Origin: Chloroflexota bacterium
GTDB taxonomy: Bacteria; Chloroflexota; Dehalococcoidia; Dehalococcoidales; JBDRCY01
Reading direction: 5' to 3'
Assembly: GCA_043821265.1 (NCBI GenBank)
Contig: JBDRCY010000026.1
Location: 2,813-66,812 of the forward strand
DNA: 64,000 bases
In this document: piece after piece, positions 1 to 64,000 of the stretch
Layout: the number at the start of each line of letters is the position of its first letter
Position numbering within the stretch: the stretch's first letter is position 1
The notes under the pieces: generated by a model
What the model saw: the letters and a program-made list of their open reading frames with translations, nothing else
Databases searched by the model: none
What the model was told of the DNA's origin: nothing
Position numbers and translations under genes: made by a program

Positions 1-177
1 TGACAGGAACATTCCCGCTTGCTGGCACACTTCATTATAAGTTGGAATATGGGCAACCGAACAAGCCACTATTCAAACAAACAAGGAGATATAAGCTAGA
101 TATTGACTTGGTTTATGAAGATGGGAATAGAGTGATAGAAGTTAGTGGCGATTGTGTATATGAGGTATATGAACGCA

Positions 178-360
178 TCAAGAAGTCAATTTTTCGTAAG
201 GCAAGTTCTCGGAATGAAGTAGCTTAAGTAGTGTATCCCTAAACAGATATGGGTTATCATGGTTACTGAACCGCCATTCCAGTTCGTCTAGGTAGCACTC
301 AAGGTGTTTGGTAGAGACTTTATGATAGGAACCCTTATTACTGTTTAGAGCAACCCCTGG
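178..360 (-). pseudogene. IS1595-family (ISXO2-like) transposase, C-terminal remnant only
   Basis: The last ~57 codons of ORF 178..519 read NSNKGSYHKVSTKHLECYLDELEWRFSNHDNPYLF, the conserved C-terminal block of IS1595/ISXO2-type transposases. No catalytic part is present. The upstream part of the ORF overlaps the Fe-S gene and looks like noise. It lies in AT-rich DNA. Confidence 0.5.
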
Positions 361-374
361 ATGTGGCCGGTATT

Positions 375-791
375 CTAGGTGCCCTCGGGGATTTCCCGGA
401 AGCTGACCAGGAGGTGTGAGCCGTCGCAGAACGGCATCCTCCGGGAGTGGCCGCAGCGGCAGAGGGCGAAGACCCGGCCGCTCGGTATCACCTCGCCGTC
501 CGGCGTAAGCAGCCGGCACTCGCCCTTAACCTTGTAGGGCCCGTTCTTTAAGACCTGGATGCTGATATCCTTCTCCTCGGCCTGTCCCGGCACTTCGTAG
601 CAGAGGGCCCCCGACGGGCAGGAGTCGATAACCCGCTTTATCTCCTGGGCATCGGCGGCATTGACGTCGACCCAGGGCTGTTTGTGGACGTCGAAGACGC
701 CGGGCAGCCCCTGGGTGCAATTAGCGGCATGAAAGCACTTATCGCTGTCCCAGAAGACCCTTAGTTTCTCATTCTCGTATACCCGTTTCAT
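375..791 (-). CDS. Fe-S protein: divergent 4Fe-4S mono-cluster ferredoxin domain fused to a CDGSH [2Fe-2S] domain
   Basis: 138 aa. The N-terminal half (VFWDSDKCFHAANC...SCPSGAL) looks like a divergent mono-cluster ferredoxin. The C-terminal CRCGHSRRMPFCDGSH fits the CDGSH signature C-x-C-x2-S-x3-P-x-C-D-G-S-H exactly. GAGGAGG Shine-Dalgarno upstream. Confidence 0.8.
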   Translation of the reverse strand: MKRVYENEKLRVFWDSDKCFHAANCTQGLPGVFDVHKQPWVDVNAADAQEIKRVIDSCPSGALCYEVPGQAEEKDISIQVLKNGPYKVKGECRLLTPDGEVIPSGRVFALCRCGHSRRMPFCDGSHLLVSFREIPEGT

Positions 792-816
792 GCCGTGCCT
801 CCTCGGCCCGGGGGTG

Positions 817-2532
817 TTACCTTTTCTCTTTTACCAGGGGCAGGGTAAAGATGAATTTACTGCCCTGGCCATATTCGCTCTCCATCCATATCTGGCCGCC
901 CCAGGCCTCGACGAACTCCCTGGTAAGTGATAGACCCAGTCCGGTGCCCCTTTTGACCCTGTCGGGCAGGGAGCCGGCCTGGGTGAAGGGTTCGAATATG
1001 CGCTGGTGGTCTTTTTTCCTGATGCCGATACCGGTATCGGATATGCTGACCCGGCACCAGCCATCCTGGCTATGCGCCTCGATGCCTATCTGGCCGCCCG
1101 GCGGTGTAAACTTGTTGGCGTTGCTCAGCAGGTTGATCAAGACTTGCCGCAGACGGTACTTATCGGCACGTACTCTGGGCAGGTTCTTCTCTAAGTTAAA
1201 CGTAAGGCGGTGTTGGTTTTCGTCCAGCATGGGTTGCATGGTTGTTAGCGCTTCGCTCGCTACGTCAGCCAGGTTCACATTCTCCAGCCCGAGCTTGAGT
1301 TTACCGGCCTCTATCTTGGACAGGTCGAGGACGTCGTCGATAAGGGCCAGCAGGTGCCGGCCGCTGGTTAGGATATCCTCCAGGCAGCGCCTTTGCTCGT
1401 CGTTGATTTCGCCGGTGGCGCCGTCCACCATCAGCTCGGAAAAACAGATGACGGAATTGAGCGGCGTGCGCAATTCATGGGACATGCCGGTATAGAACTC
1501 GCTCTTGGCCCGGTTGGCCGCTTCCAGTTCCTGGCGCAGTTTCACCTCCTGGGCATAGGACTCCTTCAGCTTCTCCTCCGACTTCTTGCGCTCGGTGATA
1601 TCGCGGACAATAGTCACGGCTGAGCCCACCTTGCCGTCTTTATCGTAGATGGGGGCCACGGTTACCGAGTAGTAGCGGGGATTCTCTCTCGGCCCCCCGG
1701 CATTTTCCACGCGAACTGTTTTGCCTTCATGAAAGGCACGCCGTATGGTGTCGGTCCGAAACCTGGCCGCTTCCTCGGGGACCAGCTCCCGGAAGGTCCG
1801 GCCGATGACATCGGCCGGTTCTTTGTTCAGGAATTTGGCCAAGGCCGGGTTGGCATACAGGAAGCGTCCGTCGTAGTCGTGTACCGAGATACCGTCGCCG
1901 CCCGATTCGGCCAGCGCCCGGTAATTCTCTTCACTCTCCCTCAGTGCCGCCTCGGCCCGCTTGTAGTTGGTGATATCGGTGAGAATAGCGCCCAGGCCGT
2001 CACCTACCTTAAAGGCCCTTATCGCCAGGTACTTGTCGCCGGATTTGGCTTGGGCCAAAAGGACATCGGCGTTATAGGGTTTTCCTGTCCTGATAACCTC
2101 CAGGTACTGCTGGTAAGTGTCTGTTTGACTGAGCCTTGGCGCCACATCCAGGATGTTCTGGCCGATAGCCTCTTCCATGGGCCAGTCGAACATCTTCACC
2201 CAGGCCTGGTTGACCTCGACGTAATTCAGCTTGGCATCGAGCAGGGCGAAACCATCGGTAGCGGAGTTCATGAAGCTGCTCAGCAGTTGCTGGCTATCCT
2301 TTAGCGCCGCCTCCATCCGATTACGCTCGGCGACCTCATTGCGCAATCTTTCATTGGCCTCGGCCAGCTCCCTGGTTCGTTCCTCAACCCGTGTTTCTAG
2401 CTCGTTGTGTCCCTTTGATAGCGTCTCTTCCGTCGGCTTATACCCGCTCTCTGATGGCTTCCCTTCAGTCGGCTGGCGCGCTGCTTTCTGTTTATTTATG
2501 ACCTTCTTTTTGGTCCTATCCTCATCCTTCAT
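817..2532 (-). CDS. Cytoplasmic PAS-domain sensor histidine kinase (no adjacent response regulator)
   Basis: 571 aa. Coiled-coil leader, two PAS-like segments, H-box GMSHELRTPLNSV, ATPase boxes NLLSNANKF, SDTGIGI, GTGLGLSL. No TM helices. Confidence 0.9.
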   Translation of the reverse strand: MKDEDRTKKKVINKQKAARQPTEGKPSESGYKPTEETLSKGHNELETRVEERTRELAEANERLRNEVAERNRMEAALKDSQQLLSSFMNSATDGFALLDAKLNYVEVNQAWVKMFDWPMEEAIGQNILDVAPRLSQTDTYQQYLEVIRTGKPYNADVLLAQAKSGDKYLAIRAFKVGDGLGAILTDITNYKRAEAALRESEENYRALAESGGDGISVHDYDGRFLYANPALAKFLNKEPADVIGRTFRELVPEEAARFRTDTIRRAFHEGKTVRVENAGGPRENPRYYSVTVAPIYDKDGKVGSAVTIVRDITERKKSEEKLKESYAQEVKLRQELEAANRAKSEFYTGMSHELRTPLNSVICFSELMVDGATGEINDEQRRCLEDILTSGRHLLALIDDVLDLSKIEAGKLKLGLENVNLADVASEALTTMQPMLDENQHRLTFNLEKNLPRVRADKYRLRQVLINLLSNANKFTPPGGQIGIEAHSQDGWCRVSISDTGIGIRKKDHQRIFEPFTQAGSLPDRVKRGTGLGLSLTREFVEAWGGQIWMESEYGQGSKFIFTLPLVKEKR

Positions 2533-2729
2533 ATACTGTTCATCTCCAGGGCAGGCAATGTTCTAGGCATGGCTGCTGCTGTCAAATTCTCTTTGCGGGT
2601 GTAGGCACAATATATGCCCGTAGCATGACAGTTGTCAATACTCTTTACCGCGTTTGGATTTTGAGAGGAGGTTTACGTAAGAGGGCATAATGGGTGGTGG
2701 GGTCGGTAGTCCAGCAGGCTGTTTATCCG

Positions 2730-4046
2730 TTATCCCTGCATCAGGCTGGGCAGCCATAGCGCTATCTGTGGGAATACCAGTACTAGGATTAGGGCTACGG
2801 CGTCGCAGTAGAGGAAGGGCAGGGCCGCTCGTACCATATCGCCAAAGGTGCTGTCGGGTGGGGCTACCCCTTTCATAATAAAGAGGTTTACGCCAAAGGG
2901 TGGCGTGGTATAACCCATCTCTACGGCTAGGAGGAACATTACTACGAACCACACCGGGTCAAAACCCAGGGTCTTGACCACAGGCACGAAGAGGGGCAGG
3001 CAGATCATCGTTATACCGCCTAAGGGCATGAACATACCCAGGATAATTACCACCACCTGCATACCGACGATGAGAATGATAGGGGCGAGGGGTAGGGAGG
3101 TGGCGAACTGAATCATACCGCGGCTGGCCCCGGTGGTCGCCAGGATCTGGCTATAGACCTTGGCCGTGGCGATAATCATAAATATCATTACCGAGATTTC
3201 CACGGTGCTGATAAGGGCCTTTTTTATCACCGGCCAGGTCAGCTTTTTATAGGCGGCCGCCAGGACAACGGTGGCCAGGGCGCCGGTGGCCGCAGCCTGT
3301 GAGGGGGTGGCGATGCCCAGCAGCATAACGCCCAGGACGGAGAAGATGATGAGAGCTAGTGGCAGGATATACTTTACTGCGGCCAGGAGCTTTTCGGAAA
3401 GGGGGATGTGGGCTACATCGTAGGCCGGGGCAAGGGATGGTTGAAGCCAGGACCGAATAATGATGTAGGCGGCATAGAGGATGGCCATCAAGAGGCCGGG
3501 GAGTATAATGGCAATCAGGAACTTGCCGATGGGTATCTCGGCGACGATGGCTAAGAATACGGCAATGCCGCTGGGAGGGATCATGATGGCCAGGCCGCCA
3601 CTGCCCAGGATAGGCCCCAGGGTCAGTGGTTTCTTGTAGCCCTGTTTTTCCATCTCCGGCACCAGTGTTGCCCCCAGCAGGGCTACCGAGGCCGAGCTGG
3701 AACCGGACAGGGTGGCAAATATGGTGCCCCCGAGCACTGCCAGCAGGCCTAATCGGCCGGGCAGGCGCCCCAACCACTTGTTCAGGGCATTCAGCATGTT
3801 GGGGGCTATCCCCGAATGGAACATCACGGCGCCCATGAGGACGAAGAGGGGCACCGGCAGCAGGATAAACTTGGCTATGGACTCCTTGATACCGAAGATA
3901 ACCTGGAGCAGGCCGACATCGCCGCGCCAGACGAAAAATGCTCCTATGGTGCATAGCACCAGAAAGCAGAACGCAACCGGCAGTCCGGTAAGCATTATGA
4001 TTACCAGGATGCCCAAAATTAGCGGGAGTAATACCCACCATTCCAT
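2730..4046 (-). CDS. dctM: TRAP transporter large permease
   Basis: 438-aa polytopic membrane ORF of DctM size and character, last gene of the dctP-dctQ-dctM order on the minus strand. Confidence 0.88.
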   Translation of the reverse strand: MEWWVLLPLILGILVIIMLTGLPVAFCFLVLCTIGAFFVWRGDVGLLQVIFGIKESIAKFILLPVPLFVLMGAVMFHSGIAPNMLNALNKWLGRLPGRLGLLAVLGGTIFATLSGSSSASVALLGATLVPEMEKQGYKKPLTLGPILGSGGLAIMIPPSGIAVFLAIVAEIPIGKFLIAIILPGLLMAILYAAYIIIRSWLQPSLAPAYDVAHIPLSEKLLAAVKYILPLALIIFSVLGVMLLGIATPSQAAATGALATVVLAAAYKKLTWPVIKKALISTVEISVMIFMIIATAKVYSQILATTGASRGMIQFATSLPLAPIILIVGMQVVVIILGMFMPLGGITMICLPLFVPVVKTLGFDPVWFVVMFLLAVEMGYTTPPFGVNLFIMKGVAPPDSTFGDMVRAALPFLYCDAVALILVLVFPQIALWLPSLMQG

Positions 4047-4092
4047 TAGTTTCTCTTACCTCGTTACTGGCTTATATTAATGCGGTCGCGTC

Positions 4093-4605
4093 TTATTCCT
4101 GGCGGCGTGATGTTCTCCATTTCTCCAGGTGGTGGTAGCTTCTTCGCACAAATTGGATGAAGAGTAAGAGGCTACCAAAAGGGATTATGCCGAGATAGAC
4201 AGCACTGGGGATATCTATGGCCAGTGTCTCGATGGTACCCCTATGGATATGCTCCAAGGTAGCCTGGGAGCCATACACCGCAAGGATGAGACAGACGATG
4301 GCGCTGATGATGGAGGTTACCACGGTAAGCATGGCCTGGGCGCCCGGATTTAACCGGGTAAGCACTATGTCCAGGCGCACGTGTCCTTCCCTTTGGAGCA
4401 GCCAGGCAGTGGATAGAAAGGTAATCCACAGCAGGCAGAGTGCAGTAACTTCCATCACCCAGTTTATCGGCTGGTTCAGCGATTTCGACAGCGAAATATC
4501 CAGGGATACAGCCAGCATTAAGAAGACGATGATTATAGCGGCTAGGATAGACAACACCATATTCAGGCGGTCGAAGACTGCCATGATTTTCTTCAGTACG
4601 TTCAT
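4093..4605 (-). CDS. dctQ: TRAP transporter small permease
   Basis: 170 aa with about 4 hydrophobic helices, positioned between the dctP-like and dctM-like genes. Confidence 0.8.
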   Translation of the reverse strand: MNVLKKIMAVFDRLNMVLSILAAIIIVFLMLAVSLDISLSKSLNQPINWVMEVTALCLLWITFLSTAWLLQREGHVRLDIVLTRLNPGAQAMLTVVTSIISAIVCLILAVYGSQATLEHIHRGTIETLAIDIPSAVYLGIIPFGSLLLFIQFVRRSYHHLEKWRTSRRQE

Positions 4606-4684
4606 AGCCCTGCCCTGTTCTCAGCGTTTGGCGGTGGTCGGGAGTAAAAAGGGTGTCTATAATTCCCTAAAACACTACAGGTTG

Positions 4685-4716
4685 ACGCTAGCAGGGAGCC
4701 TGCTCCCTGCTAGCGT
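4685..4716 (-). promoter_or_regulatory. Intercistronic perfect 15-bp inverted repeat (RNA hairpin) between dctP and dctQ
   Basis: ACGCTAGCAGGGAGC-CT-GCTCCCTGCTAGCGT, 36 nt downstream of the dctP stop. On the minus strand it is followed by ...GTGTTTTAGGG. Confidence 0.5.
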
Positions 4717-4751
4717 GCGGCTCTCTATTTACCTATTGCTTGGGCATCTGT

Positions 4752-5753
4752 TTACTTGCCGAAGGCTTTCTTCAGTTGGGCAAGATCCTCGGGGCTCAGC
4801 GCTGCCTCTATCTGTCGCCACTCAGCAGCGTCAGCCAGTGCTAGGAATCTCTGGGACTCGGCTGCTGACAGCGCAATTGGCTTGATGCCGGCGGCGGCAG
4901 CCTTGGCGAACATCTCCTTGTCGTTCTGCTCCCGCTCGGCCATCGCCTCTTTCTCCATCTCGGCGGCGACGTCCAGCATGAGGTTTTGCATCTTCTTGGG
5001 GACGCGGTTCCAGGAGTCCAGATTGCACATCAGGGTGGTGCCGGTCTGGTAGAAGGGCTGGTCGATGTAGTGCGTGATAACGTCGAAGGCGGAGTAGGAA
5101 CCCAGTGACGAACTGACGGTTACCCAGCCGTCCACTATCTTCCGTTCCAGAGAGGTGTGCATCTCCCCCTTGGCTATATTAGTGGGCACAGCGCCCAGGT
5201 CCTTCGCGAGCTCATTAAGTGAGCCTGTCGCCATCAATTTCTTGCCACTTAGACCGTCCAGGTTATCCACCGGTGTGTTGAGCCAGATATAGAGTTGCTG
5301 GCCAAAGGTCATCTTGCCCAGGTAGCGCACGTTCAGCGTCTTGGCGTGCTGGTCAACCCAGAAGTCATATACGCCCGTGTTATGGTCCGTTGGCGGGTCA
5401 TAGGGCGCAATCTCCATAGCGGCAATGGATGGCATGAGCTTCTTGTAATAGGCCGGTATGGTAAGAATTATGTCCACCACGCCGTTCTTGAGGGCCTCCG
5501 GCTGCTCGAAGCCAGGGATTACCTCCGGGCCACCCTTGTAATTAATAACCAGTTGCCCCTTGGCGCGCTCGTTGACCCGGGCAATATACTCGGTGAGAAC
5601 CTGGCCGATGATGTTGTTCTCCGGCAGTGCCGAGACGGCATCGAGCTCCACGACTTCCGCGGGGGCACCGCAGCCAGAGACCAGCGGTAGCGTGGTTATG
5701 ACCAATGCCAGGCAGATAGCCAGTGTCAGGGTAAATGCTTTCTTGTGCTTCAT
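4752..5753 (-). CDS. dctP: TRAP transporter substrate-binding protein (DctP/SiaP family), probable lipoprotein
   Basis: 333 aa. Signal peptide ending LVSGC. Alignable by eye to the SiaP region MKGLKLRVPNAATNLA...VDGQEN (here LSGKKLMATGSLNELA...VDGWVT). Confidence 0.85.
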   Translation of the reverse strand: MKHKKAFTLTLAICLALVITTLPLVSGCGAPAEVVELDAVSALPENNIIGQVLTEYIARVNERAKGQLVINYKGGPEVIPGFEQPEALKNGVVDIILTIPAYYKKLMPSIAAMEIAPYDPPTDHNTGVYDFWVDQHAKTLNVRYLGKMTFGQQLYIWLNTPVDNLDGLSGKKLMATGSLNELAKDLGAVPTNIAKGEMHTSLERKIVDGWVTVSSSLGSYSAFDVITHYIDQPFYQTGTTLMCNLDSWNRVPKKMQNLMLDVAAEMEKEAMAEREQNDKEMFAKAAAAGIKPIALSAAESQRFLALADAAEWRQIEAALSPEDLAQLKKAFGK

Positions 5754-5817
5754 TTCTCACTCCTTTCAGTAGATTATTTGGGGCCTTAGCGCTATCTCAT
5801 TGAGCTGTTCTCTTCGT

Positions 5818-7740
5818 TTACAGTTCTCGACTGACGCGAAAAGCGTCATGGATAGCATCCACGATTAAGCGGGGCTGGACGCAGTCCCCAACAGTGTATA
5901 GCTCGACCTTGCCGGTTAGCTGTTCCACAATGGCCCGGTTCGATTGCGCGGGTGGGGCTAGTATAATGGTATCGGCCTCGATGAACTCGACGTAGCCCCG
6001 CTTATCCTCGCTGGTAATGGCCACGCCGTAGCTCATTATTTTGTCCACCTTGAAGTCGGTCTCAATCCTCACTCCGCGTTCCTTGAGCCGGGTGAGCAAA
6101 AACGGTCTGGTGGAGATGCCGACATCGCCGGCTATGGGGCCTAAGCCCATGGCCCTGACGATAGTAACCTTTTTACCTTGGTCCGCCAGGAACTCAGCCG
6201 TCTCACAGCCGACTCGCCCGCCACCAATGATAACGACCTTGTCGCCGACCTTCTTCCCCGCCAGCACGTCCCATGCCTGGGCTACATTAGCCTCGTCCAT
6301 TCCGGGGAAGGTGGGGGTGGCCGGTGTGGCCCCGGTGGCCACTATTACCACATCGGGCTTGATTTCGGCTACCAGTTCGGGGGTAACCTCCTGCCCCAGG
6401 CGAATATCAACTCCCAGCTTACTCACCTGGGTGCTGAGATAGTTGGTGAGATTGGCGATGTCCTGTTTATAGGGCGGGACGCAGGCAAGCAGTAGCTGTC
6501 CGCCCAGTTTATTTTTCTTCTCACAGAGGGTAACCTGATGGCCCCTCAGGCTGCTTACTCTGGCGGCTTCCAGACCGGCCGGCCCACCACCGGCTATCAG
6601 CACCTTCTTGCGTTTTGGCGCCGGCGTAACTTCGTAGCCTCTACTCTTACCCAGGGTAGCGTTCACCGAGCATTCACTGGCTAGGCGGTAGCAGCGCTGG
6701 TCGTAGCAGTGGTTGCAGTATATGCACTGCCGTATATCGTCCAGCCGCCCCTCCCTGGCCTTGTTGGGCATTTCCGGGTCGGCAAACAAGGGCCGTCCGA
6801 AGGCTATCAGGTCGGCTTTACCCTCTGCTAAAACCTTCTCCGCCATAACGGCGTTGATTCTGCCGACGGCGATTACCGGTATCTTGACCGCCTTCTTGAT
6901 GCCCTCTGCCAGGTCAATCAGGCAGCCGTGAGGCAGGAAATATGGCTGTATATACCACTGTCTGGTCTCGGCAATCCCGGCCGAAACATCGAGGCAGTCC
7001 ACCCCAGCCTCCTCCAGCCGCCGGGCGATGAGGCTGGTATCTCTCGGGGTAAGCCCGCCGGGCACGTGTTCGTCGGCGCTCAGGCGGAAGATTATGGGGT
7101 AGTCCGGGCCTACCGTGTCCCTGACGTGTCTAACAATATCGAGGGCAAATTTCATTCTCCCGGCCATATCTCCACCGTATTTATCGGTTCTCTTATTGGT
7201 GTAGGGAGAGAGGAATTGATTGATGAGGTAACCGTGGGCGCCATGGATTTCGACGGCATCAAAGCCAGCATCCTGCGACCTTTTGGCGGTGAGAGCGAAC
7301 TTCTCCACTATATCTTCAATCTCGGTAATGGTAAGCTCACGGGGCATTTGCCGGTACACCATGCAGGGTATGGCTGAGGGGGCTACCAGGTTGCGCTCGG
7401 CGTCGGAGGGATTCTGCCGGCCGTTATGGGTAATCTGAGGGGCAATCTTCGCCTCGTGGGCATGTACGGCATCGACCATTCTTCTCCAACCTGGGATAAA
7501 GACGTCGCTGTTGATGGCCATTACCGGGGCGGCACGTCGGTGTTGTAGGATGCTTATGGCCTCAACGATTATCAGGCCGATACCGCCCTCGGCCATGCGG
7601 GCGTAGTGGTCGGTGCGCAGCGCGGAGATTTCGCCGCCATTATTGTCCAAGCCGGTATTCATGGCGGCCATCACGGTGCGATTGCGTAGCTGCATCTTGC
7701 CGATGCGGGTTGGCTTAAAAAGCAGGGGTAAACTCATCAT
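5818..7740 (-). CDS. Old-yellow-enzyme-type FMN oxidoreductase fused to a 4Fe-4S and FAD/NAD(P) module (2,4-dienoyl-CoA reductase / 2-enoate reductase class)
   Basis: 640 aa. LFKPTRIGKMQLRNRTVMAAM, HGAHGYLINQFLSPYTNKRTDKYGG, Cys cluster CIYCNHCYDQRC, Rossmann VLIAGGGPAGLEAA. Confidence 0.85.
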   Translation of the reverse strand: MMSLPLLFKPTRIGKMQLRNRTVMAAMNTGLDNNGGEISALRTDHYARMAEGGIGLIIVEAISILQHRRAAPVMAINSDVFIPGWRRMVDAVHAHEAKIAPQITHNGRQNPSDAERNLVAPSAIPCMVYRQMPRELTITEIEDIVEKFALTAKRSQDAGFDAVEIHGAHGYLINQFLSPYTNKRTDKYGGDMAGRMKFALDIVRHVRDTVGPDYPIIFRLSADEHVPGGLTPRDTSLIARRLEEAGVDCLDVSAGIAETRQWYIQPYFLPHGCLIDLAEGIKKAVKIPVIAVGRINAVMAEKVLAEGKADLIAFGRPLFADPEMPNKAREGRLDDIRQCIYCNHCYDQRCYRLASECSVNATLGKSRGYEVTPAPKRKKVLIAGGGPAGLEAARVSSLRGHQVTLCEKKNKLGGQLLLACVPPYKQDIANLTNYLSTQVSKLGVDIRLGQEVTPELVAEIKPDVVIVATGATPATPTFPGMDEANVAQAWDVLAGKKVGDKVVIIGGGRVGCETAEFLADQGKKVTIVRAMGLGPIAGDVGISTRPFLLTRLKERGVRIETDFKVDKIMSYGVAITSEDKRGYVEFIEADTIILAPPAQSNRAIVEQLTGKVELYTVGDCVQPRLIVDAIHDAFRVSREL

Positions 7741-7884
7741 CTGAAATCCTTTGAGTTAGCTTATTTTATTTATCACGGCTTGTCAAGTAAGAATATCCAT
7801 TGCGATGTCTAATGCGGCGTGGTGCCGGTAGGGCAGTTGATAATCTTGGCCGGTATTTTTATTTAAAAAAGGCCCTAAAAGGGG

Positions 7885-7913
7885 TTGACAAAGCTCAGGA
7901 TATGCCCTATACT
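7885..7913 (+). promoter_or_regulatory. Sigma-70-like promoter for the ferredoxin/hisH/glutamate synthase operon
   Basis: TTGACA (7885-7890), 17-nt spacer, TATACT (7908-7913), about 55 nt upstream of the ATG at 7969. Confidence 0.5.
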
Positions 7914-7968
7914 AAGGAAGTAGGAAACCGTTTACCGTATCAGTGAAGTGCTGGCAGGGGATAATATA

Positions 7969-8430
7969 ATGAAAAGGGTATATGTCAAGGAATCGGTTTG
8001 CATCGGTTGTCGCCTCTGTGAGGTGTATTGCCAGCTGGCATATTCACAATCGGAGGATTTAATCAAGGCCTTTAAGAAGGAATCACCCCGGTCCTTGCCT
8101 CGGGTCAGGGTAGAGGTGAATAGCCCGGTATCATTCTCGGTGCGTTGCCAGCACTGTAGCGAGCCTTCCTGTGTCTATGCCTGCCTCACCGGAGCCCTCC
8201 AGAAGGACCCGGAAAGCGGTATTGTTACCATCGACGAAGAGCGCTGTATGAACTGCGGCACCTGTATACTGGTCTGTCCCTTGGCGGCCATAAAGCGGGA
8301 TACGCAGCAGGGGAAGATGCTTAAATGCGACCTGTGCTCGGGGAAGGATATGCCGGTGTGTGTGGCTAAATGCCCCAATGAGGCGCTGGTCTATGAAGAG
8401 GCCAAAGAAGCGTTTACTATTTATAGTTAA
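7969..8430 (+). CDS. Poly-4Fe-4S ferredoxin-like protein
   Basis: CIGCRLCEVYC, CQHCSEPSCVYAC, CMNCGTCILVCP, CDLC...CVAKCP. ATG at 7969 preferred over the GTG at 7948 given in the ORF track. Confidence 0.8.
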   Translation: MKRVYVKESVCIGCRLCEVYCQLAYSQSEDLIKAFKKESPRSLPRVRVEVNSPVSFSVRCQHCSEPSCVYACLTGALQKDPESGIVTIDEERCMNCGTCILVCPLAAIKRDTQQGKMLKCDLCSGKDMPVCVAKCPNEALVYEEAKEAFTIYS

Positions 8431-8439
8431 GGAAAACCG

Positions 8440-9072
8440 ATGACTAAGGACAATACGGTGGCCATAATTGATTACGGTGCGGGCAACCTGCGTAGTGTGG
8501 CTAATGCAATCGCCAGGCTGGGCTACCGGGTCAGCATAACTACCAGCCCGGACGAGGTGCTTAGGGCTAAGGCAGTGGTACTGCCCGGTGTGGGCGCGGC
8601 GGCTGATACTATGCGGAGTCTGCGGACCCTGGGGCTGGCCAGCCCGGTCCGTCAACTTGTCGCTGCAGGCCGACCCTTTCTGGGAGTCTGTATCGGCCTG
8701 CAGGTCTTATTTACCGGCACCGAGGAGGGCGGCGGGCACGAGTGTCTCGATATCATTTCCGGCAGGGTGAAGAGGCTGCCACCGGGGCTCAAGATTCCGC
8801 ATATAGGATGGAATCAGGTAAAGCAGATGGGTTCCCATCCCGTGTTCGACGGTATACCGGACGAGGCCAATTTCTACTTTGTGCATAGTTACTATGCGGA
8901 GCCGGAGGATAAATCGCTGGTCGCTGGTGAAACGGACTATGGTATTACCATAAGCAGCGTAGTTACCAGGGGTAACTTGGTGGCGACCCAGTTTCACCCG
9001 GAGAAAAGTGGGGAGCTGGGTCTCCGGATGTATGACAATTTCATGAAGCTGGCCGGGGTAAATCATGGGTAA
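8440..9072 (+). CDS. hisH: Imidazole glycerol phosphate synthase, glutamine amidotransferase subunit
   Basis: 210 aa. IIDYGAGNLRSV, nucleophile GVCIGLQ, HSYY, ATQFHPEKSG. Confidence 0.9.
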   Translation: MTKDNTVAIIDYGAGNLRSVANAIARLGYRVSITTSPDEVLRAKAVVLPGVGAAADTMRSLRTLGLASPVRQLVAAGRPFLGVCIGLQVLFTGTEEGGGHECLDIISGRVKRLPPGLKIPHIGWNQVKQMGSHPVFDGIPDEANFYFVHSYYAEPEDKSLVAGETDYGITISSVVTRGNLVATQFHPEKSGELGLRMYDNFMKLAGVNHG

Positions 9073-9102
9073 ATCCGCCAGGGGCACAATGGCAGGGAAA
9101 AA

Positions 9103-10398
9103 ATGAAAGTGAAGTATCTGATAATAGGCAATTCAGCCGGTGGTATCGGCGCTGCGGAAGCCATACGCCAGGCAGGTGATTCTGGGTCAATCCTTATCAT
9201 CTCTGAAGAACCCTATCCCGCCTATTCACGGCCGCTTATCTCGGAGTATCTGGCCGATGGTTGCTCCCTGGAGAGGATATTGTTCCGGCCAGTAGATTTC
9301 TATGAGAGAAACGGTATCCAGACTATACTGGGCGCTAAAGTAGAGCAGCTTGATGTTGATGAACACCTTGTCCGGCTGGGCGATGGGCGAGTGATAGCCT
9401 GGGAAAAACTGCTGCTCGCCACCGGTGGCGTGCCTATCGTGCCCCCGATGGGTGGCGCGGACAGGCCGGGGGTTTTTACCTTTACCACCCTTGATGATGC
9501 CAAGGCTATCGGCCGGTCCCTCAACGGCTCGGAGCGGGCGGTGGTTATCGGTGGCGGTCTTATCGGGGTGAGCGTTGCGGAGGCACTGGTTAAGCGCGGG
9601 GTTGGTGTTAGCGTGGTAGAGATGAAGGAACGTATCCTTAACACTATACTCGATGAGACAGCCTCGGCTTTGGCTGCGGATGCCTTGGGGCGAGCGGGGG
9701 TTGATATTATTACCGGCCATACCGTAGCCGAAATCGTTGGTGACTCGGCCCGGGGGGCGGCAAGTGGTGTTACCCTGGACGATGGCTCAGGCCTGGCCGC
9801 CGACCTGGTGATAGTGGCTATCGGTGTCCGGCCGCGCACCGAAATGGTGGCTGATAACGGTATCCAGATGAATCGCGGCATAGCGGTCAGCCGCCGTATG
9901 GCTACCTCCCAACCTGATGTCTATGCCTGCGGGGATGTGGCTGAGGCTTACGATTTTGTCTATGGTGATAACCGGCTCACCCCGATATGGCCTAATGCCT
10001 ACCTGGGTGGGCGGGTGGCCGGGTTTAATATGGCGGGAATACCCGCCGAGTATCCCGGGGGCACGGCGATGAATGCCCTTAAATATTTCGGCCTATCTAT
10101 AGTCTCGGCGGGAGTGGTGAACTGCCTCGATAACGGTTATGAGGTGCTTGCCGAGACCGATGGCAGTACCTACCGTAAGGTGGTTTTGCAGAACGGGGTT
10201 CTGGTGGGCATGGTCTTTACTGGTGATATTGAGAAGGCGGGCATAGTCCTCAGCCTGATGCAGGATAGGATAAACACCGATGGTTTCAAGCAGGTATTTA
10301 TCGGTGTTGATTTTGGCCTCGCTTCCCTTCCGGAGGAGGTCTGGCGAACGCGGCTGGAGGCATCACCTTCGGGCCTGGACTCTTCGGCCGTCTCTTAA
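9103..10398 (+). CDS. FAD-dependent pyridine nucleotide-disulfide oxidoreductase (NADH-oxidase-like), probable electron-input subunit of the split glutamate synthase
   Basis: 431 aa. IIGNSAGGIGAAEA, second Rossmann VVIGGGLIGVSVAEAL, ACGDVAE. Confidence 0.8.
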   Translation: MKVKYLIIGNSAGGIGAAEAIRQAGDSGSILIISEEPYPAYSRPLISEYLADGCSLERILFRPVDFYERNGIQTILGAKVEQLDVDEHLVRLGDGRVIAWEKLLLATGGVPIVPPMGGADRPGVFTFTTLDDAKAIGRSLNGSERAVVIGGGLIGVSVAEALVKRGVGVSVVEMKERILNTILDETASALAADALGRAGVDIITGHTVAEIVGDSARGAASGVTLDDGSGLAADLVIVAIGVRPRTEMVADNGIQMNRGIAVSRRMATSQPDVYACGDVAEAYDFVYGDNRLTPIWPNAYLGGRVAGFNMAGIPAEYPGGTAMNALKYFGLSIVSAGVVNCLDNGYEVLAETDGSTYRKVVLQNGVLVGMVFTGDIEKAGIVLSLMQDRINTDGFKQVFIGVDFGLASLPEEVWRTRLEASPSGLDSSAVS

Positions 10399-10449
10399 GT
10401 GGCTTGAGGAGATAGGGCCGAGAGAGCATTTATATCGGGAGATGCAATT

Positions 10450-11580
10450 ATGAGAGAGATTGACCGGGTAAATAACCCTCATCATGACGATAAGGTAATC
10501 GATGCCTGCTCTATATTCGGGGCTATGGATGTCTCGGGAAGGCGGTTCTCCGGAGAGGGTGTTATCCGGGCTATTGCCAATATGCATGACCGGGGCAACG
10601 GACTGGGTGGCGGCTTCGCCGTTTACGGTCTGTATCCCGAGTATGCCGACCTTTATGCTTTTCACATCATGTACTTGAGCCAGGCGGGGCAGAAGGCGAC
10701 CGAGGAGTTTATCGCGGGGAGGTTTGACCTTGCCTGTAGCGAGGATGTGCCGACACGGGAGGTGTCGGCCGTGGTGAACCCACCGCTGGTGCGGCGCTAC
10801 TTTCTGGACGTGGGTCACCATAAGCCTGAGGGACAGTCGGCGGATGACTATGTCGTAGAGCGGGTGATGGAGATAAATACCAAGATTAGGGACACCTTCG
10901 TCTTTTCCAGCGGTAAGGACATGGCTGTCTTTAAGGGGGTAGGTTACCCGGAGGAGATAGCCGGTTTTTTCTCTCTGGAGCAATATGAGGGTTATTTGTG
11001 GACAGCCCACGGGAGATTCCCCACCAATACGCCCGGCTGGTGGGGTGGTGCTCACCCGTTCAGCATTCTGGACTGGACGGTAGTGCACAATGGCGAGATT
11101 TCGTCCTATGGCATAAACCGGCGCTACCTGGAGCAGTTCGGTTATTGCTGCACCATGCAGACGGATACCGAGGTGGTGGCTTATGCCGTTGACCTGCTTA
11201 TGCGTCAGCACGGCTTACCCGTTGAGATTGTGGCCAAGGTGTTGGCTTCCCCGTTATGGAGCGATATTGAGCGACTTCCTCCCGTGGAGCAAAAGCTGCT
11301 GCGAACGCTGCGTCAGGTATATGGCAGCCTGTTACTGAACGGGCCGTTTACGGTAATTATAGCCCATAGTGGCGAGATGATTGGGCTTACCGACCGCGTC
11401 AGGTTACGCCCGCTTACTGTCGGGGTAAAGGGCGATGAGCTCTATCTTTCCTCTGAGGAGTCGGCGATACGGCTTATCTGTCCCGATTTGGACAGGGCCT
11501 GGATTCCCACCGGTGGTGAGCCGGTCGTGGGCCGACTGGGAGTAAAATTGCTCGAGCCGCAGGTATCGGCGGTGGCTTGA
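10450..11580 (+). CDS. Glutamate synthase domain 1 (class II / Ntn glutamine amidotransferase), stand-alone archaeal-type
   Basis: 376 aa. Nucleophile Cys in CSIFGAMD after a 19-residue leader. HGRFPTNTPG and VVHNGEISSYG are typical of GltB/PurF-type amidotransferases. Confidence 0.85.
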   Translation: MREIDRVNNPHHDDKVIDACSIFGAMDVSGRRFSGEGVIRAIANMHDRGNGLGGGFAVYGLYPEYADLYAFHIMYLSQAGQKATEEFIAGRFDLACSEDVPTREVSAVVNPPLVRRYFLDVGHHKPEGQSADDYVVERVMEINTKIRDTFVFSSGKDMAVFKGVGYPEEIAGFFSLEQYEGYLWTAHGRFPTNTPGWWGGAHPFSILDWTVVHNGEISSYGINRRYLEQFGYCCTMQTDTEVVAYAVDLLMRQHGLPVEIVAKVLASPLWSDIERLPPVEQKLLRTLRQVYGSLLLNGPFTVIIAHSGEMIGLTDRVRLRPLTVGVKGDELYLSSEESAIRLICPDLDRAWIPTGGEPVVGRLGVKLLEPQVSAVA

Positions 11581-11595
11581 AGGGGGCGAAATCGG

Positions 11596-12363
11596 ATGTT
11601 AACTAAAAGGATTATTCCCTGTCTTGATGTTAAAGACGGGCGGGTAGTAAAGGGGACCAGTTTCGCCCAGTTGCGTGATGCTGGCGACCCGGTGGAACTG
11701 GCCGGTTTCTACTATAAGGAGGGCGCTGACGAGCTGGTCTTCCTGGATATCACGGCTACCCCGGAGGGGCGAGGTACCATGGTGGACGTCGTGGAACGGA
11801 TATCAGCGGAGGTATTTATGCCGCTAACCGTCGGTGGGGGGCTGCGCCGCGTCGACGACATGCAGCGTATGCTCAGGGCGGGGGCGGACAAAGTCTCCAT
11901 CAATACGGCAGCTGTCCTTGAGTCAACCCTGATTAAAGAGGGGGCGGAGAAGTTTGGCAGCCAGTGTATCGTGGTGGCCATAGATGCCAAGCGGGTGGAG
12001 GCCAGCCGAGAGCCTCGTTGGGAGGTCTATACCCGCAGTGGCCAGCAGTCCACCGGTATCGATGCCCTCGATTGGGCAAAAAGGGCAGTGGAACTGGGCG
12101 CTGGAGAGTTATTGCTTACCAGCATTGACGCCGATGGCCATCGGGCGGGATATGATGTTGAGCTTACCCGTGCTGTGGCTGAGGCAGTATCGGTGCCGGT
12201 TATTGCCAGTGGTGGCGCCGGCACCATGGAAGACCTCTATCAGGCCCTGGTGTCCGGTAAGGCCGATGCTGTGCTGGCGGCCAGCATCTTTCATTATGGC
12301 AATTACTCTATCGGTGAAACGAAGGCATATCTTGCCCGGAAGGGTATACCGATAAGAGTATGA
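11596..12363 (+). CDS. hisF: Imidazole glycerol phosphate synthase, cyclase subunit
   Basis: 255 aa. [37 protein letters not shown]. Confidence 0.95.
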
Positions 12364-12375
12364 GGGGAAGGGCCG

Positions 12376-13881
12376 ATGAAGACCTATTTACCGTCTAAGT
12401 TTTTGGTGGAACGAGACCCGGAGCGATGTATCCAGTGCCAGGTGTGCACTAACCAGTGCTCCTTCGAGACCCATTACTATGACGGCGATGATGACGAAGT
12501 AAAAAGCCGCGAGGAGAACTGTGTTGGCTGCCATCGCTGCGTGCTTTTCTGTCCCACCCGTGCCCTAAATATCAGGCGCAGCCCTCTCGAGTACCGGGAG
12601 AACTATAACTGGCGCCCCGAGGCTATTGAGGACATTATGAAACAGGCCGAGACGGGCGGGGTGCTGCTCACCGGGATGGGCAATGACAAGGGCTACCGTG
12701 TCTACTGGGATCATCTGGTGCTCAATGCCAGTCAGGTGACCAACCCCTCCATTGACCCGTTGCGGGAGCCGATGGAGCTTACTACCTACCTGGGGCGAAA
12801 ACCCGACCGGGTGGAACTGGACCCGGATGCCGTCAGTGTTAAGACGGAGCTAGCCCCTCAGGTTAAATTGGATGTCCCGGTCATGTTTGCCGCTATGTCC
12901 TACGGCGCGGTCAGCATCAATGTGCATGAATCCCTGGCCCGGGCGGCAACCGAGATGGGTACGCTGTGGAATACCGGCGAGGGAGGACTGCACCCCAAGC
13001 TATATCCCTATGGCCCTAATACCGTTGTCCAGGTAGCCTCCGGGCGCTTTGGTGTTCATCCCGATTACCTCGACGTTGCCCGGGTGGTGGAGATTAAGAT
13101 TGGCCAGGGGGCCAAGCCCGGGATTGGCGGACACCTGCCCGGAGAGAAGGTGAGCGCCGAGGTCTCCCTGACCCGGATGATTCCTCAGGGTACCGATGCC
13201 CTGTCACCGGCGCCGCAGCACGATATCTACTCCATAGAGGACCTGAAACAACTGGTTCATGCCTTAAAGGAGGCGACCAACTATAGTAAGCCAATATCGG
13301 TGAAGATAGCGGCAGTCCATAACTCGGCGGCTATTGCCAGCGGCATGGTGCGGGCCGGTGCCGATATTATTGTTCTCGATGGCCTGCGTGGGGCTACCGG
13401 GGCGGCGCCCAAGGTTATCCGTGATAATGTGGGTATCCCCATCGAGATGGCCTTGGCCGCGGTGGATAGCCGCTTGAGGGAGGAGGGTATTCGCCACCGG
13501 GCCTCTCTCATCGTCTCCGGTGGCATAAGAAATAGCGGCGATTTGGCTAAGGCTATCGCCCTCGGCGCCGATGCCATTTATATCGGCACCGCCGCCCTCA
13601 TCGCCCTGGGTTGTCATGTGTGTCAGCAGTGTCATACCGGGAAGTGCACCTGGGGCATCTGTACCACTAACCTTGCCCTGACCAAGAGGGTCAATCCTGA
13701 TATCGGTGCCCGGCGCCTGGCTAACCTGCTGCGGGGCTGGAGCCTGGAGCTGAAAGATATGCTGGGTGGCATGGGCATTAATGCCATCGAGAGTTTACGG
13801 GGTAATCGCCTGCACCTGAGGGGGGTGGGGCTTAACCAGGCGGAACTGGATATCCTGGGAGTGAGGATGGTCGGAAGCTAA
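12376..13881 (+). CDS. Glutamate synthase domain 2 (FMN/2-oxoglutarate site) with an N-terminal 2x[4Fe-4S] ferredoxin domain
   Basis: 501 aa. CIQCQVCTNQC and CVGCHRCVLFCP, then NTGEGG and IKIGQGAKPGIGGHLPG, characteristic of the GltB central domain. Confidence 0.9.
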   Translation: MKTYLPSKFLVERDPERCIQCQVCTNQCSFETHYYDGDDDEVKSREENCVGCHRCVLFCPTRALNIRRSPLEYRENYNWRPEAIEDIMKQAETGGVLLTGMGNDKGYRVYWDHLVLNASQVTNPSIDPLREPMELTTYLGRKPDRVELDPDAVSVKTELAPQVKLDVPVMFAAMSYGAVSINVHESLARAATEMGTLWNTGEGGLHPKLYPYGPNTVVQVASGRFGVHPDYLDVARVVEIKIGQGAKPGIGGHLPGEKVSAEVSLTRMIPQGTDALSPAPQHDIYSIEDLKQLVHALKEATNYSKPISVKIAAVHNSAAIASGMVRAGADIIVLDGLRGATGAAPKVIRDNVGIPIEMALAAVDSRLREEGIRHRASLIVSGGIRNSGDLAKAIALGADAIYIGTAALIALGCHVCQQCHTGKCTWGICTTNLALTKRVNPDIGARRLANLLRGWSLELKDMLGGMGINAIESLRGNRLHLRGVGLNQAELDILGVRMVGS

Positions 13882-13882
13882 A

Positions 13883-14656
13883 ATGGCCAATAGTGTTTAT
13901 AGAGCGGGAAATAATCATGCGGTCAGGGTAGATGCCGGTGGCCTCTATTATCGCGACCTTAATGCCCGGCTTAGAGAGCTGGTTGCTGACGGCACCCGTA
14001 AGATTGAGCTCTATAATGTGTGCGGGCAGCGCTATATCGGCACGGACTTAAAGAGGCCGGTGGAGATTGAGATATGCGGCATCCCGGGTAACGACCTGGG
14101 AGCCTTTATGGACGGTCCCCGGATAGTAGTAAAAGGCAATGCTCAGGATGGCTGTGGGAATACCATGAACGAGGGAGAGATAATTGTTCATGGGCACGGC
14201 GGGGATATTACCGGTCTCTCCGCTCGTGGTGGCAGGATATTTATCCGGGATAGTGTCGGCTACCGGGCCGGTATCCATATGAAGGAATATGGGGATAAGA
14301 AGCCGGTACTGGTCATCGGGAGCACCGCCCAGGATTTCCTGGGGGAGTACATGGCGGGCGGCATCCTGATATTGCTGGGCTTGAATTTAGGCGAGGGGGA
14401 GCAGCATAGGGCCAAATTTATCGGTACCGGTATGCATGGCGGCGTTATATATCTCAGGGGAAGCGTGGAGGATTATCAACTGGGCCGAGAGGTTGGGGTA
14501 GCGGAGCTGGAGGCCGGGGATTATAAGGCCCTGGAGCAGTTTGTCGGTGAGTTTGCAACCCATTTTGATTACGATACTGAGGAAATACTGGGGCATAAGT
14601 TTATAAGACTGTTTCCGCTCCATCTCAGGCCTTATGGCCGGCTGTATGCCTACTAG
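13883..14656 (+). CDS. Glutamate synthase domain 3 (GXGXG beta-helix domain)
   Basis: 257 aa. Repeated G-x-G turns (VKGNAQDGCGNTMNEGEIIVHGHGGD, GGILILLG). Start codon lies 1 nt after the domain-2 stop. Confidence 0.85.
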   Translation: MANSVYRAGNNHAVRVDAGGLYYRDLNARLRELVADGTRKIELYNVCGQRYIGTDLKRPVEIEICGIPGNDLGAFMDGPRIVVKGNAQDGCGNTMNEGEIIVHGHGGDITGLSARGGRIFIRDSVGYRAGIHMKEYGDKKPVLVIGSTAQDFLGEYMAGGILILLGLNLGEGEQHRAKFIGTGMHGGVIYLRGSVEDYQLGREVGVAELEAGDYKALEQFVGEFATHFDYDTEEILGHKFIRLFPLHLRPYGRLYAY

Positions 14657-14760
14657 GTGGTGCTATCGGTGAGGCTACTATCAATTGAGATTATGGGAAA
14701 ATCAGGAAACTGGTGAGATAGATAGATGAGGAGGCTGCTACAATCAATCGGTCAGCCGAC

Positions 14761-14788
14761 TTGCAAGGCATGGCTATTACAGTATAAT
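14761..14788 (+). promoter_or_regulatory. Sigma-70-like promoter for glnB-glnA
   Basis: TTGCAA (14761-14766), 16-nt spacer, TATAAT (14783-14788), 46 nt upstream of the glnB ATG. Confidence 0.45.
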
Positions 14789-14834
14789 GTTAGGGTAGTG
14801 TTTTCACTGCATAAGGCCAAAGGGGGTAATAGCT

Positions 14835-15173
14835 ATGAAGAAGGTTGAAGCCATAGTACGCCGTGAGAGTCTGGTGGCGGTGCAAAAGGCATTGGAAGAG
14901 GCGAAATACCCGGGAATGACCATCACCTATGTGAGGGGACATGGCCGGGGAAAGGGGGTGAGCCAGGATTGGGAGGCTCACGGGTATGTGGTTGATTACT
15001 TGCCCAAGGTTAAGGTGGAGATTGTGCTTCTCGATGAAGATGTGGATAGAACCATAGATACTATCATCAAGGCTGCCCGGACCGGGGAGAAGGGTGATGG
15101 CAAGATATTTGTGCTGCCGGTTGAGGGTGCGGTGCGCGTTAGGACCGGTGATAGGGACGAGAACGCAATCTGA
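14835..15173 (+). CDS. glnB: Nitrogen regulatory protein P-II
   Basis: 112 aa. MKKVEAIVR..., DYLPKVKVEIV, GDGKIFV. T-loop reads GHGRGKGVSQDWEAHGY. Confidence 0.9.
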   Translation: MKKVEAIVRRESLVAVQKALEEAKYPGMTITYVRGHGRGKGVSQDWEAHGYVVDYLPKVKVEIVLLDEDVDRTIDTIIKAARTGEKGDGKIFVLPVEGAVRVRTGDRDENAI

Positions 15174-15196
15174 ATAATTGGTAGGAGGCTTTAGCG

Positions 15197-16534
15197 ATGG
15201 CAAGTACACGCAAAGGTAAAGAGCATGTCTTTAAGATGGCCCGGGAGCACGATGTCAAGTTCGTCCGGCTGTGGTTTACCGATATCCTGGGTTTCCTGAA
15301 GAGCTTTGCCATCACAATCGGCGAACTGGAAGGTGCCATGGAGGAGGGAATGGGCTTTGATGGCTCCTCAATCGAGGGCTTTGCCCGTATTGACGAGAGC
15401 GATATGGTGGCCCTGCCCGACCCCGGTACCTTCAAGTTGCTTCCCTGGCGGCCGCAGGACCAGAACACGGTAGCCCGGATGTTCTGTGATGTTATCAAGC
15501 CCACCGGTGAGCCCTTTGAGGGAGACCCCCGGTATGTCCTGAAGCGAAACCTGAAGCGGGCGGCTGACCTGGGCTACACCTTCTACGTGGGGCCGGAACT
15601 GGAGTATTTCTACTTTAAGGATGCTAGTGGAACCGAGCCTTTGGATCAGGGCGGCTACTTTGATTTGACCCCTCTGGATGCGGCTACTGACCTGAGGCGG
15701 GAGACCGTGCTTGCGCTGGAGGAACTGGGCATTCAGGTCGAATATTCTCACCACGAGGTTGCCCCCAGCCAGCATGAGATAGGTATGCGTTACACCGATG
15801 CCATGACCATGGCTGATAACGTAATGACCTATCGCTTGGTGGTCAAGCAGATTGCCTTAAAGCACGGCGTTTATGCCACCTTTATGCCCAAGCCTGTTTT
15901 CGGTATAAATGGTAGCGGTATGCATGTGCATCAGTCGCTGTTCGTGGGTAAGAAGAACGCCTTCTTTGATAAGGAGGACAGTTATCATATTTCCCAGACG
16001 GCCAGGAACTATATCGCCGGACTGCTTAGACATGGCCCGGAGATTACCGCCGTTACTAACCAGTGGATTAATTCTTATAAGCGCCTGGTTCCGGGGTATG
16101 AGGCGCCGGTATATCTTTCCTGGGCGCAGCGCAACCGCTCCGACCTAATCAGGGTTCCCGGCTATAAGCCGGGCCAGGAAAACTCTACCCGGGTAGAGTT
16201 TCGCTCCCCCGACCCCGCCTGCAATCCCTATCTGGCCTTCAGCGTGATGCTGGCCGCCGGCCTGGAGGGGATTGAGAAGGGATATGAGGCACCCGAGCCG
16301 GTGGGAGAGAACGTGTATGAAATGAGTCTCGAAGAGAGAGCAAGGAGGGGGATAGGCACCCTGCCGGCCAGTCTGTGGGAGGCTGTTCAGCTTACTAAGA
16401 AGAGCGAGCTGGTGCGTAAAGCACTGGGCGACCATGTCTTTAATGCCTTTATCGAGAATAAGGAAATCGAATGGGATAACTACCGGACTCAGGTTACCGG
16501 GTACGAGCTTAAGAGGTACTTGCCGATACTATAG
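15197..16534 (+). CDS. glnA: Glutamine synthetase type I
   Basis: 445 aa. FDGSSIEGF, KPVFGINGSGMHVHQSL, NSYKRLVPGYEAP. Confidence 0.95.
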   Translation: MASTRKGKEHVFKMAREHDVKFVRLWFTDILGFLKSFAITIGELEGAMEEGMGFDGSSIEGFARIDESDMVALPDPGTFKLLPWRPQDQNTVARMFCDVIKPTGEPFEGDPRYVLKRNLKRAADLGYTFYVGPELEYFYFKDASGTEPLDQGGYFDLTPLDAATDLRRETVLALEELGIQVEYSHHEVAPSQHEIGMRYTDAMTMADNVMTYRLVVKQIALKHGVYATFMPKPVFGINGSGMHVHQSLFVGKKNAFFDKEDSYHISQTARNYIAGLLRHGPEITAVTNQWINSYKRLVPGYEAPVYLSWAQRNRSDLIRVPGYKPGQENSTRVEFRSPDPACNPYLAFSVMLAAGLEGIEKGYEAPEPVGENVYEMSLEERARRGIGTLPASLWEAVQLTKKSELVRKALGDHVFNAFIENKEIEWDNYRTQVTGYELKRYLPIL

Positions 16535-16611
16535 GCTTTAAGGCGGTTTTCCCAGCGGAGAGGGTTTAATCGGCATTGGTCAATTTAAGTAATACCATGT
16601 GTCGTCCGATG

Positions 16612-16639
16612 GTGCCCCGATAAATACTTATCGGGGCAC
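16612..16639 (+). terminator. Hairpin downstream of glnA (12-bp perfect stem, 4-nt loop)
   Basis: GTGCCCCGATAA-ATAC-TTATCGGGGCAC. Only two T residues follow, so the U-tract is weak. Confidence 0.4.
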
Positions 16640-16752
16640 TTGCATACCATATTGAACCTTTGTTATTATATGGAGATTTTACTTTTCCCTGGCTACGCCG
16701 GCTGGATATAGTGCGTGTATTTGGCGGCGGGAAATACCGGAGGGGTTAGGCA

Positions 16753-17775
16753 GTGCAGGCTACGAGGAAGGCTTACTGGCTTAAGGCCGGTTTCTTAATA
16801 ATCATCATGGTAATGCTCCTGGTGCTCGGCCAGTGCGGCCGGGTTCTCGGTAGATTTGAAGAGACCCGTTCCATGATGGATACCTATGTCAAGGTTGTCA
16901 TCTACGCGGAGGAGAGTGCTGCCTCGGGGGTTATAGATGCCGCCTTTGCCCGTATGGAAGAGGTGGTGATGATTGCCTCGACATTTGATAGCGAAGCTGA
17001 GGCATTTCAGCTCAATCAGGCCGGTTACCGGGATAATCCATCCGCCGAACTCTTAGAGCTGATAAATATGTCGCTGGAGTACGGCGAACTGACGGACGGC
17101 AGCTTCGACATCACTATTCAGCCGCTGTTGGACTTGTGGCAGTTTAACCCGGATGCCGCCAAGCAGTTCTGGGAGTTGGATAGCTCGGTGCAACAGGAGG
17201 AAATTAACCAGGCCCTCAAGCTGGTAGGCCCGGATAAAATCGTCCTTGCTAAGAATAGAATATCTTTTAAAGTGGATGGCATGGAGATAACCCTTGGCGG
17301 CATTGCTAAGGGTTATGTCGTGGATGAGGCCCTGGAGGTCATTGCCAGCATGGGGGTAAAGAGTGCCCTGATAGATGCGGGTGGGGATATCGGTACGCTG
17401 GGCTCCAAGCCGAGTAATGAGCCGTGGACTGTTTCCTTGGTGAACCCAGATGATACCACCCAGAGCCTGGCGACCTTTAATGTCACCGGCAGGGCAGTAG
17501 CTACGTCGGGGAACTACGAGCGCTACTTCGACCCGGACAAGACGGTCCATCACATCATGGACCCCAGGACCGGCTTTTCCGCATCGGAGTGCATCAGTGT
17601 TACCATAATAGCCGAGGGCGCTACGCGGGCCGATACCCTGGCTACCGGCGTTTTTGTGATGGGGCCCGAGGATGGCCTGAGGCTGGTGGAGTTGCTAGAT
17701 AATGTTGAATGTTTTATAGTAGATGCCAACAGGGAAATACATCTCTCCTCTGGTTTATATTCGTATCTTAAGTGA
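16753..17775 (+). CDS. apbE: FAD:protein FMN transferase (flavinylates RnfG/RnfD)
   Basis: 340 aa. N-terminal membrane anchor, MDTYVKV, GGIAKGY, ATSGNYERYF. Directly upstream of the rnf genes. Confidence 0.9.
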   Translation: MQATRKAYWLKAGFLIIIMVMLLVLGQCGRVLGRFEETRSMMDTYVKVVIYAEESAASGVIDAAFARMEEVVMIASTFDSEAEAFQLNQAGYRDNPSAELLELINMSLEYGELTDGSFDITIQPLLDLWQFNPDAAKQFWELDSSVQQEEINQALKLVGPDKIVLAKNRISFKVDGMEITLGGIAKGYVVDEALEVIASMGVKSALIDAGGDIGTLGSKPSNEPWTVSLVNPDDTTQSLATFNVTGRAVATSGNYERYFDPDKTVHHIMDPRTGFSASECISVTIIAEGATRADTLATGVFVMGPEDGLRLVELLDNVECFIVDANREIHLSSGLYSYLK

Positions 17776-17794
17776 AAGGCAGTAGCAGGATAAG

Positions 17795-19126
17795 GTGAGC
17801 ATCAGGTTGAGAGAGAAGGGCGCTTCCCGCGGAGTGAGGGTGCCCGAAAATAAGATTACTGCCGAGAGGCCCATCGAGGTTTTTCCGTTACCGGAGAAGG
17901 TAATTATTCCCCTGCACCAGAATATCGGGGCACCGTGTGATGCTATCGTGAAGCGGGGGGATAAGGTGCTGACCGGCCAGTCGATAGGTAGTTCCGAGAA
18001 GTTCGTTAATGCCCCGGTTCATGCTACGATATCCGGCGAAATAACGGCTACCACCATGGTAATAAATCCCCCGACGGGGCAATCGGTCACGGCGGTGGTT
18101 ATCACCTCTGACGGGGAAGATAGGTGGGTGGAGCTGGACGTCCCCAGCCTTCCGGATGCGCTCTCCGCGGAGGAGATTTTAGGGAGGATAAGGCGGGCTG
18201 GCCTGGTCGGTATGGGCGGGGCCACCTTCCCCACCCATGTTAAGCTGCAACCCCCTAAGGGAAAGGAAATCGATACCGTTATCCTAAACGGGTGCGAGTG
18301 TGAGCCCTATATCACCTCGGACTACCGGGTGATGTTGGAATACGGGGAGAAGGTGTTATCTGGCTTAAATATCATCAGGAAGGTGCTCTCTCCCGCCAAT
18401 GTCTATATTGCCATCGAGGACAACAAGGAAGATGCCATAGAGCATGTGGAGAAACTGGTGGCGTCAATGGGCTTCGGCGATGATTTCAAAATAGTCCCCT
18501 TAAGGTCGAAGTATCCCATGGGGGCGGAAAAGACCCTGATAGAAATCGTGCTGGGTCGGGAGGTCCCTATCGGTGGGCTTCCCCTGGATGTGGGCGTGGT
18601 GGTACACAACGTGAGTACCGCCAAGGCGATACACGAGGCGGTATTCGAGGGTAAGCCCTTTATCGAGCGGGTGGTAACGGTTACCGGTGCCGTTAGGCAG
18701 CCGAAGAACCTAATGGTGCGCTTGGGCACGCCACTGAGGAGCCTGATAGAGTACTGCGGTGGCATGGACGAAGCTGCGGGAGAGGTTATACTCGGCGGGC
18801 CGATGATGGGCATAGCCCAGCCCGACCTTGATTTTCCGGTGACCAAGGGGACCAGCTGTGTGCTGGTACGGGAGAGATTGCCCATAAGGGAGCAGGTCTG
18901 CATAAGCTGCGGACAGTGCGTGGAGGTCTGCCCCATGCGTCTGGTGCCTACCATGCTGGCTAAGTGCGCCAAGGCCGGCCGGTATAATATTTGTCGGGAG
19001 ACTTACTATATTGATGATTGCTTCGAGTGTGGAGCCTGTAGCTACACCTGCCCGGCCAATATACCGATAGTGCAGTATGTCAAGGTTGCTAAAAGCGAGC
19101 TGGCCAGGAGGAAGGCCAAGAAATGA
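17795..19126 (+). CDS. rnfC: Rnf complex subunit C
   Basis: 443 aa. GLVGMGGATFPTHVKL, CISCGQCVEVCP, CFECGACSYTCP. Confidence 0.93.
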   Translation: MSIRLREKGASRGVRVPENKITAERPIEVFPLPEKVIIPLHQNIGAPCDAIVKRGDKVLTGQSIGSSEKFVNAPVHATISGEITATTMVINPPTGQSVTAVVITSDGEDRWVELDVPSLPDALSAEEILGRIRRAGLVGMGGATFPTHVKLQPPKGKEIDTVILNGCECEPYITSDYRVMLEYGEKVLSGLNIIRKVLSPANVYIAIEDNKEDAIEHVEKLVASMGFGDDFKIVPLRSKYPMGAEKTLIEIVLGREVPIGGLPLDVGVVVHNVSTAKAIHEAVFEGKPFIERVVTVTGAVRQPKNLMVRLGTPLRSLIEYCGGMDEAAGEVILGGPMMGIAQPDLDFPVTKGTSCVLVRERLPIREQVCISCGQCVEVCPMRLVPTMLAKCAKAGRYNICRETYYIDDCFECGACSYTCPANIPIVQYVKVAKSELARRKAKK

Positions 19127-20076
19127 TGCCGGACAAGAGGTTGGCCCTGGCACCGGCCCCGCATCTCTGGCGGGGGCTATCGGTAAGCAAGATAATGTAT
19201 ATCGTGACGATTGCCCTCCTGTTGCCCACGGGGGCCGGGATTTACTTCTTCGGTTATCGAGCTTTGCTGGTGGTAGTGGTAAGCGTGGCGGTGTCGCTGC
19301 TGACCGAATATCTGGTTAAGAAACTAAGGGGTAAGGCCTTTGTGATGGACGGGAGCGCCGTGCTCACCGGTCTCCTTCTGGCCTTGACCCTACCGCCGAC
19401 GATACCGCTATGGATGGTGGCGGTGGGGGCTATCTTTTCCATCGCTATTGTCAAAGAGGCCTTTGGTGGACTGGGGCACAATATATTCAACCCGGCACTG
19501 GGGGGGCGGGCCTTTCTGGCCGCCTCTTTCTCGGTGAGAATGACGACATGGGTAGCACCGTCGGGCTTTGCTGCCGATGCGGTAACCACAGCTACCCCCT
19601 TAAACAGTAATTTTGTCTGGGCTGCGGATAAACTATCCCTGTATAAAGAATTATTACTGGGGAATGTTGGCGGGTCGATAGGCGAAACATCGGCCCTGCT
19701 TATACTTTTGGGTGGAATTGCGCTATTGGTTCTCGGCATAATAAGGTGGCATATTCCAGTGGCCTATATCGGCACGGTGGCAGTGCTTACCCTGGCCCTG
19801 GGGCAGGACGCTGTAATTCATGTTCTCGCCGGTGGCCTTATGCTGGGGGCCTTCTTTATGGCGACGGACTATGTCACCTCGCCCATCACGGGAAAGGGGC
19901 GGATAATATTCGGTGTTGGGGCCGGCCTATTAACAGTGGCCATAAGGCGCTTTGGTGGTCTGCCGGAGGGCGTTTGCTACTCCATCCTCTTCATGAATGC
20001 CATCACCCCGCTTATTGACCGCTATATCAAGGTAAAGCCTTATGGTCTGGTAAAGAAGGAGAAAGGTGAAGGTTAG
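19123..20076 (+). CDS. rnfD: Rnf complex subunit D
   Basis: 317-aa polytopic membrane protein. FMN-attachment-type ADAVTTATPL. ATGA overlap with the rnfC stop. Confidence 0.92.
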   Translation: MMPDKRLALAPAPHLWRGLSVSKIMYIVTIALLLPTGAGIYFFGYRALLVVVVSVAVSLLTEYLVKKLRGKAFVMDGSAVLTGLLLALTLPPTIPLWMVAVGAIFSIAIVKEAFGGLGHNIFNPALGGRAFLAASFSVRMTTWVAPSGFAADAVTTATPLNSNFVWAADKLSLYKELLLGNVGGSIGETSALLILLGGIALLVLGIIRWHIPVAYIGTVAVLTLALGQDAVIHVLAGGLMLGAFFMATDYVTSPITGKGRIIFGVGAGLLTVAIRRFGGLPEGVCYSILFMNAITPLIDRYIKVKPYGLVKKEKGEG

Positions 20077-20602
20077 CACGAACAGGGGGATTTTCCCCAT
20101 AATCTTCATTACCGTAGTTGTCCTCATCGCGGTAGTTCTGCTTGCCTGGACGGATGGTTGCACCCGGGATAGAATTGCGGCCCAGGAGGAGGCGAAGTTA
20201 AACAGGATGCTCACGGAAATGTTCCCCGACATGAGTGAGTACACCATTGAGGGTGATATATATACCATATACTCCGATGGGGCCGGTATCGGCTACGCCT
20301 TTCTGGCGGTGGGTAAGGGATATGGTGGGGATATCGATATCCTGGTCGGGCTGGAGGATGAAACGACCATCAAAGGGGTAACTATAGTTACCCAGACCGA
20401 GACACCCGGTCTGGGTGATAGGGTGGCCGGTAGCTCTTTTACCGACCAGTTCTCCGGATTAAACTTTGGTGATGTGGCGCTCAGGCGGGACGGTGGGCAG
20501 ATAGATGCTATAACCGGGTCGACCATAAGCTCTAGCGCGGTGGTTGAGGCGGTCAAGATGGCAGGGCTAGAGAAGGTTAAATCTCTGAAGGGTAGTAATT
20601 AG
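20066..20602 (+). CDS. rnfG: Rnf complex subunit G
   Basis: 178 aa. Single N-terminal TM helix, FMN-binding motif AITGSTISS. Confidence 0.9.
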   Translation: MKVSTNRGIFPIIFITVVVLIAVVLLAWTDGCTRDRIAAQEEAKLNRMLTEMFPDMSEYTIEGDIYTIYSDGAGIGYAFLAVGKGYGGDIDILVGLEDETTIKGVTIVTQTETPGLGDRVAGSSFTDQFSGLNFGDVALRRDGGQIDAITGSTISSSAVVEAVKMAGLEKVKSLKGSN

Positions 20603-20604
20603 CT

Positions 20605-21219
20605 ATGGCTAGATTCGTAAAGGAGTTGGTCAAGGGGATAATCATCAGCAACCCCCTCTTTGTCCTGGCCCTGGGTTTCTGCCCGGCGCTGGCGGTCAGC
20701 ACCTCGATTGACAACGCCATAGGTATGAGCGTGGGCGTGCTCTTCGTGCTGCTCGGCTCGAACCTGATAATATCCCTCATCAGGAAGGGCGTACCCAATA
20801 TTGTGCGCATACCGGTATTTATCGTGGTAATTGCCACCTTCGTTACCCTGGTCAACCTGATATTCCACGCCTATGTTCCTGCTCTATATGAGTCGCTGGG
20901 TATATATCTGCCGTTGATTGTGGTCAACTGCATCATACTGGGTCGGGCGGAGGCCTTTGCCTCCAAGAACCCGGTGTTCGCCTCTATCGCCGATGCCATA
21001 GGTGCCAGCATTGGTTTCTTCCTGGCCCTGCTTATTATTTCCTTCCTCAGGGAGGTCCTGGGCACCGGTAGCCTGTCGCTATTCGGTACCCATCTTTTTA
21101 CACTACCCGTACTGGGAGAGGACCCCATGATTATGTTCATACTTCCCCCGGGAGCCTTCCTGGTCATGGCGCTGCTCCTGGCCCTGTTTAGGAGAACGGG
21201 GGTGATGAAGGGTGAGTAA
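20605..21219 (+). CDS. rnfE: Rnf complex subunit E
   Basis: 204 aa, six-helix RnfE/NqrD-like membrane protein. LGFCPALAV, VVNCIILGRAEAFA. Confidence 0.9.
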   Translation: MARFVKELVKGIIISNPLFVLALGFCPALAVSTSIDNAIGMSVGVLFVLLGSNLIISLIRKGVPNIVRIPVFIVVIATFVTLVNLIFHAYVPALYESLGIYLPLIVVNCIILGRAEAFASKNPVFASIADAIGASIGFFLALLIISFLREVLGTGSLSLFGTHLFTLPVLGEDPMIMFILPPGAFLVMALLLALFRRTGVMKGE

Positions 21220-21787
21220 TCTTATCGCCATATTCATCAGCATGGCTATCATCAATAACTTCATCGTGGCCCGGTTCCTGGGTCTGTGCCCCTTCTTCGG
21301 CGTCTCCAAGAAGCTTCAAGAGGCCATGAGCATGGGGTTTGCCGTTATACTGGTAATGCTTATTGCCTCGGTGGTTACCTGGATTATCACCAACTATGTC
21401 CTTATCCCCTTCGACGCTCAGTATATGGATATCATCATGTATATACTGGTAATAGCCTCGCTGGTGCAGATGATAGAGCTGTTCATCAAGCGGACTAATC
21501 TCACCCTCTATAACGCGCTGGGAATCTATCTACCGCTCATCACCACCAACTGTGCGGTGCTGGGAATTACCCTGATAAATGCCAAGGAAAGCTATACTCT
21601 CTTGGAGAGCACGGTTGCGGCCCTGGGCGGCGGTATGGGTTTTCTCCTGATTTTAATTATTATGTCCGGCATACGGGAGAAGCTGGAGATTGCCGACCTG
21701 CCCCGTTCGATGAAGGGGTTGCCCATAGCCATGCTGGTAGGCATGATGCTGGGCCTGACATTCTTTGGATTTGGGGGGATGGTATAG
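21212..21787 (+). CDS. rnfA: Rnf complex subunit A
   Basis: 191 aa, RnfA/NqrE-like. LGLCPFFGVS, ITTNCAVLG. Confidence 0.9.
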   Translation: MSNLIAIFISMAIINNFIVARFLGLCPFFGVSKKLQEAMSMGFAVILVMLIASVVTWIITNYVLIPFDAQYMDIIMYILVIASLVQMIELFIKRTNLTLYNALGIYLPLITTNCAVLGITLINAKESYTLLESTVAALGGGMGFLLILIIMSGIREKLEIADLPRSMKGLPIAMLVGMMLGLTFFGFGGMV

Positions 21788-22655
21788 GGTGTCGCTAGTT
21801 ATTATACTCATACTGACGGCTATAGCCCTTGTCTTCGGGCTGGCAATCTATTTCGTAAATCGCTATGTGCCCCATAAGGTGAAGGGTATTGAGAAGACGG
21901 AGGAGATTGCTGCTATACTGCCGGGGATGAACTGTGGTGCCTGTGGCCGTCCCGGCTGTTTTGCCTATGCCCAGGCGCTGACGGCGGAGCCGGAATTACT
22001 GGCTGAGGGTGACTGCGCTGTTGCCCTCCAGGCGACTGAGACGGTAGAGAAGCTGCAGGCGGCGCTGGGGGTGACCCTGGATGCCGCCGCCATGAGAAAG
22101 AGGGCCCTTGTCCATTGTAATGGTAACTCGGAGGCCATCCGCGATTACTCCGGGGTCGAGACATGTAAGGGGGCAACCCAGCTTTCCCGGGGCTATAAAA
22201 AGTGTCCCTTTGCCTGCCTGGGCTTGAGGGACTGTCTGGTGGTATGCCCTGAGGATGCCATATCGCTACGGCCTGAGAGTGGGGTGGCGGTGGTGGACCC
22301 ACAGAAATGCACCGGGTGTGGCCTCTGTATCGCCGAGTGTCCGATGAACCTCATCGAGCTGGTGCCGGAGGGGACCAAGGTAGCTTTCCTCTGTAATTAT
22401 GGGCCCTTAAGGGATATCCCGGGGCGGGAGAAGTGCGACTTTGGTTGTACTCATTGCCGCAAGTGCTTTAAGGCCTGTGAGGTTGAGGCCATCGAATGGA
22501 ATAAGGAAAGGGGTATCCCCGAGTTCGATATTGAGAAATGCACCCTCTGTCTTAGTTGTATCGAAGCGTGTCCCAATAGCACACTGGCGGAGTTTACCGG
22601 TATTAAAACCTTTAAGCAAAAGGAGCCGGCCCCGGCCGGGGCGGCCGAAGAATAG
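21765..22655 (+). CDS. rnfB: Rnf complex subunit B, long poly-ferredoxin form
   Basis: N-terminal TM helix, MNCGACGRPGCFAYAQAL, then several CxxCxxCxxxCP motifs. The true start may be the in-frame GTG at 21789, just after the rnfA stop. Confidence 0.88.
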   Translation: MDLGGWYRVSLVIILILTAIALVFGLAIYFVNRYVPHKVKGIEKTEEIAAILPGMNCGACGRPGCFAYAQALTAEPELLAEGDCAVALQATETVEKLQAALGVTLDAAAMRKRALVHCNGNSEAIRDYSGVETCKGATQLSRGYKKCPFACLGLRDCLVVCPEDAISLRPESGVAVVDPQKCTGCGLCIAECPMNLIELVPEGTKVAFLCNYGPLRDIPGREKCDFGCTHCRKCFKACEVEAIEWNKERGIPEFDIEKCTLCLSCIEACPNSTLAEFTGIKTFKQKEPAPAGAAEE

Positions 22656-22684
22656 AGAAACAGAGCAGCAGTTAGAAGTGAGAT

Positions 22685-22715
22685 GCCGGGGGCTTTGAGT
22701 CTCCGGCCTTTTTTT
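22685..22715 (+). terminator. Intrinsic terminator after rnfB
   Basis: GCCGGGGGC-TTTGA-GTCTCCGGC (9-bp stem with two G-U pairs), then C and a run of 7 T. Confidence 0.7.
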
Positions 22716-22723
22716 ATCTCGTT

Positions 22724-23650
22724 CTAGCCGAGGCAGGTATTAAGCCTCTCCTGGAACTCCCGGGGGCTGAAGCGGTATTCTTGGGTACCATAGCCCTCGA
22801 TGGCGAAGGAGGCGCATACGCTGCCCATCAGGGCGCACCGGGTGATATCCTGGCCCTGTACCAGGCCGCTGATTAGTCCCCCCCGGTAGGCGTCGCCGGC
22901 GCCGGTGGGGTCCACTACCTTCCCGGCCTTGACGGCGGGGATATTAACCTCGCCGTCCGCTGTGTGGATGCGGGAGCCCGCTTCCCCCAGCGTGGTAATG
23001 ATGGTCTTGCTTCGTTTCAGCAGTTCATTTCTGTCCCGGCCGGTCTTGGCCATTATCAGCTCCAGTTCGTAGTCGTTGGAGACCAGTATCCGGGAACCGT
23101 CAATACAGCGGATGAGGCCGTCTCCCTCCCACATGGGCAGGGACTGCCCGGGGTCAAAGATGTAGTCGATGCCCCTGGCCTTAAAAGCCTGCGAGTAGCT
23201 GGCCATGTCCTGGAGGTTGCCGGGGGCAATGATAGCCAGGCAATCCTGGGGGTTGAATGCGTCCGGGTTGAGGGCGGAGGGGTATTTCATGGCCCCGGGG
23301 TTAAAGCCGGTAATCTGGTTATCGGCCTGGTCGGTGGTGATATAGGCGCTGGCGGTAAAGTCCTCTTCGATTATTTTAATGCTATCGGTGCTAATACCGT
23401 TTTCCGCCAGCCAGTCGAAGTATCGGTGGTAATCACGGCCAATGGTGGCCATGATTATAGACTTTTCGCCCAGCAGGGAGAGGGCATAGGCGATATTACC
23501 GGCGGTGCCGCCGAATTTCTCTACCATGCCGTTAACGGTGAAGCTGACGTTCAGGACGTGGAGCTTATCGGGCAGGATGTGGTCGCAGAAATGTCCCGGA
23601 AAGTCCATTATCCGGTCATAAGCCAGGGAGCCGGAAACAATAATGCTCAT
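22724..23650 (-). CDS. PfkB-family carbohydrate/nucleoside kinase
   Basis: MSIIVSGSLAYDRIM start preferred over the longer ORF to 23713. GGTAGNIA, DPTGAGDAYRGG. Confidence 0.8.
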   Translation of the reverse strand: MSIIVSGSLAYDRIMDFPGHFCDHILPDKLHVLNVSFTVNGMVEKFGGTAGNIAYALSLLGEKSIIMATIGRDYHRYFDWLAENGISTDSIKIIEEDFTASAYITTDQADNQITGFNPGAMKYPSALNPDAFNPQDCLAIIAPGNLQDMASYSQAFKARGIDYIFDPGQSLPMWEGDGLIRCIDGSRILVSNDYELELIMAKTGRDRNELLKRSKTIITTLGEAGSRIHTADGEVNIPAVKAGKVVDPTGAGDAYRGGLISGLVQGQDITRCALMGSVCASFAIEGYGTQEYRFSPREFQERLNTCLG

Positions 23651-23805
23651 AGATTCGTCTTCAGAGTACACTCCCGCTTCGGTACTGTCAAGGCTATTAC
23701 TTATTGGTATCACCGGGCTTTTAGTGATATAATCTTCTTTGAAGATATACTAATAGGACAGTATAGATAGGGTTGCAGTCAGTAATAAAGGAGGTTTCTA
23801 CTAGG

Positions 23806-25437
23806 ATGAATCTGGAAAATGTCAACCCAATACCGCCGGTGTCAGTACCGGCAAAGTGGGACTATGAGGCCGATGTAGTGGTTATGGGGGGTGGCGGCAG
23901 TGGCCTGGCCGCGGCCTGGGGAGCAGTGGAGCAGGGGGCAGGGGTGGTGGTGCTTGAGAAGGCCGACGATGTGGGCGGAGAATCGGCGATGGCCATGAAT
24001 GCGGTGGCCTATGGCAGCAAGATGTGGCAAAAGACATTGAACAAGACCTGGACGGAAGAGGACTTGTATCAGCATGTTCAGGAGTTGCCCAAGGCGGGCA
24101 TGGCCCTTCTGGCCGACCCGCGCCTGCTCAAGAACAATCTGGTCTGGGCCGCCTATCTGGTGGATAAGCTGGAGGAAATGGGCATTAAATGGTATGCTAT
24201 CGACCCCAGCTATCGTTATCTCGGTATCCTGCAGCTGGCACCTGTTGCTACTGACCAGGGCGAGTATAACTTTGAGTACCCCTTCGAGTTTAAGTTTGGT
24301 GCCGTTACCCGAGTCATGGAGCGGTGGCTGCGCAAACAGGGGGTACAGATACTACTGGGGGCACCGGCCAGCGCCCTGGTTGCGGATGGTAATGGCAGGG
24401 TAGTTGGTGTCCAGGCGAGGACGAAAGATGGTGCTATCCATGTAAAGGCAAATGGTGGTGTGGTTGATGCCACCGGAGGATTTGCCTTTAACCGCGATAT
24501 GCTGGAGCACTATAAGAGCCCGGGCTTTTACGCTGGTTGCAGTACGGCTCCGGCCACCAAGACCGGGGATGGTATTCGCATATGTCAGGGAGCGGGGGCG
24601 ATGGTTGGTGATATGACCAGTGTACATGGCGCCGAGGGGGGCATAACCTGCCTCGGGCGTGGCACCGGTAACAAGGACTGGGGGCAGAACCTGTACGATA
24701 CGCCGATACAGCTGGCACGGCAGCCGGGCCTCTTCGTGAATAGGTATGGCCTGAGGTTTGTCAACGAATATATGACTGCGCAGGGTGCCTATGAACTCAT
24801 TATGGACCAGCCGGACCATGTTATTTACAGCATCTTCGATTCGGATTTGGAGGGTGCTATTAAGGCCTTCGATGCTACTACCTGTAAGAAGCTGGTAACG
24901 GCTGACTTCGGCGTCTATTACAATGACGATGACATACGCCGGGCCGGTGATAACCCGCCATATACCCCTTACTACGCGCCGGGTAAGGCACCCTCTTTCT
25001 GTGACTGGCATGATGGTCTCAAGCGGGGCATAGAGGGTGGGGTTATCAAGGTGGCCGATACTATCGAGGAACTGGCTGGCATCTATGGTATAGACCCGGA
25101 GCGGCTTAAGCAGACGATTAGTGAATATAATGCCGGCTATGACCAGGGGAAGGATGACCCTATGTTCGGGAAGGACCCCGGCAGCCTTCGCCCCATAAAA
25201 AGGCCCCCCTTCTATGCCATCGAGCACGGGCCCCGGTTGCTGGATACCTCTGGTGGTGTGGTGGTGAACGAGAAGGGACAGGCGGTAAACAGTGATGGTG
25301 ACCCCATTCCCGGTCTCTATGCCGGTTCGGTTTCTCTCTGCGGCACCGGCGGGCGTGGTGGGGCCATAGGGGTGGTCGGTGGTATGTCCTTCGGCTATGT
25401 GGCGGGTATGCATGCTGCCCAGGAAGTACGAGCTTAG
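23806..25437 (+). CDS. FAD-dependent oxidoreductase (fumarate reductase / KstD-like flavoprotein, FAD_binding_2 type)
   Basis: DVVVMGGGGSGLAAAWGA, C-terminal PIPGLYAGS. ATG at 23806 follows AAGGAGG. The ORF track start at 23773 is a TTG. Confidence 0.8.
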   Translation: MNLENVNPIPPVSVPAKWDYEADVVVMGGGGSGLAAAWGAVEQGAGVVVLEKADDVGGESAMAMNAVAYGSKMWQKTLNKTWTEEDLYQHVQELPKAGMALLADPRLLKNNLVWAAYLVDKLEEMGIKWYAIDPSYRYLGILQLAPVATDQGEYNFEYPFEFKFGAVTRVMERWLRKQGVQILLGAPASALVADGNGRVVGVQARTKDGAIHVKANGGVVDATGGFAFNRDMLEHYKSPGFYAGCSTAPATKTGDGIRICQGAGAMVGDMTSVHGAEGGITCLGRGTGNKDWGQNLYDTPIQLARQPGLFVNRYGLRFVNEYMTAQGAYELIMDQPDHVIYSIFDSDLEGAIKAFDATTCKKLVTADFGVYYNDDDIRRAGDNPPYTPYYAPGKAPSFCDWHDGLKRGIEGGVIKVADTIEELAGIYGIDPERLKQTISEYNAGYDQGKDDPMFGKDPGSLRPIKRPPFYAIEHGPRLLDTSGGVVVNEKGQAVNSDGDPIPGLYAGSVSLCGTGGRGGAIGVVGGMSFGYVAGMHAAQEVRA

Positions 25438-25676
25438 CCGGTCAAGGATGGTAGTAGTCTGATAGAAGAGGCCTGAAGTTGACGGTTAGAGCCGGGGAAG
25501 CCAGGTAGCGGGGATGTTGCGGGGAGTTTTAGATAGTACCCCCACGGCCGTGCCGATGCCAATACTGTTAATGTTCTGAAAGGGCTTGCCGGCGATAACC
25601 TCGTTGTCTCCTGTTTTGATTCTTTGGCCTTAATGTGTGGTCTTATTGAAGACCAGTAATAAGATGGAGGTCTAAA

Positions 25677-26678
25677 GTGAGAGTTAAAGCAAGGGAAGCT
25701 AAAGAGTGGGCTAAAGCGCTGAGGGGTGTTATCGATACCTTCCCGACTCCTTATACCGAAGGTGAGGAGATAGATGAGGAGAGGGTTAGAAAGCTCATCA
25801 GGTATAATTATGAGCTTATGAAGTCCGACGGGGTTCTGGCTATTGGCGGCGCTTCCGAGTTCTGGTTCCTGACTAAAGAGGAGAGAAAGAGATACTGCGA
25901 GGTGGTTGTCGATGAAGCGGAAAAAACCAGACCCGGCGCCCCGATAATCATCTGCACCCTGTGTACCTCGGCACGGGAGACCGTAGAGCTTACCCGGCAT
26001 GCCGCGGAGGCGGGCGCTTCCGCTGTCATGTTGCGTAATCCCCTTTTTGCCACCGATGAGCGTGGGGTCTACGAATTTTATCGTTATGTGGCTGATAATA
26101 GCGATATTGCCATTGTGCTCCAGAATGTAGCTGGCGCCGGCGGGGTTTTCTATATGAGTCCCGGCCTCATTGCCCAGATGGCCGAGGAAATGCCGGCTAT
26201 CTGTGCTATAAAGAACCTGGCCGGCGGGAGCCATTCCATCGCTTTGAAGAAACTGGCCGGTGATAATATGGCGGTCTCCTGTTTCGATTCCTATGCTCTC
26301 ATGAGCGGGGTTATCAGCCCGCTGGGCCTGGTGAATCCCATCCTGCTGGGGCGCCAGAGTATGCTTTTCCAGACACCGGAAAATCTTATTATGCGCCAGT
26401 TCTGTTACGCCTGCATAGAGGGGGACTTGGCCCAAGCCCGGGAGATATACTTTAACCAGTTAACTCATCTGACCAAGCTGTATTACCAGGAGGCTGTCAT
26501 CAGGCCGAACCCCGCCGGGGCGCTGGAGTATAATCAGGCGGTGGTAAAGTACTGGGCTACGTTGCTGGGGATACCGGTGGGTAAACCGGCAGCCCGGGCG
26601 CCGGTATCGCCGCCGACGGACGAAATAAAGGAAAAGGTCAGGGTCGGTCTCCTAAAGGCAGGGTTTATCAAGGGTTAA
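25677..26678 (+). CDS. Dihydrodipicolinate synthase / N-acetylneuraminate lyase family protein (divergent)
   Basis: 333 aa. Family-like GASEFWFLTKEERKRY, AGASAVMLRNP, and Schiff-base-lysine context ICAIKNLAG. Several consensus positions are changed. Confidence 0.65.
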   Translation: MRVKAREAKEWAKALRGVIDTFPTPYTEGEEIDEERVRKLIRYNYELMKSDGVLAIGGASEFWFLTKEERKRYCEVVVDEAEKTRPGAPIIICTLCTSARETVELTRHAAEAGASAVMLRNPLFATDERGVYEFYRYVADNSDIAIVLQNVAGAGGVFYMSPGLIAQMAEEMPAICAIKNLAGGSHSIALKKLAGDNMAVSCFDSYALMSGVISPLGLVNPILLGRQSMLFQTPENLIMRQFCYACIEGDLAQAREIYFNQLTHLTKLYYQEAVIRPNPAGALEYNQAVVKYWATLLGIPVGKPAARAPVSPPTDEIKEKVRVGLLKAGFIKG

Positions 26679-26704
26679 TTAGCAGGCTTTGGCTGGGGGG
26701 AGCA

Positions 26705-27251
26705 ATGGGCAGGAGAGATGTGTCGGTTGAGGTGGTCGAAAATGTGCAGAGAACCAGCTTTAAAGACCTGGTGGCAAATGATATCGAGGTAACCAAGAAG
26801 GATATACTGGATACCTTGGGCTGTGTAGTCTCCGGTTCCTCGCACCCTCCCTTTGGCCAGCTGGTAACTTATCTTAAGGGAAGGTCGAGATAGAGGATTT
26901 CACCCTGGAGGGTAAAGAGAAGATTAGGGACCTGGTGGTGCCGATGGCCCGGAAGGTGAAGGCGGTGCATGAGCCGGAGTTCGATTTTGAAAAAGTGCGG
27001 CGGATAGTGTGATACCGTCGGCGGTGGAGATAAGAACTAAGAGCTGGGGTGCCTATAAGAGGCGGGTGGACGATGTCAAAGGCAACCCGCAGAACCCGAT
27101 GAACTGGGAGGAGGTTAGCGCCAAGTTCCAGGACTATGCCCGCTTTGCCGCCAGGCCGTTACCACTGGAAAACATAGATGAGGTGATTAGGCTGGTGTAT
27201 AATCTGGAAGAGGTTGACGACGTCAGTCAGATAGCCGGGTTACTGGGCTAA
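26705..27251 (+). pseudogene. MmgE/PrpD-family gene remnant (internal deletion plus two frame changes)
   Basis: Three fragments in three frames. The N-terminal piece has SFKDLVANDIEVTKKDILDTLGCVVSGS. The middle piece (from 26893) has KIRDLVVPMARKVKAVHEPEFD. The C-terminal piece (from 27009) has VEIRTKSWGAY...VKGNPQNPMNWEEVSAKF. Total is about 180 codons; I recall family members as being about 450 aa. Confidence 0.6.
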
Positions 27252-27263
27252 TGGAGGGCATTT

Positions 27264-29183
27264 GTGACTAGACTAGAGCGACTGTTTGAACCGGGTAGAA
27301 TCGGCAATATGGAGCTTAAGAACCGCCTGGTCATGGCGGCCACCGCCAGTACCGGTGGTGATGAGGGTTATCCCAGTGAGCGGATGAAGCATTTCTACGT
27401 GGCCCGGGCCAGGGGTGGTGTGGGACTTATTATTTCCGGCGCACACTCCATCTCCCCGGAGACGGTGGTGGACAGGGCCGGCCTTAATGCCTATGACGAT
27501 AAGTTCATCCCGCATCTAAGCAAGCTGGTAGCAGCCATGCAGGACTGCGGGACGAAGGTGGCGGCGCAGCTGGTTCACCAGGGTCCGGCCCTGGCCTCTT
27601 TCTGGCATTCTAATTTTGCGGTGGGCCCGTCGCCGGTGGCCGTTTTCGCCCGGGAGGAGATGAACCCGGTGCCCCGGGAGGCCTCTAAGGAGGATATTAA
27701 ACGTATTATCGCTGACTTCAGCGAGGCAGCCCGCCGGGTTAAGGAGGCCGGCTACGATGCTATAGAGCTTAATGGGGCGGTATCTTATTTGCTCAGTGCC
27801 TTCGGCAGCCCCTTTACCAATAAGCGAACGGATGAGTACGGCGGCAGCCCCAAGAAGCGGGCGCGGTTTGCCTGTGAGGTTATCGCCGGGGTCAGGAAGA
27901 CGGTAGGCCCGGATTTTCCCATCATTTTGCTGATGGCGGGACGCGATTATGTTGGGGAGGGTGGGCTTACCATCGAGGAAGCATCCCGCCGGACGCCGCT
28001 CTTCGTTGAGGCCGGGGCCAGCGCCCTGCGCGTGCGCGAGGGTTTTTCCTATACCGGATATCCCCTCCTGGATATTCCCGGCTTCGCCATTCCGGCGGCA
28101 GCCGCGGTGAAGAAGGCGGTGGATGTGCCGGTGATGGTTGGCGGCACCATTGACCCCGTCATGGGAGAACAGGTCTTAGCGGAGGGTAAGTCCGACTTTA
28201 TTGCCATTTGCCGGGGGCTACTGGCTGACCCCGATTTACCCGGTAAAATCAGGGAAGACCGTTTTGACGAGGTGCGTCCCTGTATTGGCTTCGCCTGTTT
28301 CGAGTGTAGCACCCGGCGAGCCGGCGAGAAGTTTATTCACTGTGTGATCAACGCCGCCATGGGGCATGAAGCCGAGTTAGATTATGAAGCGGCGAAATCT
28401 CCCAAGCGGGTGATGGTGGTGGGTGGTGGAGTGGCCGGCATGGAGGCGGCCCGCGTCCTGGCCGAGCGCGGGCATCAGGTATCCCTCTATGAGAAGAGCG
28501 ATAGGCTCGGCGGACAGTGGAATGTGGCCGCTCTGGAGCCGGGTAAGGAGGGCTATAGCTCCTTTACCGATTACCTCTCCTTAAGTCTGGAGCGGCTCGG
28601 TGTCAGGGTGCTCTTGAACCAGGGTGTAATTCTGCAGGTGGTAAGGGAGGCTAACCCGGACGCTGTCGTGGTGGCTACTGGCGCTGAACCACTGATACCG
28701 GATATCCCCGGCATAAAGGGGAAGAACGTGGTGCTGGCCCGGGATGTTCTCATCGGTAAGGCCGCGGTCGGCGATACGGTATTGGTAATCGGGGCGCGGC
28801 TGATGGGGATAGAGGTGGCGTTATTCCTGGTGGAGGGGGGCAAGAAGGTCTCCTTGATTGACCAGTATGAAATAGCTCGGGACGTCTTGATAGGTAAGGT
28901 AGTGCCTAAAGTGCGCCGACTTGAAGAAACCGGGACTAGAATGTTATCATTTTCGCTGGTGGTTGCGGTTAAAGAGGGTGGGGTGGTAATCGATAGAGAG
29001 GGTAAGGCCGACTTCATCCCTGCCGAAACCGTGGTGCTGGCGGCGGGCATGAAGCCGGTAAACGGGCTGGTGGCGGAGCTTGAGGGGGTAGTCCCCGAGG
29101 TTTACTCCATTGGCGACTGTGTTGAGCCGCGCCAGGGGCTGGACGCTGTCTATGAGGCCTTGAGTACGGCCCGCCTGATTTAG
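27264..29183 (+). CDS. Second OYE-type FMN / 4Fe-4S / FAD oxidoreductase (paralog of 5818..7740)
   Basis: 639 aa, GTG start. LFEPGRIGNMELKNRLVMAA, NGAVSYLLSAFGSPFTNKRTDEYGG, CIGFACFEC...C, VMVVGGGVAGMEAA. Confidence 0.85.
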   Translation: MTRLERLFEPGRIGNMELKNRLVMAATASTGGDEGYPSERMKHFYVARARGGVGLIISGAHSISPETVVDRAGLNAYDDKFIPHLSKLVAAMQDCGTKVAAQLVHQGPALASFWHSNFAVGPSPVAVFAREEMNPVPREASKEDIKRIIADFSEAARRVKEAGYDAIELNGAVSYLLSAFGSPFTNKRTDEYGGSPKKRARFACEVIAGVRKTVGPDFPIILLMAGRDYVGEGGLTIEEASRRTPLFVEAGASALRVREGFSYTGYPLLDIPGFAIPAAAAVKKAVDVPVMVGGTIDPVMGEQVLAEGKSDFIAICRGLLADPDLPGKIREDRFDEVRPCIGFACFECSTRRAGEKFIHCVINAAMGHEAELDYEAAKSPKRVMVVGGGVAGMEAARVLAERGHQVSLYEKSDRLGGQWNVAALEPGKEGYSSFTDYLSLSLERLGVRVLLNQGVILQVVREANPDAVVVATGAEPLIPDIPGIKGKNVVLARDVLIGKAAVGDTVLVIGARLMGIEVALFLVEGGKKVSLIDQYEIARDVLIGKVVPKVRRLEETGTRMLSFSLVVAVKEGGVVIDREGKADFIPAETVVLAAGMKPVNGLVAELEGVVPEVYSIGDCVEPRQGLDAVYEALSTARLI

Positions 29184-29285
29184 ACGAAAATATTCGGCCG
29201 GGAAAATAGCCACGGTATTAGTTTACATAACATTGTTCCAGTCTGACGGAAATAAGGCTGGCGAAGTGAAAGGGGAGGTATTTTT

Positions 29286-29858
29286 ATGAAAAGGCTGCTG
29301 CTCGGGTTCTCGGGACTGGTCGGCTTTTGGCTCGTCATTTCTCCTTGGTTCTTAAATTACCGCTTTTTGGCGGGCCGCTGGTACGACTTCGCCGCCGGTG
29401 TGGTTGTTCTGCTGGTAGTGGTACTATTTATCGTGGTTGGCTCTAAGCACAGGGCTCTCAGTATTGTGCCGTCATGGCTTATCGGGGTTATCGGCGTCTG
29501 GCTCATTGTATCCGGGGCTATTCTGCTGGGGGCTGGTGGGGGAGCCGGACGGTGGAATGAGATTATCCCTGGTATCCTGCTGGTGATTTCGGTCCTTAAG
29601 GCCGCTCAGATTGTGGAAGGCGCAGTAGTGCGCCTCTATACCAGGGAGGGGGCCGTAATGGTGGAGGCTTCCAAGCTAGAGCGCCGGGGTGATGACTTGG
29701 TGATGAAGGGTAAGATAATGGGGGCGATGCCGGCTACTATCTATATACGTCCCGAGGAGGTATGGGCCGGACTGGGGCTCGTTACTAGGCAGATACTCTT
29801 TTATTTACCCCTTCTCCTTATCAGGGGCTGGCTCCGGCGAAACAGCTTAAAGCGCTAG
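29286..29858 (+). CDS. Membrane protein with SPW-type motifs, function unknown
   Basis: 190 aa. About 4 hydrophobic helices with VISPWFL and VPSWLIG, then a ~70-aa soluble segment and a terminal helix. Confidence 0.5.
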   Translation: MKRLLLGFSGLVGFWLVISPWFLNYRFLAGRWYDFAAGVVVLLVVVLFIVVGSKHRALSIVPSWLIGVIGVWLIVSGAILLGAGGGAGRWNEIIPGILLVISVLKAAQIVEGAVVRLYTREGAVMVEASKLERRGDDLVMKGKIMGAMPATIYIRPEEVWAGLGLVTRQILFYLPLLLIRGWLRRNSLKR

Positions 29859-29906
29859 GGGCTGGGTAGTATATAATACAAGAGTAATAGTAAAGGAGTT
29901 GTGGAC

Positions 29907-31478
29907 ATGGCTGAATACGATGTAGTGGTAGCCGGTGGGGGACACAATGGACTGATAGTGGCCGCATATCTGGCCAAGGCAGGGCTTAGTGTCTGTGTGG
30001 TGGAGAAGCAGGAGTACGTCGGTGGTGGGGTGGTTACCCGGGAAGTAACCCTGCCGGGGTTTAAGCATGACCTTGGTTCCTTAAACCATTCCGTTATCCA
30101 TATGAACCCGCTTCTGGAGCGCGACGAGCTGGGCCTTTTTTCCAAATACGGGCTGGAATACGTCTTTCCGGAGGCTCCTACCGCGCTGACCTTTCCCGAT
30201 GGCCGGTCTATAATACTCTATCGGGATATCGACAAGATGTGTGCCACTATAGAGCAGTTCTCCCGTAAGGATGCCGATACCTATCGTAAAATACACGATT
30301 GGGGAAAGAAACTCCTGGAGATGTCGTTTACCGGCTTGTTCTCCGGGCCTCCTCCCCTGGGCCCCTTTTTCTCGGTGCTGGAGCAGAGCGAGGAAGGGCA
30401 GGAGATGATGCGGGCCATGCTGATGAGCGGACGGGATACCGCTAACGAGTGGTTTGAGAGCGATGAGGCGAAAATGCTGGCCACCAGGTTCGGGGCCAAG
30501 TCCGGTATGGACCCTCAGGTTCAGGGGAATGGGTTCAGCTTCATCGCCTTTGTTCCCTTCTTCCATAAGTGTGGCTGTGGGGTGCCGGTAGGTGGCTCCG
30601 GTGTGCTTAGTGACCTCCTGGCGAAGTGCCTGGAGGACGATGGCGGTACCATCAGGACCTCGAGCACGGTCAAGAGGTTCAAGGTGGAGGGGGGTGAGGC
30701 CAAGGGCGTTATCCTGGATAGTGGCGAGGAAATCCTGGCCAAAAGGGCGGTGGTGACTAACTTAAGTATCCGGCAGCTCCCGGGCATGCTGGACGAGGGT
30801 GATTTACCCCCCGGTTTTGCCAGCAGGGTAAACCGGCTCTTGCCTTCATGCCATAGCCCCTTAGTGATGCACCTGGCCTTAAATGAGGCGCCGAATTATG
30901 GCGAGGGTAGCGAACTGAACAAGGTATGGTATGTCATGCCGGTGCCGGCGACAACCGAGCAATATTACCGGGGCTTTGACGGCTTTAAGTACGGTGAGCC
31001 GGCAGTTGACTTTGGACTGGCCGGTTGCAGCACAATTTATGACCCCAGCCGGGCCCCCGAGGGCAAGCATACCCTTTATCTCTTCCACTTTGAGCCCTAT
31101 AACCTTAAGGGTGGAGCCGAAAGGTGGGATGAGGTAAAGGATGAGGTGGCCAAGGGCGTTCTGGAGGATTTACGGAAGCATACTACTAACATGGGTGATG
31201 AGAATATTCTGGGGAAGTGTATATTCTCCCCCTACGATTTCGCCCGCTATAACCCCGCCTGGGTACAGGGCGACCACGGCCATATCGGGGCCTTCTTCCA
31301 CCAGACCTTTGCCATGAGACCCATATTCGGCTGGGGACAGTACCGCATGCCGCCTGAGAAACTCTATCTCTGCGGGCCCAGTGCTCATCCCGGTGGTGGG
31401 GTAACTGGCGGCAGTCGTTCCACGGCCATCGTCATCATGGAGGACCTGGGTATCGACTTCGAGAAGATCATTAAGTAG
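29907..31478 (+). CDS. Phytoene-desaturase-like (CrtI/COG1233-type) FAD/NAD(P) oxidoreductase
   Basis: MAEYDVVVAGGGHNGLIVAAYLAKAG, C-terminal LYLCGPSAHPGGGVTG. ATG at 29907 sits 8 nt after AAGGAG. Confidence 0.8.
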   Translation: MAEYDVVVAGGGHNGLIVAAYLAKAGLSVCVVEKQEYVGGGVVTREVTLPGFKHDLGSLNHSVIHMNPLLERDELGLFSKYGLEYVFPEAPTALTFPDGRSIILYRDIDKMCATIEQFSRKDADTYRKIHDWGKKLLEMSFTGLFSGPPPLGPFFSVLEQSEEGQEMMRAMLMSGRDTANEWFESDEAKMLATRFGAKSGMDPQVQGNGFSFIAFVPFFHKCGCGVPVGGSGVLSDLLAKCLEDDGGTIRTSSTVKRFKVEGGEAKGVILDSGEEILAKRAVVTNLSIRQLPGMLDEGDLPPGFASRVNRLLPSCHSPLVMHLALNEAPNYGEGSELNKVWYVMPVPATTEQYYRGFDGFKYGEPAVDFGLAGCSTIYDPSRAPEGKHTLYLFHFEPYNLKGGAERWDEVKDEVAKGVLEDLRKHTTNMGDENILGKCIFSPYDFARYNPAWVQGDHGHIGAFFHQTFAMRPIFGWGQYRMPPEKLYLCGPSAHPGGGVTGGSRSTAIVIMEDLGIDFEKIIK

Positions 31479-31529
31479 CCGATATGCTTATGCTGCCTTG
31501 GTGAAAGCGATGGCCCAGTTGCGGGGGCT

Positions 31530-32390
31530 TTAGTCGCTGTAGAAGGATAAGGCGACCTGCGGCCCGGCGGCGCACGACATCACCGGCGTATAGGCGGTGG
31601 TATAGACCTCCACACAATTCAATTCGGCGGTAATAATTTCCCTCAGCCTATCAGCCTCCTCGGGATTATCCGAATAGTGCACCATGAGATGTAACGGCTT
31701 TTTGATATCCAGGTGCTTCTTGGCCGTGGCCACTAGCCTGAGCAGGCATTTTTGTTTGCCCCGGGCCCGGCCCAGGGCATCGACCATGCCGGTGCCGCTA
31801 ACTATGCCGATGATTGGTTTCACCTGCATCAGGTTGCCGATGAAGCCAGCGACCTTGGGGGCGCGGCCGGTTTTAATCAGGTACTTGAGGGTATCCAGGG
31901 CGGCCACGAATTTCACCCTTGGTATCATGTTATGGGCCACCTCGATGACTTTGGCCACGCTTCTACCTGCCTTGGCGGCGCGGGCGGCTTCTAAGACGAT
32001 GAAACCGAGCGCACCGGCGGCGGTCTTGCTATCGATAATCTCGATTTTAAGACGGGGATTTTTCTCGGTTACTATTTTCTTAGCCTGGACCGCCGACTCG
32101 TGGGTGGCGCTCAGCGCTTTCGGTAGCAGGATGCAAACGATGTTGTTGGTAACCTTGCCCAGTTCGGTAAAGGTATCGGCAAAATCCTGCGGGTTGGCCG
32201 CACTGGTGGAGGGCGGTTCCTTGAGGTCTTTGAATATACTCCAGAATTCGGCGGGGGTGATGTCTATCTGGTCCCGGTACGGTTTGCCATTAATAACGAT
32301 GCCTACCGGTACTACGCGGATACCGTATTCCTCAATTAACTCTGGAGGCAGGCAATTGGTGCTGTCGGTGACAATACCTACTTTTGACAT
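31530..32390 (-). CDS. DegV-family fatty-acid-binding protein
   Basis: 286 aa. VGIVTDSTNCLP, IIDSKTAAGALGFIVLEAA. Confidence 0.88.
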   Translation of the reverse strand: MSKVGIVTDSTNCLPPELIEEYGIRVVPVGIVINGKPYRDQIDITPAEFWSIFKDLKEPPSTSAANPQDFADTFTELGKVTNNIVCILLPKALSATHESAVQAKKIVTEKNPRLKIEIIDSKTAAGALGFIVLEAARAAKAGRSVAKVIEVAHNMIPRVKFVAALDTLKYLIKTGRAPKVAGFIGNLMQVKPIIGIVSGTGMVDALGRARGKQKCLLRLVATAKKHLDIKKPLHLMVHYSDNPEEADRLREIITAELNCVEVYTTAYTPVMSCAAGPQVALSFYSD

Positions 32391-32428
32391 TTGCTTTTCC
32401 CCCCTTCTGTTAGATTCATATTACGCTA

Positions 32429-33283
32429 CTAAGAGTAGAAGGATAGTGCCAGAACCGGCCCGGTATGGGCGGCGATGACCGGGGTGTATTCGGTCATATA
32501 GAGTTCGGCACAATTGTACTTACTGGTGACCAGTTCCTTCAGTTGCTCACCGTCCTCCCGGTTGTCGGTGTAATGCACCATTATATGTAGCGGCTTGGTG
32601 GTATCGGTATAGTTCTGCACCATGTCAACCAGCTTGAGCATGGTTTTTCTCTTGCCCCTGGCCCGTGACGCTGGCTCCACTGAACCGGTCTCGTTGTTAT
32701 TGGTAAGGATTGGTTTCACCTGTAGCAGGTCTCCAATCATGGCTACCTTGGGGGCTCGGCCTCCCTTGATGAGATATTTCAGGGTATCCAGTGCGACGAG
32801 GTACTTTACCTTGGGTATCAGGCTGTTAACCAGCTCAACCACCTCGGCCAGGCTTTTACCCGCCTTGGCGGCACGGGCGGCTTCCAGGACGATAAAGCCC
32901 AGGGCACCGGTGGCGGTTTTGGAGTTGATAACCTCTATATTAAGATTGGGCCGTTCCGCCTGAACCAATTCCTTGGCTTTAATGGCTGAATCATAGGTGC
33001 CGCTTAAGGGCTGGGATACCACGATGCAGGCGATATTATCGGTGGCTTGGCCCAATTCCTTGAAGTAAGCGGCAAAGTCGCCGGGGCTGACGGCGCTGGT
33101 GGTGGGCATTTCCTCCAGGCCTTTGAACATCTTCCAGAATCGGGTGGGGGTGATGTCTACCTGGTCCCGGTAGGGCTTGCCTCCGATGATCAGTACCACC
33201 GAAGCCACGCGTATACCGTATTCGGCGATTAGCTCTGCCGGCAGGCAGTTGGTGGTGTCGGTAACAATACCTACTGGGGACAT
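32429..33283 (-). CDS. DegV-family fatty-acid-binding protein (tandem paralog)
   Basis: MSPVGIVTDTTNCLP start at 33283, preceded by AGGAGG. The longer ORF to 33412 would overlap fabG. Confidence 0.88.
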   Translation of the reverse strand: MSPVGIVTDTTNCLPAELIAEYGIRVASVVLIIGGKPYRDQVDITPTRFWKMFKGLEEMPTTSAVSPGDFAAYFKELGQATDNIACIVVSQPLSGTYDSAIKAKELVQAERPNLNIEVINSKTATGALGFIVLEAARAAKAGKSLAEVVELVNSLIPKVKYLVALDTLKYLIKGGRAPKVAMIGDLLQVKPILTNNNETGSVEPASRARGKRKTMLKLVDMVQNYTDTTKPLHIMVHYTDNREDGEQLKELVTSKYNCAELYMTEYTPVIAAHTGPVLALSFYS

Positions 33284-33308
33284 TTTATCTAAGGCCTCCT
33301 TTACGGGT

Positions 33309-34058
33309 CTATATGACACCGCCGTCAATGCAGATAACCTGTGCCGTAATGTAGCTGGCCCGTTCGCTGGCCAGGAAGGCGGCCAGCTCGGCCACATCCT
33401 CCGGCCGGCCAAAACGCTTTAAGGGGATACGGGAGAGAATGGCCTCCTGGGTCTCCTGGGGTAACCTATCTGTCATCTCGGTAACGATGAACCCGGGGGC
33501 GATGGTATTGGCGGTGATGTTCAGCGAACCCACCTCGCGCGCTACGCTCTTGGTAAAGGCGATGAGTCCGCCCTTGGCTGCGGAGTAGTTCGCCTGCCCC
33601 TGATTTCCCACCAGGCCGGCCAGAGAGGAGATATTGATGATACGACCCCACTGCTCAGCCATCATGGAGCGCAGGGCGAACTTGGTGCAGAGATAAGCAC
33701 CGCGCAGGTTGGTATCGAGTACCTCATCCCAGGCATCGTCGCTCATTCGCGGCAGCAGGTTATCCCTGGTAATACCGGCGTTGTTTACCAGGATATCAAT
33801 CCGGCCCCATTTCGCGGTAATTTCGCTGGTCATGGACCTTACCGCTTTAGCATCGGCCACATTGGCCTTCATCAGCATGGACTCTCCGCCGCCACTCTCA
33901 ATCTTCCGGGCTACCTTGCTGGCCTCGGTATCATTGGCTACGTAGTTGATGGCCACCCTGGCATCGAGGCTGGCCAACTTGATGGCGATGGCCCTGCCCA
34001 GCCCCCGCGATGCTCCCGTTACCAGGGCTACCTTTCCCTCCAGTTCTCTTGAAGCCAT
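33309..34058 (-). CDS. fabG: 3-oxoacyl-ACP reductase
   Basis: 249 aa. ALVTGASRGLGRAIA, NISSLAGLVGNQGQANYSAAKGG. Confidence 0.9.
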   Translation of the reverse strand: MASRELEGKVALVTGASRGLGRAIAIKLASLDARVAINYVANDTEASKVARKIESGGGESMLMKANVADAKAVRSMTSEITAKWGRIDILVNNAGITRDNLLPRMSDDAWDEVLDTNLRGAYLCTKFALRSMMAEQWGRIINISSLAGLVGNQGQANYSAAKGGLIAFTKSVAREVGSLNITANTIAPGFIVTEMTDRLPQETQEAILSRIPLKRFGRPEDVAELAAFLASERASYITAQVICIDGGVI

Positions 34059-34067
34059 TTTACTCCT

Positions 34068-35297
34068 TTACGCGGCGCGTCTTATAACGATGCAGCAGTT
34101 CTGTCCGCCCATGCCGAAGGAGTTGGAGAGACATATATTAACTGGCTGATGGCGTGCCTTATTGGGCACATAATCGAGGTCACAGTCCGGGTCGGGGGTT
34201 TCGTAGTTGGTGGTGGGCGGGATAATGCCGGAGTTGATGCTCTTGACGACGGCCACGGCTTCCACGGCCCCGGCGGCGCAGGCCATATGCCCGATCATCG
34301 ATTTGATGGAGCTTACGGGTATCTGGTAGGCCTTCTTCCCGAAGGCCATCTTGATGGCCTGGCTCTCGGCGCTGTCGTTGAGCTTGGTGCCGGTGCCGTG
34401 GGCATTGATATAATCGACCTCTTCCGGTGAGATACCGGCGTCCTCGATGGCCATTTTCATGGCTTGGGCCTGCATTTCGGCATCGGGGGCAACATCGTTA
34501 TAGGCGTCAAACGACCAGCCCGCCCCGGCCAGTTCCGCCAGTATGGGCACCTTACGCTTGCGGACATGTTCTTCGGTTTCCAGTATGACTATGCCGGCCC
34601 CCTCGCTGTGAATAAAACCGTCCCGGTTGAGGTCGAAGGGGCGGCTGGCTTTCTGTGGGTCCGGGTTTCGCGACAGGGCGCCCACCCGGCCGCAGCTGGC
34701 GACAGCGATGGGGGTTACCTGCGACTCGGCTCCGCCGGCAATCATGACATCGGCATGTCCCAGGCGGAGATGGTTCAGTGCGGTGCCCAGGGCATCGCTT
34801 CCGCTGGCGCAGGCGCTGTTCAGGCTCAAATTAGGCCCCTTAAGGCCGAATACCAGGCCTACCTGTCCCGGCACCATGCTTGGTGCCACCTTGTTGATAA
34901 GCAGCGGGTCGACCCTCATCGGCCCGCGTTTCTTGATGGTCTCACCGAATTCAGCTAGCAGGGAGACCATGCCGCTGGTGGCAATTACTACCCCCACCCT
35001 TTCCGGCCTCTCCCGGGATATGTCCAGGCCCGCTTCCGCTATCGCCATTTTAGTGGCGGCGATGGCGAACTGGGTGCAGCGGGCGGTGCGGTCAACTCGC
35101 TTGATGTGCATATAATTGGTGGGTTCAAAGCCCTTCACCTCGGCGGCTATCTTGATGGGGTAAGAGCTGGCATCGAACTGCGTTATCGGGCCGATGCCGG
35201 ACCGGCCGTTGATTAGTCCCTGCCAGTAGGACTCCACGTCCAGCCCCAGGGGGGTGATGGCACCGAGCCCGGTAATAAACACTCTACGATTCGACAA
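34068..35297 (-). CDS. fabF: Beta-ketoacyl-ACP synthase II
   Basis: NSACASGSDA, NAHGTGTKLND, IGHMACAAG, NSFGMGGQN. TTG start at 35297 lies 5 nt after GAGGAGG and gives about 410 aa. The ORF track start at 35369 overlaps fabL by 86 nt. Confidence 0.9.
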   Translation of the reverse strand: MSNRRVFITGLGAITPLGLDVESYWQGLINGRSGIGPITQFDASSYPIKIAAEVKGFEPTNYMHIKRVDRTARCTQFAIAATKMAIAEAGLDISRERPERVGVVIATSGMVSLLAEFGETIKKRGPMRVDPLLINKVAPSMVPGQVGLVFGLKGPNLSLNSACASGSDALGTALNHLRLGHADVMIAGGAESQVTPIAVASCGRVGALSRNPDPQKASRPFDLNRDGFIHSEGAGIVILETEEHVRKRKVPILAELAGAGWSFDAYNDVAPDAEMQAQAMKMAIEDAGISPEEVDYINAHGTGTKLNDSAESQAIKMAFGKKAYQIPVSSIKSMIGHMACAAGAVEAVAVVKSINSGIIPPTTNYETPDPDCDLDYVPNKARHQPVNICLSNSFGMGGQNCCIVIRRAA

Positions 35298-36084
35298 CTT
35301 GGCCTCCTCGGTTAAGGTCTGCGGGGTTAAGGCCGACCGAGGATAGGGATTGGCCGCCGTCAATGACAATGATTTGTCCGTTTATCATCGCCGCCTCGTC
35401 GCTGGCGAGGAAGGCGACCACGTTGGCCACGTCCTCCGGCTGTACCATCCGGCCCACGGGCGTAGTCTGCCAGGCCCCCTTGGGCAGTGCCGGGTCACTG
35501 GTATATATCTTGAGGGTCTCCGTTTCCACGGCGGAGGGGGCTACCCCGTTGACGCAGATGCCCCTGGGGGCCAGCTCGGTGGCCAGGTAGCGCGTCAGTG
35601 CCTCCAGTGCGGCCTTGGATACACCTACGGCGGTGTAAACGGGCAGGGTCAGACGGGAGCCGAGGCTGGATATGCTCACCATCTTGCCGCCGTTCTGCAT
35701 CAAGTGAGCGGCCCTCTGGGCACAGAGCAGGAAGGCCCGGGCATTTATATCCATGGTCCAGTCCCAGCTTCTACTATCCAGGTCGAGGGCGGGGCGGGCA
35801 ACGCCAGAGGCGGCGTTACTTATGAATATGTCCAGCCGGCCGAACTTCGCCTCTATCTCATCGAACATTTGGTCTATCTTTTCCGGTTCGCCCACATTGG
35901 CCTTGATGGTGTGGGCGCTAACACCCTTGTCCCGGGCTTCCTGGGCGGTGAGGTTGGCGGCCTCTCGCTTGCGGAAGTAATTAATAATGACGTCAGCCCC
36001 CTCTGAGGCTAATTTCAGGGTAATGGCCCGGCCAATTCCCCGGGAGCCGCCGGTTATCAGGGCGATTTTACCTTTGAATGACAT
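35284..36084 (-). CDS. fabL: Enoyl-ACP reductase, FabL-type SDR
   Basis: 266 aa. Co-linear by eye with B. subtilis FabL as I remember it (ITGGSRGIGRA, KANVGEPEKI, FGRLDIF, NNAASGV, WDWTMDINA, VSISSLGS, YTAVGVSKAALEALTRYLA). Confidence 0.75.
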   Translation of the reverse strand: MSFKGKIALITGGSRGIGRAITLKLASEGADVIINYFRKREAANLTAQEARDKGVSAHTIKANVGEPEKIDQMFDEIEAKFGRLDIFISNAASGVARPALDLDSRSWDWTMDINARAFLLCAQRAAHLMQNGGKMVSISSLGSRLTLPVYTAVGVSKAALEALTRYLATELAPRGICVNGVAPSAVETETLKIYTSDPALPKGAWQTTPVGRMVQPEDVANVVAFLASDEAAMINGQIIVIDGGQSLSSVGLNPADLNRGGQVVES

Positions 36085-36107
36085 CTTCTACCTCGTTAGC
36101 ACGGCGG

Positions 36108-36350
36108 CTATTTCCTTTCCGCTGCCTTGCGCTCGATGTAAGCGATAAAGTCGCCCATATTTTGGGCGTCCTTGAGCTCCTCGTCCACTATCTCGATGTC
36201 GTAGGTATCTTCCAGGGCGACCAGTATTTGCACGATATCGAGTGAGTCAGCCTGTAAATCCTTGAAGGTGGTGGTGGGGGTGAAATCCACATCCGGCTTG
36301 CGTACGATCTTGGTCACAATCTTCTTTACCGTTTCTTCAACTGTTGGCAT
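36108..36350 (-). CDS. acpP: Acyl carrier protein
   Basis: 80 aa. Phosphopantetheine site LQADSLDIVQ. Confidence 0.92.
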   Translation of the reverse strand: MPTVEETVKKIVTKIVRKPDVDFTPTTTFKDLQADSLDIVQILVALEDTYDIEIVDEELKDAQNMGDFIAYIERKAAERK

Positions 36351-36388
36351 GTAGCACTCCTTTGCTTATTTGGTCTCAACATCTTTGG

Positions 36389-37393
36389 TTATTCGGCTGT
36401 TTGCAGTTTACTGCGGGCGGCCGCCAGTTCGGCCTTCAGTGCGCCTAATATATCCTGTTCCACCGCTATCTTAGCCTGCTCGATTACCTTGACAATTTCG
36501 CCGTAATGGCAGCGGCCGTGGGCCACACAGGCGACCCCGTTTACCGCCAGTAATGGCCCCCCGCCCCGGGCATCGGCGGCATTGGTGGCCAGTATCAGGC
36601 TATCGGTAATCTCCTTGATATCGCTTTCGGGTAGTTTATTCTTTAGCTTATCTTCAAGCCACCGGGCGGTAATTTTCCCCAGGGACTCGCAGAATTTTAT
36701 CATGATATTGCCCACGAAACCATCGCAGATAATGACGTTGGCCTTGCCCAACGCTACGTCGTAGCCCTCCACATTGCCGATAAAGTTAAGCCCGCACTTC
36801 TGGAAGAGGGGATAGCTGGCCCTTACCTGTTCATTGCCCTTGCCCTCTTCGGCGCCGATGCTGAGGAGGGCCACGGTGGGATTGGGGATATTCATGAATT
36901 TGCGGGCGAGCACGGTGCCCACGATGGCGAAATCTATGAGCTGGTCCGGCCGGCAATCTACGTTGCCACCGCAGTCCATCACGACGGTATTTGGGGCGAA
37001 ACCGAGGAAGGCACCGCCTACCACGGGGCGGGCTATCCCCTCCACGGTGCCCAGTACCCCCAGGGCTGACGCTACTACTCCGCCCGTAGGCCCGGCACTG
37101 ACCATGGCATCCGCCCGGCCGTCCCTTACCAGCTTGGTGGCGACCAGGATGGAGGCATTCCGCTTCTGGCGCAGGGCATAGGCGGGGTGTTCGCCCTCTA
37201 CCAGGTATTCATTGGTGGCTACGATGTCAATGTTAGCCCCCGAGGTGTCGTGCTTGGCCAGTTCTTTGTTGATGATATCCTCTGGCCCGACGAGTGTGAT
37301 ATCGACGCCGTACTGCTTGGCGGCTATCACTGCGCCCTTTACAATATCATCAGGGGCATGGTCGCCGCCCATGGCGTCAACTGCTATGCGCAT
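36389..37393 (-). CDS. plsX: Phosphate:acyl-ACP acyltransferase
   Basis: 334 aa. MRIAVDAMGGDHAP, FIGNVEG, CDGFVGN. Confidence 0.92.
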   Translation of the reverse strand: MRIAVDAMGGDHAPDDIVKGAVIAAKQYGVDITLVGPEDIINKELAKHDTSGANIDIVATNEYLVEGEHPAYALRQKRNASILVATKLVRDGRADAMVSAGPTGGVVASALGVLGTVEGIARPVVGGAFLGFAPNTVVMDCGGNVDCRPDQLIDFAIVGTVLARKFMNIPNPTVALLSIGAEEGKGNEQVRASYPLFQKCGLNFIGNVEGYDVALGKANVIICDGFVGNIMIKFCESLGKITARWLEDKLKNKLPESDIKEITDSLILATNAADARGGGPLLAVNGVACVAHGRCHYGEIVKVIEQAKIAVEQDILGALKAELAAARSKLQTAE

Positions 37394-37826
37394 TGCTCTT
37401 TACCTCTAGGCTGGCTTCTCCGGTGATTATGGACTCTCCCTTTTGATTCTGGACGGATATCTCGCAATCGACTTTGGTCTGCTCTCCGGCTTTTTCTATA
37501 CGGCGTACCTGGCCGTTAATGGTAACGGTATCGCCCGGCCGGGCGGGATTTCTAAACCTTACGTTGAGCTTACCCCCGATGAGCCAGCTTGGCCCGAAGG
37601 CGGCCGTCATCATCTGGGAGACATAGGCCAGGACGAGCATCCCGTGGGCGATAGTGCCGCCCAGTGGGGTCTTCTTGGCGAAATCCTCGTCTATGTGGAT
37701 GGGATTAAAATCCCGGCTGGCTTCGGCATAGAGGTTGATGTTCTCTTGGGTAACCGTCTTGCTAAGCCCGGGGAGATTCATCCCCTCGGTCAGTCTATCC
37801 AGTTCTAATGGTGGACTGTTTCCCAT
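37377..37826 (-). CDS. MaoC-like hot-dog dehydratase, catalytic type
   Basis: 149 aa. Hydratase-2 motif YAEASRDFNPIHIDEDFA with Asp and His present. Overlaps the plsX start by 17 nt. Confidence 0.8.
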   Translation of the reverse strand: MGNSPPLELDRLTEGMNLPGLSKTVTQENINLYAEASRDFNPIHIDEDFAKKTPLGGTIAHGMLVLAYVSQMMTAAFGPSWLIGGKLNVRFRNPARPGDTVTINGQVRRIEKAGEQTKVDCEISVQNQKGESIITGEASLEVKSNAHSS

Positions 37827-37831
37827 TTTAG

Positions 37832-38251
37832 TTAGCTATCCTCTGCTGGCTGCGGTAGTATAAAACCGGTTCTTCCGGCGAGAACCGGTTGGCCGCCCTG
37901 GTTACGGACATCGAGGGTAACGGTCAACAGGTGCAGTCTGCCTCGTTCCTGCTTCCGGCTCACTTTAGCATAGGAGGTGATAGTGTCGCCTATATTCGTG
38001 GCGTTGATGAAATCCAACTCCTGGGAGATATGTATCGTCCCCGGAGGTAGCGAGATAGCCTCACCCAGGGCGGCCATGGCATAGGCGGCTATCGCCGTGG
38101 GCGGGACGAGCCCACCGTCCCCATACCGGTTGCTATCCTCGACTGCCTTGAGGTAGGTGGCCACCGCGGCCGGCTCCAGCCGGTAGCTGGCCGGCGGGAA
38201 CTCGTAGCCTGGCTCAAGTTGGCTGAATTCGACCTTTGGCTGCTCTGGCAT
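37832..38251 (-). CDS. MaoC_dehydrat_N-like hot-dog protein, non-catalytic type
   Basis: 139 aa, hot-dog-sized, lacks the D-x-N-P-x-H motif. First gene of the fab operon, 5 nt upstream of its catalytic partner. Confidence 0.65.
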   Translation of the reverse strand: MPEQPKVEFSQLEPGYEFPPASYRLEPAAVATYLKAVEDSNRYGDGGLVPPTAIAAYAMAALGEAISLPPGTIHISQELDFINATNIGDTITSYAKVSRKQERGRLHLLTVTLDVRNQGGQPVLAGRTGFILPQPAEDS

Positions 38252-38288
38252 ACTATTTGACCCAGGGTTTTTTCTTCCGTATACTCAA

Positions 38289-38313
38289 TTTTGCATAGAC
38301 CATCTAGGTATAT
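38289..38313. promoter_or_regulatory. Degenerate copy of the ATACCTAG-N5-CTAGGTAT palindrome, just downstream of the fab operon promoter
   Basis: TTTTGCATAG-ACCAT-CTAGGTATAT. The right arm is perfect and the left arm matches 6/10. Confidence 0.45.
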
Positions 38314-38324
38314 CCTTGGAATGG

Positions 38325-38353
38325 ATATTACCAGCAGCCTGGGTCTTTGTCAA
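38325..38353 (-). promoter_or_regulatory. Sigma-70-like promoter of the fab operon
   Basis: Minus strand reads TTGACA (38353-38348), 17-nt spacer, TAATAT (38330-38325). About 70 nt upstream of the ATG at 38251. Confidence 0.55.
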
Positions 38354-38563
38354 GAATTTATAAGAAGCGTTCATTGGGCTATAAAGAGAGGGCTGTCCGG
38401 CGAGGCTAGCGGTATGGCTTCGTGCTGGGTGCAGCCGCCCGAAAAAACGTGTATAATAGATGATATTCATCAATCTGAGGGGCTTGTTCCTGTAATATTC
38501 TGGTACTATCAGGTTCAGAGCGTATACCATTATCTATATCATCATTGAGAGAGAAGGCCGCTT

Positions 38564-40006
38564 ATGGGTAGTTTGAATTTAGTGAAGGACCTGGCGGGGA
38601 TTGTCGGTGTCGATGCTGTTACTAACGAGGCGGGTCAGCTGAGCCGTTATGCGCAGGACTTCAGTCTGCAGCCGCCGAAGCAGCCCGGTTGCATAGTCTA
38701 TCCACGGGATGCAGAGCAGGTCCGGGAGATTATGCGATATGCCGACCAGCAGCTGGTTGCGGTAACCACCCGTTCTTCGGGGGTCGGCTTCTACGGGGCG
38801 GGCATTCCGGCTGAGGGAGGCATTGTCCTGGACCTGTCGCCGATGAACCGGATACTGGAGGTAGACCGCAATAACAAGCGGGCCAAGCTGCAGCCGGGGG
38901 TGACCTGGGAGCAGGCCCAGCGCGAGCTGGGCAAGCAGGGCCTGTTCGTGAGCAATCCCCTGCTCCCCCATCGCTTGAAGTCGGTCCTGACCAGCTCCCT
39001 GGAGAGGGAGCCGCTCTTAAGTACCAAATCGGAGTATGGCGAGACCTTCATCACTTCGGAGATGGTGCTGGCTAACGGGGACCTATTCTGGACCGGCACC
39101 GGTATATCCAAGGGGATGGTCGGTCAGTCTTTCCCCGATTGCCTGGTGCCCGGCACCCGGCTTTTTATGGGTGCCCAGGGCACCCTGGGGATACAGACCT
39201 GGGCCAATATCAAGATTGAGTATCTCCCTATAAAGAACAAGATTGTCCTGATACCGTTTAAGGATATAGACGATATGGTAGCGCCCATATACCGCCTGCA
39301 GCGGCTTTTAATCGGTAATGAATGCTTTGTGCTTAATCACCTGGACATGGCCAGCATACTGGCGGAGAAATGGCCGGATGATTTCAAGGAACTGCGCCAG
39401 TCGCTGCCGCCGTGGCTGTTAGTCATTTGTCTTACCGGCATGAAGCGGCTGCCTGAGGAGAAGATAGCTGCCGAGGAAGAGGCCCTCATGGAGATAGCGC
39501 GGGAGTTTCACCTTGAGCCGGCCCCGGCGGTGGCTGCTATTTCCGGGCTGGAGGATAAGATACTGGCCTGGCTCCGCCTGCCGTGGCCGGGGGAGACCTA
39601 CTGGAAATTCCGCTACCGGGGAGGACGGCAGGATGTCTTCTTCCATACTACCCTGGACCGGGTTCCGGGATTGGTGAAGGCCGTAGAGGAAGAAGCGGTT
39701 AAGCATAACTACCCCGCCGGGGATATCGGTATATACCTGCAGCCGATAGAGAGGGCCCATGCCTGTTTCTGCCAGTTCGGTTTCCACTATAATCCTAGCG
39801 ATAGTGATGAGGTTGAGCGGCTGCGGAAGCTATTTCTGGCGGCCAGTGAGCGGGTTATGGATATGGGTGGCCTCTTTACCACCCCCTATGGCCCCTGGGC
39901 GGACATGGTTTATAGCCGGGCTGATACCTATAAGTCGGTTATGAAGGTAATCAAGGATGCCGTTGACCCCAACCACATCTTGAACCCGGGCAGGTTGTGT
40001 CTTTAA
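38564..40006 (+). CDS. FAD-linked oxidase (FAD_binding_4 / GlcD-like)
   Basis: 480 aa. PCMH-type FAD domain (IVYPRDAEQVREIMRYA, TTRSSGVGFYGAG), C-terminal DPNHILNPG. Confidence 0.8.
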   Translation: MGSLNLVKDLAGIVGVDAVTNEAGQLSRYAQDFSLQPPKQPGCIVYPRDAEQVREIMRYADQQLVAVTTRSSGVGFYGAGIPAEGGIVLDLSPMNRILEVDRNNKRAKLQPGVTWEQAQRELGKQGLFVSNPLLPHRLKSVLTSSLEREPLLSTKSEYGETFITSEMVLANGDLFWTGTGISKGMVGQSFPDCLVPGTRLFMGAQGTLGIQTWANIKIEYLPIKNKIVLIPFKDIDDMVAPIYRLQRLLIGNECFVLNHLDMASILAEKWPDDFKELRQSLPPWLLVICLTGMKRLPEEKIAAEEEALMEIAREFHLEPAPAVAAISGLEDKILAWLRLPWPGETYWKFRYRGGRQDVFFHTTLDRVPGLVKAVEEEAVKHNYPAGDIGIYLQPIERAHACFCQFGFHYNPSDSDEVERLRKLFLAASERVMDMGGLFTTPYGPWADMVYSRADTYKSVMKVIKDAVDPNHILNPGRLCL

Positions 40007-40021
40007 AGAGGAGAAGATGAC

Positions 40022-41281
40022 ATGGTAATGGAAGGCGGGAAATCACTGCCCAAGGACGGGTGGTACCGCAAGTATTACTGGGAATTAAGAAAGAATGCCT
40101 GGAACTGTGCCCGTTGCTCGGTGTGTAAATGGATAGACTCCTGGGAGGTTAAGAGCGCCCGCTTTGCCAAGGCCTGCCCCAGTAGTGACCGCTACCTCTT
40201 CGATGCTTACTCCTGCCAGGGGAGGATGGACCTTTCTCTGGCCTTGATAGACGGAGAGATAAGGTATGAAGATTCCCCGGGGCTGCTGGATGTGATGTAC
40301 CGCTGTGATACCTGTGGCGGCTGCGATGTCTCCTGCAAGCGCGTCCAGGATATGGAGCCACTGAGGGTGATGCTGGAGATGAGGGCCAAGCTGGTCGAAG
40401 ACGGCCAGCTACTGCCGATGCACACACCGGTTATGGAGAGCCTGCGTCAGGAAGATAATATGGTGATGAAGCCCCGGGCCGAGCGGGGCAAATGGGCGGA
40501 TGGGCTCAAGGTCAAGGACTTAACCAGGGAGAAGGCGGAGGTCGTCTTCCATGCCGGCTGTCGTTTAAGCTATGACGATGACCTCAAGCAGGTGGCCAGG
40601 GACGTAATAAATCTGCTGAATAATATCGGGGTTGATGTCGGTACTATGGGGGCGGAGGAAGCCTGCTGTGGTGGCCGGGCTTACGATATGGGCTACCGGG
40701 GTGAGTTTACCAAATATGCCGAGCATAACCTGGAGGCGTGGGCTAAGGCCGGGGTGAAGACGGTAATTACGACATGCTCCGATGGCTATTATACCTTCAA
40801 GCTCCTCTACGCCGAGATGGGTTCCAAACTGGAAGTCCTCCATATCGTGGAGTTCGTTGACCGCCTCATCAAGGACGGTAGATTGCGCTTTACTAAATCA
40901 GTCCCGATGACCGTTACCTATCATGACCCGTGCCACTTGGGCCGGCGCAGCAATGTCTACACTGCCGGTGAGCCTATCGACGGCATCTATGAGCCGCCCC
41001 GGGACATCATAAGGGCCATACCCGGCGTAGAACTGGTGGAGATGGAGAGGATAAAGGAGCATGCCTGGTGCTGTGGCGCCGGTGGTGGGGTAAGGGAGGC
41101 CTATCCCGACTTCTCGCTGTGGACGGCCAGGGAGAGGATAGCGGAGGCCAGGGCATCCGGGGCCAGTGCTATAGTTACCGCCTGCCCCTGGTGTGAGCGC
41201 AATTTCATTGATGCGGTAGGCGATAGCGGCGAGCAGATAGCAGTGTACGATATTATGGAGCTCATCGAGCGGGCAATCTAG
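40022..41281 (+). CDS. Fe-S oxidoreductase with two CCG domains (GlcF / HdrD-like)
   Basis: 419 aa. CARCSVCKW...CPS and CDTCGGCDVSC, then HAGC...EACCGGRAY and HDPCHLGRR...HAWCCGAGGG. Confidence 0.85.
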   Translation: MVMEGGKSLPKDGWYRKYYWELRKNAWNCARCSVCKWIDSWEVKSARFAKACPSSDRYLFDAYSCQGRMDLSLALIDGEIRYEDSPGLLDVMYRCDTCGGCDVSCKRVQDMEPLRVMLEMRAKLVEDGQLLPMHTPVMESLRQEDNMVMKPRAERGKWADGLKVKDLTREKAEVVFHAGCRLSYDDDLKQVARDVINLLNNIGVDVGTMGAEEACCGGRAYDMGYRGEFTKYAEHNLEAWAKAGVKTVITTCSDGYYTFKLLYAEMGSKLEVLHIVEFVDRLIKDGRLRFTKSVPMTVTYHDPCHLGRRSNVYTAGEPIDGIYEPPRDIIRAIPGVELVEMERIKEHAWCCGAGGGVREAYPDFSLWTARERIAEARASGASAIVTACPWCERNFIDAVGDSGEQIAVYDIMELIERAI

Positions 41282-41299
41282 GAAAGGGGACGTCTTAAG

Positions 41300-42874
41300 A
41301 TGCCATTGGGTGACGAGAAACACAAGGCCATATACCAGGCCCTGGTTGATATCCTGGGTGGCGAATATGTCTCCGATGATGTCGCGGTCATGCAGGCCTA
41401 TAGCCGGGACTGTTATGCGGCGGCGGTGCTCAAGAGGCGCCGTCCCGAATTTGTGGCCCTGCCGGGTTCAACAGAGAATATAGTGGCCATTATTAAGATG
41501 GCTAACCGGCTGGGGATGCCCTTTACGGTTATCGGCTCGGGGCTCTTTTTCCCGCATACGGTGGCGGTCAGGGACTACTGGTGTATAGTGGACCCGAAGC
41601 GGATGAAACGGCTGGAAGTTGATGCGACCAATATGACGGCTATCATCGAACCGGCGGTTACCCATGCTCAGCTACATGCGGAGGCAATGCAGCGAGGATT
41701 GCACTGTGGTGTCCCCGAGGTGGGGGGGCAGGCCAACCACCTGGCTAATGTTATCTGGGCCGGCAATCAGGGCACCGGCTACCGCACCGGCATGGCGGCG
41801 CGTAATATCCTGGGTGTGGAATGGGTTCTGCCCAATGGCGAGGTGCTCAAGACGGGTTCCCTGTCCAATCCGCAGGGTGGTTATTTCTGGGGGGAGGGCC
41901 CGGGCCCGGATATGAGGGGTCTGCTCAGGGGGGTGTCGGGGAATCACGGCAGTCTGGGGATTGTTACCCGGTTGGCCGTTAAGCTCTACCCCTGGCCGGG
42001 CCCGAAGGTATTGCCCACCGAGGGTATTGCCCCGGCCAAGAAGTGTGAACTGCCCACTGATAAGTTCAAATGGTTCCTCTTTTCCTATCCCAGCCTGGAG
42101 AAGATGATAGACGCGATGTACGAAATCGGCCATGCCGAGGTCGGCGGCATTATGCATCACTGGCCGCCGCTCTACTTTGATTACTGGTGGGCCAAGTCAC
42201 GCCAGGAGTACTGGGAGACCTGGCTCAGGGAGTACTGGCAGAGTAACTGTCGCAACGTGGTGGTCGTCCAGATATGGGCACATACCTCGGCCCGGCAGAT
42301 GGAGTACGAGGAGAAGGTCTTAAGGCAGATTATCGAGGAGACCGGTGGCCAGATGCTGTCCCAGGAGGTCATCGATATGTGGGTGCCCTACTGCGCCAAT
42401 AACTGGGTGCGGGATACCAATGGCTGCCGCTGGATGAACATCGGCGGTTCGCTGGGCAATGCCGGCATCTTCTTCGATACCATGGATACCGGGCTTAAGG
42501 TCTTTCCCCGCGGCCATGAATTCGCCAGGCAATATACACCACCGATTCTGGACTATGATGAAAGCGATTGGATTCTACCCTTCGATTTCTGTCACTCGGC
42601 CCTGTGCGAGATAGACTATCCCTTTGAGAAATCCCCGGAGACCTGCAAGGAAATCGCCACCAGCTTTATGGATTTGATTAAACGGGGTAGGAGGGAAAGT
42701 ATTATCGACCTGGCTACCGGCATGACCGGTCTTACCGTTATCGGTAAGGATTTCGCCAATATCCACCTGCTGATGGGCCGTATCAAGAAGTCCGTAGACC
42801 CCAATAACGTGGCCAATCCCACGCGGTTTGTTAACCTGGAGAAGCTGGAGCAACTGGAGCAGGCTCAAGGGTAG
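41300..42874 (+). CDS. Second FAD-linked oxidase (FAD_binding_4 family, divergent)
   Basis: 524 aa. [31 protein letters not shown]-terminal DPNNVANP. Confidence 0.75.
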
Positions 42875-42888
42875 GGCCTATTCTGAGT

Positions 42889-43851
42889 ATGAAACTACTG
42901 GCGCCGGTGGATAGGGTCGAGGAGGTGGCGGCGGTTATCCGTGCCGGGGCCGACGAGTTGTACTGCGGGCTGCTTACCGCCGACTGGCATGAGCGGTATA
43001 TTGCCGGCTCTATCAACCGGAGACCGGGCGGCGGTGCCAGTTTTACCACCCTCGCTGATCTGGCGGCCTGTGTCGACATTGCTCACTCTTCGAACGTCCC
43101 CGTTTTCTTAGCCGTGAACGAGCACTACTATACCCGGGAGCAGTACCCTTTTATCCGGGACTATGTGGAGAAGGTAGCGGCCGTCGGTATTGATGCCCTG
43201 ATGGTGGCCGATTTGGCCCTGCTACTGACCCTGCGGCAGATGGAGACCGGGATAAAGGTGATTATCAGCACCGGGGGGACCGCCTTCAATTCAGAGACAG
43301 TAAGGTTCTATCAGGACCTGGGGGCATCACGGGTAACGCTGCCCAGGCATCTGACACTGGACGAAATAGGGGATATCAGGGCCGGTGCCCCCGATGTTGA
43401 GCTGGGGGTCTTTATTTTGAACTCTCGCTGTCCCAACGTGGATGGCTTCTGCACCTTTCAGCACGGCCTGGCAAATAAATCCCTGAAACCACTGTTTCAG
43501 AATGCCTGTATGTTGCCCTATGAGGTATCTCTGGGGGCCGGTGGTGAACAGTCGCGGGTGTCATGGGAGCGGCAGCATATCTGGCAGCTAGTGCACATCG
43601 ATGACCACCCCTGTGGCGCCTGTGCCATCTATGACCTTGCCGGGACGGGTGTCAGCAGCCTAAAGATTGTCGGCCGGGGAAATCCGACGGCCCGGAAGCT
43701 AACCGACATCGGCTTTATCCGCTCGTTACTCGAGTTTCGGGAAAATGAGCGGCCCACAAGGGATGAATTCAGGGAGGTGGCACAGCAGCGGTATCGGGAC
43801 ACCTACCAGCGCCCCTGCCGGGGCTATATGTGCTACTATCCTGTCTGGTAG
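42889..43851 (+). CDS. Peptidase-U32-family protein, UbiU-like (divergent Cys pattern)
   Basis: 320 aa. MKLLAPVDRVEEVAAVIRAGADELYCG, DALMVADL, RVTLPRHLTLDEI. Cys residues at NSRCPNVDGFC, HPCGAC, RPCRGYMC. Confidence 0.7.
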   Translation: MKLLAPVDRVEEVAAVIRAGADELYCGLLTADWHERYIAGSINRRPGGGASFTTLADLAACVDIAHSSNVPVFLAVNEHYYTREQYPFIRDYVEKVAAVGIDALMVADLALLLTLRQMETGIKVIISTGGTAFNSETVRFYQDLGASRVTLPRHLTLDEIGDIRAGAPDVELGVFILNSRCPNVDGFCTFQHGLANKSLKPLFQNACMLPYEVSLGAGGEQSRVSWERQHIWQLVHIDDHPCGACAIYDLAGTGVSSLKIVGRGNPTARKLTDIGFIRSLLEFRENERPTRDEFREVAQQRYRDTYQRPCRGYMCYYPVW

Positions 43852-43858
43852 TTTGGTT

Positions 43859-44650
43859 ATGGAACAGGCATTATTTATCGCAAAGGTTGAGCATCTGAAG
43901 TATTATGAGCCTCGTTTCTCCCGGATATACTTCGGTAATGAGTTCTGCCAGCAGCTTATTCCCTCCGTCGGTGATTTGGAGCGGGTACTGGATTTTGTGG
44001 GGCAGAATAATCTCGATTTCACCCTGGTCAGTCCGTATGTTACCGACCGGGGGTTGGAGGGATTGGAGCCCCTGCTGGCGGCGACTGCGGAGGGCAAGCC
44101 GGGTAGCGAGGTGGTCTTTAACGATTACGGGGTGTGGCGTGTCCTTAAGGGCCGCTATCGGGGGCTTAGTCCGGTGATGGGGCGCCTGCTGAATAGAATG
44201 AAGCGTGGGCCCAGGTTGATGACGGTCATTGATAAACTGCCGTCGAGCACGGTGGACTACTTCAGGAGTTCGAACCTTGCCGTGCCCGTCCTGCGCTGGT
44301 TTCTGGCCGAAAGCGGGGTCAGCCGGGTGGAACTGGACAATGTACTTCAGGGTATGGACTTTAACCTCGATGGCCTGAAGGCGTCGCTGTACTGGCCCTA
44401 CGCTTACGTTACTACGACGCGGCTGTGTCTGGCGAATTGCGGCGAAGAACCGGAGAGCCGAGAGAAGATTGGCATTTTCCCCTGCGAGCGGGAGTGCCGG
44501 AAATACACCTTTTACCTGGAGAATGAGGCAATGCCGGTCCCCCTGATAAGGAAGGGTAACACTATCTTCTTTGAAAACGAGGCGTTGCCCGATGATATGT
44601 CCGGGTTGGGGATAGACCGTATCGTTGTTGAGCCTGAGTTGCCCATTTAG
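43859..44650 (+). CDS. Peptidase-U32-family protein, UbiV-like
   Basis: 263 aa from the ATG at 43859. RIYFGNEFCQQL resembles UbiV VIYLGEAVCSKR, YWPYAYVTTTRLCLANC resembles YGHLPLAYSARCF, and PCERECRKY resembles ECETCCIKY (E. coli sequence from memory). Confidence 0.6.
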   Translation: MEQALFIAKVEHLKYYEPRFSRIYFGNEFCQQLIPSVGDLERVLDFVGQNNLDFTLVSPYVTDRGLEGLEPLLAATAEGKPGSEVVFNDYGVWRVLKGRYRGLSPVMGRLLNRMKRGPRLMTVIDKLPSSTVDYFRSSNLAVPVLRWFLAESGVSRVELDNVLQGMDFNLDGLKASLYWPYAYVTTTRLCLANCGEEPESREKIGIFPCERECRKYTFYLENEAMPVPLIRKGNTIFFENEALPDDMSGLGIDRIVVEPELPI

Positions 44651-44655
44651 TCTGT

Positions 44656-45588
44656 TTACAATCCCCTCAGGTATTCCGGGCGCAGTGAATACGGGTTCCT
44701 GGCGGCCAGCACCCCCTCCAGTTCTCTTATAATCCGGTCTTTCTCTCGCGGTAATCGTCCCCGGATCGAGAGGTAATTAGAGGCGTGCATGGAGCTGAAA
44801 AAACAGTCGGAGAAGGTGACATTTTCGGTAATCAGCTTGAGCTCTTGTATCGAGTCGAATGGGGAAACGGGTAAGAAGTGTCCCTGCTGCCAGTCGCGGT
44901 ATAGCGGGGTGCCGGGAACGAGGGTCAGAGTCAGGGCGCCGACGTAATCCGGGTCGGTCTCGGTGAGAATTCTGGCCGTCGCCAGGGCGTGTCGCTGGCT
45001 GGCCTCGACTCCACCCAGCCCCAGAATTACGGTGGCGGAAAGGGTGGTACCGGCCGCCTTCGCCTTCCTGGCGGCGTCCACTATCTGGCGGTGGGTCGCT
45101 CCCTTCCCCACCCTTTTCAATATTTCATCATCACCGCTCTCAATCCCCATGTAGAGCAGGCTCAGTTTAAGCTCTCTCAGCTCTTTGAGTTCGCCGGGGG
45201 TGCGTCGCTGGATATCCTGGGGGGTGGCGTAGGCCCCGATTCTTTCCAGGGTGGGAAACCTCTCGTTTAGGTATTTAAGGGCTGCCTTCAATCTGGGTAG
45301 GGGGTAGACCAGCGCATCGCCATCCTGCAGAAAGACCCTCTTGCCATCCCATTGCTGGGCTATATAGTAGACTATCGGTGGGATATTGGGCCGACAAATA
45401 CCCTCCTCGGCGTAGAGGGCCAGGGCGTCTATCTCCTCTTTGACCTCTTCTATCTCTCTTAGCGCCAGTTTAGCCCCATAGAAGTTGCAGAAGGTGCAGG
45501 TATTATTGGAGCAGCCGCCGGTTACCGGCAGGAAGTAGCTGCGGTGTTCGCTGGGTGGTCGTATAATCTCTGGTCTGGTAAAAGACAT
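44656..45588 (-). CDS. Radical SAM protein with a CX4CX2C cluster motif
   Basis: 310 aa from the ATG at 45588. VTGGCSNNTCTFCNFYG verified codon by codon. LQDGDAL and YMGIESGDDEIL are typical radical SAM core elements. The longer ORF to 45831 overlaps the upstream gene. Confidence 0.8.
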   Translation of the reverse strand: MSFTRPEIIRPPSEHRSYFLPVTGGCSNNTCTFCNFYGAKLALREIEEVKEEIDALALYAEEGICRPNIPPIVYYIAQQWDGKRVFLQDGDALVYPLPRLKAALKYLNERFPTLERIGAYATPQDIQRRTPGELKELRELKLSLLYMGIESGDDEILKRVGKGATHRQIVDAARKAKAAGTTLSATVILGLGGVEASQRHALATARILTETDPDYVGALTLTLVPGTPLYRDWQQGHFLPVSPFDSIQELKLITENVTFSDCFFSSMHASNYLSIRGRLPREKDRIIRELEGVLAARNPYSLRPEYLRGL

Positions 45589-45592
45589 GGTT

Positions 45593-46408
45593 TTACTGAC
45601 TGGCTGGAGGTGCGCTATCTCCGAAAATAAATTCCTTGATTTCCTTAAAATACCTTTCGGCGCCCACCAGCATGATGTCGTTGTGGTTGGCTCTGTCGAT
45701 GATAACCAGGCGTTTCTGGCTCGCGGCGGCATTGTTATAGAGGTCATGCGCCTCGACGGAAGGGATAAGGCTATCGTGCTCTCCGTGCAGGATGAGGGTG
45801 GGCACGGTAACCGACCGCATCTTGGCGGCATTGGGGAAGGCGGTGTTATGCAGCTCTAGGAGCTCGGTGAATAAACCGAGGTGAGTGAGCAGCCTTATGA
45901 TACTGGCGAAACCGCTTTCGATAATCAACCCCTTGATATGTTCCGGATAGACTGAGGCTAACTCAATGGCTGATATGCTGCCCAGGGAGCGGCCCATGAT
46001 AAAAACGTCGCCGGTATAACGGGACTGATTCAGGATGTCCAGAAAGGCGGGGAAGATGTGGTGCGTATCGCCCACCATAGCGGTAAAGCTGGGGGTGCCG
46101 CTGCTGGAGCCATAGCCACGATAGTCGGTCACAAACAGGTTTATGCCTAGCTGGTGGTATAGCGGGGCTATGGCGTCATAGTCGCTGGCCACCTCACCGT
46201 TGCCATGAAAGAAGAGAATAGACGGCGAACTGGTGGTGTGTGTGTAAAAGCGGCAGCCTATTCGCGCCCCATCATCTACGGCAATGGCATGGTCGGTGGC
46301 GCCCGGCGGGGCCTGGCTGCTGTCCGTGCGAGGGTAAAAGACGAACTGGAGAATATCGGGCCGGTCCAGCAGGCCGTAGGCTTCACGGAAGGACATGTTT
46401 CGGCTCAT
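45593..46408 (-). CDS. Alpha/beta hydrolase (serine hydrolase)
   Basis: 271 aa. FFHGNG, nucleophile elbow GRSLGS, HGEHDSLIP, ANHND. Confidence 0.8.
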   Translation of the reverse strand: MSRNMSFREAYGLLDRPDILQFVFYPRTDSSQAPPGATDHAIAVDDGARIGCRFYTHTTSSPSILFFHGNGEVASDYDAIAPLYHQLGINLFVTDYRGYGSSSGTPSFTAMVGDTHHIFPAFLDILNQSRYTGDVFIMGRSLGSISAIELASVYPEHIKGLIIESGFASIIRLLTHLGLFTELLELHNTAFPNAAKMRSVTVPTLILHGEHDSLIPSVEAHDLYNNAAASQKRLVIIDRANHNDIMLVGAERYFKEIKEFIFGDSAPPASQ

Positions 46409-46482
46409 GTTATATTCTAAAGCCCTTTCCTAGCTGTGGTCAATCCGGCTCATGAACAGGGTGGGTGGGGCGTTGCCTCCAT

Positions 46483-46941
46483 TCAAATATTTGTTATCTC
46501 GGCCTCTATCTCTTGGCCAATGGTCAGTATCCCGAAGGAGTCCCGCCCCCGCCCCGGGTTGAACAGGAGCGTTCCCCGGGCATATTCGTTGTGAGGTTCA
46601 TGGGAATGTCCGAAGATAATGATGTCCACATTGTCGCCGAATAGAGTCCTTACCCTCTTGGCGATACCCCATGGTGCTCCCGAACCGTGTACCAGGCCGA
46701 CCCTTTTCCCGCTAACGGTGAAGAGTCCCCTGGATGGTAGCATGGCCTTAACTTCACTTGAGTCCATGTTGCCGTGTACGGCCTTTACCTTGCCCAGTGT
46801 CTTAAGCCCGTCAAGCACCGCCTTGGCAGTGATGTCTCCGGCATGGACGATAAGGTCTACCCCGGCCAGAGCTGCCAGCATAGGGCTGGGTAATTCCTCG
46901 AATGTTTTAGCGTGGGTATCAGAGATAACGCCGATTCTCAA
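46483..46941 (-). CDS. YfcE/MJ0936-family metallophosphoesterase
   Basis: 152 aa. ISDTH, HAGD, GNMD, GHSH. Confidence 0.85.
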   Translation of the reverse strand: MRIGVISDTHAKTFEELPSPMLAALAGVDLIVHAGDITAKAVLDGLKTLGKVKAVHGNMDSSEVKAMLPSRGLFTVSGKRVGLVHGSGAPWGIAKRVRTLFGDNVDIIIFGHSHEPHNEYARGTLLFNPGRGRDSFGILTIGQEIEAEITNI

Positions 46942-47183
46942 TATTTTACTCCACGGTGATAAGGGCCCTTCGGGTATATTATACTTGTCTTCGGAGCTAG
47001 ACTCCAGCCGTAGCAGTGCACTTTACATAATATATGGGCTGGAATTCAGCTTAGAGGGTTGGATTTCTATGTGACGGACGTAGTGGTTCTGAACCGACCG
47101 GTTGGCGTGAGGTGCAAATACTGGTAAGTAAAGCAGAGGGCTGGTTTGGTATGTTTAAGCGAACCGGGCCAGGGAAGGTGGGT

Positions 47184-47441
47184 TCAGCCCTCGGCGGTGG
47201 TCTCCCCCTTCTTTTCCGTAGCCGGCGCTGCCGGCTTATCTCCGTTTCGCTTGTGGCCCGGGTTATTTCGGCTGTCGGTTACGTAAAAGCCTGACCCCTT
47301 GAAGATTATGGGCACCGGCGAGAAGATGCGCCTGGCGCTACCCTGGCACTGGGGACAGGTAGCATCTGAATTGTCATTAAAGCCCCGCCTGAGGTCAAAG
47401 GTGTAGGAGCAATTTTCACACTGGTATTCGTAGATCGGCAT
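47184..47441 (-). CDS. FmdB-family zinc-ribbon protein
   Basis: MPIYEYQCENC...CPQC, followed by a basic/Gly-rich tail. Confidence 0.8.
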   Translation of the reverse strand: MPIYEYQCENCSYTFDLRRGFNDNSDATCPQCQGSARRIFSPVPIIFKGSGFYVTDSRNNPGHKRNGDKPAAPATEKKGETTAEG

Positions 47442-47628
47442 ATAACGAAAAAACCTCCTGGTTACGCTTGCTCGGACTCAAAATTAGCAGTCCTCTAACA
47501 GGACTGCTAATTAATCTTACTACAGTATGGAACCGAAGTCAAGCCCTTTTCCCGGTAGTATCGAGCTTGATATCAGCAGGTCAGTGGCTAGACTGAGAGG
47601 GACTGAGGGTTATTTCATCCCGGGGGAA

Positions 47629-47850
47629 ATGGTGGTACGGCTGACATTCTACGGCGGCGTCGAGGAGATTGGCGGTAATAGGCTCCTCCTGGAAGGCACC
47701 AATGTGGGGTGAGATGAGAATGTCAGCGAGCGGGAGGTGTATGAGAGCGGGCTAAAGGCCATTGACGGCGCCCGTGGCCTGGTTATCGCTGATTTTTCAC
47801 CCCGGGACGTGGACCGACTGCCCATCAGGTATGGTACACTTGAGATATAG
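47629..47850 (+). pseudogene. Remnant of an MBL-fold (RNase J / beta-CASP-like) hydrolase gene
   Basis: MVVRLTFYGGVEEIGGNRLLLEG, then a stop. A second frame gives GLVIADFSPRDVDRL. No HxHxDH motif is left. Confidence 0.35.
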
Positions 47851-47886
47851 GTCGTATAGCCCTCTCCAGCGGAAGGAGATTTCGGC

Positions 47887-48879
47887 ATGGACCCGGAAAG
47901 GGAGAAACCAGTCCAGCTGAATGATTTCAAACCGGGGCAGGAGCGCTTCCTCGCCGAGGTCTTAAGCGGCCTGCGTAAACCGCAAAAAGAATTGCCCTCC
48001 AAGTATTTCTACGATGAGCGTGGTTCTCTTTTGTTCGATCGTATCTGCACCCTGGATGAATACTATATCCCGCGCACGGAAGGGGCCATCATGGAGACCT
48101 ATATCGAAGAGATGGTGGAACTAATCGGCCCCGGTATTCTCCTGATTGAATATGGCAGCGGGAGTAGCGATAAGACGCGTATCCTCTTGGAGCACCTTAA
48201 GGGCCTGGCGGCCTACGTGCCGATTGATATCTGCCGGGAGCAGTTACTGCGGGTGAGTCGTGAGCTTACCTCGGCCTATGCTGGGCTTCAGGTGTTGCCG
48301 GTCTGCGCCGACTATACGAGTAGCTTTGAGTTGCCCTCCCCGGAGCGGCCCGGCGAGCGCCAGGTGGTCTATTTCCCCGGCTCTACGATTGGTAACTTTG
48401 ACCCTATCCCCGCCAAGCTTTTCTTGGAGCATGTTGCCGGGGTATGTGGCCCGGGCGGCGGGCTACTTATTGGTGTGGACCTTAAAAAAGACCCCGAGGT
48501 GCTCCACCGTGCTTATAATGATAGCCAGGGCGTCACCGCAGCCTTTAACCTCAATCTACTTGAGCGAATAAACGGTGAACTGGGCTGCGACTTTCAACCC
48601 GAGGGCTTCGAGCATTATGCTTTCTATAATCCGGGCCAGGGTCGGGTTGAGATGCACCTGGTGAGCCGGAGAGACCAGATGGTCCATCTGGATAACGTGA
48701 CCATCCCTTTCGCTAAGGGGGAAAGTATCTGGACGGAGAGTTCATATAAGTATAACATTGACGAATTTGAACAGATGGCTGCGGCGGCAGGATTTAGGGT
48801 GGAGCAGGTCTGGACGGACGCCAAGCAGTGGTTCAGCGTGCAGTACCTGTCGAGCACCGGGGGGCAATTTTATAGTTAG
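47887..48879 (+). CDS. egtD: L-histidine N-alpha-methyltransferase (EgtD/EanA type, makes hercynine)
   Basis: 330 aa. PQKELPSKYFYDERGSLLFDRICTLDEYYIPRTE, YGSGSSDKTR, FPGSTIGNF, RAYNDSQGVTAAFNLN, TESSYKY. Co-linear with M. smegmatis EgtD as remembered. Confidence 0.85.
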   Translation: MDPEREKPVQLNDFKPGQERFLAEVLSGLRKPQKELPSKYFYDERGSLLFDRICTLDEYYIPRTEGAIMETYIEEMVELIGPGILLIEYGSGSSDKTRILLEHLKGLAAYVPIDICREQLLRVSRELTSAYAGLQVLPVCADYTSSFELPSPERPGERQVVYFPGSTIGNFDPIPAKLFLEHVAGVCGPGGGLLIGVDLKKDPEVLHRAYNDSQGVTAAFNLNLLERINGELGCDFQPEGFEHYAFYNPGQGRVEMHLVSRRDQMVHLDNVTIPFAKGESIWTESSYKYNIDEFEQMAAAAGFRVEQVWTDAKQWFSVQYLSSTGGQFYS

Positions 48880-48895
48880 AAAGGATGTGGTTGGC

Positions 48896-49204
48896 TCACC
48901 GGCAGGGAATTAAGCGTACTATGTTCTTCTCTTGAAGCACCTGTGCCAGTGCCGATACCGTTTCGTCGATATCTTTTTCCGTAGTGTAGCGGGACAGCGA
49001 AAAGCGCACTGCGCAGTGGGCCTCCTCCTCGGTCCGCCCCATGGCCATGAGCACATGCGTGGGCTCCGGAGAGCCTGATTTGCAGGCCGACCCCGAAGAG
49101 AGGGAGATGTCGTGCTGGTCCAGCGCTAGCACCAGCGATTCCCCTCGCAGTCCCGGCAGGGTCAAGTTAAGGGTGTTGGGCAGCCGCTTTTGCGGGGTGA
49201 CCAT
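48896..49204 (-). CDS. C-terminal piece of the cysteine desulfurase module (contains the catalytic Cys loop), split from the upstream ORF by a 1-nt frameshift
   Basis: KRLPNTLNLTLPGLRGESLVLALDQHDISLSSGSACKSGSPEPTHVLMAMG is the canonical NifS/IscS C-terminus. Confidence 0.8.
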   Translation of the reverse strand: MVTPQKRLPNTLNLTLPGLRGESLVLALDQHDISLSSGSACKSGSPEPTHVLMAMGRTEEEAHCAVRFSLSRYTTEKDIDETVSALAQVLQEKNIVRLIPCR

Positions 49205-52200
49205 TTAGCCTGGCGTCGGGCACCAGATTCCTGATGCCCGCTTCCAGTTTATCCCGTAGTACTCTTATCTTTTCGGCATCCCGCAGGGTATGTCGGGCCA
49301 GCTCCGCTGCCTTGCCCAGGCCGGCAATGGCGGGGACATTCTCTGTCCCGGCTCGCCGCCCGCCCTCCTGCTGGCCGCCATGGATGAGCGGTTCCAGTTC
49401 TATATCTCTCTTTAGGTAAAGGGCGCCGATACCCTTCGGACTGTGGAATTTGTGGCCGGAAAGACTGAGCATGTCTAGACCTAGCTCCTCCACGTCCACT
49501 CTTATCTTGCCCACGGCCTGAACGGCATCACTGTGGAACAGGACACCTCTTTCGTGGGCTATAGCGGCTAGCTCCTTGACAGGCAGGATAGTGCCCACCT
49601 CGTTATTGGCCATCATAATGGAGACGAGGATGGTATCGGCGGTGATGGTCTGTCTTAGTTTATCGGGCTCAAGCCAGCCGTTATTGTCCACCTCTAGGTA
49701 AGTGATGCGGTAGCCAAGCTTCTCCAGGAAGTGGCCGGTGCTCAGGGTGGCCGGGTGCTCGATGGTGGTGGTAATAATATGCTTGCCCTTTTTCTGCCGG
49801 GTGAAGGCTATACCCTTGAGAGCCAGGTTGCTGGCTTCGGAGCCCCCGCTGGTGAAGATGATTCTCCGGGGCTGGGCGTTAATCAGTTTGGCTACCTGGC
49901 GGCGAGCCGTCTCTATGGCTTCTCTGGCATCTCTGCCCACATCATGGATGCTGGAGGGGTTGCCGCAGGCTGCCTCCAGATGGGGTATCATGACCTCTCG
50001 TACCTTGTCGGCCACCGGGGTGGTGGCGTTGTTATCGAGATAGATTCGTCTCTCGGGCTTCCCGATTGGGGTGGTATGGACAGATGGACTGGCACAGGCC
50101 ATCTGTCGGTTAACGGCAAGGCGGGTCTTGGCGGTGCCCGGCTCGACCTTTGCCACCTCACAGAGCAGGGCTTTATAAACGGGAAAGCCGGAGATAATGT
50201 CGTAGTTATTGATGTCGGTGAGGTCATTGACGTTCCACTCTTGCCACGCCTTGGGGCCCACCGGTGTGCCGCCGCCCATGGTGCATTCGACGGCCCCGTT
50301 TACAATATCGGCGCTAACCCGGGCCCTGAAGGGCACGGCACCACGCGGAGTCCTGACCTCCACCAAATCGCCACTCTTGATTTCCCGTTTCTCGGCATCC
50401 GTAGTGTTTAAGTCAACGGTAGGCTCGGGATAGTCCTTCACCAGCCCTTCGATGCTGTGGTGCTGGGAGCGGAAATCGGTCTGGGGGCGGGCGCCGGAGT
50501 TGAATACCAGCGGGAACTTCTCCGCTACCCTGGGGCTGCCCTGGGGGCTTTCCGATGGTTCGGTGTATTTGGGCAGTGGTTCATAGCCGTATTCTTCCAA
50601 GATGGTGGAATATATCTCAAACTTGCCGGTGGGGGTATCGAAGCCGGGTTGGCCATCACGGCGTAAGCCACCTTTTTGCCATTTCTTGTACTCCAGCATG
50701 GGCGTGGCTATCCTTACCCAGCCGCCCGCTGCTTTCACTTCCTCCAGGGTGTAGCTGGAGCCGTCCAGGGCGAAGCGAATCATCTCCTCTTCGCTAAGTG
50801 GATATAGGTGCCCGTAGCCCAGACGCCGGGCTAGCTCCGTCATGATGAGGTGGTCGTTGCGGGCCTCCCACAGGGGCTCGATGACCTTTTCCCGCAGGCG
50901 GAATATTGGCCCGTAGGTCATATAGGAGTCGTTCTCAAACATGGTGGTGGCCGGCAGTACAATGTCGGCATAGGCGGCGTCGGCGGTGAGTTGTCGGTCG
51001 ATACAGGCTATAAATTCCAGCCCGGCCAGTGTCTGGCGCCAGACTGGTGTCTGCGGCCAGGAGGTAAGCAGTGAGGCGCCGTGTATCAGTAGCGCCCGGA
51101 TGCGATACGGTTCGCCTTTGAGCACTGAGTCCACCAGCCCGCTGGCATGGGACTCGCCGCGATAGTGGCTGTAAAGGGGGAATTTATTGCGGGCTACCGC
51201 CCGGTCTATATCTGGGTTTTCCTGGTTGCCGGAGCGGTTGATGGGGAAATCGCTGCCTAGCATAGACAGGCCGATGCCGCCGGGAACATCGAGCTGGTCG
51301 GCCAGAGCGAACAGGGTAAGCACCGCTCGGATAGCCTGAATGCCGCTGTTGGAATACTCCAGGCCGGTGTACATCAGCAGCGAGGTGCCGGTGGCGTTAG
51401 CGATGCGGTGGGTCAGGTCGCGGATGGTGTCCGCCGGTATCCCGGTGATGGTCTCCGCCACTTCGGGAAGGAAGTGCTGGACATAGGTGGCCAGCTCGCT
51501 AAAACCGTGGCACCAGTTCTCGGCGAAGTCCTCGTCGTAGAGTTCTTCGCTGGCCATTACCCAAATCATGCTCAGGGCGAGGGCGCCGTCGGTGCCGGGC
51601 CGGATGGGGACCCACTGGGCGTTGGTGCGTATGGCCGTTTCGGTGCGGCGGGGGTCGATGACGACAATATCAGCCCCCCTGGCGGCGGCAGCTTCCAGCC
51701 GCTGCATATCCACCGGGGGTGAGTCGGTGGCGGGGTTGGTGCCCCATACCACGACCATCTCGGCGTTCTCTATGTCGGTGAACATGTTAACCTGCATCCG
51801 GCCCATGGTTATGTGTGGGGCAATCATGGCCAGAGATACGTAGCACAGCGCTCCCACTCCCATGGTGTTCGGCGAGCCGAAGGGGAACAGGATATTGGAT
51901 GCCGAGGATACGGTCACCCCTCTGGGCTGGAACATATCGCACAGGGCCAGCTCATTGGCCCCGCGCCCGGTATAGATAGCCACCGCCTCCGGCCCCGGTT
52001 CCTGTTTGATTCTGTTCAGCGCTTCCACAATGGTGTCGTAGGCCGCATCCCAGGTGATGCGTTCAAACTCATAGGAGCCTTTGGGCCCCACTCGCTTCAT
52101 GGGGTATTTGAGCCGGTGCTCGGAGTAGACGATTTCCGCGGCGTGCTGGCCACGCCGGCAGATCTGCCCTATGGGGTGGCTGCTGTCTTGCCTGATGTCC

Positions 52201-52307
52201 ACCAGCCGGCCATTTTCAAGCCCTACCTCCACCCAGCAGCCGGCCGGGCAAATGCCGCAGAGACCCTTCCGCCACGCAAGTTGGCTCTTGGATTTTGACG
52301 TTGCCAT
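49167..52307 (-). CDS. Molybdopterin (bis-MGD) oxidoreductase-family domain fused to a class-V aminotransferase / cysteine desulfurase domain (candidate metallopterin-dependent ergothioneine synthase)
   Basis: 1046 codons. N-terminal Fe-S motif CGICPAGCWVEV...C, then a ~700-aa MopB-like body, then IYLDNNATTP...SGGSEASN...SLSGHKFHSPKG (PLP lysine). The ORF ends prematurely at ...LNGHP. Confidence 0.75.
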   Translation of the reverse strand: MATSKSKSQLAWRKGLCGICPAGCWVEVGLENGRLVDIRQDSSHPIGQICRRGQHAAEIVYSEHRLKYPMKRVGPKGSYEFERITWDAAYDTIVEALNRIKQEPGPEAVAIYTGRGANELALCDMFQPRGVTVSSASNILFPFGSPNTMGVGALCYVSLAMIAPHITMGRMQVNMFTDIENAEMVVVWGTNPATDSPPVDMQRLEAAAARGADIVVIDPRRTETAIRTNAQWVPIRPGTDGALALSMIWVMASEELYDEDFAENWCHGFSELATYVQHFLPEVAETITGIPADTIRDLTHRIANATGTSLLMYTGLEYSNSGIQAIRAVLTLFALADQLDVPGGIGLSMLGSDFPINRSGNQENPDIDRAVARNKFPLYSHYRGESHASGLVDSVLKGEPYRIRALLIHGASLLTSWPQTPVWRQTLAGLEFIACIDRQLTADAAYADIVLPATTMFENDSYMTYGPIFRLREKVIEPLWEARNDHLIMTELARRLGYGHLYPLSEEEMIRFALDGSSYTLEEVKAAGGWVRIATPMLEYKKWQKGGLRRDGQPGFDTPTGKFEIYSTILEEYGYEPLPKYTEPSESPQGSPRVAEKFPLVFNSGARPQTDFRSQHHSIEGLVKDYPEPTVDLNTTDAEKREIKSGDLVEVRTPRGAVPFRARVSADIVNGAVECTMGGGTPVGPKAWQEWNVNDLTDINNYDIISGFPVYKALLCEVAKVEPGTAKTRLAVNRQMACASPSVHTTPIGKPERRIYLDNNATTPVADKVREVMIPHLEAACGNPSSIHDVGRDAREAIETARRQVAKLINAQPRRIIFTSGGSEASNLALKGIAFTRQKKGKHIITTTIEHPATLSTGHFLEKLGYRITYLEVDNNGWLEPDKLRQTITADTILVSIMMANNEVGTILPVKELAAIAHERGVLFHSDAVQAVGKIRVDVEELGLDMLSLSGHKFHSPKGIGALYLKRDIELEPLIHGGQQEGGRRAGTENVPAIAGLGKAAELARHTLRDAEKIRVLRDKLEAGIRNLVPDARLNGHPAKAAAQHP

Positions 52308-52472
52308 TCTTACCTATCCTTTGGCTCTATCATCCATTATCGGGTGGTATTACCGGCCGGTGGCTATGGAATATAGTATTACATAGTAACCGTCAGGCTA
52401 GCAATGTCTCTGTCGGGACGGCTCTTAACCCTCGGTAGTGCTTAGCCGAAACCACAGTCAAGATAAACCCTC

Positions 52473-52502
52473 TTGACAAAGCCGGTTTCAACGTGGTAAA
52501 TA
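52473..52502 (+). promoter_or_regulatory. Sigma-70-like promoter of the third degV gene
   Basis: TTGACA (52473-52478), 18-nt spacer, TAAATA (52497-52502). Confidence 0.45.
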
Positions 52503-52526
52503 TACCTAGACGAACTAGGTATATTT
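52498..52526. promoter_or_regulatory. Perfect 12-5-12 palindrome (candidate repressor operator) overlapping the -10 region and start site of degV
   Basis: AAATATACCTAG-ACGAA-CTAGGTATATTT. The arms are exact reverse complements. Confidence 0.6.
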
Positions 52527-52548
52527 TTATAAGGTAGTAGCTATTGTG

Positions 52549-53403
52549 ATGTCTAAGGTTTGCATTGTAACCGATAGTACCAGTTGCCTGCCGGCGGAGC
52601 TGATCGAGGAATACGGCATACGAGTGGCGCCGGTGGGTTTCGTTATTGATGGCAAGCACTACCGCGACCAGGTAGACATTACCACGGCTGAATTCTGGGA
52701 ATTATTTCCCAATCTGGAGGAACAGCCCAGCACAACTGCCGCCAGTCCCGGTGACTTTGTTAATATCTTCACCGAAATGAGTGAGTCCACCGATAGTATC
52801 GTCTGTATCCTGGTCTCCAAGGTGCTGTCGGCCACCCAGGAATCGGCCTATTTGGCCCGGAGGCTGGTAAAACAGGACCACCCCAACCTCAGAATAGAGA
52901 TTATTGATAGCAAGACAGCGGCCGGGGCGATGGGATTCGTTGTTCTGGAGGCGGCTCGTGCTGCCCATCAGGGTAAGAGCCTGGAAGAGGTTCTTGAAGT
53001 TACTGAGGATATGATTCCCCGGGTAGTCTATTTTGCCGCCCTGGAGACACTGAAGTATCTGGCAAAGATAGGGCGGGCACCCCGGGGTGCCTCCGTCGGC
53101 GAGATGCTCAAGGTAAAGCCTATAATCGGCTTCGTCGATGATACCGGTCTGCTGGATCTGGTCGCCAGGGTGAGAGGGCGGGATAAGGCCCTGGCCAAGC
53201 TGGTCGACCTGATGGAAGACTACATCGAGGATGGCAATCCGGTGCATGTCATGGTGCATTACTCCGAGGATAATAAGGATGTAGAGATGCTAAGGGAGAT
53301 GGTTTCTTCACGTTATAATTGTGTGGAAATGTATGACGGAGAGTTCTCGCCGGTAATGGTCGGTGCTGTCGGTCCCATAGTGGGGCTGTCCTTCTATACA
53401 TAA
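52549..53403 (+). CDS. DegV-family fatty-acid-binding protein (third copy)
   Basis: MSKVCIVTDSTSCLP, IIDSKTAAGAMGFVVLEAA. The ORF track start at 52546 is a GTG one codon upstream. Confidence 0.88.
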   Translation: MSKVCIVTDSTSCLPAELIEEYGIRVAPVGFVIDGKHYRDQVDITTAEFWELFPNLEEQPSTTAASPGDFVNIFTEMSESTDSIVCILVSKVLSATQESAYLARRLVKQDHPNLRIEIIDSKTAAGAMGFVVLEAARAAHQGKSLEEVLEVTEDMIPRVVYFAALETLKYLAKIGRAPRGASVGEMLKVKPIIGFVDDTGLLDLVARVRGRDKALAKLVDLMEDYIEDGNPVHVMVHYSEDNKDVEMLREMVSSRYNCVEMYDGEFSPVMVGAVGPIVGLSFYT

Positions 53404-53449
53404 TAATCTGGCGATTGGCTATAGATAAACTAGACTATGGAGGTTGTTT

Positions 53450-54673
53450 ATGAAAAGGGGACTAATGCGTGTAGGATTACTTATTTTTCTGTCTCTGCTA
53501 TTGTTGCTCACACCCATCGTCTCGGCTTGTGGTGGCGGAGCACCCAAGGGGGCGGAGATACGTATCGGGGTGATGGGTGGGCAGTCAGCTCACGCCGCTT
53601 CCTCGGTAGTTCCTCTGCTTGAAGAGCTGGAGCATATCTTCCGTTACATCAATGAGGTGGAGGGTGGTATCGATGGTGTTAAGGTGGACTGGCGCATTGT
53701 GGATAACAAGGGGACGCCCGATGGTGCCGTAATGGCCTATAAGGAACTGAGGGATACCTTTGACCCGCTGGTTTATCTGTCCGTCGAGGATTACCTCTTG
53801 CTGGGCATTAAAGACATGCTGGCTGAGGATGAGTCGGTCGTATTCACCCTCTCAACAATCAATCCGCAGGGCTTTCTACCACCGGGGCGACTGTTTAGCG
53901 TAGCTATCCCCACTGCCGACGGCCTTGCCGGGTTTGCACGCTGGGTCTTAAGCGACTGGAAGGGCAGCGGCAAGCCCAAAATCGGCGTACTTTATTGGGA
54001 TCTACCGTCCGGCCAGCAGTGGCGGATTGCCGAAGCCTGGATGAGGAATCAGGGGGTGGACTTGGTGCCCACTACCTTCCCTATAACCGCCCTTGACCTA
54101 AAGCCGCAGCTCTTGAGCCTGCGTGATGCCGGGGTGGACTATATCTGGATGCTGGGCCTCGCCCATAATGCGGCGGTAGCCATCAGGGATTTCCGGGGCC
54201 TGGGTCTTGCTGATAAGATAACCTTCTGCTTTAACGAATATACCGAGGCCAATGTAGTGCTGGATATTGTCGGCCCGGCGGCGGAGGGCTTTTACACATA
54301 TCGTTCCGAAAGCCCTTACTCCGATGGGAGCCAGGCGGCCCAGCTCTACAGTGAAATCTGGAAATGGGCTACCGGCGAGGACAAATGGACGGATAACCGC
54401 ATCCTCATCACCTTCAAGGCGGCGCTCGGTGCCGCGGTGGAACAGGCGGTGGCTGATGTCGGCTGGGAGAACCTGGACAGCGTAGCCGTTTATGATGCCT
54501 TAAATAAGCTTACCGAGATTGATACCTGGGGAAATAGCGAGGGCTTTGGCTACGGTCCCACTAAGAGAATCGGCGTTTCCACGGTCAAGCTGGCGCAGTT
54601 CACCAAGGACGGGACGGTGGCTGTGAGCGAGGCGGTAGATTTACCCCGCATCTTTGAGGGCGTAGATAAGTAA
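53450..54673 (+). CDS. ABC transporter substrate-binding lipoprotein (LivJ/Peripla_BP_6 type)
   Basis: ATG at 53450 lies 6 nt after GGAGG. Signal peptide with lipobox IVSAC. About 400-aa type-I periplasmic binding fold. Confidence 0.8.
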   Translation: MKRGLMRVGLLIFLSLLLLLTPIVSACGGGAPKGAEIRIGVMGGQSAHAASSVVPLLEELEHIFRYINEVEGGIDGVKVDWRIVDNKGTPDGAVMAYKELRDTFDPLVYLSVEDYLLLGIKDMLAEDESVVFTLSTINPQGFLPPGRLFSVAIPTADGLAGFARWVLSDWKGSGKPKIGVLYWDLPSGQQWRIAEAWMRNQGVDLVPTTFPITALDLKPQLLSLRDAGVDYIWMLGLAHNAAVAIRDFRGLGLADKITFCFNEYTEANVVLDIVGPAAEGFYTYRSESPYSDGSQAAQLYSEIWKWATGEDKWTDNRILITFKAALGAAVEQAVADVGWENLDSVAVYDALNKLTEIDTWGNSEGFGYGPTKRIGVSTVKLAQFTKDGTVAVSEAVDLPRIFEGVDK

Positions 54674-54692
54674 GGATAAGTAAGATAGAATT

Positions 54693-54718
54693 CGGGGGCT
54701 CCTTATTTGGAGCCCCCG
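54693..54718. terminator. Bidirectional terminator hairpin between the convergent binding-protein gene and livF
   Basis: CGGGGGCTCC-TTATTT-GGAGCCCCCG, followed by CTTGCTTTGTT. Confidence 0.55.
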
Positions 54719-54747
54719 CTTGCTTTGTTGACTGTCAGTGCTAACTG

Positions 54748-55518
54748 TTAACCGGCGGAATGGGCATTAGGATAGTTAAAGAAGGCACCGTACCCGTTCA
54801 GGCCGTAGCCTTCCTTTACTTGCGCATGGTCGCTGAATTGATCCGTCTCCCCGTCGGAGGCTACTCTTCCGTTCTGGAGGACATAGCCATAGTCAGCGAT
54901 GGCCAGGGCGGCTACGGCATTCTGCTCGGCAATCAACAGCGAGGTTTTCTCCTCTTCGTTTATTTGCTTGAGAATATCAAATATGCCTTTTATCAGTGTC
55001 GGGGCCAGTCCCAGGGAGGGTTCGTCAAGCAGCATGATTCTGGGTCGGGCCATGAATGCCCGGCCAATTACCAGCATCTTTTGCTCACCCCCGGAGAGAT
55101 ACCCGCTCTTCTGGTGGCGCCGTAACGCCAGCTGGGGGAAATAACCGTAGACTCGGCTTAAGTCTGGTTTGATATTAGGCCTATCTCGCCGGAGATAGGC
55201 TCCCATAATCAGGTTCTCTTCGGTAGTCAGTTGGGGAAATACCGAGCGCTCTTGCAGCACGTGGCAGATGCCCCGTCGGGCTATCTTTTCGGGGTTCAGC
55301 CCGTCTATACGCCTGCCGTCAAGCTCGATAGTGCCTTCGGTGAGCTCGCCGTCTTCAGTCTTGAGTATTCCCGAAATGCTTTTCAGCGTGGTTGATTTCC
55401 CGCTGCCGTTTGAGCCCAGCAGAACAGCGATTTTGCCGTCCTCTACCTTGAGGGATACCTCGCTAAGGGCCAGCACCACGTCGCTGTACACCGCCTTGAT
55501 TTTATGCAGCTTAAGCAT
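54748..55518 (-). CDS. livF: Branched-chain amino acid ABC transporter ATP-binding protein
   Basis: 256 aa. GSNGSGKST, LSGGEQKML, LLDEPSLGLAP. Confidence 0.85.
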   Translation of the reverse strand: MLKLHKIKAVYSDVVLALSEVSLKVEDGKIAVLLGSNGSGKSTTLKSISGILKTEDGELTEGTIELDGRRIDGLNPEKIARRGICHVLQERSVFPQLTTEENLIMGAYLRRDRPNIKPDLSRVYGYFPQLALRRHQKSGYLSGGEQKMLVIGRAFMARPRIMLLDEPSLGLAPTLIKGIFDILKQINEEEKTSLLIAEQNAVAALAIADYGYVLQNGRVASDGETDQFSDHAQVKEGYGLNGYGAFFNYPNAHSAG

Positions 55519-55542
55519 CGTCCACCCTCTTTACTGCCGGCA

Positions 55543-56598
55543 TCAATACCCGAAAGGCCACCGTTTGTAGTTTATTCTAATCTTGCGCCATAGCGCAATC
55601 AGCCCGTATGGCTGAAAGGATATAAATAGTACAATCACCAGCCCGTAAAGGCCATAGGTCAGGGTCACCGATAGGTTACTGCTGAGGATAGTAGTCCCGC
55701 TGGCCAGGCTGACAGCGTGTAGTATTTGGCTAATCAGCCGTAGAAAGACAACCCCCATGACTGCGCCGGCAGTGCTGCCGGCGCCGCCGATAATAATCAT
55801 GCCCACATACCATATCGAGTCCCAGACGGTGAATTGATCCAGCCTCACCACGCTCACGTAGCTGGCCCATAGCCCGCCGGCCAGCCCGGCGAATAGTGAG
55901 CCGACAAAGAAGGCGCGCAGCTTGGTAAAGCGCACATTAATTCCCAGGCTGGCGGCGGTTATGTCGTTATCCCTTACCGCTCGGAAGGCCCGGCCCAGCC
56001 GGGACCGGGCAATATTAGCCGAGGCCATGATGCAAATGGTGCTTAGCCCCAGGAGCAGGTAGAACCATTTGCTATCGGTAGTAATCTTTAAGCTGCCAAT
56101 GGTAGGGTAGGGTATGCCCATTAGTCCGTGGATACCACCGGTAACCTCCAGGTTGCGTATAATATACTGGGCAATAAAGAAGAAGGCGAGGGTCACTATG
56201 GCTACGTAAAATCCCCGCAGCCGTGCCGACGGAATGGCGACTAGGAACCCGATTACTCCCGTGATAAGGGTAGCCGCGGCCAGTGCCGCCCAGAAAGGCC
56301 AGTCGGCCTTAATGGCGAGGGTGGCCAGAGTGTAGCCGCCTACCATGATGAAGGCGGAATGCCCCAGGCTGATTTGCCCGGCCATCCCGGTAATAACATT
56401 CAGTCCCAGAACGCCGATGATAGTAATGAAGGTGATATTCATGAAGGTAACCCAGTTCATGTTATGCGATAGTCTCAGCAGTGTTGGCAGAGCGGCCAGC
56501 AGTACCAGGAAGATGGCTACCGCGCTCCATTGTTGTTTGGAGCCGACAAGGGCCATGTCCTGGCTATAGTTGATTCTGGCTCTACCCCTTTTTTTCAC
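55543..56598 (-). CDS. livM: Branched-chain amino acid ABC transporter permease
   Basis: 351-aa polytopic permease. GQISLGHSAF is typical of LivM. Confidence 0.85.
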   Translation of the reverse strand: MKKRGRARINYSQDMALVGSKQQWSAVAIFLVLLAALPTLLRLSHNMNWVTFMNITFITIIGVLGLNVITGMAGQISLGHSAFIMVGGYTLATLAIKADWPFWAALAAATLITGVIGFLVAIPSARLRGFYVAIVTLAFFFIAQYIIRNLEVTGGIHGLMGIPYPTIGSLKITTDSKWFYLLLGLSTICIMASANIARSRLGRAFRAVRDNDITAASLGINVRFTKLRAFFVGSLFAGLAGGLWASYVSVVRLDQFTVWDSIWYVGMIIIGGAGSTAGAVMGVVFLRLISQILHAVSLASGTTILSSNLSVTLTYGLYGLVIVLFISFQPYGLIALWRKIRINYKRWPFGY

Positions 56599-56601
56599 CG
56601 G

Positions 56602-57501
56602 TTAAACCCTCTCTATCGGCTTGGTGCCAAAGAGGCCACTCGGCCGGATAAGCAGTACCAGCAGGATTATCATCATACCAAAGATAGTCTCGAACCCGGG
56701 GAGGTAAGGGCTGATATAGTAGCCGGCTAGGTTCTGTCCGATGGCCAGGATGAGCCCGCCGACGATGCAGCCGATGAGTGAATCAAGCCCACCGATGAGT
56801 ACTACTGCCAGAACAACCATGACCAGTTCGGACAGTGTCATGCTGACCCCTCCCACCGAGGCGATGAGAATGCCGCCGACGGTAGCAATCACGGTGCACA
56901 TGACCCAGGCAATCTGTGAATTTAGCTCGGCGCTAACGCCCAGACACCGGGCGGCGGCTTGGTTATCATAGGCGGCTCTCATAGCCAGGCCTAACTTGGT
57001 GCGCCGGAAGAAGAGGACAAAGACTATCAGCGCTATTACGGCTAGAATAAAGCTCGCGATATATTCCTTGGACAGTACAATGGCACCCAGATTGACCGGT
57101 CCCTTAGGCAGGGTTGTAGCCAGGGCTAGTGTTTTAGGGCCCCAGATGGTCATCACGGCGCTGTGAAGTATCGCCATAAGGCCGAGGGTGAGTATGAAGG
57201 TGGCGAATAGCGGCCGGCCTATCATACGTCGAAACAGGAGGCGTTCTACGGCCAGGCCGAAGACGATAGCGGATATCAGGGTTAGTAAAAGGGCCAGTGG
57301 TAGGGGTAGCCTCGGTGCGTTGGGAGAGCCGATAAAGGTCCAGGCCAAAAAGGCACCCAGCACGGCGAATTGCCCGTAGGCGATGTTGAAGACATGGGCG
57401 CTACGGTAGGTAATGACGAACCCCAGGGCGATGAGTCCGTAAACGCTGCCCACCAGTATTCCGGACAGGATTAGTTGCAGTAGTATAGTCATCGCGGCCA
57501 T
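56602..57501 (-). CDS. livH: Branched-chain amino acid ABC transporter permease
   Basis: 299-aa polytopic permease. NIAYGQFAVLGAF is typical of LivH. Confidence 0.85.
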   Translation of the reverse strand: MAAMTILLQLILSGILVGSVYGLIALGFVITYRSAHVFNIAYGQFAVLGAFLAWTFIGSPNAPRLPLPLALLLTLISAIVFGLAVERLLFRRMIGRPLFATFILTLGLMAILHSAVMTIWGPKTLALATTLPKGPVNLGAIVLSKEYIASFILAVIALIVFVLFFRRTKLGLAMRAAYDNQAAARCLGVSAELNSQIAWVMCTVIATVGGILIASVGGVSMTLSELVMVVLAVVLIGGLDSLIGCIVGGLILAIGQNLAGYYISPYLPGFETIFGMMIILLVLLIRPSGLFGTKPIERV

Positions 57502-58311
57502 TTAGTTCTCTCCCTGACTGGTTACTCCGCCGAGATAGGCAGTGGCGACACGGGAGTCCTGACAGATTTCTGTGGGCGTACCCTCGGCGATAATCTTGCC
57601 GTAGTCCAGGACGATTATGGAGTGCGAAAGCTCCATAACCACGCCCATATCGTGCTCGACGAGGATAATGGTCATTCCCTGCTTGTGCATGTTTAGAATG
57701 AGCTCGCTCATGACCTCCTTCATCGCATCATCAAGGCCGCTCATCGGCTCGTCAAGGAGGATGATTCCGGGTTGCATGGCTAAGGCTCGGGCGATCTCGA
57801 CCTGCTTGCGTTGGCCGTAGGACATGGTGGCTATCGGCCTCTTGCGCAGTTCCTGAATGCGGGTGAAGGATATGATGTTCTCCACCATCCGGCGATTGCT
57901 AAGTTCCTCCCGGCGGCTTCTCCCGAAGTAGAGCATGGCCTCAAGTATGGTGGCCTTGGTGTGGAGGTAGCGGGCGGCCATCAGGATGTCCAGTGCGGTC
58001 ATATTGGGATAGGTGGTGGGGTCCTGAAAGGTGCGGCTTATACCTCGACGGGCTATCTGGTGTGGTTTTAGCCTCACTATGTTCTGGCCTTCGAAGAGTA
58101 TGCGGCCTCGCTGTGGGTGGTAGTAGCCGGTGATGCAGTTTATCAGACAGGTCTTACCAGCACCGTTGGGTCCGATTATAGATAGGATACGTCCTCTTTT
58201 GACCTGAAAGCATATTCCATCGATAGCCTTGATACCGCCGAAATGTAGCTCTAGGTCCTCGGCGGCCAAGACGATGTCATCTTTTGTCTGTTCCATGCGA
58301 AAGTCGACCAA
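57502..58311 (-). CDS. livG: Branched-chain amino acid ABC transporter ATP-binding protein
   Basis: 269 aa. GPNGAGKT, MSYGQRKQVEIARAL, LLDEPMSGL. Confidence 0.85.
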   Translation of the reverse strand: MVDFRMEQTKDDIVLAAEDLELHFGGIKAIDGICFQVKRGRILSIIGPNGAGKTCLINCITGYYHPQRGRILFEGQNIVRLKPHQIARRGISRTFQDPTTYPNMTALDILMAARYLHTKATILEAMLYFGRSRREELSNRRMVENIISFTRIQELRKRPIATMSYGQRKQVEIARALAMQPGIILLDEPMSGLDDAMKEVMSELILNMHKQGMTIILVEHDMGVVMELSHSIIVLDYGKIIAEGTPTEICQDSRVATAYLGGVTSQGEN

Positions 58312-58327
58312 AAATTAGCTAATCCGG

Positions 58328-58354
58328 CCTATACATAGAGTATCTAGGTATAGG
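58328..58354. promoter_or_regulatory. Near-perfect 11-5-11 copy of the ATACCTAG-N5-CTAGGTAT palindrome upstream of livG
   Basis: CCTATACATAG-AGTAT-CTAGGTATAGG (10/11 complementary). It lies 12 nt downstream of a minus-strand TTGACA(58395-58390)-18-TACCCT promoter-like pair. Confidence 0.5.
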
Positions 58355-58431
58355 CGATGATTTTGAGGGTAGCATGGAATAAAAGGGGTTGTCAAGGAAT
58401 GGGGGTGTGTCTGTAGCCTGCAGGACAGGTG

Positions 58432-58461
58432 TTGACAATTGCTACCTAGGTATGGCTTAAT
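58432..58461 (+). promoter_or_regulatory. Promoter-like element of the tubulin-like gene, with TACCTAGGTA in the spacer
   Basis: TTGACA (58432-58437), 18-nt spacer containing CTACCTAGGTATGG, then CTTAAT (58456-58461). Confidence 0.4.
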
Positions 58462-58463
58462 AG

Positions 58464-58488
58464 TTAAGTAATAGTGCGTATTACTTAA
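58464..58488. promoter_or_regulatory. Perfect 10-5-10 AT-rich palindrome immediately upstream of the tubulin-like start codon
   Basis: TTAAGTAATA-GTGCG-TATTACTTAA ends 4 nt before the ATG at 58493. No purine-rich Shine-Dalgarno is present. Confidence 0.55.
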
Positions 58489-58492
58489 AGTA

Positions 58493-59674
58493 ATGAAACT
58501 GATAGTTATTGGCTGTGGACAATGCGGTGGCAGGATTGCCGATGAGTTTGCTCGGTTAAATATACGGGCGCGTGCTGAGCGTGGCATAGAGATTATTACC
58601 GGCGCATACGCCGTAAACACCGACGTAGCTGATTTAAGCGGTCTATCCAATATTAGGCGCGATTATCAACACCGGATCTTAATCGGCAATCAGAAGACCG
58701 GCGGGCATGGCGTCGGTAAGATAAACGAACTTGGCGCCGAGATAGCTATGGATGATGGCGACAAGGTTATTGACGCCATCAGGACCACACCACACTTCAA
58801 TGAGACGGATGCCTTCCTGATTGTCTCCAGTGCGGCGGGCGGTACCGGTTCCGGGGCGATACCGACACTGACCAAGAAAATAAAGGAGCGTTACGTCTTA
58901 AAACCGGTCTATAATCTTATCGTGTTGCCCTTCCTGCATGAGGAGGCGACGGAGGAGAGGACGACCTATAATACGGCCACCTGTATTAAGTCGGCTTACT
59001 TGGCGGCTGATGCCATATTCCTGGTGGATAATCAACGGTTTGTTAAAAAGGACTTTCCCATTAAGGACAACCTGGCTAAAATCAATAATGCCGTGGTGAG
59101 TCCTTTTTACAACCTGCTCTGTGCCGGAGAAGAGAAGAAGGCGCAATATATCGGGGCTAAGATGATCGATGCTGGCGATATAATACAGACCCTGGTCGGC
59201 TGGACGGTAATCGGTTATGGCCGGACGACAACGCCGGGGTTCAAGTTCTCCTTCGGCAAGAAGGGTGATGATTTCAGGGATAAGAGCAGCGAGTCACATC
59301 GGGGAACTAATGCCTTACAGGGAGCGATAAATGACTTATCGCTTAAGTGTGACCCGACTGATGCCAGGAGATGCCTGTATCTCGTCTCCGGGCCACCCAA
59401 GCAAATGAGTATGGACATGCTAAGTAATCTGGCCTCGTTTACCAAAGGCATAGCCCCGGAGTCTATCATAAGGAGCGGTGATTATCCCAGGGGTAAAAAC
59501 GCGATGGGCGTTACCGTAATCCTATCCGAGCTCATCAATGTGAGCAAAGTCATGGACTACTTCGCTAAAACGATTGAATATATCCATGCTGCTAAGCGGA
59601 GATGGGGAACGGTTGACCGCCGGCAAGAGAGTATCCAGGATATCTTCAAGGATATTCCCTCGCTGCTGGGCTAG
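58493..59674 (+). CDS. Tubulin/FtsZ-superfamily GTPase, tubulin/CetZ-like rather than canonical FtsZ
   Basis: 393 aa. T1 loop GCGQCGGRIADEF (compare beta-tubulin GQCGNQIGAKF), T4 signature AAGGTGSG, FLVDNQRF (tubulin-type DN), T7-like KMIDAGDIIQTL. Confidence 0.75.
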   Translation: MKLIVIGCGQCGGRIADEFARLNIRARAERGIEIITGAYAVNTDVADLSGLSNIRRDYQHRILIGNQKTGGHGVGKINELGAEIAMDDGDKVIDAIRTTPHFNETDAFLIVSSAAGGTGSGAIPTLTKKIKERYVLKPVYNLIVLPFLHEEATEERTTYNTATCIKSAYLAADAIFLVDNQRFVKKDFPIKDNLAKINNAVVSPFYNLLCAGEEKKAQYIGAKMIDAGDIIQTLVGWTVIGYGRTTTPGFKFSFGKKGDDFRDKSSESHRGTNALQGAINDLSLKCDPTDARRCLYLVSGPPKQMSMDMLSNLASFTKGIAPESIIRSGDYPRGKNAMGVTVILSELINVSKVMDYFAKTIEYIHAAKRRWGTVDRRQESIQDIFKDIPSLLG

Positions 59675-59723
59675 CAACACCTAGTTTTCCACCAAGAAAT
59701 ATCAACTATCCGGTACGCCTTTG

Positions 59724-60215
59724 TTAGCTGGTAACCTTGGTAAAGGTGTTCCAGGCCTGGTCCAGGATTCTAGTACGCTCTTGCCAGGCTTCTTCAAGAG
59801 TTTCGTTACGGGTCTTTAGGGCCTGTGCCACCTTCTCTTCGTAAGTCGTCTTGGTTTGTTCTCTGGCCTTATTGAAATCCATCTCGGCCTGTCGTTCAGC
59901 CTCAGCGTGGGTACTCCGGGCTTCCGCTATGGCCTTTTCGCAGCCTTCATTGATTTTCCTTTCCGCTTCCTTGTAGGTGGCCTCGACCTCCTGCTCATTT
60001 TCCCGGTATGCCCGTGCCACGTCTTTTTGGGCATTCATGTAAGCCGTATAGGCTCTCTCAGCCTGGGCTAGAACATTATCTAGCGAACCCTTGGCCTTAG
60101 CCAGTTCGGCAGCCACCGGTTCTTCTGCCGGCTCTTCAGTTGGTGCGGCGGGACTCTGGATTTCCTCTACTGGCTCCGCAGTTTCCTTTTTCCCCTGTAT
60201 CCTAGGCTCCGTCAT
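59724..60215 (-). CDS. Acidic coiled-coil protein, function unknown
   Basis: 163 aa. Pro/Glu-rich N-terminus, then uninterrupted heptad-like Ala/Glu/Lys/Arg helix. No TM helix or signal peptide. Confidence 0.55.
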   Translation of the reverse strand: MTEPRIQGKKETAEPVEEIQSPAAPTEEPAEEPVAAELAKAKGSLDNVLAQAERAYTAYMNAQKDVARAYRENEQEVEATYKEAERKINEGCEKAIAEARSTHAEAERQAEMDFNKAREQTKTTYEEKVAQALKTRNETLEEAWQERTRILDQAWNTFTKVTS

Positions 60216-60297
60216 GAGATACCCCCCTATTTTAATTTGACTTAAAAATTTACCTTGGTAGGGTAGATTAATTTTACCCTAATTCGGTTTGTTTGGC

Positions 60298-62121
60298 TTA
60301 GTCCGGCTCTTCTTCGTCCTCCTCCGGCGGTCTGTTTTTACGGGCCGCATACATTCTTGTCAGGCTATTCAAGCGGTCCTCGATGGTCTTACTAAAATCG
60401 GCGCTCTCCGAGTCTTCCTCTTTTGTTTTGCTGCTCTCAGTCCTGGTAATCGCTTCTTCGGCTATTCTAACCGATGGCGACTTGGAGCCTGGGGTTGGTT
60501 TATTAGGCTTGGCGCTGGCGGTTATACGCTCCTCGGCAGGTTTTATTTCCGCTTTTGTCGGCCTTGGGGGTGCGCCTGTCACTTCCGCCTCACCGATAAG
60601 CTCCTTAAAGGTTCTTCTTGATGTCTCGATGTCCTCGGTGGCTACTCGGTGTATATTCTCAATCTTACCGGTGGTTTTCTGAGATGCCACCATAGCTGAC
60701 TGAACGGATTCTTCGGCGGCTTTACTGGCTTCTTCGATGCCATTTAGTGCTTTCGTAAGTGCTTCCGCCGAGGCTTCCGAGAACTCCCTGGTGGCTCTTC
60801 GCGACACCTCGGCAGCTTTTCTGGCGATTGATATGGCGGCTTCAGCAGCCTCCTGGGCTGACCTGCTTATGCCCTCGGCCCTGGCTATCGCTTCCTGTGA
60901 AGTCTTGGTTGACATCTCAACAGCTTCTTTGGCGGTAGCTATCGCCAAGTCGGCATATTCCTTGACCGCTTTGGTGGCCGCTTCGGTGGTCTCATGGGCC
61001 GACCGGCCTATTTCCTCGGCCCTGGCTATCGCTTCCTGGGAGGCTTTGGTAGCTGCCTCGGCGGCCTCCTGGGCCGACCGGCCTATTTCCTCGGCCTTGG
61101 CTATCGCTTCATGTGAGGCCCTGGTGGCTATTTCGGCGGCCTCATTGGCTGTACTATCTATCGCCTTGGCCTTGGCCATCATTTCCTGTGAGGCCCTGGT
61201 AGCGGCTTCCACGGCAGCTATGGTGGACTTGCCTATTGCCTCGGCCTCGGCTATCGCTTCTCTAGCGGCTTTTACGGCCGTCTCGGCTGACTCATTGGTA
61301 GTGCCTATTATTTCCTTAGCCCTGGCGGCTGCTTCCTTGATGGCCCTTTTCGAGTCGGCGGCGGTCTCTTTGGCCCATTTGACCGTTTCCTCAGTCTTTA
61401 GTGCTACCTCTTCTTGTGCCTTCCTGGCATCTTCGGTCGCCTGTACCGCATGTTTGCTGCTCGATTCGGCCAGGCTTATGGCCTTTTCGAATGCTTTTTT
61501 GGCGGCCTCCACCGATTCTTGAGAGGACCGGGCTAATCTGTCAGCCGTGCGTATGGCTCCCAGTGATGCCTTTTTCGAGGCCTCGGCCGCATCCTTGGCC
61601 GTCCGGCTTGTTTCCAGGGCTATAGTGGTGGCTTCATGCGATGCTGTTATCGATTCTTCGGCAATATTCCTGGCGGCTAGACCGGCCTCTTGCGCCTTGT
61701 TGATAGCCTCGTCTGATATCCTTATCGCTTCCTCGGCAGCTTCCTTGCCCTCAATGGCTGTTTTCTCGGCCTTACGGACGGCCTCGGTGAACTCGACTAT
61801 TAAGGTATCGGAAGTGGTCTTGGTCGCTTTGATTATGTCCTCGGTATTCCTGATGGCCTCCTCGAGCTTGGCCCTTAATGACTCGCTGGACTCTTTGGCC
61901 CACAGGCTTACTTTGTCGGCCTTGGATACCGCTTCCTGTGAGGTGACGGTGGCTGCCTCCGCGGCCTTAAGGGTGGACCTGCTTATGGAGTCAGCCCTGG
62001 CTATGGCTTCCTGAGCGGCAATTACTGATGCCTCAGCCGCATCTTGAGCAACCTTGCCCAGCTTTTCCGCCCGGGCCACCGCTTTGGCGAATACTCCGCC
62101 GTCTTTCTCTTGTTCGGCCAT
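60298..62121 (-). CDS. Ala/Glu-rich helical repeat protein (about 20 tandem 25-residue units) with a disordered acidic/Pro-rich tail
   Basis: 607 aa. Units such as EAATKASQEAIARAEEIGRSAHETT and EIATRASHEAIAKAEEIGRSAQEAA. This is the only uninterrupted frame across the region. No signal peptide. Confidence 0.7.
   Translation of the reverse strand: MAEQEKDGGVFAKAVARAEKLGKVAQDAAEASVIAAQEAIARADSISRSTLKAAEAATVTSQEAVSKADKVSLWAKESSESLRAKLEEAIRNTEDIIKATKTTSDTLIVEFTEAVRKAEKTAIEGKEAAEEAIRISDEAINKAQEAGLAARNIAEESITASHEATTIALETSRTAKDAAEASKKASLGAIRTADRLARSSQESVEAAKKAFEKAISLAESSSKHAVQATEDARKAQEEVALKTEETVKWAKETAADSKRAIKEAAARAKEIIGTTNESAETAVKAAREAIAEAEAIGKSTIAAVEAATRASQEMMAKAKAIDSTANEAAEIATRASHEAIAKAEEIGRSAQEAAEAATKASQEAIARAEEIGRSAHETTEAATKAVKEYADLAIATAKEAVEMSTKTSQEAIARAEGISRSAQEAAEAAISIARKAAEVSRRATREFSEASAEALTKALNGIEEASKAAEESVQSAMVASQKTTGKIENIHRVATEDIETSRRTFKELIGEAEVTGAPPRPTKAEIKPAEERITASAKPNKPTPGSKSPSVRIAEEAITRTESSKTKEEDSESADFSKTIEDRLNSLTRMYAARKNRPPEEDEEEPD
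60700..62060 (-). repeat. In-frame 75-bp tandem repeats inside the 607-aa gene (approximate limits)
   Basis: The best-conserved neighbours are 60996-61070 and 61071-61145. Their first 40 nt differ at one position. Other units are more diverged. Confidence 0.7.
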
Positions 62122-62387
62122 GTTGCTTAAGGTTTCCCCAAAATCTTACTCGAAGGCTTTGTGGCTAACGGTAAAACGCCCGTCTCCGTCGGCTCATTAG
62201 GATAACATTCTACGGCAAAGTGCTTTATTTTTCAATAGCTATACGGAAATTGCTCCGGTACAGATTAATTTAGAAAGGGCTGAGCATCTTTCAATTTATT
62301 TAAAGCAGGTTATAGTCTAGTTGAAACAGCCTTGAATTGCAATAGGATGTATTAAATTCGCCAAAAGCCGGAAACCAATTATTATGT

Positions 62388-63125
62388 TTATCGAGGTGGG
62401 CGCTCTTGATCGTAGGCCGGCTTCGTATGTCTTCTAAGCAGGCCTAAGAACTCGATAATCTGGTCGCCGGTGCGGAACTTCGACCGGTCGTATCTCTCCC
62501 AATGGACTATTTCGGCGGCACCTCTACGGTAGGGGGGTGCTGGTTCGTAGGCCGGGTAGCCGACAGGGACTACGGTATGAATCAGTAAGATTGGCGGCAC
62601 ATCCAGCAGGGGCTTGAGCAGTTGCTCCCACACCCCGCCGACGGTGACCCATTGGGCGCCTAACCCCAGGGCCGCCGCTGCTAGGATGAGACTATAAGTA
62701 GCGTTGCCTATGTTCTTCTGGTATGTCCCATCAAGTCCGCCTTCTCCTCCGATAAAGCGTCCCGACAGGACGCTTGCCTGGTACGTCCTCCGGTCGCCGC
62801 ATACCACGATGAGGACCGGGGCATCCTTGAAACCGGGCAGGTCATCACGGGGGAAGCTTAACTGATGATGCCTCAACTCTTCCACCCTCGTCTGCTCTAT
62901 AAAATACGATTCCTTAAGAACCTGTCGATAAAGCTCGGCCATTGTCTGTTTGGTCTTGGGGTCTTTGATGATGATGAATTCCAAGGGTTGGGCATTGGCT
63001 CCGGATGGCGCCCAACGAGCGGCCTCAATCATTTTTTCCAGGTACTCATCCGGGATAGGGTCTGGTTTGAATCTACGTATACTCCTTCTGGTTCGTAGTA
63101 GGTCAAGAAGCCCATCTATTTTCAT
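62388..63125 (-). CDS. Nitroreductase-family FMN oxidoreductase
   Basis: MKIDGLLDLLRTRRSIRRFKPDPIP start at 63125, preceded by GGAGGT. WAPSGANAQP. The longer ORF to 63197 has no Shine-Dalgarno. Confidence 0.85.
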   Translation of the reverse strand: MKIDGLLDLLRTRRSIRRFKPDPIPDEYLEKMIEAARWAPSGANAQPLEFIIIKDPKTKQTMAELYRQVLKESYFIEQTRVEELRHHQLSFPRDDLPGFKDAPVLIVVCGDRRTYQASVLSGRFIGGEGGLDGTYQKNIGNATYSLILAAAALGLGAQWVTVGGVWEQLLKPLLDVPPILLIHTVVPVGYPAYEPAPPYRRGAAEIVHWERYDRSKFRTGDQIIEFLGLLRRHTKPAYDQERPPR

Positions 63126-63261
63126 GGCTATTACCTCCAATCCGCGACTAGCGGATGCCAATCCTATCGGCCTTATAGAATCCCAATGCCGGTGCATCTT
63201 CCTGTCTAAAACTTACCCTCTTTAGTTTGAGCCGCCATACGATTTCCCCTTTAATAGTGAC

Positions 63262-64000
63262 TTAAACAATCTCAGTTGCACCAGTAATCAAAGTATTGCC
63301 GTTTGGCAACCTGTTAGCATCCCTTACCGGCACGTTGTCTTCCCTGAACCCGGCAGATTGCCAGACAATCTTGCCCGTCTCCGGGTCAATCTCTACTGCC
63401 CGGTGCGGTGTACGGTGGTTGGTGAGCAGTATATTGCCCCCGGGAAGGACTTCCGGGTCGTGCTGGTGGCGCAAAATACCCTCTCCGATAGTTCTGACTA
63501 CGGTCCCCTGAGGGTCAACTTCAACCAAAAAATCGAAATTCCGGGGACTAATCAGTGTATTGCCGCTTGGTAGTCTGGTGACGGCATTGGTATGAGTCCA
63601 GCCTTGGTTATATACATCCTTATAGGGTGACCTGTTAAAGTGATCCCTGGCATACCAGGACCAAATAATCTCCCCTTCCGGGCTGATTTCCTTCACCTGA
63701 GCATCATCTATCTGGTCTCCACCTCCAAATACTACTAAGGTATTGCCATTGGGCAGGCGGTCGGCGTCATGGGATACCTTCTTGTCCCGGTATGTCCAGA
63801 CGGTATCGCCGTTACGATTAATCTCATGCACACCATTAAGCGGCAGTGTAAACAGTATATTATTGTTCGGCAGCCATTCCACATCGAATCCCGGGTTGGT
63901 AAACTGCTTCAGTCTCTCGGGGATCCGGTACTCCCAGATAATTTCGCCCAGCATATTGACCTCTATTATTCTGGGTTCGTCGCGGTTGTGGTTGTCAGCC
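63262..64000 (-). CDS. Beta-propeller repeat protein (arylsulfotransferase/ASST-like), 5-prime partial at the window edge
   Basis: Repeated RLPNGNTL / RLPSGNTL / VLPGGNIL blades. The reading frame stays open upstream of the Met at 63954 to position 64000 (...ADNHNRDEPRIIEVNM...). Confidence 0.6.
   Translation of the reverse strand, partial: ADNHNRDEPRIIEVNMLGEIIWEYRIPERLKQFTNPGFDVEWLPNNNILFTLPLNGVHEINRNGDTVWTYRDKKVSHDADRLPNGNTLVVFGGGDQIDDAQVKEISPEGEIIWSWYARDHFNRSPYKDVYNQGWTHTNAVTRLPSGNTLISPRNFDFLVEVDPQGTVVRTIGEGILRHQHDPEVLPGGNILLTNHRTPHRAVEIDPETGKIVWQSAGFREDNVPVRDANRLPNGNTLITGATEIV

Follow-up and report, generated by a model that had tools for sequence, protein, structure and literature searches.

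A cluster of five genes in a 64,000-nt stretch of Chloroflexota DNA (the window, whose numbering is used throughout) raises the question of whether a flavo-iron-sulfur module and a pair of U32-type proteins are simply neighbors or operate together as one redox system. An initial annotation had described five same-strand open reading frames with short gaps, and these were confirmed: g1 (38564..40006), g2 (40022..41281), g3 (41300..42874), g4 (42889..43851), and g5 (43859..44650) all lie on the + strand and are separated by 15, 18, 14, and 7 nt. The motifs quoted in that annotation are all present in the translations, and its remark that the host looked non-proteobacterial was right; the source is a Chloroflexota MAG, as shown by proteins in NCBI that are 100% identical. 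Ribosome-binding sites of the GGAG/AGGGG type precede g2 and g3, and a scan of the operon gave no convincing internal terminator. The 312-nt intergenic region 5' of g1 holds two sigma-70-like promoter matches on the + strand (38257-38285 and 38514-38542), which, as 10/12 and 9/12 matches from a consensus scan only, are weak evidence; no Rfam element was found in this region. Neither transmembrane segments nor signal peptides were found in any of the five proteins.

The product of g1 (480 aa) is a VAO/PCMH-superfamily flavoprotein, the size of a GlcD/LctD subunit, with Pfam matches to FAD_binding_4 (2.1e-23) and FAD-oxidase_C (1.1e-05); its top PDB sequence match is LctD (7qh2_C, 1.7e-19). The g2 product (419 aa) is an iron-sulfur protein of the HdrD/GlcF/TfrB type, in which Pfam detects CCG in two stretches (1.6e-31) and, weakly, Fer4_8. 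It also matches NCBIfam TfrB (5.8e-51, under the cut-off) and, in the PDB, 9ojn_A (4.7e-30) and HdrB (3e-10). At least 22 of the 24 family members retain the cysteines of its two ferredoxin-type 4-Cys motifs (C29/32/35/52 and C95/98/101/105) and two CCG domains (C180/215/216/252 and C304/350/351/388/391). HdrD/TfrB/GlpC-type subunits have the same set of two [4Fe-4S] ferredoxin motifs and two CCG domains, but g2 differs from them in being soluble and lacking a membrane partner among the genes nearby, in having four of the usual five cysteines in its first CCG domain, and in its partner proteins. A second VAO/PCMH-superfamily flavoprotein (524 aa), encoded by g3, is recognized by FAD_binding_4 only (2e-17) and has a divergent cap domain. 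Its top PDB sequence matches, vanillyl-alcohol/eugenol oxidase and PCMH-type enzymes, cover the FAD domain only; its AF2 model is weak (pLDDT 65), and the Foldseek matches comprise the whole superfamily, with TMq values from this weak model of 0.62 for D-LDH and 0.66-0.69 for 4-alkylphenol oxidases. In Dehalococcoidia relatives, this subunit is tandem-duplicated, with up to four copies (paralogues at loci L006, L007, L085, and L090).

The trio formed by g1, g2, and g3 had been labeled GlcD/GlcF/GlcE-like. Indeed, E. coli GlcDEF also consists of two FAD_binding_4 subunits and an Fe-S subunit that carries ferredoxin-type as well as CCG motifs; GlcD aligns with g1 over its full length and GlcF with g2 over residues 94-419 (a stretch spanning the second ferredoxin-type motif and the two CCG domains), in each case at 21% identity. 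However, the likeness is one of architecture only. All NCBIfam equivalog scores lie 6- to 20-fold under their cut-offs (for g1 against GlcD, 91.9 bits with a cut-off of 567.9), g1 has 'TPYGPW' where E. coli GlcD has 'GEHGIG', g3 is unlike GlcE (350 aa; local E 0.003), and the gene order is D-F-E-like rather than D-E-F. Given these scores, the low identity, and the lost 'EHG' motif, the trio as GlcDEF was ruled out.

A better comparison for the trio is the putative heterotrimeric flavoprotein known from anaerobic benzene degraders, namely the 'Magic' proteins #24-26 of Ca. Anaerobenzenivorax ORM2 and BzS1_12970/80/90 (PMC13101534, PMC13416013). Compared by description, these agree with the trio in order and architecture (FAD_binding_4 plus FAD-oxidase_C first, next an HdrD-like Fe-S protein bearing two Cys-rich domains, and last FAD_binding_4 alone) and are likewise GlcDEF-like at no more than 23% identity. 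An ETF has been proposed as the partner of 'Magic'/BzS1, and relatives of the operon's module occur together with ETF genes; lower-identity homologues in non-benzene degraders are described as having 'other metabolic functions' (PMC13101534, PMC13416013). Unlike the five-gene operon, the 'Magic'/BzS1 clusters have CoA-transferase and beta-oxidation genes on their flanks, and no U32 gene has been reported in them. That a homologous-looking trio functions with no U32 protein on record counts against U32 coupling. Furthermore, the 'Magic'/BzS1 flavoprotein may itself be catalytic, beyond mere electron transfer. The trio could perform C-H activation or dehydrogenation, as proposed for 'Magic'/BzS1, while the U32 pair handles a different step in a shared catabolic route with no direct electron exchange. 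The match in order and architecture favors this explanation, as do the catabolic neighbors in related loci (acyl-CoA mutase with MeaB, HGD-D, thiolase with a ChsH2-type OB-fold protein, and tandem g3 paralogues). It would, however, leave the known electron-acceptor need of U32 enzymes without explanation, and it is considered fairly unlikely, also in view of the gene neighborhoods described below.

The product of g4 (320 aa) is a UbiU-like U32-family iron-sulfur protein. It matches Peptidase_U32 at 5.2e-36 (124.5 bits; cut-off 22.4), and hhalign against E. coli UbiU gives a probability of 99.2% (E 1.4e-19) over residues 1-198. With the cluster cysteine motifs taken from PMC6747719, the UbiU ligands C169/C176/C193 align with g4 C181/C188/C207, so that the two proteins are alike in their N-terminal 200 residues and in three cluster cysteines. 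However, the NCBIfam UbiU score is 85.8 with a cut-off of 440, and g4 has four to five additional invariant cysteines (in PCGAC and RPCRxYMC, and C26). Eight family-invariant cysteines (26, 181, 188, 207, 242, 245, 310, and 315) are kept in at least 75 of 77 members, and the extra four to five probably form a second metal site. There is also a likeness to TrhP and RlhA, U32 proteins with a 4-Cys motif that are required for ho5U34 (tRNA) and ho5C2501 (23S rRNA); the NCBIfam TrhP model matches the N-terminal 219 residues of g4 at 1.3e-22, with a score of 80 versus a cut-off of 534. Unlike g4-g5, TrhP and RlhA are single-protein systems with neither a g5-type partner nor flavo-Fe-S operon partners.

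The start of g5 was set at 43859 (MEQALF, the start in every homologue; the mechanical ORF start is 43745). The 263-aa product has no Pfam match, nor has any of 28 close relatives scanned up to E = 10, and thus the domain assignments of the initial annotation stand for four of the five genes. An hhalign sequence test of g5 as a U32 homologue gave probabilities of 1.5-18%, i.e., no statistical support, and weak Peptidase_U32 matches were seen in 6 of 81 diverse relatives. The family, which numbers 1909 cluster representatives at E<=1e-3, has no Pfam model. On the other hand, Foldseek with the AF2 model (pLDDT 77.7) returned the U32 structure 5D88 (E 7.5e-6) as the sole match below 1e-3. UbiV C39/C193/C197 align with g5 C30/C209/C213, while g5 C190 lies one column off UbiV C180; C30, C190, C209, and C213 are invariant or nearly so among relatives. 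From the predicted fold, the cysteine alignment, and the weak matches in relatives, g5 is shown to be a highly divergent protein of predicted U32 fold that can be labeled UbiV-like. A missing U32-profile match had been named beforehand as grounds for refutation; g5 did fail to give one, and it passes on fold and cysteine motif only.

The g4-g5 pair can be compared as a whole with UbiU-UbiV (E. coli YhbU/YhbV), an O2-independent, prephenate-dependent ubiquinone hydroxylase. In both systems, adjacent genes encode a ~320-aa and a shorter U32-fold protein, the first cysteine of the UbiV-type protein lies far upstream of a C..C-x3-C motif, and the electron acceptor that is needed is yet to be identified. 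The suggested UbiU/UbiV-like pairing is borne out by the aligned ligand cysteines of g4 and g5 and by the fold of g5, but not by profile, as profile methods do not detect g5 as UbiV. The systems also differ in that E. coli ubiUV has no flavo-Fe-S operon partners whereas g4-g5 has dedicated ones, and in that the g4-g5 host belongs to the Chloroflexota and the g4 subfamily occurs also in archaea, which are not known as ubiquinone producers. No SCP2-domain (UbiT-like) match was found among the g4-g5 neighbors scanned. Database names ('U32 family peptidase', 'collagenase-like PrtC protease') would instead make g4 and g5 peptidases. These names are the only source of that reading, which is hardly credible: both proteins reside in the cytoplasm and lack a signal peptide, share invariant Fe-S-type cysteine motifs with UbiU/UbiV, and have redox proteins as operon partners, and the characterized U32 members are Fe-S hydroxylase components.

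Is the association of the two modules conserved? Among species-representative genomes, the g4 subfamily falls into five clades, in three of which (Chloroflexota, Bathyarchaeia, and Desulfobacterota-like) it adjoins g2-like and/or g1/g3-like genes in shuffled order and orientation. Dehalococcoidia loci read g1-g2-g3(n)-U32-small; Bathyarchaeia loci read FAD-FAD-CCG-U32-small or are divergently transcribed; and Desulfobacterota-like loci read ETFa-ETFb-FAD-CCG-FAD-...-U32-small. In a second, independent sample of 38 metagenome loci seeded on g5, 31 have a g4-type U32 gene no more than 400 nt from g5; among the 23 long loci, 14 have a g2-like gene and 10 have FAD genes. Thus, the co-conservation that had been expected holds in the three groups but is not universal. 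Two large clades, in housekeeping contexts reminiscent of TrhP/RlhA, have no flavo-Fe-S genes near the U32 gene, and three of nine Chloroflexota loci have g4-g5 with an ETF-domain gene only; consequently, the flavo-Fe-S module is optional, or its partners can be encoded elsewhere. Such contexts (lipB-lipA-small-U32-dnaJ; an atp operon with U32 and radical SAM genes after it), together with one archaeal relative surrounded by translation genes, would fit a housekeeping U32 pair for RNA or cofactor hydroxylation, co-transcribed by chance with a D-2-hydroxyacid or glycolate-type dehydrogenase. This is very unlikely, given that the trio misses every GlcDEF equivalog cut-off and that the modules are found side by side across three phyla and two domains, in differing order and orientation, for which shared ancestry alone is an insufficient explanation. 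In addition, one entire clade (clade IV, eight loci) has a CCG gene followed, after 30-90 nt, by U32 only, with no adjoining flavoprotein genes, and some metagenome loci read g5-g4-(2 kb)-g2. Both arrangements point to g2 as a direct partner of U32 and speak against separate enzymes of a shared pathway.

Taken together, these results have led to a model in which the five proteins form one soluble, cytoplasmic electron-transfer complex serving O2-independent hydroxylation, a reading that is on balance probable. In this model, g4 and g5 would form a UbiU/UbiV-like heterodimer with one [4Fe-4S] cluster each, and g2, with two [4Fe-4S] and two CCG-type clusters, would couple the dimer to the flavoproteins g1 and g3. 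In the preferred direction, the dimer would carry out a two-electron oxidation or hydroxylation of a non-ubiquinone substrate, with prephenate, by analogy, or water as oxygen donor. Electrons would exit via g2 as the hub, and g1/g3 would either feed electrons of later dehydrogenation steps into g2 or pass them to an acceptor; ETF-domain genes are added in related loci. The self-contained hydroxylation system suggested in the initial annotation is an inference. Class-I SAM methyltransferase fusions recur among g5-family proteins, which still adjoin a U32 gene, a pattern in keeping with ubiquinone and mo5U synthesis, where hydroxylation is followed by methylation.

Note, however, that GlcDEF/LctD-type enzymes normally run from substrate to FAD to Fe-S, so that passing electrons on from Fe-S to FAD would be out of the ordinary. 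Electrons might therefore flow in reverse: the trio would oxidize a small donor of the 2-hydroxyacid or alkylphenol type and pass electrons via g2 to the U32 dimer as a terminal reductase, e.g., in an IspH-like reductive dehydroxylation. A Metallomics review considers IspH-like chemistry conceivable for U32 clusters, and reductive ATP-driven enzymes (BcrAD activase, HGD-D subunits) occur in Desulfobacterota-like clusters. Nevertheless, this direction is fairly unlikely. All U32 proteins of known role support hydroxylation, which is an oxidation; the methyltransferase fusions suit hydroxylation followed by methylation better than reduction; and g1 lacks the GlcD 'EHG' motif, which has a role in 2-hydroxyacid dehydrogenases.

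Under the preferred model of O2-independent hydroxylation, using prephenate as the oxygen donor would come at a very high cost should the pathway be catabolic. The initial annotation had suggested that the redox partner of U32 enzymes is unresolved, in agreement with the statement that the electron acceptor of the U32 hydroxylases is unidentified (PMC10990095), and that the arrangement had not been described; no prior description of a flavo-Fe-S/U32 linkage was found in the literature searched. With the association kept in related anaerobic bacteria and archaea, the flavo-Fe-S partners are candidates for the electron route that U32 enzymes have so far been missing.

The five genes g1 to g5 were recovered as ORFs on the + strand at exactly the positions assigned to them in the initial annotation, which had suggested that they form an operon and could serve anaerobic hydroxylation. 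Two FAD_binding_4 flavoprotein genes, g1 (38564-40006) and g3 (41300-42874), enclose g2 (40022-41281), the gene for a CCG-type Fe-S protein; this trio is followed by g4 (42889-43851), encoding a U32 protein, and g5 (43859-44650), encoding a putative UbiV-like partner. The mechanical ORF start of g5 lies at 43745 and overlaps g4; the start was set by the homologues, all of which begin with MEQALF, placing the ATG at 43859. From g1 to g5, the intergenic gaps are 15, 18, 14, and 7 nt; g2 and g3 each have a purine-rich ribosome-binding site in front. A consensus scan found two promoter-like sites in the 312-nt stretch upstream of g1, with matches near chance, and no strong internal terminator in the operon, where it returned only short, near-chance hairpins. 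Rfam revealed neither a riboswitch nor any other RNA, whether upstream of g1 or elsewhere in the window, and no transmembrane segment or signal peptide was found in any of the five proteins.

Both flavoproteins match FAD_binding_4 in Pfam, in g1 together with FAD-oxidase_C and in g3 alone, and on sequence grounds they are VAO/PCMH-superfamily flavoproteins of undefined specificity. The nearest solved structures are LctD and glycolate/D-lactate dehydrogenases for g1, and vanillyl-alcohol oxidase, eugenol oxidase, and PCMH for g3, with the sequence alignment confined to the FAD domains. An AF2 model of g3 is of moderate confidence only (pLDDT 65), and its Foldseek matches cover the whole superfamily with the subgroups unseparated; consequently, no claim is made as to whether the g3 substrate class is D-lactate-dehydrogenase-like or 4-alkylphenol-oxidase-like. 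In g2, Pfam CCG is matched by two stretches (108.7 bits), and 17 Cys residues are conserved in at least 22 of 24 relatives. These comprise two ferredoxin-type four-Cys motifs and the Cys of the CCG domains, the first of which retains four of five and the second all five. The protein is predicted to be a CCG-type Fe-S protein with the HdrD/GlcF/TfrB layout, and the NCBIfam equivalog cut-offs for TfrB, HdrB, and DsrK are not reached.

It had been postulated that the trio is a GlcDEF-like module. The architecture agrees, since both systems have two FAD_binding_4 subunits and an Fe-S subunit with CCG domains, but the sequences do not. NCBIfam equivalog scores lie 6- to 20-fold under the cut-offs (GlcD, 91.9 for g1 and 49.7 for g3 versus 567.9; GlcF, 33 versus 333; GlcE, 14.3 versus 284). 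By BLASTP, g1 and g2 each share 21% identity with E. coli GlcD and GlcF, respectively, and g3 barely matches GlcE (E 0.003). Furthermore, the GlcD sequence GGSISGEHGIG stands opposite GGLFTTPYGPW in g1, from which the C-terminal EHG motif is absent. In D-2-hydroxyacid dehydrogenases, this motif is catalytic.

More recent work, in two papers of 2026, has described a highly abundant and presumably heterotrimeric flavoprotein, 'Magic'/BzS1, with the members WAC08368-70 and BzS1_12970-90, in anaerobic benzene degraders (PMC13101534, PMC13416013). Its order of subunits, FAD with FAD-oxidase_C, Fe-S, and FAD alone, is that of g1-g2-g3, a likeness drawn from the described architecture alone; it is itself GlcDEF-like at no more than 23% identity, ETF is its proposed partner, its lower-identity homologues in non-degraders have been credited with 'other metabolic functions', and neither paper mentions a U32 protein (PMC13101534, PMC13416013). 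The 'Magic'/BzS1 genes are flanked by CoA-transferase, beta-oxidation, or acyl-CoA synthetase genes, whereas the window operon is not. The identifier K08264 presumably denotes hdrD; it is carried by WAC08369.1 of the 'Magic' trio in the ORM2a supplement.

The neighbours of the operon are a divergent fatty-acid-synthesis cluster (PlsX, ACP, FabF, SDRs, MaoC-like), a radical SAM gene, and a hydrolase gene, and there is no ETF gene across the window's 64 kb. The cluster, which serves fatty-acid/phospholipid synthesis (32429-38251, - strand), encodes DegV, an SDR/FabG-like protein, a FabF-like protein, an enoyl-ACP-reductase-type SDR, ACP, PlsX, and two small hot-dog proteins, one of them MaoC_dehydratas and the other without a Pfam match. 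This MaoC pair brings to mind the MaoC genes that flank the 'Magic' cluster, but the simpler reading is that it belongs to the fatty-acid cluster; as a tie to 'Magic', the MaoC-like genes (37377-38251, - strand) are unsupported, lying on the opposite strand and contiguous with plsX-acpP-fabF-fabG. The radical SAM gene (44656-45831, - strand) converges on g5 with 5 nt between the stop codons. It has weak matches to TIGR01212 (MnmL/YtqA) and to B12-rSAM models, and it is weakly similar (1.7e-09) to a radical SAM gene found beside the clade-V U32 genes discussed below; its first ~80 codons look non-coding, and the true start is probably near MSFTRPEII. It was rejected as a member of the module, as its adjacency is not kept elsewhere. 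Further downstream lie a stand-alone gene for an EgtD-type histidine-specific SAM methyltransferase (47887-48879, + strand; Methyltransf_33, 8.9e-110), in an apparently anaerobic Chloroflexota host and with no EgtB-like gene noticed nearby, and a gene for an unusual 1046-aa fusion (49167-52307, - strand) of a molybdopterin oxidoreductase (Molybdop_Fe4S4, Molybdopterin, Molydop_binding) to a class-V aminotransferase/NifS-like cysteine desulfurase. A 102-aa ORF (48896-49204, - strand) resembles the missing C-terminal end of this desulfurase, and a frameshift or split gene is possible.

Pfam bore out the domains initially assigned to the operon in four of its five products: FAD_binding_4 in g1 and g3, CCG in g2, and Peptidase_U32 (PF01136) in g4, the last with 124.5 bits versus a cut-off of 22.4 (E 5.2e-36). 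Across its first 200 residues, g4 is related to UbiU (hhalign 99.2%). With the NCBIfam UbiU model NF047963, it scores 85.8 bits versus a cut-off of 440, in a match limited to residues 1-207; the NCBIfam cut-off for the TrhP equivalog is far from reached, and a PDB sequence search with g4 gave nothing useful. By these scores g4 is a bona fide member of the U32 family, in a distinct subfamily. The U32 [4Fe-4S] motif is CX6CX15-16C...C, in UbiV CXnCX12CX3C, as defined together with the UbiU/UbiV Cys motifs, the UbiV ligand assignments, and the heterodimer (PMC6747719). In an alignment of 77 g4-family members with E. coli UbiU, C181, C188, and C207 of g4 share columns with the UbiU ligands C169, C176, and C193, giving the spacing C181-x6-C188-x18-C207, with C242 or C245 as the candidate fourth ligand. 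Cys 26, 181, 188, 207, 242, 245, 310, and 315 are conserved in at least 75 of the 77 members. The extra Cys residues (PCGAC, RPCRxYMC, and C26) hint at a second metal site in g4; a more distant U32 relative of archaeal origin lacks them.

The fifth gene is the exception. On profile grounds, which the initial annotation had itself named as a point at which its proposal would fall, g5 fails as a U32 protein: neither g5 nor any of 27 close relatives has a Pfam match up to E = 10, NCBIfam gives no meaningful match, and hhalign shows no significant relation to the g4 family or to E. coli UbiV (probability 1.4-18%). Among 81 diverse relatives, Peptidase_U32 is matched weakly by six (best E 0.015) and is the sole Pfam family matched by more than one. 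The predicted fold and the Cys alignment are on the other side. The AF2 model of g5 (pLDDT 77.7, with low confidence in the Cys-rich segment 184-236) has a single Foldseek match in the PDB below 1e-3, to 5D88, the U32 peptidase Mk0906 (E 7.5e-6, probability 1.00, TM about 0.5), which is the U32 structure that the Metallomics review cites. When g5 is aligned to E. coli UbiV by MAFFT, there are 51 identities in 220 aligned positions; in this alignment, C30, C209, and C213 of g5 share columns with the UbiV ligands C39, C193, and C197, and C190 is one column off C180. The resulting spacing is C30...C190-x18-C209-x3-C213, and the flanking motifs pair as IYFGxEFC/IYLGEAVC, PYAY..TRLC/PLAY..ARC, and CERECRKY/CETCCIKY. 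Because of the fold match, the Cys alignment, and the recurrence of Peptidase_U32 among the weak Pfam matches, g5 is taken to be a divergent UbiV-like protein, U32-like by predicted fold and putative ligand pattern only. A four-Cys motif of the [4Fe-4S] type is present in both g4 and g5, with cluster binding putative. The g5 family has 1909 representatives at E<=1e-3 in a 50%-identity library.

To follow the arrangement across genomes, GTDB species representatives were scanned with the g4 family. This yielded 79 loci, in which ORFs were called and searched with the five window proteins, neighbour genes were clustered, and the U32 proteins were placed in a neighbour-joining tree, which is approximate; many of the contigs are truncated. 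A g5 gene adjoins the g4-type gene in 43 of the 79, and the tree has five clades. In clade I (Bathyarchaeia and a Desulfobacterota-like group), 12 of 14 loci have g4 and g5 beside g1, g2, and g3, and the other two are truncated contigs. The order varies: FAD-FAD-CCG-U32-small, where 'small' is the g5-type gene; a divergently transcribed trio; or ETFa-ETFb-FAD-CCG-FAD-acyl-CoA mutase-B12 subunit-MeaB-U32-small-FAD_binding_3-BcrAD activase-HGD-D. In clade III (Chloroflexota, window included), g1-g2-g3(n)-g4-g5 occurs in five of nine loci with up to four tandem g3 paralogues, and a convergent solitary ETF-domain gene is present in all eight non-window loci. In clade IV (Thermodesulfobacteriota), the U32 gene of eight loci is preceded, at 30-90 nt, by a g2-like gene and has neither a g5 nor any flavoprotein gene adjacent to it, and in one locus two flavoprotein genes take the place of the g2-like gene.

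Several individual loci add detail. The long clade I order runs on one strand in four Desulfobacterota-like loci (L071, L074, L076, L117), with MM_CoA_mutase as the mutase and two copies each of BcrAD activase and HGD-D; judged by its gene content, this cluster looks like an uncharacterised anaerobic catabolic pathway. One Bathyarchaeia locus (L021) has the FAD/CCG/FAD trio twice within 10 kb, one per strand, beside a single U32-small pair. Seven Dehalococcoidia-type loci (L006, L007, L085, L086, L090, L092, L101) carry two to four tandem g3-type paralogues directly upstream of U32-small, and in loci of this type the solitary ETF-domain gene (~263 aa, without an alpha-subunit partner) converges on the pair. 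A luciferase-like (Bac_luciferase) gene (L005, 5449-6456; L001, 11817-12692), which follows ubiV in E. coli (yhbW), also follows the U32-small pair in a Bathyarchaeia locus, there on the opposite strand; this may be coincidence.

In clades II and V, there is no linkage to flavo-Fe-S genes, and the surroundings of the U32 genes are conserved and of a housekeeping kind. Clade II has lipB-lipA-small-U32-dnaJ-tatC; in clade V, the ATP synthase operon comes first, and after it U32, an MBL-fold gene, and two radical SAM genes. The expected co-conservation of U32 and flavo-Fe-S genes is therefore seen, in whole or part, in clades I, III, and IV and is missing from II and V. In Thermodesulfobacteriota, lipB (LplA-B_cat) and a radical SAM gene of the lipA type consistently lie ahead of the small-U32 pair, and dnaJ-like and tatC-like genes often come after it (L031, L034, L037, L052, L059, L062, L063, L079, L082, L122, L130, L157, L158). 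In sulfur oxidisers, CCG-type proteins act with lipoate-binding proteins, and a lipoate link of the U32-small pair is conceivable from this context, which may instead be the synteny of one lineage.

Such housekeeping contexts raise the question of whether the window operon is simply a chance co-transcription of the trio with a housekeeping U32 pair. Another rival is that the U32 proteins are true peptidases. Both explanations are disfavoured, given the conservation pattern and the Fe-S signatures. A second, independent sample, of metagenome contigs seeded on the g5 family, has a g4-type U32 gene within 400 nt of g5 in 31 of the 38 loci with at least 1 kb on both sides; among the long loci, a g2-like gene is present in 14/23 and g1/g3-like genes in 10/23, and a further order, g5-g4-(2 kb)-g2, appears. 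Because the adjacency persists in two domains of life despite altered gene order and orientation, functional coupling of the U32 pair with the flavo-Fe-S genes is indicated. Judged by the CCG-U32 pairs, g2 is the probable direct partner of the U32 protein. Alternatively, the trio and the U32 pair might serve the same pathway with no direct exchange of electrons.

As to the reaction, the g5 family includes fusions to a class-I SAM methyltransferase domain (L087, 2963-6625; L088, 8001-9470; P0283, P0304, P0331, P0353). Both domain orders occur, one fusion also bears B12-binding/radical SAM and glycosyltransferase domains, and a U32 gene adjoins the fusion in both loci inspected (L087, where HxsD and SPASM-type radical SAM genes occur as well, and L088, an archaeal housekeeping region). 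In the synthesis of ubiquinone and of mo5U/cmo5U, hydroxylation comes first and methylation after it. Since the fusions fit this logic, a hydroxylase role for the U32 pair is favoured. To our knowledge, U32 proteins are the sole hydroxylating enzymes that use an organic oxygen donor without O2. For UbiU/V, 18O labelling has identified prephenate as the oxygen donor, and a two-electron oxidation of the substrate has been proposed; the electron acceptor of U32 hydroxylases has not been identified, and an in vitro assay is lacking (PMC10990095). The window module is not itself a UbiTUV system. In E. coli, ubiT adjoins ubiU, whereas no SCP2 (UbiT) domain was found among the operon proteins and scanned neighbours of the window (a set that excludes 47184-47441 and 48896-49204); UbiTUV is a ubiquinone system, whereas the host here, by the 100% identity of g4 and g5 to NCBI proteins from a 73.5-kb contig, is a Chloroflexota MAG that does not count as a ubiquinone producer. 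Rather, the module would work as if UbiU/UbiV were combined with a GlcDEF-like or 'Magic'-like module, while being a member of neither equivalog family. In agreement with the initial annotation, no description of a U32-flavo-Fe-S linkage was found in the literature searched, which spans part of the journals.

These findings have suggested a model, toward which we lean by a small degree, in which the five genes specify a single coupled redox complex. In it, g4 and g5 would pair as an Fe-S heterodimer of the UbiU/UbiV type, which oxidises or hydroxylates some substrate without O2, and the electrons would go via the extra g4 site into the clusters of g2, the hub common to g1 and g3. These flavoproteins would either add electrons from further dehydrogenation of intermediates of the same pathway or hand electrons to an acceptor, for which ETF is a candidate in related lineages. 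While the layout of the genes, their domains and Cys residues, the g5 fold, and the kept adjacency are shown, the chemistry and the direction we infer. That the overall direction is oxidative falls somewhat short of an even bet; flow might be reversed, with the U32 pair acting as a reductase. A wider hypothesis, rather unlikely to hold in full, is that the operon encodes a new O2-independent C-H oxidising/hydroxylating complex, in which the U32 Fe-S heterodimer catalyses and the HdrD-like protein and VAO-type flavoproteins (with ETF in some lineages) are the long-sought electron-acceptor chain. It would be used by dominant subsurface anaerobes (Dehalococcoidia, Bathyarchaeia, Desulfobacterota) against recalcitrant, perhaps aromatic, substrates and would be mechanistically related to the 'Magic' flavoprotein.

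The operon of U32-pair, Fe-S, and flavin genes supplies concrete candidates that can be tested as the missing electron-transfer partners of U32 hydroxylases, and it ties U32 chemistry to a flavoprotein trio sharing its architecture with one just implicated in anaerobic benzene activation. The g5 family, which Pfam does not model and which counts about 1900 clusters at 50% identity, becomes readable as the UbiV-like half of heterodimeric U32 systems. Lineages carrying the module dominate anoxic sediments, and in these abundant lineages the present annotations, "collagenase-like protease" and "glycolate oxidase", may mislead metabolic reconstructions.

Follow-up and report, generated by a model that had tools for sequence, protein, structure and literature searches.

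Beliaeva and Seebeck (JACS Au 2022; PMC9516567) described metallopterin-dependent ergothioneine synthase (MES), in which a metallopterin module resembling acetylene hydratase is joined to a cysteine desulfurase; the gene occurs together with that for EgtD in anaerobes without EgtB and EanB. Four such enzymes, CaMES, hvMES, EaMES and AbMES, gave ergothioneine in E. coli. In CaMES, the C153S change abolished activity, K952A brought output down 2000-fold, and mutation of either Cys1074 or Cys1135 also lowered output 2000-fold; the desulfurase and MPT modules are needed on one polypeptide, and the intramolecular relay is obligatory (PMC9516567). EanB, the rhodanese-type enzyme of Chlorobium, and EgtB, the O2-dependent sulfoxide synthase, likewise serve to add sulfur to C2 of the trimethylhistidine imidazole ring, but their folds and cofactors are unrelated to MES. 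Here we analyzed a 64-kb stretch of Chloroflexota DNA (the window), in which a convergent gene pair is, as judged by sequence, a previously undescribed member of the known EgtD and MES pathway. The locus is very probably a two-gene, O2-independent ergothioneine pathway of the CaMES kind, in which the MES gene was intact until essentially now.

The egtD gene and the MES gene

The egtD gene (47887..48879, + strand) specifies a SAM-dependent L-histidine N-alpha-methyltransferase of 330 aa, recognized by profile searches and by alignment with M. smegmatis EgtD (4PIM). The product scored 396.6 bits against the NCBIfam equivalog TIGR03438 (egtD_ergothio; cutoff 290.9) and matched Pfam PF10017 with E 9e-110 and 4PIM with E 2e-57. 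It is co-linear over aa 19-316 with the EgtD proteins of M. smegmatis and M. tuberculosis (4PIM, 7SCF) and retains every histidine- and carboxylate-binding residue; the equivalents of Tyr39, Phe47, Tyr56, Asn166, Tyr206, Thr213, Met252, Glu282 and Ser284 are found at aa 42, 50, 59, 170, 210, 217, 256, 284 and 286, respectively. Met252 is counted here as a histidine-site residue, reportedly described by Vit et al. 2015, and PMC8593015 names the remaining eight. The ORF is by these matches EgtD, predicted to make trimethylhistidine (hercynine). Mycobacterial EgtD partners the O2-dependent EgtB/EgtC/EgtE route, whereas the window EgtD is paired with MES instead.

The stop codons of the two genes are separated by a spacer of 16 nt (48880..48895), in which no significant hairpin was found (fold z = 0.93). 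The MES gene occupies 48896..52307 on the - strand (3412 nt) and encodes a MopB::NifS fusion that, once a +1-nt frameshift is repaired by removal of one C, is 1136 aa long. Its ATG is at 52307, preceded by AAAGGATAGGTAAGA, and at the N-terminus it matches the intact protein of a sibling genome (P0121) residue for residue. Pfam domains follow in the order Fe4S4, Molybdopterin, Molydop_binding and Aminotran_5. The Fe4S4-binding residues Cys17, Cys20, Cys24 and Cys50 (CaMES Cys14/17/21/48) lie in 52158..52259 (-) within the PF04879 Molybdop_Fe4S4 match (aa 12-62); they are common to the four validated MES enzymes and 10 sampled homologues, and their codons were checked in the window. The bis-MGD (Mo/W) MopB module, where trimethylhistidine is predicted to receive its sulfur, extends over aa 12-713 by Pfam (50169..52274, -; PF00384 E 4.5e-42, PF01568 E 8e-16). 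Its predicted Mo/W ligand, Cys155 (51843..51845, -; CaMES Cys153), is kept in all aligned MES enzymes and aligns with the acetylene hydratase Cys in GSPN...C, which we take to be the tungsten ligand Cys141.

The N-terminal three quarters of the NifS module (49167..50045, -) is in frame with MopB and ends in 8 aberrant codons and a TAA at 49167-49169. It matches PF00266 at aa 755-1038 (profile positions 1-304 of 371) and positions 1-286 of 379 in the TIGR03402 NifS profile. It carries the PLP-binding Lys953 in SGHKFH (49449..49451, -; CaMES Lys952), assigned by alignment with its codon checked. The remaining 98 codons (48896..49192, -), aa 1039-1136 of the repaired protein, are out of frame and match TIGR03402 positions 284-373 with E 2e-28. 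This tail holds the predicted persulfide-forming Cys1075 in SSGSAC (49082..49084, -; CaMES Cys1074, essential), Cys1098 in EAHC (49013..49015, -; CaMES Cys1097, conserved but not essential) and the penultimate residue Cys1135 in ...IPCR (48902..48904, -; CaMES Cys1135, the essential relay cysteine). All nine MES-defining residues, namely the four Fe4S4 cysteines, Cys155, Lys953 and Cys1075/1098/1135, are thus present in the alignment with MES enzymes. In the databases, the annotation of the window protein goes no further than 'aminotransferase class V-fold PLP-dependent enzyme' or 'IscS subfamily cysteine desulfurase'.

The preliminary description of this locus had picked out the EgtD motifs of the forward ORF, a gene on the other strand 16 nt past its stop, the CGICPAGCW...C N-terminus with a ~700-aa MopB body, and the PLP lysine in SGHKFHSPKG. 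All of these were found, and profile searches of both ORFs returned the EgtD and MopB/NifS families. Its account of the architecture reported by the Seebeck laboratory for Caldithrix abyssi was accurate (PMC9516567). The claim that the gene runs without a break stands for the junction, where MopB passes straight into NifS, but it missed the 1-nt frameshift inside NifS. As that description also stated, EgtB, EgtE and EanB genes are missing from the window: a scan of ~53 of its ORFs, spread over the 64 kb, found no EgtB (FGE-sulfatase/DinB_2), no EanB (rhodanese) and no second Aminotran_5, and an EgtE gene was not found. Its interpretation of the pair as EgtD and MES is supported by the sequence comparisons, although the frameshift leaves ergothioneine production by the window's own genome in doubt.

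Likeness to CaMES and spread of the family

CaMES (Caldithrix abyssi, UniProt A0A7V4WV16) has the same order of modules, an Fe4S4/bis-MGD MopB module followed by NifS, and the same length as the repaired window protein. Over its full length the window protein shares 58% identity with CaMES and 65% with hvMES; the reference sequences came from machine reading of a PDF, so the true values may be higher but not lower. Like known MES genes, this one adjoins egtD in an anaerobe; unlike CaMES, it belongs to the phylum Chloroflexota and has a 1-nt insertion that cuts off the last 98 residues. The architecture, the length, the nine residues, the MopB identity and the adjacency of egtD all agree with the sequence-level description of MES in PMC9516567, which supports the MES reading. 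For the window locus, homology, architecture, full conservation of catalytic residues and gene linkage are observed directly, and the chemistry and obligatory intramolecular relay, demonstrated for CaMES alone, would by analogy apply equally to its product. The C-terminal, PLP-dependent NifS module would draw sulfur off L-cysteine as a persulfide on Cys1075. Cys1135 at the C-terminus would hand this sulfur on, within the one polypeptide, to the Mo/W centre in the acetylene-hydratase-like N-terminal module, with its bound bis-MGD, its Cys155 metal ligand and its Fe4S4 cluster. The imidazole C2 of trimethylhistidine would then attack the resulting metal-sulfido group to give ergothioneine.

The fused family is encoded in no fewer than 114 species genomes. 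Identity is 74% or higher in over 120 independent protein clusters, nearly all of them 1103-1157 aa long; the only short member is the window's own truncated product (P0001). Clustering at 50% leaves essentially a single full-length representative of the fused family, with generic MopB proteins apart at 33-37% identity. By these comparisons the MES family is a large and distinct one, with close homologues now numbering in the hundreds; Dehalococcoidia/Chloroflexi members were already listed in Table S1 of PMC9516567, so that the case is commoner than the preliminary description suggested. For locus comparison, 80 loci were taken from species-representative genomes. Every complete MES copy in these loci is an unbroken ORF apart from that of L073, where there are three frameshifts. 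An assembly chimera as the source of the fusion was rejected on the strength of these continuous ORFs and the independent clusters. An EgtD gene lies within ~5 kb of MES in 44 of the 60 informative loci (73%), bearing out the expected co-occurrence in relatives, and 29 of the 44 are convergent tail-to-tail like the window; gaps in the 29 are mostly 16-117 nt, with outliers of a ~10 nt overlap and ~1 kb. MES-type MopB modules without a fused NifS also occur, either alone or fused to EgtD.

The frameshift and alternative readings

The span of the MES gene is 3n+1 nt, and it is not a single intact ORF. In the pairwise DNA alignment with the sibling locus (L081) there is a single gap column, at a run of four C residues (49194..49197, -; GGGG on the + strand) that has one extra C; the sequence here is GGTCATCCGCAAAAG in the sibling and GGTCACCCCGCAAAAG in the window. 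The long ORF (49167..52307, 1046 aa) stops 8 codons past ...LNGHP, and the tail ORF (48896..49204, 102 aa) has its own ATG at 49204 and holds the catalytic Cys of SSGSAC, EAHC and the C-terminal PCR. Relatives all read NGH-x-x-x-RLPNT in one frame at this site. In the syntenic sibling genome, which is 94.6% identical at the nt level, the MES gene is intact and encodes 1136 aa (protein MFC2018806.1); the extra C is the sole indel difference between the two genes. The out-of-frame tail is 96% identical to the sibling protein and, compared with it, has no second frameshift or stop and retains the three cysteines. In the tail, 13 codons differ synonymously and 4 non-synonymously, vs 92 and 66 upstream of the frameshift (Fisher p = 0.19), and therefore there is no excess of non-synonymous change in the detached tail. 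The undecayed tail and the intact sibling gene imply that MES remained functional almost to the present day. Two origins of the lesion are about equally likely: an error in the consensus or assembly, or an inactivating mutation that is very recent and possibly unfixed.

It is quite possible, at somewhat less than even chances, that the extra C is true and the gene a recent pseudogene, with MES dead, at most hercynine made and the lineage losing the pathway. The frameshift stands in the deposited assembly, where the two pieces are annotated as separate proteins (MFH1775834.1 and MFH1775833.1). Over ~21.6 kb aligned with the sibling it is the only uncompensated indel inside a gene, so the assembly is not generally indel-prone and an assembly error becomes less likely; a run of just 4 nt is also short for a homopolymer miscall. 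The 1046-aa product lacks all three relay-side cysteines, and since the equivalents of Cys1075 and Cys1135 are critical in CaMES, together with the intramolecular relay (PMC9516567), the pathway may be dead in this organism. Close by, ~1.4 kb directly upstream of egtD is missing relative to the sibling, which could affect egtD expression. Against a pseudogene are the lack of decay in the tail, an intact egtD (a 1-nt indel beyond the conserved domain makes its last ~7 residues unlike the sibling's) and the frequency of artefactual frameshifts in MAG consensus sequences, of which the three in the L073 MES gene are an example. It is very unlikely that the lesion is tolerated, either by +1 slippage at CAC-CCC-G or by non-covalent association of the 1046-aa and 102-aa pieces to form an active split enzyme. 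Re-pairing of tRNA-Pro from CCC to CCG would restore HPQKRLPNT... and exactly regenerate the sibling protein sequence, but other loci do not share the site, the sibling and all complete loci except L073 keeping a single frame throughout, and no stimulatory element (a slow or stop codon in the A site, a strong upstream SD) is evident. In favour of a split enzyme, the tail has its own ATG, and the natural NifS-free modules indicate that the covalent architecture is not universal; the break, however, falls within the folded desulfurase domain, and CaMES requires both modules on one polypeptide (PMC9516567).

That the fusion is another MopB enzyme with a dedicated desulfurase (a polysulfide/thiosulfate-type reductase, or one for Moco sulfuration), close to EgtD by coincidence, is scarcely credible. 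PhsA/PsrA-type proteins are among the best non-MES NCBIfam and PDB matches, about as distant as acetylene hydratase, and 16 of the 60 informative loci have no EgtD within ~5 kb. Acetylene hydratase (2E7Z) and PsrA/PhsA (2VPW) share the N-terminal Fe4S4 Cys motif and a Cys metal ligand with the window MES, but they are only ~27-30% identical, have neither a fused desulfurase nor C-terminal relay cysteines, and differ from MES in substrate and chemistry. Among solved structures the MopB module scored best against acetylene hydratase (217 bits), followed by PsrA/PhsA (208) and DMSO reductase (160), vs 714-924 bits and 55-66% identity against CaMES, hvMES, EaMES and AbMES. The module is far closer to MES and does not cluster with an unrelated clade. 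Full-length identity to these four enzymes of demonstrated activity, retention of the MES-specific cysteines, including the unusual penultimate one, and the EgtD linkage all argue for MES. No FeS or membrane partner subunit genes flank the gene, and inspection of the N-terminus found no twin-arginine motif, as in acetylene hydratase, which fits a cytoplasmic enzyme. Elsewhere in the window are an Rnf complex and many Fe-S/flavin reductases, which fit an anaerobe.

The convergent egtD and MES genes

The egtD gene and the gene for a metallopterin-dependent ergothioneine synthase (MES) are convergent in the window, together occupying 47887..52307 with 16 nt between them. The MES gene begins on the minus strand at an ATG at 52307, preceded by a plausible ribosome binding site (AAAGGATAGGTAAGA). 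Within this ORF, Pfam domains Molybdop_Fe4S4 (aa 12-62), Molybdopterin (aa 65-494) and Molydop_binding (aa 607-713) are consecutive and are followed, from aa 755 and continuous with the MopB part, by Aminotran_5. Given this unbroken order, the fusion of a MopB module to a NifS cysteine desulfurase seen in the preliminary description is real, and an assembly chimera was ruled out by continuous fused ORFs and proteins in related genomes and database clusters. The further statement that the gene runs without a break holds at the MopB-NifS junction but not at the gene end, which is split by a 1-nt shift. The span first assigned to the gene, 48896..52307, is 3412 nt, or 3n+1. The long ORF stops at 49167 and encodes 1046 aa, with 8 aberrant codons beyond ...ARLNGHP, and the remainder of the desulfurase (NifS profile positions 284-373) lies in another frame, in a 102-aa ORF at 48896..49204. 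The NifS module is thus split into 1046-aa and 102-aa products by a 1-nt insertion at 49194-49197. The NCBI proteins from this 73.5-kb Chloroflexota MAG contig, MFH1775834.1 (1046 aa) and MFH1775833.1 (102 aa), recorded together with the EgtD protein MFH1775832.1, match the truncated pieces exactly; the lesion is therefore present in the public assembly.

An intact gene is found in a sibling genome, GCA_042580345.1, whose contig (L081) shares synteny with the window over the stretch between the tubulin-like gene and the U32 peptidase gene, both included. The sibling MES protein (P0121, MFC2018806.1; 1136 aa) has the complete single-polypeptide MopB::NifS architecture of MES, which spans about 1130-1150 aa, and clusters with the truncated protein at 90% identity as the second member; the EgtD of the same genome has an adjacent accession. 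The two MES genes have 94.6% nucleotide identity and a single indel between them. At the junction the sibling has GGT CAT CCG CAA AAG and the window GGT CAC CCC G CAA AAG, in which the C run at 49194-49197 is longer by one C. Removal of the extra C gives a protein of 1136 aa, the same length as CaMES of Caldithrix abyssi, that reads ...NGHPQKRLPNTLN... and is co-linear with all relatives. Another candidate for the inserted base, suggested by more distant relatives, was the lone C in G-C-AAAA, whose removal would restore HPEK; it was displaced by the sibling comparison, according to which the parsimonious repair is a C run shorter by one, giving HPQK.

In the published description of MES (PMC9516567), the acetylene-hydratase-like metallopterin module (residues 1-718) has Fe4S4 ligands C14, C17, C21 and C48 and metal ligand C153, and the cysteine desulfurase part (residues 747-1136) has K952, C1074, C1097 and C1135. 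The latter four residues are the criteria behind its Table S1, and its MES criteria include a co-encoded EgtD and genomes without EgtB and EanB. Four homologues (CaMES, hvMES, EaMES and AbMES) produced ergothioneine in E. coli; K952, C1074, C1135 and C153 are essential in CaMES, in which sulfur transfer is obligatorily intramolecular (PMC9516567). The repaired window protein was aligned with these four validated enzymes and ten database homologues, and all nine defining positions are kept. The Fe4S4 cysteines Cys17, Cys20, Cys24 and Cys50 (CaMES C14/C17/C21/C48) are kept in the four validated MES and the ten homologues; also kept are the predicted Mo/W ligand Cys155 (C153), the PLP lysine Lys953 (K952), and Cys1075, Cys1098 and Cys1135 (C1074, C1097 and C1135), all three of which lie downstream of the frameshift. 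Cys155 also aligns with a cysteine of acetylene hydratase 2E7Z, presumably its tungsten ligand Cys141.

The MopB module is 55-66% identical to the four validated MES (714-924 bits), these identities being lower bounds since the validated sequences were machine-read from the supplement of PMC9516567. Among solved non-MES MopB proteins the top score was that of acetylene hydratase 2E7Z (217 bits), followed by PsrA/PhsA 2VPW (208 bits) and DMSO reductase (about 160 bits). Among the representatives of a 50%-identity library, essentially a single full-length entry (1410 bits) stands for the fused family; stand-alone MES-like MopB proteins (45-53% identical) come next, and generic MopB proteins (33-37%) after them. 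This gap in identity and bit score sets the module apart from unrelated clades. Judged by sequence, it groups with the validated MES enzymes and not with another MopB family, and at that level its family membership is settled by identity to characterised enzymes. The window MES adds an uncharacterised protein to a known enzyme family, and its phylum was already on record for MES: four Dehalococcoidia/Chloroflexi entries appear in Table S1 of PMC9516567.

The egtD ORF (47887..48879, plus strand; 330 aa) carries the EgtD motifs quoted in the preliminary description, and its assignment was confirmed by a profile search with the TIGR03438 equivalog model (396.6 bits against a cutoff of 290.9); the sister model EasF gave 170.6 bits, below its own cutoff of 205.55. 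PF10017 is matched with E 9e-110, and M. smegmatis EgtD (4PIM) aligns with E 2e-57. The histidine site of EgtD consists of Tyr39, Phe47, Tyr56, Asn166, Tyr206, Thr213, Glu282 and Ser284 in M. smegmatis/M. tuberculosis numbering (PMC8593015). All eight residues are kept in the window protein when aligned to 4PIM. The equivalent of Met252, reportedly a further residue of this site (Vit et al. 2015), is kept in the same alignment.

Two differences from the sibling were observed around egtD. At 48858, near the 3' end, a 1-nt indel outside the conserved domain alters the last ~7 codons, so that EgtD has 330 aa in the window and 329 aa in the sibling (ending ...STGGQFYS and ...STWGTIL, respectively). 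Directly upstream of egtD, the sibling has ~1.4 kb (L081 14457-16045) with two overlapping MBL-fold ORFs co-directional with egtD; they match Lactamase_B and RMMBL and are probably one frameshifted beta-CASP gene. Of this stretch the window keeps, within 47442-47886, just a 139-nt remnant (47683-47821, 86.5% identity).

In the pathway proposed here, EgtD would, by homology, supply trimethylhistidine; the NifS module would draw sulfur from cysteine onto Cys1075, and Cys1135 would pass it to the Cys155-ligated Mo/W-bis-MGD centre, where the metal-sulfido would sulfurise C2 of the imidazole ring. These steps are demonstrated for CaMES only (PMC9516567), and the window MES would follow them by analogy. 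The interpretation of the gene pair as an MES and EgtD pathway is supported, with the observation behind it corrected for the frameshift. Neither Cys1075 nor Cys1135 is present in the 1046-aa product as sequenced. The CaMES variants C1074S and C1135S gave 2000-fold less ergothioneine (PMC9516567), and by analogy this product would be inactive for net ergothioneine synthesis.

Related loci and alternative architectures

With just the MopB module as query, a relative was found in 114 genomes among the GTDB species representatives, and 80 loci were fetched from these. These come from Dehalococcoidia, Calditrichia, KSB1, Gemmatimonadota, Krumholzibacteriia, Latescibacterota, Actinomycetota, Nitrospirota, Desulfobacterales and others. 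Nearly all complete MES copies in the 80 loci are one continuous ORF in one frame. Truncations at two loci (L008 and L070) are apparent only and reflect masked N runs; another locus (L073), from a long-read MAG, has three frameshifts in MES. The suggested linkage to EgtD was borne out at 44 of 60 informative related loci, where EgtD is encoded inside the fetched flank: directly downstream in the convergent orientation of the window in 29, co-directional downstream in 10, upstream in 4 and fused in 1. The convergent egtD/MES pair is shown by these loci to be the standard arrangement in Dehalococcoidia. MES loci without adjacent EgtD are mostly non-Chloroflexota. At one locus (L052:11288-13360) a second MopB paralogue, 28% identical, lies ~2 kb downstream of a co-directional MES-EgtD pair.

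More than 120 protein-database clusters of 1103-1157 aa are at least 74% identical to the window MES, and the family has by now grown far beyond the roughly 55-80 genomes listed in 2022. Most of these clusters either lack a name or bear that of 'IscS subfamily cysteine desulfurase'. This name and 'aminotransferase class V-fold' conceal probable O2-independent ergothioneine synthesis, and the correct naming of MES proteins is the main practical gain of this analysis. Ergothioneine production in the absence of O2 is probable for many uncultured anaerobes, among them Dehalococcoidia, Calditrichia, KSB1 and Gemmatimonadota. The window MES itself is useful for annotation and is not surprising. Among the fetched MAG loci (L001-L080), MES is 73-81% identical between members of Dehalococcoidia, Calditrichia, KSB1, Gemmatimonadota, Actinomycetota and Krumholzibacteriia; such high identity between phyla suggests either frequent horizontal transfer or noise in binning or taxonomy.

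Two other arrangements of the MES-type MopB module were seen. In a Bacteroidales MAG (L072:1-3249, JAIWDV010000251.1) and in database entries P0134 and P0148, it is fused in frame to EgtD, without NifS. Two independent proteins with only ~57% identity share the same combination of PF10017, PF00384 and PF01568, so the MopB::EgtD fusion is probably a genuine alternative architecture; the Results and Discussion of PMC9516567 do not mention it. MES-like MopB proteins of about 710-750 aa also stand alone, without a desulfurase (P0144, P0162, P0164-P0172, P0176, P0177, P0246, P0248, P0249 and P0253), with examples from Halobacteriota and one named 'Formate dehydrogenase subunit alpha [ANME-1 cluster archaeon]'. 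Given the intramolecular relay of CaMES, these raise the question of the sulfur donor.

Origin of the frameshift

Apart from the MES indel, the remaining indels in the ~21.6 kb aligned between window and sibling are intergenic, at gene ends or compensated, so that this is the sole disruptive intragenic indel, and Pfam scans of the ~53 ORFs in the window revealed no further split gene. The assembly is therefore not generally error-prone. No relaxed constraint was seen in the tail by codon comparison with the sibling: the 100 codons past the shift have 13 synonymous and 4 non-synonymous differences, against 92 and 66 upstream (Fisher p = 0.19), and the three conserved cysteines are intact. A metagenome-wide exact DNA pattern search over the frameshift site, with a variable gap of 5-8 nt, found no second copy of the strain. 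We consider a rare consensus error and a very recent mutation roughly equally likely.

It is also conceivable that the frameshift is real and fixed and that ergothioneine is still made, either by +1 slippage on CAC-CCC-G or by non-covalent reassembly of the 1046-aa and 102-aa products. A +1 slip on CCC-G would restore the sibling sequence and a 1136-aa enzyme, and the MES-type MopB modules without fused NifS, whether stand-alone or fused to EgtD, hint that a covalent relay is not universally required. However, the slippage site is not conserved among relatives and no stimulatory element for a +1 frameshift is visible there; a programmed +1 frameshift on CCC-G is unsupported, and we regard a tolerated lesion of either kind as very improbable. 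Were it true, it would represent a natural recoded or split MES, against the view that desulfurase, relay cysteines and metallopterin module must share one polypeptide. The window MES is an ordinary member of its family that carries a lesion of one base, and new biology would follow only from a frameshift that is both real and tolerated.

Surroundings of the pair

Pfam scans of the ~53 ORFs in the 64-kb window found no FGE-sulfatase/DinB_2 (EgtB), rhodanese (EanB) or second Aminotran_5 gene, in agreement with the preliminary description as regards EgtB-type and EanB-type genes, and no genes for Moco biosynthesis or tungstate transport. A class-II GATase at 10450..11580, considered as an EgtC candidate, was rejected, since it sits in a glutamate-synthase cluster together with Glu_synthase and GXGXG genes. 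Scans for promoters and terminators in 47100-52700 gave counts at the level of shuffled sequence, and folding of the convergent junction for a hairpin was at chance level (z = 0.93). The flanking genes are unrelated and encode GlcD/F-like FAD oxidases, a U32 peptidase, a radical SAM protein, an alpha/beta-hydrolase, a phosphoesterase, DegV and a branched-chain-type ABC transporter. An Rnf complex (17795..22655) and the many Fe-S/flavin reductases of the window fit an anaerobic lifestyle.

Three DegV-family paralogues are present. One (52546-53403) is divergent from the MES gene, and two (31530-32390 and 32429-33412) are near a fatty-acid synthesis cluster with PlsX, FabF and MaoC dehydratases (34068-38251). 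CetZ is regarded as archaeal, and this Chloroflexota MAG encodes a tubulin-superfamily protein with Pfam Tubulin and CetZ_C matches at 58493-59674 (plus strand). The gene is conserved and syntenic in the sibling (L081 2649-3830) and in the window adjoins two minus-strand ORFs without a Pfam family (59724-60215 and 60298-62121). The peptidase-U32 gene (42889-43851, plus strand) is overlapped by a 301-aa ORF without a Pfam match on the same strand (43745-44650); both have conserved counterparts in the sibling (L081 19832-20794 and 19033-19824), and together they may form a pair of the UbiU/UbiV type.

Follow-up and report, generated by a model that had tools for sequence, protein, structure and literature searches.

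A Conserved Palindrome at Membrane-Lipid Promoters of Dehalococcoidia, the Likely Operator of an Autoregulated PadR-Family Repressor

A palindromic sequence found at five promoters of a Chloroflexota genome (Dehalococcoidia, Dehalococcoidales) is likely the operator through which a PadR-family (subfamily 2) repressor controls both its own gene and fatty-acid and phospholipid genes. It has the marks of an operator: it is rare, intergenic and promoter-proximal, it is conserved before orthologous genes in relatives, and it co-occurs with, and directly adjoins, the gene of a candidate regulator. From this pattern we infer that PadR binds the sites and that binding represses; the signal may be a membrane state or the fatty-acid supply. 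The earlier note on this DNA had proposed, from three sites, a repressor operator that defines a membrane-lipid regulon, and this proposal is now supported by a scan of the whole genome and by conservation in relatives.

Results and Discussion

Palindromic sites in the window and in the genome

The window, by which we mean the whole stretch of 64,000 nucleotides that was analyzed (C26:2813-66812), is part of a draft MAG of 933 kb in 30 contigs with an estimated completeness of 64%. Three palindromes reported in it earlier were confirmed in both sequence and position, with scores taken from the position weight matrix (PWM) described below:

52498..52526 (no strand), O-degV: AAATATACCTAG-ACGAA-CTAGGTATATTT, a perfect 12-5-12 palindrome with a 23-bp core at 52501-52523
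58328..58354 (no strand), O-liv: CCTATACATAG-AGTAT-CTAGGTATAGG, 11-5-11 with one C/A asymmetry; core 58330-58352, 33.3 bits
38289..38313 (no strand), O-fab: TTTTGCATAG-ACCAT-CTAGGTATAT, right arm perfect and left arm degenerate; core 38291-38313, 29.3 bits

Within the window, CTAG-N5-CTAGGTAT with at most one mismatch occurs in just three places, giving 5 strand-matches against 0.28 expected, a number reached by none of 100 shuffles. The whole genome was then scanned with a pattern derived from the three window sites alone, TACCTAG-N5-CTAGGTA with up to two mismatches, which returned these three sites and two new ones, at C10:10198 and C16:9535. A sixth match, inside fabG, was put down to chance, and a loose-pattern match in a gene at C14:2117 was likewise set aside, both being AT-only or degenerate sequences to which the PWM gives no score. 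A symmetrized PWM places the five genomic sites at 28-34 bits, with O-degV the highest-scoring site genome-wide (33.7 bits), the next best match at 16.3 bits and shuffled-genome maxima at 13-19 bits; because this matrix was trained on the same five sites, it is the pattern scan that constitutes the independent test. All five sites are intergenic and promoter-proximal, in a genome for which a crude ORF call gives some 91% coding sequence. This makes the motif rare and positioned, and the reading as a dispersed repeat, for which the earlier note had called for a check, is rejected, with five copies in this genome and zero within genes.

From 87 unique sites collected across genomes, the consensus is ATAC[C/A]TAG-a-nnn-t-CTA[G/T]GTAT, which hardly varies at positions ±3 to ±5 and ±7 and is free in its 3-5 nt center. 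The core described earlier is better written as 10-3-10 or as TAC[C/A]TAG-N5-CTA[G/T]GTA. At the variable mirror position ±6 the two arms are complementary at a frequency of 0.49, compared with 0.46 expected from column composition. Since there is no covariation at this position, the arms vary independently, as two half-sites read by a dimer would and unlike a stem. The palindrome is, on this sequence evidence, a protein-binding site rather than a hairpin. A terminator scan found no terminator-like feature coinciding with any site, and no T-run follows the sites.

Promoter geometry

A TTGACA box stands beside each of the three window sites, at 52473-52478 (+), 38353-38348 (-) and 58395-58390 (-), as had been claimed, and the following promoters were delineated:

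52473..52502 (+), putative degV promoter: TTGACA 52473-52478, 18-nt spacer, TGn extended -10 and TAAATA 52497-52502; recognized by eye
38325..38353 (-), fab operon promoter: TTGACA (38353-38348)-17-TAATAT with TG upstream; called by the consensus scanner
58395-58390 (-), TTGACA of the putative liv promoter, with a weak -10, TACCCT; recognized by eye, uncalled by the scanner
38257..38285 (+), possible divergent promoter: TTGACC-17-TATACT, facing a GlcD/GlcF/U32 operon (38564-44650), with its start region covered by O-fab

The degV promoter escapes the consensus scanner because TAAATA ends in A and is without the final T. Its -10 element overlaps the left arm of O-degV. O-fab begins 11-12 nt downstream of the fab -10, at about +5 to +27, and O-liv lies 12 nt downstream of the weak liv -10, in the same phasing as at fab. 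At the SDR operon on contig C10 the promoter is TTGACA-17-TATACT, with 11 of 12 consensus matches, and its -10 and the operator overlap by 2 nt. The layout is equally regular at 33 padR loci from other MAGs, which show TTGCAA or TTGACA, a -10 abutting the operator, some 10 nt, a GAGGT ribosome binding site and ATG. Judged from these promoter sequences, sites that overlap or follow the -10 are repressor positions. The GlcD/GlcF/U32 operon might be co-regulated through O-fab in this genome; its membership of the regulon is uncertain, and the divergent arrangement at 38257-38285 is absent from the relatives examined.

Genes beside the five sites

In the window, the sites precede three target operons:

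31530..38251 (-), fab target operon: hot-dog, MaoC dehydratase, plsX, acpP, enoyl-ACP-reductase-type SDR, fabF, fabG, degV, degV
52546..54673 (+), degV target operon: degV 52546-53403 (PF02645) and a Peripla_BP_6 solute-binding protein (SBP) 53444-54673
54748..58311 (-), liv target operon: livG-livH-livM-livF-like ABC importer (ATPase, two BPD_transp_2 permeases, ATPase), convergent with degV-SBP

The degV promoter does not drive all three of the DegV proteins named as targets at the outset: it drives one degV together with the SBP gene, and the remaining two are the last genes of the fab operon. The fab operon is headed by the hot-dog/MaoC pair (37377-38251) in place of the expected fabZ, and the same pair heads the fab operon in genomes G004, G032, G102 and G129.

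Outside the window, an SDR gene begins 30 bp downstream of the C10 site; behind it come two HGD-D (2-hydroxyacyl-CoA-dehydratase-like) genes and the gene of a BcrAD/BadFG-type activator ATPase, and the neighborhood also carries plsY. The C16 site is found 51 bp after the stop codon of fabF and ahead of a unit made up of padR, a HAAS membrane protein gene and degV. No regulator is encoded in the window, as had been noted correctly; the padR gene with the motif in its own promoter resides on contig C16. At the fakA-degV pair of this genome (C1:12700-15144) no operator was found, the best PWM score being 0.9, whereas fakA of G041 and of G004 does stand under the motif. Membership of fakA in the regulon is therefore lineage-dependent.

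Two further observations concern genes in these neighborhoods. The module of SDR, two HGD-D and BcrAD/BadFG ATPase genes was found at L001 772-4967 (C10 of this genome, G000), L074 4079-7759 (G004:C42) and L167 55-3195 (G046:C46), and in relatives it adjoins the fab operon or liv genes, which suggests that it may provide an unrecognized radical dehydratase step in lipid metabolism. Divergent from livG, positions 58493-59674 encode a protein that combines a Tubulin (PF00091) with a CetZ_C (PF21011) domain, which makes it a CetZ tubulin of archaeal type although the MAG is bacterial. The promoter spacer of this gene contains one more palindrome, which was excluded from the operators as it is without the N5 architecture:

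58443..58452 (no strand), spacer-less palindrome TACCTAGGTA

The liv importer and the solute-binding protein

The order of site, degV and SBP gene is kept in G046 (27.3 bits) and G051 (14.2 bits), so that the SBP gene follows degV under the operator in three genomes, this one included. Liv-type ABC genes stand alongside degV-SBP in this genome and in G046. The operator proposed before livG is present here, but none precedes the liv genes of G046, the sole relative with an examinable liv cluster, where these genes follow other genes; SBP orthologs occur in just 2 of 28 PadR-positive genomes. The liv operator thus looks specific to this genome. The SBP has no PDB relative at E 1e-5. A supply of branched-chain primers by the importer, as suggested in the earlier note, would draw on the name of the Pfam family and nothing else, and a fatty-acid-like substrate for SBP and importer seems as plausible as amino acids.

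PadR, its HAAS partner and DegV

The padR gene at C16:9664-10005, on another contig of the same genome, encodes 114 aa that match PF03551 at 85.8 bits (cut-off 27), the sole PadR-family match in the assembled genome. Its best PDB matches, aligned over residues 8-113, all belong to PadR subfamily 2 (PadR-s2), with 4esb (bcPadR1, 1.2e-17) and 3f8b (LmrR) among them, and a length of about 110 aa is likewise that of LmrR and the bcPadR proteins. The adjacent gene product carries an N-terminal HAAS domain fused to a multi-TM module of about 8 hydrophobic segments, the arrangement of a HAAS-PadR dyad, with PF22564 at a borderline 27.6 bits against a cut-off of 27; apart from HAAS it has no sizeable soluble domain. 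The HAAS gene adjoins padR in 78 of 80 loci, and degV comes next in 34 of the 36 padR-HAAS loci that bear the motif.

Among the 80 closest padR-HAAS loci, 44 form a subgroup with an "MNYG..." N-terminus that is without the motif and has an adjacent degV in 11 cases. Ten of these loci (L107, L112, L113, L123, L128, L131-L133, L135 and L149) share a highly conserved promoter, ATTGACA-N13-CAATGCTATAGTG, some 90 bp before padR. The subgroup may use a different operator; inspection by eye yielded no firm variant motif in it. The motif-bearing and MNYG groups differ at two DNA-proximal residues, one in the HTH (position 39, Q/N) and one in the wing (position 73, R/Q), a correlation with the motif that is suggestive and not clean.

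Conservation and regulon in relatives

Sixty genomes of the same order, from about 49 families, were surveyed. In most of them the pattern with up to two mismatches occurs well above the reversed-pattern control. Of 61 genomes, 43 encode a PadR ortholog, and many of the top motif matches fall directly 5' of it. The motif center lies at -33 ± 2 relative to the padR start in about 20 of 29 loci, and a center about 33 bp before the padR start codon is given for more than 40 genomes overall; an independent scan of genome contigs placed a site within 600 bp upstream of padR at 36 of 80 loci. With the strict pattern TRYMTAG-N5-CTAKRYA, again controlled by its reverse, 17 PadR-positive genomes gave 26 matches against 0 controls, whereas 17 mostly near-complete PadR-negative genomes gave 3 matches (all AT-only TATATAG variants) against 4 controls. 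The genomes with a match differ between the two groups at a Fisher p of 9e-5, uncorrected for phylogeny. In 143 genomes from the other orders of the class the strict pattern is found 24 times against 20 controls. The few canonical-looking sites outside the order do stand directly before PadR genes, whose products share 59-62% identity (G129, G099) or 39-40% identity (G078, G165, G200).

To describe the regulon in relatives, sites other than those of padR were collected in eight relatives of the order and their neighbors annotated. These sites lie 11-125 bp before genes, and fatty-acid or phospholipid genes adjoin about 12 of the 18. Four sites in three genomes precede plsY (G038, G019 and, twice, G004). 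The hotdog-maoC-plsX-acpP operon is preceded by a site in G004 and G032, and in two genomes of another order (family f91) a site lies about 30 bp upstream of the fab operon, which brings the fab/plsX operon sites in relatives to 4, 2 of them in another order. Sites precede degV in G041 and G004, and in G041 also fakA-degV and SDR-degV-HGD; in G004 the genes behind the sites include plsY-glycosyltransferase-fakA and a 4HBT acyl thioesterase gene divergent from plsY. The remaining sites precede dxs, genes for a PorA-like protein or small membrane proteins, or unknowns. The conservation asked for in the earlier note is thus seen upstream of the fab/plsX operon, degV, plsY, fakA and padR, across many families and into a second order.

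Two small open reading frames were noticed beside such sites. In eight relatives a strong distal operator is followed directly by a conserved ORF, upstream of padR, whose product has about 47 aa and two hydrophobic helices (MKLLSLAICSLGIWVVLNSF...DIVFGAIAAILA); it is found at about 4137-4290 in L065 and also in L086, L090, L100, L103, L159, L069 and L059. This membrane peptide is probably an unannotated member of the regulon; it was not found in the assembly of the present genome. At L078 2040-2130 (G033:C72), the gene of a small membrane protein that starts MKVLAIIVVILGLASLVMG is separated from a TTGACA-17-TATGAT promoter by a canonical operator with an additional half-site (TTCTAGGTAT).

Proposed model and alternatives

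In the model that we favor, a PadR dimer would bind the two TAC[C/A]TAG half-sites, whose centers are 12 bp apart. A dimer placed over the -10/+1 region (degV, SDR operon, padR) or at about +5 to +27 (fab, liv) would block initiation or early elongation. The regulon of this genome would then comprise the hotdog-maoC-plsX-acpP-fab-degV-degV operon, degV-SBP, the livGHMF-type importer, the operon of SDR and 2-hydroxyacyl-CoA-dehydratase-like genes, and padR-HAAS-degV itself, to which relatives would add plsY, fakA-degV and the acyl thioesterase. Repression would be relieved or imposed, probably, through the co-transcribed HAAS partner of about 8 TM segments, with the DegV of the same operon maybe involved, so that membrane state or fatty-acid supply would set the expression of synthesis and scavenging genes. 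A partner with no big soluble domain beyond HAAS, and a degV that is nearly always the third gene, fit the sensing of the bilayer or of fatty-acid supply.

A bolder form of this model, which we put forward tentatively as a possibility, treats the padR-HAAS(8TM)-degV triad as a membrane-embedded lipid homeostat. Here HAAS would read the bilayer, or a fatty acid delivered by DegV, and would hold or release PadR, and synthesis (fab, plsX, plsY) and scavenging (fakA, degV, importer) would both be set directly from the membrane. The SBP-dependent LIV-type ABC importer may, in such a homeostat, carry fatty acids instead of amino acids.

We consider it unlikely that the motif, as a true lipid-regulon operator, is bound by a different transcription factor, with padR-HAAS-degV merely one more of its targets. 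Adjacency to padR could be read in that way, the motif is unlike the ATGT/ACAT box that is canonical for PadR, some genomes with the regulon motif show no recognizable site before padR (G004, for one, with four perfect sites beside lipid genes), and from a genome that is just 64% complete further regulators could be missing. Against this, padR is the only regulator gene beside the sites in any locus examined, the motif follows the presence of the PadR ortholog over 34 genomes and precedes PadR genes down to 39% identity in other orders, and its fixed -33 position is typical of autoregulation. PadR therefore stays the preferred binder. That PadR would instead activate, or act as a dual regulator, at some promoters is improbable, and the padR promoter of this very genome is where the idea arises. 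Here the site lies 108 nt before the start codon and, in the coordinates of L002, occupies 5034-5056, 27 nt upstream of a second promoter-like match, TTGTAA-17-TATTAT (5083-5111), that falls between site and start codon. That match scores only 9/12, however, and a TTGCCA-17-TATATA reading made by eye overlaps it. The promoters of degV, fab, the SDR operon and more than 30 padR genes instead have the site over or after their -10, as a repressor site would be. Finally, the palindrome can hardly be a hairpin (attenuator, terminator or cruciform) or a small dispersed repeat that serves no regulatory protein: its arms can pair and the C16 copy does follow a fabF stop codon, but the arm sequence is conserved around a free center with no covariation at variable mirror positions, the sites show neither a T-run nor a terminator call, the copies are only five and all promoter-proximal, and the motif tracks a transcription factor gene.

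Comparison with known systems

FapR of Bacillus and Staphylococcus is a single repressor that coordinates fab genes with plsX, and thereby fatty-acid with phospholipid synthesis, as we propose for PadR here. FapR joins a DeoR-type HTH and a malonyl-CoA-sensing hot-dog domain in one protein, and has no membrane partner, unlike the present PadR. The motif is not known to match the operators of FapR, FabT, FabR, FadR or DesT, and FapR, FabT and DesT make use of the soluble acyl-thioester pool, unlike the membrane homeostat proposed above. FabT, a MarR protein of Streptococcus, Enterococcus and Lactococcus, resembles the present system in being an autoregulated repressor with a palindromic operator at FASII promoters. 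Its hosts also take up exogenous fatty acids through the PlsX/PlsY and FakA/FakB (DegV) route. The two differ in regulator family (MarR vs PadR), probably in operator, and in that FabT is soluble with acyl-ACP as corepressor whereas the regulator here is paired with a HAAS multi-TM protein; in contrast to that of FabT, the regulon here also spans plsY, fakA and degV.

PadR-s2 proteins such as LmrR and bcPadR1/2 are repressors that also regulate their own expression; they bind inverted repeats by placing two recognition helices into successive major grooves, and the canonical PadR box is ATGT-N8-10-ACAT (PMC3506622). The present PadR shares with them its size of about 110 aa, a wHTH with a single C-terminal helix, and a spacing of about 12 bp between half-site centers as in ATGT-N8-ACAT. 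The motif itself reads AC[C/A]T-N9-A[G/T]GT, an everted order that departs from the canonical box, and known PadR-s2 targets are detoxification or efflux genes where those here serve lipid synthesis. On purely genomic grounds, Ravi et al. (mSystems 2024, PMC11237479) proposed that dyads of HAAS and PadR-like wHTH proteins relay membrane-linked signals to the transcription factor, as an alternative to two-component systems. These dyads likewise consist of padR followed by an N-terminal HAAS fused to a multi-TM module, but the genes found with them are those of PspC, LiaF, Toastrack and envelope stress, and no operator or regulon was defined (PMC11237479). For the present dyad an operator is defined, the regulon is one of fatty-acid and phospholipid genes, and degV is usually the third gene. 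A full-text literature search retrieved no paper that connects PadR with plsX, plsY, fakA or fabF, and none on the regulation of lipids in Dehalococcoidia. PstR of Plesiomonas (PMC11566425), a PadR whose transcriptome effects include fatty-acid degradation, is unrelated. Transcription-factor regulons for membrane-lipid synthesis are known, and what would be new is the regulator family and its membrane-partner architecture in that role.

Conclusion

In an entire lineage of the environmentally abundant and mostly uncultured Dehalococcoidia, a PadR-type repressor accompanied by a multi-pass membrane protein appears to govern fab, plsX, plsY and fakA/degV. This would give the HAAS-PadR "alternative two-component" systems, so far purely predicted, their first defined operator and regulon. 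The motif can be used to annotate lipid-linked genes, such as the SDR/HGD-D operon, the 47-aa membrane peptide and the degV-linked SBP, and would offer a concrete regulatory handle on the lipid biology of the Dehalococcoidia.
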